Below, piece after piece: positions 1 through 32,000 of a stretch of 32,000 bases of DNA. Below the pieces are notes generated by a model, which saw nothing but the letters and a program-made list of their open reading frames with translations, made no database searches and was not told the DNA's origin. The stretch covers positions 450,001-482,000 of the forward strand of contig NC_003364.1 of assembly GCF_000007225.1 (NCBI RefSeq). The letters run 5' to 3'. Within the stretch, counting starts at the first letter, position 1, and every line of letters begins with the position of its first letter. This stretch comes from Pyrobaculum aerophilum str. IM2. GTDB taxonomy: Archaea > Thermoproteota > Thermoprotei > Thermoproteales > Thermoproteaceae. Position numbers and translations under genes: made by a program.

Positions 1-7296: not shown

Positions 7297-8678
7297 AGCT
7301 TCACCTTTACCGAGTGGACACCCCCTCTGATTCCGTACGTGGCCACAAACGGCGTAGTTCCTTTAAGCGATATTAACTTCTCAAGCCCCTCCTCGTAATT
7401 CTCAGCGGGTATATATAAAGGCTCTAGAGCCCAGACAATTGACAGAGAGCGGGCGACTCTAACATTAGGCGTCCCGACGTAAACCACGCCTCGAGGTCTA
7501 AATTTCGCGATTCTTCTCGCCAACGTCCCGCTCATGCTGAAAACGAGAATGTTAGCCCCTAAGTCCTGCGCCAGCTCCACGAGTCCCTTGGCGAAGCGGT
7601 CTCTGGAATTTTGCAACAATGGGGATTGTGGTATTTGATATTCGACGTTCATTAAAATTCTTGAAAGCCAGCTAACAGCGGCTAGAGGATATTTCCCGCT
7701 GGCAGTCTCATTAGTTAACCACAAGCTGTCTACTCCCATAGACGCAGTTGTAAAGACGTCGTTTATCTCAGCTCTTGTGGGAATTGGAGAGCTCTGCATG
7801 GAGTCTAAAAGCTGAGTGGCCACGGCAATTGGCTTGCCGTATTTAAGCGACGTGTGCACTATCCTCCTCTGTACTATAGGCAGAGCGTCAAGGCCGTAGT
7901 GTAGCCCCAAGTCGCCTCTAGCCACTACTACGTAATCGCTACACTGGACAAGCTCTTCTAAATTATTAACAGCGCCTTTAGTCTCTATTTTTACTGCCAC
8001 TTGGCTTTGAAAGCCGAGCTCCGTGAGTAGAGATCTTACGCTGTCTACGTCTTTACAACTTTTCGCGAGACTTATCGCCACGTAGTCAATATTATCCCTA
8101 ATGGGAGAAATGGCCTTTAACGCCTCTACGTCTTCCTCCGCAGGCGTGGATATGTCGTAATCCTTGCCCTCAACGACAATAGCTTTGCCGCCAGTTATAA
8201 CTCCGCTGGATTCGGCCACAGCCTCAATCCAATCAGAGCCGGTATTTGTTACCTTTAGCCTCAGCCTTCCATCAAGCATTAAAATAACATCGTTTTGTTC
8301 CACTGCGCTGAAAAAGGCCTTGTTAGGCACGGGGATATACGTGCCGTCAGATTTATCGCTCAGTTTAAACTTGACCACTTCCCCTTCTTGCACGTTAATA
8401 GGCGAGGTACTGCCCACTCTGATGCTGGGCCCCTTGAGATCCACAATTACAGCCAGCGGCCTATTCTTTGCCTTTTCATAAGAGCGCACTGCCTCTATTC
8501 TGAATTTGACTTCATTGGGAGATGCGTGGGCTAGGTTAATCCTAACGCCGTCAACTAAGTCCAGAAATTTAATCAACTCGTCTGGCCGTAAAACGTCTGT
8601 AGACGGGCCCAGCGTTGCAACTCTCTTAGTGAGATTACGCGCGCGCAGAATGGCGTGATCTCCTCTGGGAGCGCTCAT
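7293..8678 (-). CDS. pyk: Pyruvate kinase
   Basis: 461 aa. Motifs present: ..[10 protein letters not shown].., ..[11 protein letters not shown].., ..VKIETKGAV.., ..VARGDLG.., ..ATQLLDSM.. Confidence 0.9.
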
Positions 8679-8747
8679 AGATCCGCGCCCTTTAGTGAAG
8701 TGTGTCGTTCGGCGTCAGCCTTAACGTCTGAACGCGCCCCTCTCTTA

Positions 8748-10652
8748 TCATAGCGCTCTTATCCTCTCCCCCACTTTAGGTATAATCGTAGTTATTTTAT
8801 ATTTCAATTCTATTGATGTCGCCAAGCTTATAATCTTAGACGGCTCTCCGTGTATTAGCACAATTTTCTTAGGCTTCGGCTCCATGTGCTCTACGTATTT
8901 CATAAGCTCCCTCCTATCACTGTGGCCTGAAAAACCGGGTATTGACACGACCTCCATACGCATATTTATCTTTGACTCGCCTCCCACTAAACTCTTAATT
9001 ACAAATTCCCGTTCGCCGTTTAAAATCCTCCTCCCTAAAGTTCCCTCCGCTTGATACGAGACGAAAATCAGCTTATTTCTCTCGTCATGTGCCAACTGGG
9101 CGAAGTAGTCCACAACAGGCCCTCCGTTTAACATGCCGTGCGGAGCTATTATAACAGCAGGCTCCTCGCTCTGGGCTATTTTAGCAACTTGGTTTATCCT
9201 ATCCTCCACGCGCTTCGCCCGGTCTACAATAACTACACTTCCAGATGTAGTAAAGGGGTTGACGCCGCCGTAAATCTCCTCGGCGACCTCGGGATTTAGG
9301 TAGTGGGGGTACATTAAGTAGACGTTAAGCGTCTCCACAATCATGCCATCTACATACACGGGGACGCGGGGGATGAGGCCCCCCTCCATCATCTTATTTA
9401 AAATATAGAGTATTTCCTGGCCTCTCCCCGTGCTGAAGGCGGGGATTAACACCTTTCCGCCTCTCGTAACGGCGTCGGACACGTGTTTCGCCAAGGCGTT
9501 TTCGGCTTCAACCCTCGGCGGCTGGACGTCGTCTCTCCCCCCGTAAGTGGACTCCATTATGAGCATCTCCACTCGTTTAAATTTATTCGCCGCTCTGTTC
9601 AGAAGCCTAGTCTTTCCATATTTAAAGTCTCCTGTGTAGAGAATATTATATCTGCCATTTCCTATATGTAAATGGGCCATGGCAGAGCCTATTTCATGTC
9701 CGGCGTCGTAAAAAGTTAATTTAATGTCCGGCGCTATGTCGGTAACCTCCTCGTAGTCAAGCGTAATGGTGTGGTAGATCACAGTCTCTATATCGGCCTT
9801 GGAGTAACTGGGCTGTAGCCCCTCTCTTTCTTTGAGCTCTACGTAATCGCTCAAGAGGATGAATGCTTGGTACTTAGTTGGGTCAGTCATGTAGACGGGG
9901 CCTTTATAGCCGTATTTGAATAAAAAGGGGAGACAGCCGACGTGATCCATATGGGCATGCGTTAAGACTACTGCGTCAAGTCTGTCGATATCTATTAAAT
10001 CTAATAGCGGAAACTCCTCGTCGTTTTGAGCGGGCTTAAGGCCGCAGTCCAGCAGAACGTTGCTTTCAGTAGTGCTGACGAGTATGGCGCTTCTCCCCAC
10101 TTCCATCGCCGCGCCGAGGAAAGTAACTGTAATGGGCCCCTCTTTTACCACGGGCTCTTGGTGTATATATCTCGCCAGAGACTCCATGAGTTCCATTCTC
10201 TGGGCATAGGCGCTGTGGAATATATGGCGCACCCCCACTATTTCATGTGTGGGCAACTTGACGCGGTCTTTAGGCACTCCGCTTTCAATAACAGCCCTCC
10301 ACCCTGTTTTGACAAAAATCTCCCTGGTAGCGCTCTTGATTTCCTTCTCGCGGAGAGGCTTGGCCAAGTATATATAGACATCGCCGTTATTTTCAAAAAC
10401 GACGTCCTCCACATCGCTTAACACTTCCCTAATCACTTTACTAGCAGTTTTTTCAGACGCCCGGTTGCTTGGATCGACTCTGAGAATAACTCGTTTTTTC
10501 AACGTCTTGGCAACTTCTCCTATCATGTCTATTACATCTTCAGTAGGTCTCTTTACATAAATACAAAGATTAGGCCCCTCGTAATTTACTTTAACGATCT
10601 CAATGCCTGAGAGAATGGCCTTTACTTTATTCTCAATTTCAACAAAAGACAC
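8748..10652 (-). CDS. aCPSF1-type KH / metallo-beta-lactamase / beta-CASP ribonuclease (archaeal transcription-termination factor family)
   Basis: 634 aa with a GTG start. It has an N-terminal KH-like region, an HxHxDH motif (HAHMDHVG), and a long beta-CASP-like C-terminal half ending in ..HGEP.. Confidence 0.9.
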   Translation of the reverse strand: MSFVEIENKVKAILSGIEIVKVNYEGPNLCIYVKRPTEDVIDMIGEVAKTLKKRVILRVDPSNRASEKTASKVIREVLSDVEDVVFENNGDVYIYLAKPLREKEIKSATREIFVKTGWRAVIESGVPKDRVKLPTHEIVGVRHIFHSAYAQRMELMESLARYIHQEPVVKEGPITVTFLGAAMEVGRSAILVSTTESNVLLDCGLKPAQNDEEFPLLDLIDIDRLDAVVLTHAHMDHVGCLPFLFKYGYKGPVYMTDPTKYQAFILLSDYVELKEREGLQPSYSKADIETVIYHTITLDYEEVTDIAPDIKLTFYDAGHEIGSAMAHLHIGNGRYNILYTGDFKYGKTRLLNRAANKFKRVEMLIMESTYGGRDDVQPPRVEAENALAKHVSDAVTRGGKVLIPAFSTGRGQEILYILNKMMEGGLIPRVPVYVDGMIVETLNVYLMYPHYLNPEVAEEIYGGVNPFTTSGSVVIVDRAKRVEDRINQVAKIAQSEEPAVIIAPHGMLNGGPVVDYFAQLAHDERNKLIFVSYQAEGTLGRRILNGEREFVIKSLVGGESKINMRMEVVSIPGFSGHSDRRELMKYVEHMEPKPKKIVLIHGEPSKIISLATSIELKYKITTIIPKVGERIRAL

Positions 10653-10694
10653 GCCTCTCTTAACGAGGGTATATTTAAATTAAGTGGCGTTCAG
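10653..10694. promoter_or_regulatory. 42-bp divergent promoter region with palindromic TATA (atttaaat, 10673-10680)
   Basis: This is the only AT-rich element between GTG 10652 (minus strand) and GTG 10695/10701 (plus strand). Its centre is about 24.5 nt from 10652 and from 10701. Confidence 0.55.
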
Positions 10695-12119
10695 GTGGGC
10701 GTGAGGATTTATAACACCGCCACTAGGCAGGTGGAAGAGTTCGTGACTTACGTCCCCAAGCTGGCCCGCGGCTATGTATGCGGCATAACGCCATACGACC
10801 ACGTCCACGTAGGCCACGGGAGGGTGTACGTCTTTTTCGACATGTTTAGGCGCTACCTAGAGGCACGGGGCTATGAGGTGCGATTAGTGATAAACTTTAC
10901 GGATATAGATGATAAAATTATAAATAAGGCCCGTGAGGAATTCGGCCATGATGCATATAAAAGATGGAAAGAAGTGCCCGAGAGATATATAGCAGAATTC
11001 TTCGAAATGTCCAATAAGCTCTTTATAAAACCCGCGCATGCATATCCCAGAGTTACAGAGAACGTGAATGAAATGGTGGCTTGGATATCTACTCTCGTCG
11101 AAAAGGGATATGCCTACGTGGCCCCGGACGGCTCTGTTTATTTCGAAGTGGGCAAAGTCCCCAACTACGGCGTTTTGTCAAGACAAAAAATAGAGGAGCT
11201 CATCGCCGGGGCCAGAGTAGAGCCCGAGCCAGGGAAGAAAAACCCCCTGGACTTCGCCTTGTGGAAGAGCTGGACGCCGGGGGAGCCCTGGTGGAACTCC
11301 CCGTGGTGCCCGGGCCGGCCGGGGTGGCATTTAGAGTGCGTCGTAATGTCGACGAAGTATTTAGGAGCGCCCTTCGACTTCCACGGCGGTGGGGCGGATT
11401 TGATATTCCCCCACCATGAGAACGAAATTGCAATAGCCAAGGCGTATTACGGGCTGGACAACTTCGCAAAGTACTGGATACACGTGGGCTACCTCACAGT
11501 AAGGGGGGAGAAAATGTCCAAGTCTCTGGGAAACGTCATAACGCTTAGAGAAGTGCTGTCTAAATACAGCGGTGAGGCGCTGAGGCTTGCCTACGCCATG
11601 AGTCATTACAGAAAGCCAATGGAATTCTCCTTCGAGCTCTTAGACCAAGCAGAGGAGATGGTGAAGACCCTCTACACGGCATACGACGAGTTGAGCCAAG
11701 CCGTGGCGGACGCAAGCGACGAGGATAAGGAAAAGCTTGAATACGGCAAATACATTGAGTCCTTCTACGCGGCGCTTGAAGACGACTTCTCAACGCCGCA
11801 GGCGGCGCAACAGCTATACGGGCTGGCTCGCTATATTATATCAACTGTGTTACACAGAATAGATAAGGCGTCGCGCCAAACGGCAATAGATGTATTAACA
11901 CAATACGTCAAAATGGCGGATATATTAGGAGTCTTAGAGCGTAGAGAAATCCCAAAGGAAGTGGAGGAGGTCATTAAGGCCGTGGTGGAGGCCAGGGCCA
12001 GATTACGGCGGGAGAAAATGTACCAGCTAGCCGACTACTTAAGAGAGAGGCTTGCGGGCATAGGAGTGGAGCTACACGACTTCGGTCAGAGGACTTACTA
12101 TACTTACAAAAGGCGTTGA
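10695..12119 (+). CDS. cysS: Cysteine--tRNA ligase
   Basis: 474 aa with HIGH (HVGHGR) and KMSKS motifs. An alternative start at GTG 10701 (MRIYNT..) fits the TATA spacing and the usual CysRS N-terminus better. Confidence 0.95.
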   Translation: MGVRIYNTATRQVEEFVTYVPKLARGYVCGITPYDHVHVGHGRVYVFFDMFRRYLEARGYEVRLVINFTDIDDKIINKAREEFGHDAYKRWKEVPERYIAEFFEMSNKLFIKPAHAYPRVTENVNEMVAWISTLVEKGYAYVAPDGSVYFEVGKVPNYGVLSRQKIEELIAGARVEPEPGKKNPLDFALWKSWTPGEPWWNSPWCPGRPGWHLECVVMSTKYLGAPFDFHGGGADLIFPHHENEIAIAKAYYGLDNFAKYWIHVGYLTVRGEKMSKSLGNVITLREVLSKYSGEALRLAYAMSHYRKPMEFSFELLDQAEEMVKTLYTAYDELSQAVADASDEDKEKLEYGKYIESFYAALEDDFSTPQAAQQLYGLARYIISTVLHRIDKASRQTAIDVLTQYVKMADILGVLERREIPKEVEEVIKAVVEARARLRREKMYQLADYLRERLAGIGVELHDFGQRTYYTYKRR

Positions 12120-12610
12120 AGCCTCTCGCCAAGCCCCTTCACGAATTTTTTAACCCTTTCGGCGAGCTCTCTTACGTCTTCCTCCACTTGATCCACACGC
12201 GAATACTTACTCAATAGGCCGCCCTCATCCAGCCCGTTGTATTGCACTTCGTGTAGATTTAATGCCATCGCCGTCAGCAATGTAATTTCGTCGCCATATA
12301 CGCCTTTTAATACGCGGGCGATCTCCCACATTTTCCCAGTGGGCATTAACGCAATAAGCCAGTCGGCCAGTTCCACCTCTGCCCCCTCGCGCGTAACAAC
12401 ACGTCCCTTAAACTTAGACGCAACCACATCTCTGGCCAGCCCTGCCGCCGCGGCTAAAGCGGCTTTCCACGCTTGAAAAGCCTTGCCGGCCGCATTTCTG
12501 TGCAACCCCTCTTCAAGAAACCGCAGAGCTAAGTCGGCCTCAACTAGCGCCTCGGAGATTCTGATCTCTACATACCTCCTTATATCTCTCCAAGGGTATA
12601 CGATTTGCAC
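12104..12610 (-). CDS. PaREP1-family protein (all-helical, HEPN/KNTase_C-clan-like)
   Basis: 168 aa with a GTG start. I recognise the pattern ..YVEIRISEALVEADLALRFLEEGLHRNAAGKAFQAWKAAL.. as the Pyrobaculum PaREP1 paralogue family. A TATA-like aaatttaaaag lies about 25 nt upstream. Confidence 0.7.
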   Translation of the reverse strand: MQIVYPWRDIRRYVEIRISEALVEADLALRFLEEGLHRNAAGKAFQAWKAALAAAAGLARDVVASKFKGRVVTREGAEVELADWLIALMPTGKMWEIARVLKGVYGDEITLLTAMALNLHEVQYNGLDEGGLLSKYSRVDQVEEDVRELAERVKKFVKGLGERLQRLL

Positions 12611-12710
12611 AAGTCAGAACACATTACTCTTTTAAATTTCCCCTCGGCCTGCCGGGCGGATTGCTCGACCCGCCACTGCCAGCCCCTAGCCGAAGATATC
12701 CAGCGTTGTT

Positions 12711-13721
12711 TTAAACGCCGCCTAAGGCCCTCCTCACAGCCTCTCTGTGAAGCGGAGTTTGCCAAGCTACGTACCTCCCCACGCCGATTTCTCTATCAGC
12801 CTCCGGCGGAGGGGCGTCTACCCAAAGCCATGGCTCTCTCTTGGGCAGGTTAAATACAATAAAATTCCACTCAACAAGCCTTTCCACAAGCTCTCTGGGC
12901 GCGTCCACTCGCCACAATACGTCTGGATCTTCAACCGCCTCCTCCAGCCAGCTACGCCACGTCTGTAAGAAGCTAAAGTCGCCCTTCACAACGACTTCTT
13001 CAACTACTTTAGAGACGTCCCAATTTTCCTCGTACAATTTGGCGAGAGCTGAGGGGTTTCCGCCAGTTAGCCTCCACGCCACCTCAAAGGAGGGCTTTTG
13101 TCCAGGCAGGAGCTCGTAAAGCTGTTTAAAGCCCCCCTGCGACATATTCCACATAACTCTCAAATCGGCCCATCTGTGTTTGCTGAGTTCTCTCAGCGAA
13201 ACCCCCCCCCCCCCCTCCCCGCTAGTAGCCACAACGGCCACCGCGCTCTCATAATCGCCAGGTGGGTATTCAATGACGCTCAACATCCACTTAACGTACC
13301 CAGCCGCGTTGCCGAGGCCAATTGCCTTAAAAACGTCGTCTGCTAATACTGCTATTTTCTTTCTACGCCTCTTCAATGCGTACTTGGCCAGTTGAATCGC
13401 TAAATCCGCCAGTTTAATCTCAGCGACGCCGCTTCTCTCGGCTGCGGCTTCAGCCAAACGCCTAACTACCTCCTTCAAGTTAATATACGCCACGTAATCC
13501 CGTTGAAGAGGGTTGACGTAAATTACGTCGTATCCCCAGTCGCGGAGCAATTCCGCCGATTGTTTAAGCCACGCCGTTTTTCCACAGCCCTTCGGCCCGT
13601 ACACTAACTGCACAAACCTCGTGCCCCGCGCTGCCCACTCTTCCACTCTCTTAATTCCAAGCTCTCTGTCTACGAACTCAACCACCACGCCTCTGGCAAA
13701 TTTAAGCTTAATTCTCTCCAC
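12711..13721 (-). CDS. Archaeal AAA+/STAND-like ATPase (Arch_ATPase family as I recall it)
   Basis: 336 aa with a GTG start. It has Walker A GPKGCGKT, Walker B IAVLADDV, VVATSGE, and a TGGNP lid motif. A TATA-like atttaaaaa lies about 26 nt upstream. Confidence 0.8.
   Translation of the reverse strand: MERIKLKFARGVVVEFVDRELGIKRVEEWAARGTRFVQLVYGPKGCGKTAWLKQSAELLRDWGYDVIYVNPLQRDYVAYINLKEVVRRLAEAAAERSGVAEIKLADLAIQLAKYALKRRRKKIAVLADDVFKAIGLGNAAGYVKWMLSVIEYPPGDYESAVAVVATSGEGGGGVSLRELSKHRWADLRVMWNMSQGGFKQLYELLPGQKPSFEVAWRLTGGNPSALAKLYEENWDVSKVVEEVVVKGDFSFLQTWRSWLEEAVEDPDVLWRVDAPRELVERLVEWNFIVFNLPKREPWLWVDAPPPEADREIGVGRYVAWQTPLHREAVRRALGGV
13202..13215. repeat. C14 (G14 on the coding strand) homopolymer inside the ATPase CDS
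   Basis: Counted directly: a + 14 c + t + cccc. It encodes the end of E plus GGGG plus the first base of V in ..ATSGEGGGGVSL.. Confidence 0.95.
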
Positions 13722-13758
13722 GCTAATTTACTGTTAGGCGTTTTTAAATCCGGAGCCT

Positions 13759-16700
13759 CTAGGCGAATCTCCGGATAACTGCCAGGGCCAAGCCCCCCAC
13801 AACGCCAAATATCACGGGCTCTAAGCGCCTCAAGATCTCCGCCGCCTCCACGTTGGGATCTCTGCCTCTGGAAAGATCTCTCTCCACCAAATACCTAGCT
13901 ACTAGCGTGAGAGGAGTTGGGGTATTTGAGTACAGTCTTGAAATACCGTCCACAAGGCCCCAGTCGCCCGTCGCCACGGCCTTTTCCAAGAGGAAGAGGA
14001 AATACGGCCTTGCGTCTGGGGGCAGTAACGTTGCCGTTTTATTAGCCGCCAAGTAATTATCCAACGGAACGGCGAAGCCTAAAAACTCCGTTTTATTCAC
14101 CACGCCCATATACTCCACGTATACAGTGTAGTTGACGTAGCCCAGTTTGTCAAAATCGCCTACTATTCTCACCGTGCCGTTCACGGGAGCTCCGCCTAAC
14201 AGCGCCTTTGCCGAAAGCCCGCGGGCTGGGAAAACGGGCAATCCCCTCAACGTCCCCAGTCTTTCAAAGGAAATCTCGACAGTTAGAGAAGCCCATTTAA
14301 CCTCGGCGGAGACCCTCGTCGAGTTTGTATATGCGACCAAGCTGGCCGTACAGGGTTTTTCAAAACGTAAAACAACTGAGCCATTAAGCGGGACGCGTTT
14401 AGAGAAATTGCCACATCCAGAGATAGCCAGCGGGAGGGAGATGTTAACAAGGGGCTTTACACGGCCCACGACCTTTACCTCAACGGGGACTCCAACGACA
14501 ACAGCCTTGGGGGCCATGAGGGTGAGATTATACACGCCATATGCAACCACGGTTGTGTAATTCTCATACGGGCCTACCCGAAGTGATAAATTATACGCGC
14601 CGGGGAAGGGCGGACTTTTCACGAAAATTTCACGCTTATGGACGCCGGGGCTCAGCGCCACGGGAACAGCAGAGCTGTGGGAAACGTTGAGAGTGGCGTT
14701 TATATACAGCCCTTCGGGCACGCGGAGCGTCACGTTGAGCGTATACGGCGTATTCACCTCAACAATTACGGGCGCGGCCTCTAGGATAATGCCAGGCCTA
14801 AACAATTTAAGTGCGCCGAAGCCGTAGTCTACCAGGGCTGTGCCGTTAAAGGCAATTGCCGTAATGTTAAGAACGGCCTCGCCAGAGATCCCGCGGCCCA
14901 TAACCTTGTACGTGTATTTGGCTGGTGTCTTTACTCTTAGGAGAATGTCGACGTACTCCCCGCCCTCGTTAACAAGCCAGCGCTTTATTTCGGCGGTCAC
15001 ATTCGGCGGCGGCGCGAAAACTCGGTAGCTCAAATCCCCAAACGAAGTGTTCACACTAAACACCAGCGAGGGGCTGTAGGCAGAGGTCAAGGAAATTAAA
15101 GTCCAGTTATAGGCGCATCCGTTTGCTTGTACATTCAACACCACGCTCCTATTACCCACTGCGACGATATATTTTGCGGTTACAGATGGGTTGCAAACCT
15201 TAAGCGATACGTTAAACTCCCCCTGGAACCTCTCGGGGGTAACTTCGCCCCGTAGCAGAGAAATATTGAACTCAGGCCTCGGAAGACGCACAATTACGCT
15301 ATTTTCCCCTCCAAGCGCCTTGTGCCTTATTACAATAGTGTCGTTAAAATTATATGTTAAAATTGCCAAATTCTGCTGAATAGAACTGGCTGACACTAAT
15401 CCTGGCCCATCGAACACAATAGGCGGGGCGTTTACTACCTCAATATTATAATTAATTTTGACAAGAAGGCGGGCTTTGCCGCCCTCCACCACTGCTCCGA
15501 GCGGTATTAATTCAATTTTCAAAGATGGGGTCTTTACGTGTACTATTGTGGACAACTTCCCCACAGCGATGGTAATATCCTTTTCTTTGCCGGGTTCTAG
15601 AGAAAGGGTCGTGTTAAACACGCCGCCTTGATAATTACCATCAAGTCTTTCGTCAATTTTAACAGTGCCTTTGAAGACAGCCCAAGGGAGACCGTCGACA
15701 TTTATCGAGACATTGTATGTTATAAGGCCGCCGTTGAGGCGGGGGTTAGACAGATTCACATTAAGCGACGGGCGCCATAGGGCGAGAACCGCCGCCGTGT
15801 AGCCGTTGAACGTGACGTTTATGCTAGCCGGCAAGTCGGTGATGTTATAGACGAGGAGGCTTGAGCCAAACTGAACATACAGCTTTCCTCGCCACTTATC
15901 GAGGTCGAACTCTAATTTATAAGAGGGTTTGTAAACTGGTATCGAAGTAGACCAGTTGCCGCATCTGATGTCGATTTTTTCCCCAGGCGTACCGCTTACT
16001 TGGAAATACAAGCGGTAGGTATTGTTGCCGGCGGGCGCCAGCACGGCGATGGGCTTGAACGCCACGCCGCGGCTCGTGCCGTTGAGAGTGCATTCAATAG
16101 CCAAGGGGTTTGTATGCGAGATAGTGACGTTTATAAACCCCCATCCCCCTACGTCTAAGTATAGGGAAGTGGGGGAGACGCTGAACCTCGGCTGGGTTAA
16201 GTTTAGAAAGAGGTACCCCCAAGTGTTGTTGTACTCAATTCTCAATACATACGGCCTTAACCCGCCTGTGAAGTTGTATACGGCAATTCCGTCAGAGAAG
16301 TAGATATCTGAGCCGTTGATCTTCGCCAGCCCGCTGAGCCTTTGAAAGCCGTACTCAGCGTAGAGCTTTACGGAAATGTGGCCATCGCGGTAGACGCCAC
16401 TGAGAACTTTTGCCTTGATATTGCTATAGTAAAACACTATAGTGGGTCTCACCGTCTTACTCGAGTTATTTACTAAAGCCAAGAGAATAGTGCCGTTAGT
16501 CACAACGATTTCTCTCCCTATGGCGATATTGGACACTATATTATTAGCGCCGTCGCCCTCGACGGCGATTCTCAAAACGCCGCCGGGAGGGACGTCGACT
16601 TCGTAGTAAACAGCCGTATAGCCGTTAAACTCGGGGTATGCGCGGACGGCGCCAGGACTTACCTCTATGCGCTCCATATCTGGCCTATAAGTCACTCCCC

Positions 16701-17316
16701 CGAGATCAACCCCCTTCGGCAACGCCAAGAGAAATCTCACGTAGAGCGCGGCCGCGCCCTGTCTTGTGGAGATAACCCTCAACAAGTCTTTCCACTGCTG
16801 GGCTTGTTGTAAATACCACGCCACAACAGCGCTATACTTATACCAATCATAAACCTTATCTTCACCCAGACTAAAGGGGTCTACTTTGTAAAGCCTCTCA
16901 CTGAAGTATTTTGATGGAAAGTAGTAAACGCCTGTGGCGACAGAAGCCATAGCCTCCGGCGTTGCCTCGTCGGCCCAGAAGTAGTCGCCAGGCGCCGAGT
17001 CGTATTTAGCGAAGAATATGTGGCCGACTTCGTGGAAGGCCAGCCTTCTGGTATAGCCGGGCTTAAACCGCTGTTCTACAATACAGCCGTTTCCCAAGGC
17101 CGTATAGGCGTCGTATTGAGAGGAGGGATCCACGTAAACTTTATACTTATCCCCCTGACAAGGCGGCGCGGGGTCAAGCCCCTTGTCCTTGTAGTAGCTG
17201 TACGCCTCCTCTAAATAGTTAGCCAAAGTTTGGTCCTCGGGAATGACTACAAAGTGGTCGGTCTCTAAGGCGTATACTACGGCGACTACTGCCAGAAGCG
17301 CAATAAGGAGGCGCAC
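13759..17316 (-). CDS. Giant surface protein: signal peptide, HExxH gluzincin-like head, long sequon-rich beta region, C-terminal TM anchor
   Basis: The track ORF extends to 17466. GTG 17316 gives a canonical signal peptide (MRLLIALLAVVAVVYA/LETDHF), sits 22 nt from the TATA centre, and avoids overlapping the divergent gene. The protein has HEVGH-x17-E (WADEATPE), about 40 N-x-S/T sequons by manual count, and the C-terminus ..PVIFGVVGGLALAVIRRFA*. Confidence 0.8.
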   Translation of the reverse strand: MRLLIALLAVVAVVYALETDHFVVIPEDQTLANYLEEAYSYYKDKGLDPAPPCQGDKYKVYVDPSSQYDAYTALGNGCIVEQRFKPGYTRRLAFHEVGHIFFAKYDSAPGDYFWADEATPEAMASVATGVYYFPSKYFSERLYKVDPFSLGEDKVYDWYKYSAVVAWYLQQAQQWKDLLRVISTRQGAAALYVRFLLALPKGVDLGGVTYRPDMERIEVSPGAVRAYPEFNGYTAVYYEVDVPPGGVLRIAVEGDGANNIVSNIAIGREIVVTNGTILLALVNNSSKTVRPTIVFYYSNIKAKVLSGVYRDGHISVKLYAEYGFQRLSGLAKINGSDIYFSDGIAVYNFTGGLRPYVLRIEYNNTWGYLFLNLTQPRFSVSPTSLYLDVGGWGFINVTISHTNPLAIECTLNGTSRGVAFKPIAVLAPAGNNTYRLYFQVSGTPGEKIDIRCGNWSTSIPVYKPSYKLEFDLDKWRGKLYVQFGSSLLVYNITDLPASINVTFNGYTAAVLALWRPSLNVNLSNPRLNGGLITYNVSINVDGLPWAVFKGTVKIDERLDGNYQGGVFNTTLSLEPGKEKDITIAVGKLSTIVHVKTPSLKIELIPLGAVVEGGKARLLVKINYNIEVVNAPPIVFDGPGLVSASSIQQNLAILTYNFNDTIVIRHKALGGENSVIVRLPRPEFNISLLRGEVTPERFQGEFNVSLKVCNPSVTAKYIVAVGNRSVVLNVQANGCAYNWTLISLTSAYSPSLVFSVNTSFGDLSYRVFAPPPNVTAEIKRWLVNEGGEYVDILLRVKTPAKYTYKVMGRGISGEAVLNITAIAFNGTALVDYGFGALKLFRPGIILEAAPVIVEVNTPYTLNVTLRVPEGLYINATLNVSHSSAVPVALSPGVHKREIFVKSPPFPGAYNLSLRVGPYENYTTVVAYGVYNLTLMAPKAVVVGVPVEVKVVGRVKPLVNISLPLAISGCGNFSKRVPLNGSVVLRFEKPCTASLVAYTNSTRVSAEVKWASLTVEISFERLGTLRGLPVFPARGLSAKALLGGAPVNGTVRIVGDFDKLGYVNYTVYVEYMGVVNKTEFLGFAVPLDNYLAANKTATLLPPDARPYFLFLLEKAVATGDWGLVDGISRLYSNTPTPLTLVARYLVERDLSRGRDPNVEAAEILRRLEPVIFGVVGGLALAVIRRFA
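17020..17034 (-). other. HEVGH zinc-binding motif codons
   Basis: The reverse complement of 17020-17034 is cac gaa gtc ggc cac. A Glu lies 18 residues after the second His, within WADEATPEA (M1 / Peptidase_MA-like HExxH..E spacing). Confidence 0.7.
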
Positions 17317-17362
17317 GGATAAGCAACGACAATTATATATAAAGGTAACAGGTAAGTAGCCC
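17317..17362. promoter_or_regulatory. 46-bp divergent promoter with a perfectly palindromic TATA (ttatatataa, 17333-17342)
   Basis: The palindrome centre is about 22 nt from GTG 17316 (minus strand) and about 25 nt from ATG 17363 (plus strand). No other AT-rich element is present. Confidence 0.65.
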
Positions 17363-19285
17363 ATGGCCAGATCTGTTCTACTACTCATAGCGGTGGGAAT
17401 AGCCCTAGTAGCCGTATACGTAGTTATGCCGTCAATAAGTAAACCCCCTGAGCTCGCGACGGCCACACCTCCTCCCCCGGTGCAAACAACTCAAAAGCCA
17501 GCGGAGACTACTACGACGCCGCCAACCACAAGCACAGCCGCGGCTCCCCAGACGGTTACCAGTCAGGTGACGGCCAAAGCCCCCGAGCCGGTATACCTCC
17601 CCAAGATAGAGGCTGAGATAATTGCGCCGGCTGTTTTAAACACAACGCGGCTACCTGCGGAAATAAAATTTACAGTAATAATAAAAAACACAGGAAACGG
17701 CACTGGCTCAGTCACAGTGGGCGGGACCCGCTACGTCCTAGCTCCCGGCCAGGAAATTAGGATAAACTCCACCGCCTTGGCGAGCGCCGCGGGTAGCTAC
17801 AGCCTAGAGGCCGTGGTGAACGGGACAAGGCTCGAGAAAACCGTTAAGGTGTTTTACTACGCCCCCCGGCTGGAGGCCTTGCCAGTCGTGATAAACGTGA
17901 CTGAGCTCCCCGCCAATGTTACAATTAAAGTGATGGTGAGGAACACGGGCAACCTCACTGCGAGGGTAAAAGACGTGGAGATTAGGCCGGGAGAGGAGCG
18001 CGTAATAAACGCCAGCCTTACCGTGGAAGCCGCTGGTAATTACGTAGTTGACGTTGACGGAGTTGCAGTGCCGGTAAAGGTAAATTACTACGCGCCCAGT
18101 TTTCAGTGGAAAGTTGGCGGGCCCGGCGAGGTGGAGGCAATCCCCGGCGAGAGCTACTCAGCGTGGCTGTGGGTTAAGAACACTGGAAACGCCACTGCAA
18201 AGCTGTTAATAGACGGCAGAGAGGCAACGCTCCCTCCTGGCGGCGAGCTGAATATAACAAAACAAGTGACCGTCCGAGCCGCTGGGACTTACGCTGTTGA
18301 ATTCCACATCGCCGGCGGCTTAAACGCCACGGTTAAATACGTCATAAGGGCGAAAATTGTGGCGATAAGAGTCCAGTACGTGATATGGGCCCCCCAGCTG
18401 AGGAGGAGCTGGCCCGCGCCGAACTCAACTGAAACGACGTCTATTTCAACGCCCAACAAAACAGTAGTATTATCTTGGGGATATATAATTGAAACAAACG
18501 CCACTAGCAGGACGGTGGTGTTAGTTGTACAAGACGCAGACGGCGTCTATTACTACACGCTGAAGCCGGGGACGTCGGCGGGTAAAAACTTCACCACGAC
18601 GGTGCAAGCGCCGGGGGAAAAGATGCTGGAGATAAGAGTCAACTCAACCGCCTACCGGCTGGGGATATCCCTACAAATAACCCCGCCGAAGGTCACCATT
18701 AAAGATATCTCTAAAATAAGCTTTAAAGACGACAGACCGCTCCGGGGGGTAAAAATCACGTGCAGAGCCGGTAGCGTCTCTGCCGATATACTTCTTGATA
18801 TTTTAAGCATCTCGGGTACTTTGACTTACACGGCGACTGGCAGATCTATCTCGGGCAGTATAACAGTGGCGGCCGCCGGTGGTACTTACACAGGTGACTA
18901 CAGCGGGAAAATAGAAGGCAACGGGGGCCAGATGTCAGTGAACGTAATAGGTCGCAATATTTACGTAGAGTTTACAGTATCTCCCCTGGCTATAAATAGA
19001 GTGCTTGTCGACGGAGTTCCTTATAGTTGTAACGTGCCTATACAGCTAATACCCACTATTCTCTACAGCGGCAAGCCGACGGCAGTAGACGAGCCGGCCA
19101 CACAATACGTCTATAGGTTGATAACTGTGTTTGCCAAAAGCGATAGCGACAAGCCGCAGTCAGTGGTGTGGAACGGGGAATACGTCGAGGTAATAGACAA
19201 AGGGGGGGACGCCATTAGAGTATACTTTAAAGACGGCGCTGTGAGAGTAGAAGGCGCCTTGTCGGCCACACTCGTTATATCTTAA
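17363..19285 (+). CDS. Secreted or anchored protein with a Thr/Pro linker and three CARDB-like repeats
   Basis: 640 aa. The N-terminal hydrophobic segment is MARSVLLLIAVGIALVAVYVV. A T/P-rich linker covers residues ~27-76. Three ~80-90-aa repeats each contain [KR]NTGN-x-T and end near YYAP. I counted at least 16 N-x-S/T sequons in the first ~440 aa. Confidence 0.8.
   Translation: MARSVLLLIAVGIALVAVYVVMPSISKPPELATATPPPPVQTTQKPAETTTTPPTTSTAAAPQTVTSQVTAKAPEPVYLPKIEAEIIAPAVLNTTRLPAEIKFTVIIKNTGNGTGSVTVGGTRYVLAPGQEIRINSTALASAAGSYSLEAVVNGTRLEKTVKVFYYAPRLEALPVVINVTELPANVTIKVMVRNTGNLTARVKDVEIRPGEERVINASLTVEAAGNYVVDVDGVAVPVKVNYYAPSFQWKVGGPGEVEAIPGESYSAWLWVKNTGNATAKLLIDGREATLPPGGELNITKQVTVRAAGTYAVEFHIAGGLNATVKYVIRAKIVAIRVQYVIWAPQLRRSWPAPNSTETTSISTPNKTVVLSWGYIIETNATSRTVVLVVQDADGVYYYTLKPGTSAGKNFTTTVQAPGEKMLEIRVNSTAYRLGISLQITPPKVTIKDISKISFKDDRPLRGVKITCRAGSVSADILLDILSISGTLTYTATGRSISGSITVAAAGGTYTGDYSGKIEGNGGQMSVNVIGRNIYVEFTVSPLAINRVLVDGVPYSCNVPIQLIPTILYSGKPTAVDEPATQYVYRLITVFAKSDSDKPQSVVWNGEYVEVIDKGGDAIRVYFKDGAVRVEGALSATLVIS
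17594..18352 (+). repeat. Three tandem CARDB-like protein repeats (17594-17866, 17867-18097, 18098-18352)
   Basis: The units align by eye: ..FTVIIKNTGNGTG..AAGSYSLEAVV..VKVFYYAP / ..IKVMVRNTGNLTA..AAGNYVVDVDG..VKVNYYAP / ..AWLWVKNTGNATA..AAGTYAVEFHI.. Confidence 0.7.
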
Positions 19286-19295
19286 GAGGAGAGAA

Positions 19296-19307
19296 AACTT
19301 TATAAAC
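19296..19307 (+). promoter_or_regulatory. TATA box of the giant gene
   Basis: aactttataaac is centred about 25 nt upstream of ATG 19327, inside the 41-bp gap after the 640-aa gene. Confidence 0.6.
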
Positions 19308-19326
19308 ACTTTGTATTCAGTGAGTT

Positions 19327-22300
19327 ATGCATAACCAAACAAAGACAGTCCTGGCACTCCTACTGCTAACAACCCTCGCGGCAATTGCATTCGGACAAGC
19401 CCTGCCCTCGGTCTTCGACGTAATACTCCAAATAAACGACGCAAGGGGGGCATACGGCACGGGCTACGACCTCTACGCCCCCTGGATCAAGAGCCTAGTT
19501 AACTACCCGCCCTACAAATTCGCCGCCGGCAAGAACTTCACTTTAATCATACGCGAGACGGCCTCAAGTCCACGATATCCCTCACAGTTCCAAGACTACA
19601 GAGTCTCTGCAGTGGCTAATGACACGGGCTTCGTTAGATTCAATATCAACATACCCGGAGGCGTAGACGTAACTAAAAAGACGAACTGGTACGTGGCTAT
19701 AGTAGTTGAGTGGCCAAGGCCGGGCACGTACTTCCTCATATACAACCAGACTTTCACAAACACGGCATTACTAGAAGTGATTGGAAACTTAAGCGGCAGG
19801 CCTGAATTATCTGGGACAAAGGTTTACACAGGGCCATGGGGCGTTCTCAAAGTAACAAATGGAGCGGGAAGATTCGGCAACTTGTCATCCAGCGTAATTC
19901 ACACCTTCTACATTGGGGTGAATACGCTGGGTAAGCAGTTCACGCTCACCTTTACGAGAACTGTAACAATTGCCGGTACTACAATAACTCTTGACGACAA
20001 CGTTGCCCCGGCCACTGGCCCCACTAATTACGTCCTTCAATACGATCCGTTAGTGACGGCGGTCTTCGGTCCCTTCACATATCTAGCAACTTACGTAACA
20101 TCCCTCGGCAAGGCTGGCACCACTTGGGATACGTACAAAGTAGCAATTGACCCGACACAAGTAGCCTATAATCATTACATCTACATTACAATTGAGGGAT
20201 CAAGGGGAGTAGTTATACAGAGCAAAAACGACGCATTCTCAACGGTCGGCAAGTTGAGATTCGTTGCTCAGACGTTAAACAAGACGGCAGGCCCAGGCAC
20301 CGGCGTCGCCGTGCCGATGTCAGGTGGATTAATTATTTGGAACATGACGATGTATACGGTCAAAATAACCGGCCTCCTTGACTTAAAGGGCAACCCGATA
20401 TTCAACCCGGAGAACTTCAGGTACAAGATCCAGTTAAAAGTCGGCGACAGCTGGGTCACGCTTGACAGGGCACCAGCCTCCTGGAGGCTGGCGCTTGGCG
20501 ATGTAAAAGCCGTCCTAAACCAAGTATGTGGCACTATAAGTTCGATCTCAGACATCATGAACTGCTACAGGACTCTCGGCCCCGATGGCTTTAGAAGGGC
20601 AGTATTAAACCTATACGAGCCCGTTACGTTATCTAGATTAGGCGGCTTGCTCCAGCTGACTAACACAGATGTTAAAGTGTCCACGGTAGATTTAACTACC
20701 AAGCTGGTAGTGGAATACTCTTACACCGCCGGCCAGGACACGGTAAAAGCAATTGTCTTAGAGGTAGCTCTCGCTGAGCCGGCGAACTTCCAAGGAGTTC
20801 TTAACGTATCGGTCTTACCCATTCAAATAAGGCTTTGGCGTTGGAGTAATTTATCACTACCTCCCGCAGTTCCAATACCCAGGGAGTACTTCTACACAGA
20901 TCCGCTTGACTTGGCGTCGTTGAGATTTGAAGTCAGCGGAGATCCAATGTATCTCAACAGAATGGCCTACGACGGCGCTGTAACATATGACCCGTGGCTC
21001 GGCCAAGTGATATGGACTTTGCCGCCGTATCAGCCAGCCCCCGGCTTAGTGGGTAACGTAAGGGCGTCATTACTCTCTCTGTTCAACGCCAGCGGTTATT
21101 TGCCCATGCCGACACTAGTTGCCAACTTAACCACTGGAGGCAAGATAGAGTACTTCAACTACACAGACGCAGCTGCTAATGGAGATTACTTCTACAAGTT
21201 CCAAATAGGGCTTGTGGGTAGCTACGCCTATAAGTTCAGAATATACAGCGGAGATGTACTAGTGGGCACGGCAAATCTTGTGGCGTACTACCCAATCATC
21301 AACGCATCTGGTCTGTTATTCCACTCAAAAGCTGGCGATGTCTTAGTCGCGCAGTATGACGACAACAATCGTAGAGATATGTATGCGTTGCAAATTGTAC
21401 AGCCGGGCAGATTCTACGACAGAGAACACGTTTTGCACATAGCAATTGCTAGAATATTCCAGAACATATTAATGCGCGACGCCTGCGGCAATCCAGTTTA
21501 CGGAGTCTCGGCCGGCCTAGCGGGCGCCAGCCTCTCGCTTGTAATTAACATCGGCGGGAAGAACATAACTATTGCCAAGTTGCCGGTTGGGAGCGAGGTT
21601 CCAGTTGATATTATGGTGCCAATTGACGAGTGGGGCAACCCGCAACTTGACATTAAAGGAGGCTACGTCAGCGCCTATGCGGTCTTGAACTACTTCGGCT
21701 ATACGTTGTACCCAGTGGATAACTTGACCAAGATCCCAGCCAGCGCCCCGGTGTGGTTCAACATCCCCGTGAAATACGGCGTAGTGAGGAAGCCGGTGAT
21801 CTACTTGCCCATTGCGCCGTTGCTCTTCAGGACTTGGAGCCAAGCCGTTTCTGTAGACTACGACCCGCTGAAGGAGCCGTTAATGGGCTTTGTCGTCAGA
21901 GCCTTTAGCACTGCATCAAACGCCGAAATGGCCCGCAGTATCTCTAATAAAGACGGCTATGCTTACGTGCCGAACGTGCCGATAGGTGTGCCGTTTAAAG
22001 TGCAAGTTAGGACTATTGTGCCCTCCTCTGATAAGCGCTGGTCTTATACATACGACCAGATTAGCAGAAGCAACGACTATGCCTCTTACGCCAGCGCCTT
22101 GGGCTTCTCGCCCGGCGACGATGTCTATACGCTGGGCACGCGCGGATATATTGACAGCGGGCTGGTGGTGTTCGATAAGGTGTTTGTGATAGACTCCTCT
22201 AATGCTACAAAGTACATCTGCGCCAAGCAGGCTATTGACTTGCCGCTGGAGGTTTACGACCTCGTGGTCAGAGTATTTGACAAGACTGGGAAGTATCTGC

Positions 22301-25300
22301 TTAGATCCCAGCCGGTATTCCTCGGGCCCTATCCACAAGCCACGAGGCCGGTTCTCTTAAACGTGACGTTAGTCCTCGCCGACGAGTACAGCCCCTACGA
22401 CAAGGCCTCAATATGGAGAAACTACACTCTCCGCGACTTCAAGATATTGACCGACTACCGCGCCATTGGCATAACTGGCATGAGGAGCATATACCTCAAT
22501 CTGGCGTCTAAGTACTTAGACGTTGCGAAGAAGGCATTAGGATGCCCGAGCTATACGATTGCCAACTACTCGTCTGCGATTAACGCATATGCCCTGGCGG
22601 CCATGGCCGGCTACGTCGCCAATGCGTCCACTGACAGATATGCTGCCGTGTACTTACTGACATCGCAACAGCCAAAGGACATCATTGACCTATGCCAGAT
22701 GAAGCCGTACCAGGCGGGCGCCGCTGAGATAGCGAGGCTGTTCATTAAAGGCCAGAGGCTGAGATTTGTGGTATGGTACATGGGCCAGAAGGTGTTTGAC
22801 GATTACGTAACTATCACAGGGCCGCTTGTGGACATTAAAGCTGATGTATACCCGGTAAACGTAACAACCTACACTAAGAGCATGAGGCTACCTGTAGACA
22901 CCTTCGTCGGCTTTACTATTACTGACGTCTACCTCGGCCTTGCGCTCAACAAGACAGACGGCATGTTCGCAAACAAGTCGCTAGTGCCGAAGTTAATAGC
23001 TCCCTTCGACGAGATGTACAGGACGTACACCTTATCATACCTACTGGCTAATGAGCTCGCCAAGTCTGCAGGACAGCCATACAACGACAATGTGACCGCG
23101 TTCTATTCAACTGGAACGAAAGCCGCCCAATGGCTCTACGGCAGATACATACCCGCCCAGTTTGGAGGCGACTTTGTGTACTTGCCGAACATTATGCTAC
23201 TCCGCAACGCCACCGTTGCCAAATACTTATTTACAACTCTAAATACGTATACGGTAACCCAGACACAATACCGCAAGCCAATCGATATACCTGCTGACAG
23301 CGGCACAGTGCAGGTGCCCGCTTCGCAGAATCTGAGTATTGTGCTGACAGGCGCTAAGATTGTAATAGATCCCAGCTCTAACTCCACCTATGTGAAGCTC
23401 ACGGCATATAACGGCACTGAAAACGTTAACTTGACTCTCAGCGGCTCGCTAGTGTCACTGAACGGATCACTTGTCAGGAACTACCTCAATACTGTGTATG
23501 CAAACTACTCCATTGTTGTTACGGCTACTGCCAAGTGCGGAAGTATACTCATTGTTCCTGGCGATGATGACATTACAGTGCAAGTTACGGTAACTGCCGG
23601 CAACTGTCCCGCCACTGTGACTTACAGCGCCACTAACAGGACCTATAAGATCATCACATTAACGACTCAGTCAATGCCAGGCGTTGAGTATGCTGTGAGT
23701 TTTGACAGGTGGTTCCTTGTACCTTATGACTGGTCGCTTGCCCAGTATAGCATACTGTACCGCGCTACAAACGTTGTGGAGAGGAATGATGTACTAACCG
23801 TGCTGGCGTTCACCGGCAGATCACGCATATGCGCCTCTCCAACTGGCGTCACGACCGCCGGCGAAGACGATCGCTATACCTATGAGCTTAAATTAGCCGG
23901 CGTCCAAGTTGTCAACAACCGCACATTGCGCGTGGAGTTGCCTTGGAAGATTGGAGGTGGCGGTAAGGCCATGGTTAACATTACAGCTTATTTCGCCAAC
24001 GGCACTAAGATTGACTCTGTGGTTTACAACTTAACTCAGATGCTGGCGGACGCCAGGGGCAACACCGTGGTGGTGACGTTGCCGTTGAACTTCGGCAAAG
24101 TCGGGGCCAAGGCGTATGACATCGTAACTTCTGGTGCGACTGTGAGATACGTCATTACTTTTGACATGTACGATCCGAGGAGCGGTCCCAGGTCAGTGTG
24201 CGCTACTACATTGGTGCCGCTGGCGGCCAATTATACCACCGTTTCGATGTATGAATCTCAAGTGCCAGTCGCTCCTGGCGCCGCTGAGCGCATCGACTCG
24301 CAGACTGTAGTTTACGCCATTGATCCCGATCTGTCTGTTCGCAACGGCTTCAACGAAACCTTTAACAAGTACGGAGGCTTCGGAACGCCTATTACATATG
24401 TAGTGAAGTCAGGCGAGGTGGCCTTACTGCCGTCGTGGTACCACAAGACCTCAGTTGCCGGCTCTAGAATTGCCAGAATTTGGATTATTGCCGCCAACCG
24501 CGATCCGGGCCAAGGCCCTGCCTTGGGCACAAAGTACATCAACTACACTTTGAAAGACGACAAAGTAACTATCAACGTCTATAAGTTCGAGAAGTACCTA
24601 GTGGTCAACTATGTGCCTAATGTGAGTCCGGCTGGCTGGACGACACAGACGTACCTAGACGAATTTGACGGTAGCGGCAGGATAATCGGCCTCGGCTTCG
24701 GCACATCTGGCACCAGCGCATTAGTGTTAAGCAACTACACTAAGGTCAATATGTGGAACTCCACTGACATGTGGCTGGCGGGCGGAGTGTTCAAGTTGCC
24801 CACTGTGGCCCTAGACGCGTTGACAGTACAGAACAACGCCGACTTCCCAATTGTGGTGTCCTCGCTGAACGTGAAGTACGGTGATTACAAGTACAACATA
24901 CCCATGTCGCCGTTGCGCGTTGATGCCAATAAGATTGCCACTGCGCTGTTAAACGGCTACGGATTTGGAAGGACGTACATGTTCAATATTACTGACGTGT
25001 GGAACTTCAAGCTCGTACAGCCGAATTACCAGTACGGCCTAAGCGTATACCACGCTGGCCTTGTTGACACGGCTAAGTACTTCGGCCTTGGCGATGTGGA
25101 TGTGACTAAGTACTTGAGGCCGCTTGAATCCAAATACGTCGTGCAGAACGTGCTGTACGCCAGCCACGCCGAGACGAGCGACTGGACGTACAATATCTTA
25201 GGCGGCAAGATAACTGAGACTACCAGAGGCACTTGGGGCAATCTGATAGTTGCGTCCAATGACACTGACTACAAGTACGCATTCACATATCCGACTCTGC

Positions 25301-27306
25301 CGCTGAAGGAGATACGCGACTGGAACGACAGGCCGCTGGCTAACCAGACTATCGCGTTATTTGACCGCAACGGCAGGTTATACGCTGTGGTATACAGCGA
25401 CAGCTTTGGCAAACTGGTGTACCCGTTGCCCGACATATCTGCAATCGGCCAGACGCCCGTGGTGAGAGTGTCTTGGTACTTCGGCTACTTAGTGGAGTTG
25501 CTGAGAGGGAAGCCCGAGTTCACTATATGGATATACGACCAGCTAATCCAGAGAGATGTAACAGAGCTGGGCGATGCGTCCACTAACAGCAAGATCAGGA
25601 CATACGTCTATCCGCTGACTGTCACTGTTAAAGACGACGCGGGCAGGCCGTTGACGAATATGTACGTAAAGATAGTGGACACGTCGACTATCGGCCAGCT
25701 TGTGAACGCCGCAAATAAGACTGGCGCTGACGGCGGCGCCCAGGTGGTAGATTTGAGGATATCGAAGTATTCAAGCGGAGTGTTGTCGCAAGTGCCCGGA
25801 ACCAGCTACTACTACTACGTATACGATCCCAGCGGCGCTCTCGTGGCAGTTGGGAGGTTTGAAATACAGCGCGGTGCCTCGGTGCCGTCCACTGGCTGGA
25901 ACGTGGTCGCTACCGTGAGATATGCCACCGAAATACCCGTGAAGAACAGCGCGACGAGCGGCTACTTGCTGGTCAAGGGCGTTGAGTTCCTCAATGGCAC
26001 TAAGAAAGACGTCAAGATACCGTTCACTATATCTGGCGGCGTAATGGCTCTACGGGGTAAAGTGCCGATATCAGTTGAGTACCCCGTGGACATATATATA
26101 ACTCACGTGACGCTTGGCGGTCAAGAGGTCCCGGTGAAAGGAGGTCAAGTGCTCGCGTTCAGCGGCAAGACCACAGACCTGCTAGCAGGTCTTGACTTTG
26201 CGGAGCTTGGACTGACCGGCATAGTGACTATTCAAGCGGTTGATTCAACCGGCACTCCCAGATCTGACTGGACGGTGCAGGTGCTGTACGGCAATATAAC
26301 GGCGGCCCAAGGCGCAGGACAGATACAGGTTGTGCTCCCGAGAACAGATATATTAGACATACCTTACACAGTAAAGGTAATTACTAACGCCATGACGCCA
26401 GACGGTAAGGCTTTGATCAAGACGCAGACTTTAGAATTGAAGCAGAAGGCAATGGCGTTGCAAATACCGGTCTCAACAGTTAAGGCTGTGGTTCAAGTAG
26501 TTGACGGCTTTGGTAACGTGAGAAACGACTGGCCCGTCGCGATCGAAAATGTGGCTACCGGAATGGGCCAGATTACTACTGAGCTGGTGGAGGGCGAGAG
26601 GTATGTGGTTAGGGGATCTGGCCTTGGCTTCACTAACACCACTGCTGTGGTGGCCACGGGCCCGCAGTTGGTGGTGAGGGTTGTGATCCCCACTGGCAAG
26701 ATCGTGGCGCAAGTCGTTGACGGCTTTGGCAATGTGAGAAACGACTGGACTGTGCAAATTGTCGGCGTTGCCAGCGGCCAGGGCACTGTCGGCCCTGTTG
26801 AAGTGCTCGCCGGGCAGTACACAGTAAAGACCACAGTATTCGGCAACGACTTCACCCACACAGTAAACGTAGGCGTAGGCCAGACAGCCCAGGCGCAAAT
26901 ACAAGTGCCGACGGCCAAACTCAGCATAACCGCCGTAGACGACGACAAAAAGCCCATTGACCAATACGTGGCTCAAGTGGACATAACCGGGCCTTTGACG
27001 CTTTCCTACTCCACCGCCCCGAAGAATATCGAAGTGCTTGCCGGCACCTACACAGTTAAGGTGACCGCGCTGGGCAAAGACGCCACCGCCCAAGTGTCTC
27101 TGAACGCCGGCGAGGTGAAGAATATACAAGTCGTCGTTCCGGGCACCGCTGGTCTGGACTTCCTCGGCACTAGAATTCCGTTGCCAACGCTGGTGCTATA
27201 CGCCCTGTTACTGCTGGTGGTTGTTGTGATACTGGCGATATTGATAATTGAGTACAACAACTGGAGGAGGAGGCGCTTGATGCAGATTTTAGCGCCGCCC
27301 AAGTAA
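19327..27306 (+). CDS. Giant (2659 aa) surface glycoprotein-like protein with a C-terminal stalk, TM anchor and basic tail; candidate S-layer or pillar protein
   Basis: A single uninterrupted ORF. The signal peptide is [29 protein letters not shown] counted about 50 N-x-S/T sequons by hand. CarboxypepD_reg-like segments are scattered through it, with four tandem copies at the C-terminus. It ends in a TM helix followed by [18 protein letters not shown]. Confidence 0.9.
26218..27147 (+). repeat. Four tandem ~73-87-aa beta-sandwich (CarboxypepD_reg-like) repeats forming the membrane-proximal stalk
   Basis: Unit boundaries are 26218-26478, 26479-26697, 26698-26916 and 26917-27147. The shared pattern is x-V-x-x-V-D-x-x-G-x-x-x-x-D/N-W-x-V..L-x-x-G-x-Y-x-V-K..I-x-V-P. 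Units 2 and 3 share a 33-nt stretch with 31/33 identity (26500-26532 vs 26716-26748). Confidence 0.8.
27181..27249 (+). other. C-terminal transmembrane anchor of the giant protein
   Basis: Codons read directly as [23 protein letters not shown], followed by EYNNWRRRR. Confidence 0.85.
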
Positions 27307-27314
27307 GCCCCACC

Positions 27315-27363
27315 TTTTTTCCGTATTACACCCCAACTTTTTTAACTCCCCTCTTTCTTTTTT
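27315..27363 (+). terminator. Three oligo-T tracts (T6 at 27315-27320, 27338-27343, 27358-27363) downstream of the giant gene
   Basis: Archaeal intrinsic termination uses oligo-T runs. These three T6 tracts fall in the 59-bp gap right after the stop codon. The middle tract may also be part of the next gene's TATA. Confidence 0.5.
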
Positions 27364-27365
27364 CC

Positions 27366-27959
27366 ATGTTGGGGCATGATCTCGTGTCTCACGTTAGGTC
27401 TGCTATGTTGAATAAGCTCAGGGGCTTGCCCGTGCCCGAGTCTCACCCAGTTCTTTCCCAGCTCCGGGCAGGCGTTTTTGTAACTGTGGAGTCTATAGTG
27501 AGGTCTGGGGGCTACGAGAGGCGCGAAGTGAGGGGCTCTCTGGGGATTGTCGAGCCTTTTAAAGATTTGGCTTTTGACTCGGCTAAAGTGGCCGCTAAGC
27601 TGGCCCTTTCCATCCCCAGGTTCACGGAGTTTGACCTCAGGCGGTCTGTTATTGAAGTTACTCTGGTGGAGGGGCTTAGGGAGTGGGGCGGGGATTTGGG
27701 GAGTTTTGAGTGGGGCCGCGAGGGCGTTTATGTAATAGCTGGGAATAAGAAATTAGTAGTGCTTCCCCAAACTATGATTGAGCGCCGCCTATTAGGCCCT
27801 GCCCTGTTGCGGTATATAGAGTCTATGGTCGGCGCGCCGGAGAGGATGTATAAATTCGCAACTCGAATATTCTACGAGCTAAGGCCTGAGGGGGAGGTCA
27901 TCGAACGGGAGCTCTGGAAGTCCCGCGTTATTAGGCAATACCTAGAAGTTGTGCGTTAA
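27366..27959 (+). CDS. AMMECR1-domain protein (AmmeMemoRadiSam system protein A family), divergent motif
   Basis: 197 aa. The AMMECR1 layout is visible as GVFVTV..VRGSLG..PRF..IEVTLV..GVYV..LPQT. The usual RGCIG Cys is Ser here (TCT at 27537-27539). Confidence 0.8.
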
Positions 27960-27988
27960 GCTTATATACACGCGCGCCCTCATTTTCA

Positions 27989-28780
27989 ATGTACATAGAA
28001 TTATTCGTGGTGGCCGGCCAGAACACAGACCTTGAAAATTCTCTGAAAAAAGTGGTAGAGGATCTCAGGGGGCAAGTGCAGAGGCCCGACAAGATTAGGC
28101 TGGCCACGGTGAAGATTAGGCCTGACGCCGTTGATCAAGTATTGCGGCTTGTGGCAGAGCCTCCTGACAAAGTCCCGCCTCATTATAGGTCTTTAGTGAA
28201 TATGTTGAAAAAATACGGCATTTCGAAATTCCCGGCGGTTGTAGTTGACGGCGTTAAAGTGGGAGAGGGCAGCGTTCAAGTTGAGGACGTTTTGCGCGCT
28301 GTTCAAGAAAGGGCGCGCGCCGAATTCCCCGAGTTGTCGACGCTGGAATTAGTGCCGCCTAAGCCGGTTCCCTCTCCGGTTCAACCTGTGGCCGTTGAGC
28401 CGGCGCCTCCGCTTGAGGTTAGGCCAGTGGCGCCGCCCGAGCCCCCCAAGCCGTTAACGCCTCCCGCCGTACCCCCGCCGCCTGAGGTGAGGCCGGTAGA
28501 GCCTCCTAAGCCCTTAATACAACCGCCTCCTGAGGTAAAACCGGCGGAGCCTCCAAAGCCCGTAATGCCAATTGCGCCTCCTCCGCCTCCCCCGCCAGCT
28601 CCTCCGCCCCCTATCTCTCGGCCTTTCACTGCTGTTGTTAGGCTCGTGTTGGGGAGGCCTGATAATTGTTCTGAGTGCGCCTACTACGGCCAGTTAACTT
28701 CCCGCTGTTTCTTATTCGGCTTTGCCGTGGCGAGTCCGGCCTCGCCGCCTTGTAAACAATATGTTAGAGGTGGAGGTTAA
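27989..28780 (+). CDS. Uncharacterised protein: alpha/beta N-domain, proline-rich repeat linker, C-terminal 4-Cys cluster
   Basis: 263 aa. A TATA-like gcttatataca lies about 25 nt upstream. Residues ~122-211 are Pro-rich, with three PPxEV[RK]P[VA]..EPPKP units. The C-terminus has CSEC-x9-C-x14-C. Confidence 0.7.
   Translation: MYIELFVVAGQNTDLENSLKKVVEDLRGQVQRPDKIRLATVKIRPDAVDQVLRLVAEPPDKVPPHYRSLVNMLKKYGISKFPAVVVDGVKVGEGSVQVEDVLRAVQERARAEFPELSTLELVPPKPVPSPVQPVAVEPAPPLEVRPVAPPEPPKPLTPPAVPPPPEVRPVEPPKPLIQPPPEVKPAEPPKPVMPIAPPPPPPPAPPPPISRPFTAVVRLVLGRPDNCSECAYYGQLTSRCFLFGFAVASPASPPCKQYVRGGG
28403..28570 (+). repeat. Three tandem 16-24-codon proline-rich repeat units
   Basis: The units are APPLEVRPVAPPEPPKPLTPPAVP / PPPEVRPVEPPKPLIQ / PPPEVKPAEPPKPVMP. 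The repeat is also visible at the DNA level (cctgaggt[ga]a[ga][ga]ccgg..gagcctcc[ta]aagccc). Confidence 0.8.
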
Positions 28781-29291
28781 GTACCGGGCCGACCTCTCCC
28801 TCGTTAAAAACCGGCTTCAACACCTGGGGTTTTCCCCTGTATCTGTGGTGTATGAAGAGGATGTGTATTTTCAACATCCCTGTAGGGATTTCTCTGCCAC
28901 AGATGAGGCTCTTAGAGTCAGAATTTCTGAGGGGAGGGTCACAGTGACTTATAAAGGCCCCAGGATGGGGGCTGGGGCTAAGACGCGGCTGGAGGTGTCG
29001 GCGCAGGCCAGCGGGGAGGTTGTGGAGCTTCTCAACAGGCTTGGCTTTAAGGCAGTTGCCGTTATAAAAAAGCGCCGTGAGTATTACCGCAACGGCGACG
29101 TTTTACTCTCTTTAGATTACGTAGAGGGGCTGGGGGAGTTTGTGGAGATTGAGAAAATGGTAGAGGAGGAGTCTCAAATTGCGTCGGCTATTGAGGAGAT
29201 TAGAAGACTGGCCTCTACCTTGGGCTTAGCCGAGGAGGTGCGGGAGACTTATTTAGAGTTATATTTCAATACTTTTAAATCGAGTGGGTAG
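28761..29291 (+). CDS. CYTH-domain protein (CyaB-like triphosphate tunnel metalloenzyme)
   Basis: Starting at ATG 28761 gives MLEVEVKY.. with the CYTH ExExK signature at the N-terminus. ..ALRVR.., ..TYKGP.. and ..GEFVEIE.. follow. The track start at 28722 adds an Arg-rich extension that overlaps the previous gene further. Confidence 0.8.
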
Positions 29292-29298
29292 TATATAC

Positions 29299-31053
29299 GT
29301 GCAGTTTGGGGAGTTAGTTAAGGCACTTGCGGCAATTGAGGCCACCACTCAGAGGACAACAATGGTCAAGTTGCTCGTCTCGCTTTTTAAAAAGGCGTCT
29401 CCAGAGGAGGTCGGGAAAATTGTGTACTTCATCCTCGGCGATTTGAGGCCTCCTTGGGAGGGGGTTGAGTTGGGGGTTGCTGAGAAGCTCTGTTTGAGGG
29501 CGGTTTCTAAGGCCACGGGGGCGGCCGTATCCGAGCTGGAGGCTTTGTATAAGAAAACGGGCGACGTGGGCGAGGCGGCGCGTCGCGCCTTGGCCGCGTC
29601 TAAACGCCCTGGTTTACTGGCCTTTGGCTCTCAAAAGCCGCTTGAGGTGTCTGAAGTTTACGACACGTTGTTAAAAGTGGCCAGGGCAACGGGGGAGGGG
29701 GCTCAAGATATGAAAGTGGCTTTGCTGTCCTCTCTCTTTGCCAGGGCGACTCCAGAGGAGGGGAAGTACATTGCCAGATTTGTTGTGGGGAAGTTGAGGC
29801 TGGGCGTCGCCGACATGACTATTATTGAGGCGCTTTCAGACGCCTACGGAGTTAATAAGGAGGCTTTAGAAAAGGCGTATCACATATACCCCGACTTAGG
29901 CCGGCTGGCTAAACACGTCGCCGAGGGCAAGCCGCTTGACGAAATAAGAATTACTCCCGGCGTGCCGGTGCTTCCCATGTTGGCGCAGAGGCTGTCTTCC
30001 GCCTCTGAGATTTTGGCTAAGCTGGGCGGCTCGGCGATTTGCGAGTATAAATACGACGGAGAGAGGGCCCAGATACACCTCACTCCAGGCGGCGTGAAAA
30101 TATTCAGCAGGAGGCTTGAGGACATCACCCACGCCTATCCCGATGTTGTCAAGGCGGTTAAAGAGGCTGTGTCCGCAAAGGAGGCGATTTTAGAGGGGGA
30201 GATAGTGGCTGTTGATCCCGATACTGGGGACATGTTGCCTTTTCAAGAGCTTATGCATAGGAAGAGGAAACACGATGTGGCAACAGCCGTGGAGCTGTAC
30301 CCCACAGTGTTGTATTTATTTGACGTCTTGTACGTCGACGGCGAGGATTTAACAGAAGAGCCTCTTATATACAGGAGGGTGAGGCTTTCTGAAATTGTCT
30401 GCGAGACTGACAAGGTGTCAATAGCCAAGTGGAGAATTTTTGACAACGCCGAGGCTGTTGACGTCTTTTTCCACGAGTCTGTGTCTATGGGCACTGAGGG
30501 CTTGATATGTAAATCGCCTTCTTCAATTTACGAAATGGGGGCCAGGGGCTGGAACTGGATTAAATACAAGCGGGATTACCGTAGCGAGATGATAGATACA
30601 GTAGACCTCGTTGTAGTAGGCGCCTTCCACGGCAGGGGCAAGAGGGCCGGCCTATACGGCGCCTTTCTCTTGGCGGCATACGATCCTTCCACTGACATGT
30701 TTTATACTGTGTGTAAAGTTGGAAGTGGGTTTACAGACGCCGATTTGAAAAAAATGTACGAGATTTTGCAGCCGTTTAAAATCCCCCACAGACACCCCAG
30801 AGTTGTGTCTAAAATGGAGGCGGATGTGTGGTTCGTGCCCCAGGTAGTTATTGAGGTTATAGGGGCTGAGATTACTCTGTCGCCTCTCCACACTTGCTGT
30901 TTAGGCGCAGTGCGCCCGGGGGTTGGGCTGGCGGTTAGATTCCCCAGATTTACTGGCCGTTATAGATCTGACAAATCCCCAGAGCAAGCAACGACGGTGG
31001 CGGAGATGTTAGAGCTGTACAAGAGGCAGAAAAAAGTGGTTCAGCCCGAGTAG
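29299..31053 (+). CDS. lig: ATP-dependent DNA ligase
   Basis: The adenylation motif is [13 protein letters not shown] (KxDG). The track start is GTG 29284. I prefer GTG 29299 ([10 protein letters not shown].., 584 aa) because the TATA-like ttttaaat (29273-29280) lies about 22 nt upstream of it but only about 7 nt from 29284. Confidence 0.95.
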
Positions 31054-31547
31054 ACTTTTTCAAGAGTCCACCGGAGGACTCTTAGTATTTCCCTCTTCCT
31101 CTCCTCAGTCCTGTAGTTGTATATTTTCAACGCGACTGCCTCGCCCTCGCCGCCTTCTACCTCATATCTCAATACCTCCTCTTGTTTTAAAGCCCCTTGT
31201 CTCGCCTCCCGCATGTCTTCATCTCTGTACTTCTGGAGGAATTTGTCTAGGAAAAACCTCTTGAAAAGCCCGTCTAGCTTCACCGGCTCTTTGAACTTTA
31301 TATACAAGTAGTTGTTGTACACTTCTGCAGTGGCGTATACTTCGCCGCCCCGCCCCCTCACCTCCTCCACGGCCTCAGGCTTGGCCGTCTGTTGCGCCGC
31401 GGCGGCTGTGGTGAAGGACTTCTCTCCAATTGCCTTGTCTAATACTTCTAACATGGCCGTGTAGAGGGAGAGTTCTTGTTGTAATTTCGCGATTTTTTCC
31501 TCCAGTATTTTCCTTAGCTCAAGCAGTTTTTGTACCTCCACGTTCAC
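31041..31547 (-). CDS. Hypothetical protein with an N-terminal coiled-coil
   Basis: 168 aa with a GTG start. Heptad-like N-terminus ([36 protein letters not shown]). I recognise no family. It overlaps the ligase 3' end by 13 nt. Confidence 0.6.
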
Positions 31548-31581
31548 GCCATTATTTTTATATTAAAAATTTTAGAGAGAT
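31548..31581. promoter_or_regulatory. 34-bp divergent promoter, fully AT-rich core (31553-31575)
   Basis: The core reads ttatttttatattaaaaatttta, lying between GTG 31547 (minus strand) and GTG 31582 (plus strand). With a 22-27 nt spacing rule, each gene's TATA must lie in the half nearer the other gene. Confidence 0.5.
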
Positions 31582-32000
31582 GTGATAGTCGCCTCTATTG
31601 GCAATTTAAATTTCGATATCTATCTAAAAGTCTCCGAGTTGCCGGGGCCTGATGAAAACGTTGAAGCTCTTGATTTATATACAGGCGGCGGCGGATCGGC
31701 CGCGAATTTCGCCGTGGCTATTGCTAAAATGGGGCTCAGCGCTAGGTTTATCGGCGCAGTGGGGGAGGACCCGCTGGGGGAGATCTCTCTGAGGGAGTTA
31801 AGGGCTGAGGGAGTGGACGTGTCTTTTGTGAAAAGAGTGAGGGGCGTTAGGTCGGGCGTAGTTGTGGTATTAGTCCACCCAGACGGCGTGAAGAGAATGG
31901 TGTCCTACCGGGGGGCTAACCTAGGCCTCACGCCGGCTGATCTCACAGTGGATAAATTCGCGGGGGTTAAACATATACACTTAGCCACGGGGAGGACTGA
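31582..32000 (+). CDS. PfkB-family carbohydrate kinase (ribokinase-like), 5' part; continues beyond the window
   Basis: My own translation from GTG 31582 reads VIVASIGNLNFDIYLKVSELPGPDENVEALDLYTGGGGSAANFAVAIAKMGLSARFIGAVGEDPLG.., open to the window end. The GG / N-x-A motif is typical of PfkB kinases. The ORF is not in the track because it has no stop. Confidence 0.8.
   Translation, partial: MIVASIGNLNFDIYLKVSELPGPDENVEALDLYTGGGGSAANFAVAIAKMGLSARFIGAVGEDPLGEISLRELRAEGVDVSFVKRVRGVRSGVVVVLVHPDGVKRMVSYRGANLGLTPADLTVDKFAGVKHIHLATGRT

Follow-up and report, generated by a model that had tools for sequence, protein, structure and literature searches.

The closest described relative of PAE0829, a 2,659-aa protein of Pyrobaculum aerophilum, is PySLP (UniProt A0A7L4PAH2, HC235_06945; 2,667 aa) of Pyrobaculum arsenaticum. 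A preprint that is not peer-reviewed concludes, from envelope mass spectrometry, cryo-EM and cryo-ET, that the hexagonal S-layer of P. arsenaticum, 37 nm tall, is built from PySLP (bioRxiv 10.64898/2026.08.21.746120). It was the most abundant protein in purified envelopes and the sole candidate explaining a 5.75 Å cryo-EM map of the hexagonal S-layer, in which side chains are unresolved; the cryo-ET maps were likewise explained by PySLP alone among the candidates (bioRxiv 10.64898/2026.08.21.746120). P. arsenaticum is the only species in which a p6 lattice has been assigned to the PySLP protein at the cell surface (bioRxiv 10.64898/2026.08.21.746120), and a comparable, pillar-supported p6 S-layer has been reported for P. 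aerophilum from electron microscopy, as summarized in a review. For Thermoproteus tenax, the genome paper of 2011 put forward TTX_1887 (2,663 aa) as S-layer protein, with an argument similar to that of the initial annotation of our locus: it is the largest protein, carries a signal sequence and a C-terminal transmembrane (TM) helix and is rich in S, T and N (PMC3189178). The preprint places TTX_1887 in the PySLP family but, unlike PAE0829, without a crown domain (bioRxiv 10.64898/2026.08.21.746120).

More distant systems share parts of this design. Tetrabrachion of Staphylothermus marinus is a single polypeptide comprising both lattice and stalk, as predicted for PAE0829, but its long stalk of about 70 nm (bioRxiv 10.64898/2026.08.21.746120) is a tetrameric coiled coil, whereas the predicted PAE0829 stalk is all-beta. 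In Sulfolobus, a membrane-anchored stalk, as also proposed for PAE0829, keeps the SlaA/SlaB lattice (PDB 8QOX) at a distance of about 30 nm from the membrane. Part of the SlaB stalk is a long coiled coil (bioRxiv 10.64898/2026.08.21.746120), whereas the model of the PAE0829 stalk contains no long helix besides the TM helix. Lattice and stalk are separate proteins in Sulfolobus, as opposed to one polypeptide in PAE0829. The csg protein of Haloferax volcanii is anchored by the PGF-CTERM/archaeosortase lipid route, and a PGF-CTERM motif of this type was not detected in PAE0829. Csg (PDB 7PTP/7PTR) otherwise resembles what is predicted for PAE0829 in being a single, Ig-rich, glycosylated and hexamer-forming polypeptide, with six Ig-like domains compared to 19 in PySLP (bioRxiv 10.64898/2026.08.21.746120).

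Within the window, i.e., the stretch of 32,000 nucleotides of P. aerophilum IM2 DNA that was analyzed, an ORF extends from an ATG at 19327 to a TAA at 27304–27306 without any internal stop codon, exactly as the uninterrupted 8-kb ORF had been described in the initial annotation. The translation was 100% identical to PAE0829 (Q8ZYD3), a "hypothetical protein" for which we found no paper by name in the searchable literature. The accompanying statement that the other genes encode 136–634 aa was wrong, as the same 32,000 nucleotides include a 1,235-codon ORF (about 1,185 aa once the start is corrected) and a 640-aa gene. PAE0829 could be aligned with PySLP from end to end, with 2,024 of 2,683 aligned columns identical (75%) and 1% gaps. 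Both proteins share the 23-residue signal peptide, the crown region, a pillar of about eight Ig-like domains, the hairpin (LDFLG in PAE0829, LDLFG in PySLP), the TM helix, an identical cytoplasmic tail and the gene neighborhood. Twenty-two full-length orthologues were of near-constant length (2,633–2,705 aa). Far from being absent or pseudogenized in S-layer-bearing relatives, a possibility raised at the outset, they were intact in P. islandicum, P. oguniense, strain WP30 and P. arsenaticum, all with a reported S-layer. Each complete genome scanned, by means of two peptide patterns only, carried one colossal copy. A search of 1.84 billion proteins with residues 24–1223 yielded no more than 32 representative clusters, indicating a family-specific sequence, and Thermoproteus-type relatives showed 39–46% identity in the N-terminal region. 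We thus assigned PAE0829 to the S-layer on the grounds of its orthology to the structurally characterized P. arsenaticum protein. With a probability of roughly 0.93, PAE0829 represents the S-layer protein of P. aerophilum, including the architecture and the transcription from its own promoter proposed below (Table 1). The finding is already known in kind, since a close relative was identified and imaged in the 2026 preprint. The initial proposal of an S-layer or envelope glycoprotein that consists of lattice portion and stalk and is anchored in the membrane at its C-terminus is supported, PAE0829 being a full-length, syntenic PySLP orthologue.

Table 1. Features of the PAE0829 locus (positions within the window).
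Feature	Position	Strand	Basis or remark
Upstream 640-aa protein gene	17363..19285	+	N-terminally anchored, sequon-rich, Ig/CARDB-like repeats; the preprint's 'membrane-associated Ig-like domain protein'
BRE/TATA-like promoter element AGAGAAAACTTTATAAAC	19290..19307	+	sequence; function inferred
PAE0829, probable S-layer protein gene	19327..27306	+	2,659 aa, about 291 kDa; PySLP orthologue
Signal peptide, residues 1–23 (then QALPS)	19327..19395	+	hydrophobic window 7–26; aligns with predicted PySLP signal peptide
N-terminal lattice-forming region, residues 24–828	19396..21810	+	preprint's Ig1–Ig5 and trimer-stacking region, mapped by alignment to PySLP
Codon 50, TAC (Tyr)	19474..19476	+	Cys in 21/22 orthologues; inferred partner codon 333
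Codon 333, GGT (Gly)	20323–20325	+	inferred partner of codon 50
Middle lattice region, residues 829–1835	21811..24831	+	preprint's trimer-stabilizing, plate, crown and Ig6 domains, mapped by alignment
Crown domain, residues about 1304–1453	23236..23685	+	most variable, most sequon-dense part
Codon 1644, TCT (Ser)	24256..24258	+	Cys in 21/22 orthologues; inferred partner codon 1767
Codon 1767, AGT (Ser)	24625–24627	+	inferred partner of codon 1644
Stalk/pillar, residues 1836–2608	24832..27150	+	about eight tandem Ig-like beta-sandwich domains; AlphaFold2 model
Four sequence-similar Ig-like repeats, residues 2296–2612	26212..27162	+	membrane-proximal half of pillar
Membrane-proximal beta-hairpin, residues 2609–2618, with F2612	27151..27180	+	model strands at local 774–777, 780–783
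Single C-terminal TM helix, residues about 2619–2641	27181..27249	+	hydropathy maximum 3.57; model helix local 784–819 (2619–2654)
Cytoplasmic tail, residues 2642–2659	27250..27303	+	basic, 18 residues, last residue Lys; invariant across Pyrobaculum
Three T6 tracts	27315–20, 27338–43, 27358–63 (27315..27363)	+	likely oligo-T terminator
AMMECR1	27366–27959	+	downstream syntenic
Trx-like/Pro-rich	27989–28780	+	downstream syntenic
CYTH	28722–29291	+	downstream syntenic
ATP-dependent DNA ligase	29284–31053	+	downstream syntenic

Only two segments of PAE0829 are strongly hydrophobic, namely residues 7–26, corresponding to the h-region of the signal peptide, and 2615–2646, containing the TM helix. 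Hydropathy and alignment to PySLP, whose signal peptide was likewise predicted at 23 residues (bioRxiv 10.64898/2026.08.21.746120), upheld the signal peptide of the initial annotation. The AlphaFold2 model of the middle region had a low overall confidence (pLDDT 55.6), with reliable stretches limited to about 851–938, 1318–1438 and 1498–1628; comparison of this model with the PDB gave no credible fold match. The crown, described as a positively charged domain specific to Pyrobaculum (bioRxiv 10.64898/2026.08.21.746120), was alignable to PySLP and confidently beta-rich (pLDDT 87–92, AlphaFold2). Identity to orthologues dropped to 55–60% in residues 1301–1500 compared to about 80% elsewhere, and this maximum of variability fits an exposed face. 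The net charge of the crown sequence was +1 in PAE0829, +6 in PySLP and between –5 and +6 across the orthologues.

N-x-S/T sequons were 2.6-fold enriched (50 versus 18.9 ± 4.2 in composition shuffles), and about 30 of them were conserved in at least 19 of the 22 orthologues. Their density per 100 aa amounted to 1.9–2.2 in the lattice region, 3.45 in the crown, 1.0 in the upper stalk and 0.5 in the last four repeats, where only N2323 and N2437 were found. The thinning towards the membrane noticed earlier thus holds, N2437 being the 'NTT' mentioned there. The PySLP family possesses fourteen conserved cysteines, which could form up to seven disulfides. Ten of the fourteen, all of which are present in PySLP, were retained in PAE0829, whereas the residues at positions 50, 333, 1644 and 1767 are Y, G, S and S instead of C. 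In the orthologue alignment, cysteine losses were strictly pairwise, which maps four putative disulfides. The reduced set is variation within the family and no ground for exclusion. Since PAE0829 lacks the 50/333 and 1644/1767 pairs and carries a crown of +1 instead of +6, its surface chemistry and stability may differ from those of PySLP.

Upstream of the gene, the initial annotation had placed a TATA box at 19296–19307. A TATA-like element was indeed present and was conserved in orthologous loci: the motif AGAGAAAACTTTWTAAAC is kept at equal distance from the ATG in five Pyrobaculum loci, and the spacer between motif and ATG varies. A distance of about 25 nt separates the TATA core from the ATG downstream, so that the mRNA would be leaderless. 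The three T6 tracts reported behind the stop codon were found at the coordinates given in Table 1, and T-tracts are conserved in eight loci. The middle tract (TTTTTTAA) is probably also used as TATA box by AMMECR1, the gene that follows (ATG 27366). The ORF itself contained no T5+ runs and four T4+ runs, compared to 12.9 ± 3.0 in synonymous shuffles (0 of 1,000 as low). The conserved promoter and T-tracts together with the T-run depletion speak for the monocistronic, leaderless mRNA of ~8 kb suggested previously, transcription itself being deduced from sequence. The preprint refers to the PySLP neighborhood as a 'potential operon' (bioRxiv 10.64898/2026.08.21.746120).

Gene order was the same in seven loci (the 640-aa Ig-like protein, SLP, AMMECR1, Trx-like, CYTH, ligase), the four downstream genes together spanning 27366..31053 (+), and the preprint lists the same neighborhood as Ig-like membrane protein, AMMECR1, Trx-like, adenylate cyclase/CYTH and DNA ligase (bioRxiv 10.64898/2026.08.21.746120). 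Its authors speculate that the hexameric pillar is also a conduit for the uptake of extracellular DNA, linked to the neighboring ligase, which would be an added function and not an alternative identity. They report a channel about 12 Å wide through the P. arsenaticum pillar and a positively charged surface (bioRxiv 10.64898/2026.08.21.746120), and the ligase was syntenic in every locus examined. However, gene order shared by a single narrow clade says little about a functional link, and a conserved promoter and terminator-like tracts of its own flank the S-layer gene. Scoring 544 bits with the general ATP-dependent ligase model TIGR00574 and comprising the complete set of N-terminal, adenylation and OB-fold domains, the ligase looks like the housekeeping replicative enzyme. 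Its product and those of the other downstream genes seem to be cytoplasmic, and a scan of AMMECR1, Trx-like and CYTH revealed no TM-like segments. As the positive charge of the crown is not conserved either, we regard this additional role as improbable.

The C-terminal module of hairpin, TM helix and tail is the most conserved part of the PySLP family. According to the preprint, the hairpin is conserved and exposes a Phe to the lumen (bioRxiv 10.64898/2026.08.21.746120); this Phe was missing from P. islandicum-type sequences, which have LDIGG. Hydropathy and an RRRR motif at residues 2647–2650 confirmed the TM helix and basic tail noted initially. The tail was invariant in 22 of 22 orthologues, and in eight loci 10 of its 18 codons varied synonymously and none non-synonymously, indicating purifying selection. 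From the W onwards (14 residues) it was identical even in relatives with only 39–44% body identity, and the most distant relatives still exhibited EYxxWRR[RK]RL..PP..R. Such conservation and the tripartite layout of PGTAG motif, hydrophobic helix and Arg cluster would also be expected if the module were a cleavable sorting signal, comparable to PGF-CTERM/archaeosortase substrates, with the mature protein lipid- or otherwise anchored. Yet no PGF-CTERM or other sorting-signal model of NCBIfam matched, even at E ≤ 0.1, so that the absence of such a signal stated in the initial annotation is true for known motifs. PGTAG precedes the helix by 13 residues, and the tail, 18 residues in length, is invariant to the last Lys. 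Exosortase and archaeosortase signals have short basic tails, unlike that of PAE0829. The haloarchaeal PGF-CTERM type, in which the motif directly precedes the helix and a short basic tail follows, does not agree with the PGTAG position, the tail length and the missing NCBIfam match. Given also that the preprint models the helix as an anchor (bioRxiv 10.64898/2026.08.21.746120), processing of this kind seems very unlikely.

The AlphaFold2 model of residues 1836–2659 (pLDDT 79) was all-beta with about 8–9 sandwich domains. Four sequence repeats (2296–2382, 2383–2456, 2457–2530, 2531–2612) gave pairwise local scores of 82–124 versus 40 ± 5 in the null, and a fifth, weaker repeat precedes them. 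The four-repeat stalk of the initial annotation thus stands as far as recognizable sequence repeats are concerned, but the stalk as a whole would consist of about eight beta-sandwich domains. No coiled-coil stalk as in SlaA/SlaB or tetrabrachion was present in this model, whose only helix is the TM helix, and there was no Pfam match. The suggested CarboxypepD_reg (PF13620) segments did not stand up: scores were 17.2 bits for the whole protein and 18.8–21.6 bits for single domains, i.e., 17–22 bits against a gathering threshold of 32.3, and the first example segment matched nothing. PF13620 is a precomputed annotation on 6 of 33 orthologues, and its fold class, a prealbumin/Ig-like sandwich, is compatible with PAE0829. 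In Foldseek searches, the stalk model matched tandem Ig/CnaB arrays, among them, from S-layers, csg (7ptp_A, E 4.2e-6) and, in its Ig-like region, SlaB (8qox_B, E 4.5e-5, prob 0.99), the kind of comparison that had been proposed with the initial annotation. That PAE0829 is instead a giant surface adhesin or pilus-like stalk protein, with the P. aerophilum lattice formed by another protein, deserves hardly any credence: the best stalk matches are Gram-positive pilin and adhesin stalk domains (TIE 6fwv, E 5.6e-13; PitA, SpaC, BcpA), but these are generic CnaB/Ig-like spacers with TM-scores of 0.1–0.25, no adhesive head, protease or other catalytic domain was matched in the fold searches of stalk and middle region, and PAE0829 is the single full-length syntenic orthologue of the experimentally assigned PySLP.

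For PAE0829 as the S-layer protein, we propose the following assembly. A transcript of about 8 kb, probably leaderless, would start from the gene's own BRE/TATA promoter and probably be terminated by the oligo-T tracts right after the stop codon, the coding strand having been purged of T-runs able to cause early termination. The pre-protein would be exported via its signal peptide, become heavily N-glycosylated on its outer two-thirds and be kept in the cytoplasmic membrane by the single C-terminal helix with its basic tail. The C-terminal Ig-like domains of six copies, roughly eight each, would bundle into a hollow pillar raising the N-terminal and middle lattice domains, with the variable crown on top, about 37 nm above the membrane. 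Trimeric contacts would connect the hexamers to a p6 lattice serving as the rigid exoskeleton of the rod-shaped cell.

A further, tentative reading concerns the invariant tail. Because its amino-acid sequence is the same throughout Pyrobaculum although synonymous sites vary, because it stays identical from the W onwards in relatives of 39–44% body identity, and because the positive-inside rule explains RRRR but not the invariance of LMQILAPPK, we considered that it might be a docking motif for a cytoplasmic partner, e.g., a cytoskeletal or shape-determining factor. Although we judge this rather unlikely, such docking would mean that the hexagonal S-layer lattice is coupled, mechanically or for positioning, to the interior of the cell.

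The giant open reading frame of the window ran without interruption from an ATG at 19327 to a TAA at 27304–27306 (2,659 codons, predicted mass ~291 kDa), as the initial annotation had read it, and its translation was 100% identical to PAE0829 (Q8ZYD3) of Pyrobaculum aerophilum IM2, which carries the database label 'hypothetical protein'. An end-to-end alignment with 75% identity and 1% gaps was obtained with PySLP (A0A7L4PAH2; P0035 in the homologue cluster that we checked), the S-layer protein of P. arsenaticum. According to a recent preprint (bioRxiv 10.64898/2026.08.21.746120), the S-layer of that species consists of this one 2,667-aa protein, which was the most abundant and largest protein of purified envelopes and the sole candidate to explain a 5.75 Å cryo-EM map and an in situ subtomogram average. 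The authors described a signal peptide of 23 residues, a core that forms the lattice, a crown, a pillar built from eight Ig-like domains (Ig7–Ig14), a β-hairpin, a transmembrane (TM) helix and a basic tail with a final Lys, and stated that many Pyrobaculum homologues had been found. Moreover, a review records p6 S-layers on pillars for the genus, P. aerophilum included. In silico, PAE0829 shared with the PySLP family the homology, signal peptide, Ig pillar, hairpin–TM–tail arrangement and gene neighbourhood, while differing from PySLP in cysteine count and crown charge. The end-to-end orthology at the sequence level thus supports PAE0829 as the S-layer protein of P. aerophilum, a role that the initial annotation had deduced from the raw sequence. 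Orthologues were neither absent nor pseudogenised in S-layer-bearing relatives, since intact copies occurred in P. islandicum, P. oguniense, strain WP30 and P. arsenaticum. PAE0829 was not found by name in the searchable literature or in the main text of the preprint. This kind of protein is already known: it was predicted in 2011, when an S-layer role was inferred on the same grounds for TTX_1887 of T. tenax (PMC3189178), and experimentally shown in 2026.

The family is narrow. In a word-indexed database, all 33 homologues were Pyrobaculum proteins, the full-length ones measuring 2,633–2,705 aa and covering 99–100% of the query, and a profile search of that database with a 22-sequence alignment recovered no relatives beyond the same 33. 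Thermoproteus-type relatives were reached only by an exhaustive search of 1.84 billion proteins, in which residues 24–1223 matched just 32 representative clusters. All full-length members from that search were colossal (2,348–2,772 aa), and the named ones belonged to Thermoproteus or Thermoproteaceae. No match was obtained in a sequence search of the PDB, and no Pfam or NCBIfam model reached its threshold on PAE0829. The CarboxypepD_reg-like segments proposed earlier did not hold up: their scores of 17–22 bits fell short of the 32.3-bit cut-off, and no match was obtained for the first example (residues ~852–938).

Only two segments of PAE0829 were strongly hydrophobic, namely residues 7–26, the h-region of the N-terminal signal peptide, and 2615–2646, the C-terminal TM helix, both in line with the initial annotation. 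We counted 50 N-x-S/T sequons, compared with 18.9 ± 4.2 expected from composition-preserving shuffles, and ~30 of these sites were shared by 19 or more of the 22 orthologues. Their density per 100 aa was 1.9–2.2 in the lattice part and 3.45 in the crown, dropping to 1.0 along the upper pillar and to 0.5 across the four final repeats, so that the described thinning of a sequon-rich body towards the membrane was borne out. An AlphaFold2 model of the stalk (residues 1836–2659, mean pLDDT 79) was all-β with about eight sandwich domains, ending in a short hairpin (2609–2618) and a long helix (2619–2654). Four repeats (2296–2382, 2383–2456, 2457–2530 and 2531–2612) gave pairwise scores of 82–124, well above the null of 40 ± 5; a fifth, weaker repeat lies upstream of residue 2296. 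The four-repeat stalk noticed earlier is thus real in sequence, but represents merely the membrane-proximal half of a pillar of about eight domains. Foldseek comparison of the stalk model with the PDB returned tandem Ig/CnaB-type arrays, including Gram-positive pilins, the TIE protein and titin, as well as a Haloferax S-layer protein (7ptp_A, E 4.2e-6) and Sulfolobus SlaB (8qox_B, E 4.5e-5, prob 0.99); TM-scores were low (0.1–0.25), as expected for beads-on-a-string proteins. Matches to pilins fell on spacer domains and not on adhesive heads. In common with SlaA/SlaB, tetrabrachion and the PGF-CTERM-type S-layer proteins, PAE0829 would hold its lattice far above the membrane by a stalk. However, SlaA/SlaB and tetrabrachion have coiled-coil stalks, whereas the TM helix is the sole helix in the PAE0829 stalk model, which places the protein outside both types; since no PGF-CTERM model matches, it falls outside the third type as well.

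The middle region (829–1835) was poorly modelled overall (pLDDT 55.6), but the crown region was confidently predicted (~1318–1438, pLDDT 87–92). No credible structural neighbour of the middle-region model was found in the PDB by Foldseek, in agreement with the preprint, in which no relatives of the crown were detectable; matches to spike, GH98 and birnavirus VP2 were dismissed as noise (prob ≤ 0.38, poor model). The crown was also the most variable region, with 55–60% identity to orthologues versus ~80% overall. Its net charge calculated from sequence was +6 in PySLP, +1 in PAE0829 and −5 to +6 across orthologues, and the hairpin Phe was absent from P. islandicum-type sequences. Judged from these sequences, the positive crown charge and hairpin Phe highlighted by the preprint are not general across the genus, which weakens anion binding and constriction by a Phe ring as general features.

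The most conserved stretch of PAE0829 comprised the last 59 residues (92%). The RRRR motif (2647–2650) described earlier directly follows the TM helix, within an 18-residue cytoplasmic tail that was invariant in 22/22 orthologues. A 14-residue stretch of it was kept exactly in relatives just 39–44% identical in the body, and the most distant family members retained the pattern EYxxWRR[RK]RL..PP..R. Across eight loci, 10 of the 18 tail codons varied synonymously and none non-synonymously; because of this synonymous variation, an overlapping nucleic-acid element was rejected as the cause of the invariance. The initial annotation had seen no recognisable sorting motif. This is correct for known motifs, with no PGF-CTERM or other NCBIfam match, yet the C-terminal module is the strongest signature of the family.

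All 21 other full-length orthologues contained 14 cysteines, whereas PAE0829 contained 10, the replaced sites being Y50, G333, S1644 and S1767, each explained by a single-nucleotide change. Both across the family and among sequences clustering with P. aerophilum at 95% identity or more, cysteine losses came strictly in pairs (50/333, 1404/1427, 1502/1625 and 1644/1767), and no sequence covering both positions of a pair lacked just one partner. We take this all-or-none co-loss as covariation evidence for four putative disulfides, 50–333, 1404–1427, 1502–1625 and 1644–1767, pairings that the 5.75 Å map is unable to confirm (bioRxiv 10.64898/2026.08.21.746120); the map of four pairs, like the crown and hairpin comparison and the transcription-unit evidence, could help those working on the PySLP structure. 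The P. aerophilum lineage was polymorphic, with 14, 12, 10 or 8 cysteines, showing that two to three of seven putative disulfides are dispensable there. The remaining six cysteines are invariant, and their pairing is thus not inferable by co-loss. As a disulfide catalyst, the Trx-like neighbour was considered and rejected. Its product combines an N-terminal Trx-like fold that lacks CxxC with a Pro-rich linker of ~100 residues in PxP repeats and, at the C-terminus, a knot of four cysteines (CSEC...C...C). Neither a signal peptide nor a TM segment was detected, placing the protein in the cytoplasm, where oxidation of the S-layer cysteines by it would be improbable.

A BRE/TATA-like element (AGAGAAAACTTTATAAAC, 19290–19307) directly follows the stop codon of the upstream gene (19283–19285). 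Its TATA core lies ~25 nt from the PAE0829 ATG, leaving no room for a 5′ UTR, and the element was kept in five loci with a variable spacer to the ATG. Downstream of the stop codon lie three exact T6 tracts (27315–20, 27338–43 and 27358–63), and T-tracts at this place were kept in eight loci. Both the TATA box and the tracts had been noted earlier. The middle tract (TTTTTTAA), 21–28 nt ahead of the ATG of AMMECR1, is probably the TATA box of that gene. Within the 7,977-nt S-layer ORF, the sense strand carried no T5+ run and only four T4+ runs, compared with 12.9 ± 3.0 in synonymous-codon shuffles (0/1,000 as low); A4+ runs were depleted less strongly (10 vs 17.3). This depletion would be compatible with selection against oligo-T runs that could end transcription prematurely, the gene being long and heavily transcribed. 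We infer that it favours a separate leaderless unit over the 'potential operon' of the preprint. The monocistronic ~8-kb leaderless mRNA proposed initially gains support from the conserved signals and T-run avoidance, and stays a prediction from sequence. If the gene is its own transcription unit, this bears on the potential operon with DNA ligase. A scan for sigma-70 promoters and hairpin terminators remained at chance level, and such models are not applicable to an archaeon.

Features of the window flanking and including the S-layer protein gene
Feature	Position	Strand	Remarks
MoaA-type radical SAM gene	2869–3801	−	
Memo-like gene	6451–7296	+	
KH + β-CASP + RMMBL protein	8748–10652	−	matches FttA/aCPSF1 KH domain
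PaREP1-family gene	12104–12610	−	between CysRS and surface-protein cluster
Archaeal ATPase_2 gene	12711–13721	−	between CysRS and surface-protein cluster
Divergent neighbour	13759–17466	−	probably 13759–17316; ~1,185 aa
PAE0829	19327–27306	+	
AMMECR1-family gene	27366–27959	+	weak: 30 bits vs 99-bit cut-off of AmmeMemoSam_A
Trx-like gene	27989–28780	+	
CYTH gene	28722–29291	+	listed TTG start overlaps Trx-like gene by 59 nt

The gene order was CysRS, a 1,235-codon gene (−), a 640-aa Ig-like membrane protein (+), the S-layer protein (+), AMMECR1, Trx-like, CYTH, ATP-dependent DNA ligase and a 168-aa gene (−). The 1,235-codon ORF and the 640-aa gene directly upstream of PAE0829 correct the earlier statement that other genes encode 136–634 aa. 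From the Ig-like protein through to the ligase, the arrangement matches the neighbourhood reported in the preprint (bioRxiv 10.64898/2026.08.21.746120) and recurred in every Pyrobaculum locus compared, including P. oguniense TE7 and strain WP30. Most CYTH orthologues aligned only from residue 5–11 onward, so that the true start is probably Met codon 14 (~28761). PaREP1 homologues occurred at this place in only some S-layer loci and an ATPase_2 homologue in none of those compared; 12104–13721 marks a variable insertion point, next to genes whose order is otherwise fixed. Memo-like, AMMECR1 and MoaA-type genes lie within 25 kb, the first two recalling the AmmeMemoRadiSam trio but dispersed, and their proximity is probably coincidental. 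The FttA/aCPSF1-like ORF, which encodes an archaeal transcription-termination factor, has no connection with the S-layer finding.

The divergent neighbour was syntenic with the S-layer gene in every Pyrobaculum locus and evolved faster (39–62% identity). Its product has a signal peptide at the N-terminus, a TM helix that ends in RRFA at the C-terminus, and 39 sequons. It also contains an HExxH motif (AFHEVGHIF) and, after it, DEAxPEAMA; these two motifs were kept in 8/8 orthologues. No Pfam, NCBIfam or PDB match was obtained; the protein is possibly a surface zinc metallopeptidase associated with the S-layer. It goes unmentioned in the text of the preprint. A near-palindromic TATA element (TTATATATAA, 17333–17342) is situated between two starts: the 640-aa gene has its ATG (17363) ~25 nt away, and at a distance of ~21 nt there is a GTG on the minus strand (17316–17314) that would begin the signal peptide (M)RLLIALLAVVAVVYA of the divergent neighbour. 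This single element may drive two divergent leaderless genes. The listed 1,235-codon ORF is probably ~50 codons too long, and with a later start its apparent overlap would disappear. At a separate locus, each Pyrobaculum genome scanned encoded a 208-aa secreted protein (9944–10570 in the P. oguniense locus L019; also in loci L013–L018) with a signal peptide and no TM helix, ~40% identical to residues 1995–2208 of the S-layer protein (two upper-pillar domains, 'RDWNDRPL...'). In L019 its gene adjoins an ATPase_2 (PF01637) gene 57% identical to that of the window.

The practical outcome is one of annotation: PAE0829, 'hypothetical' since the genome was sequenced, can be labelled as the S-layer protein in a model hyperthermophile that is widely used. 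Beyond this annotation, the remaining value lies in the map of paired cysteines, the invariance of the tail and the evidence for a transcription unit.
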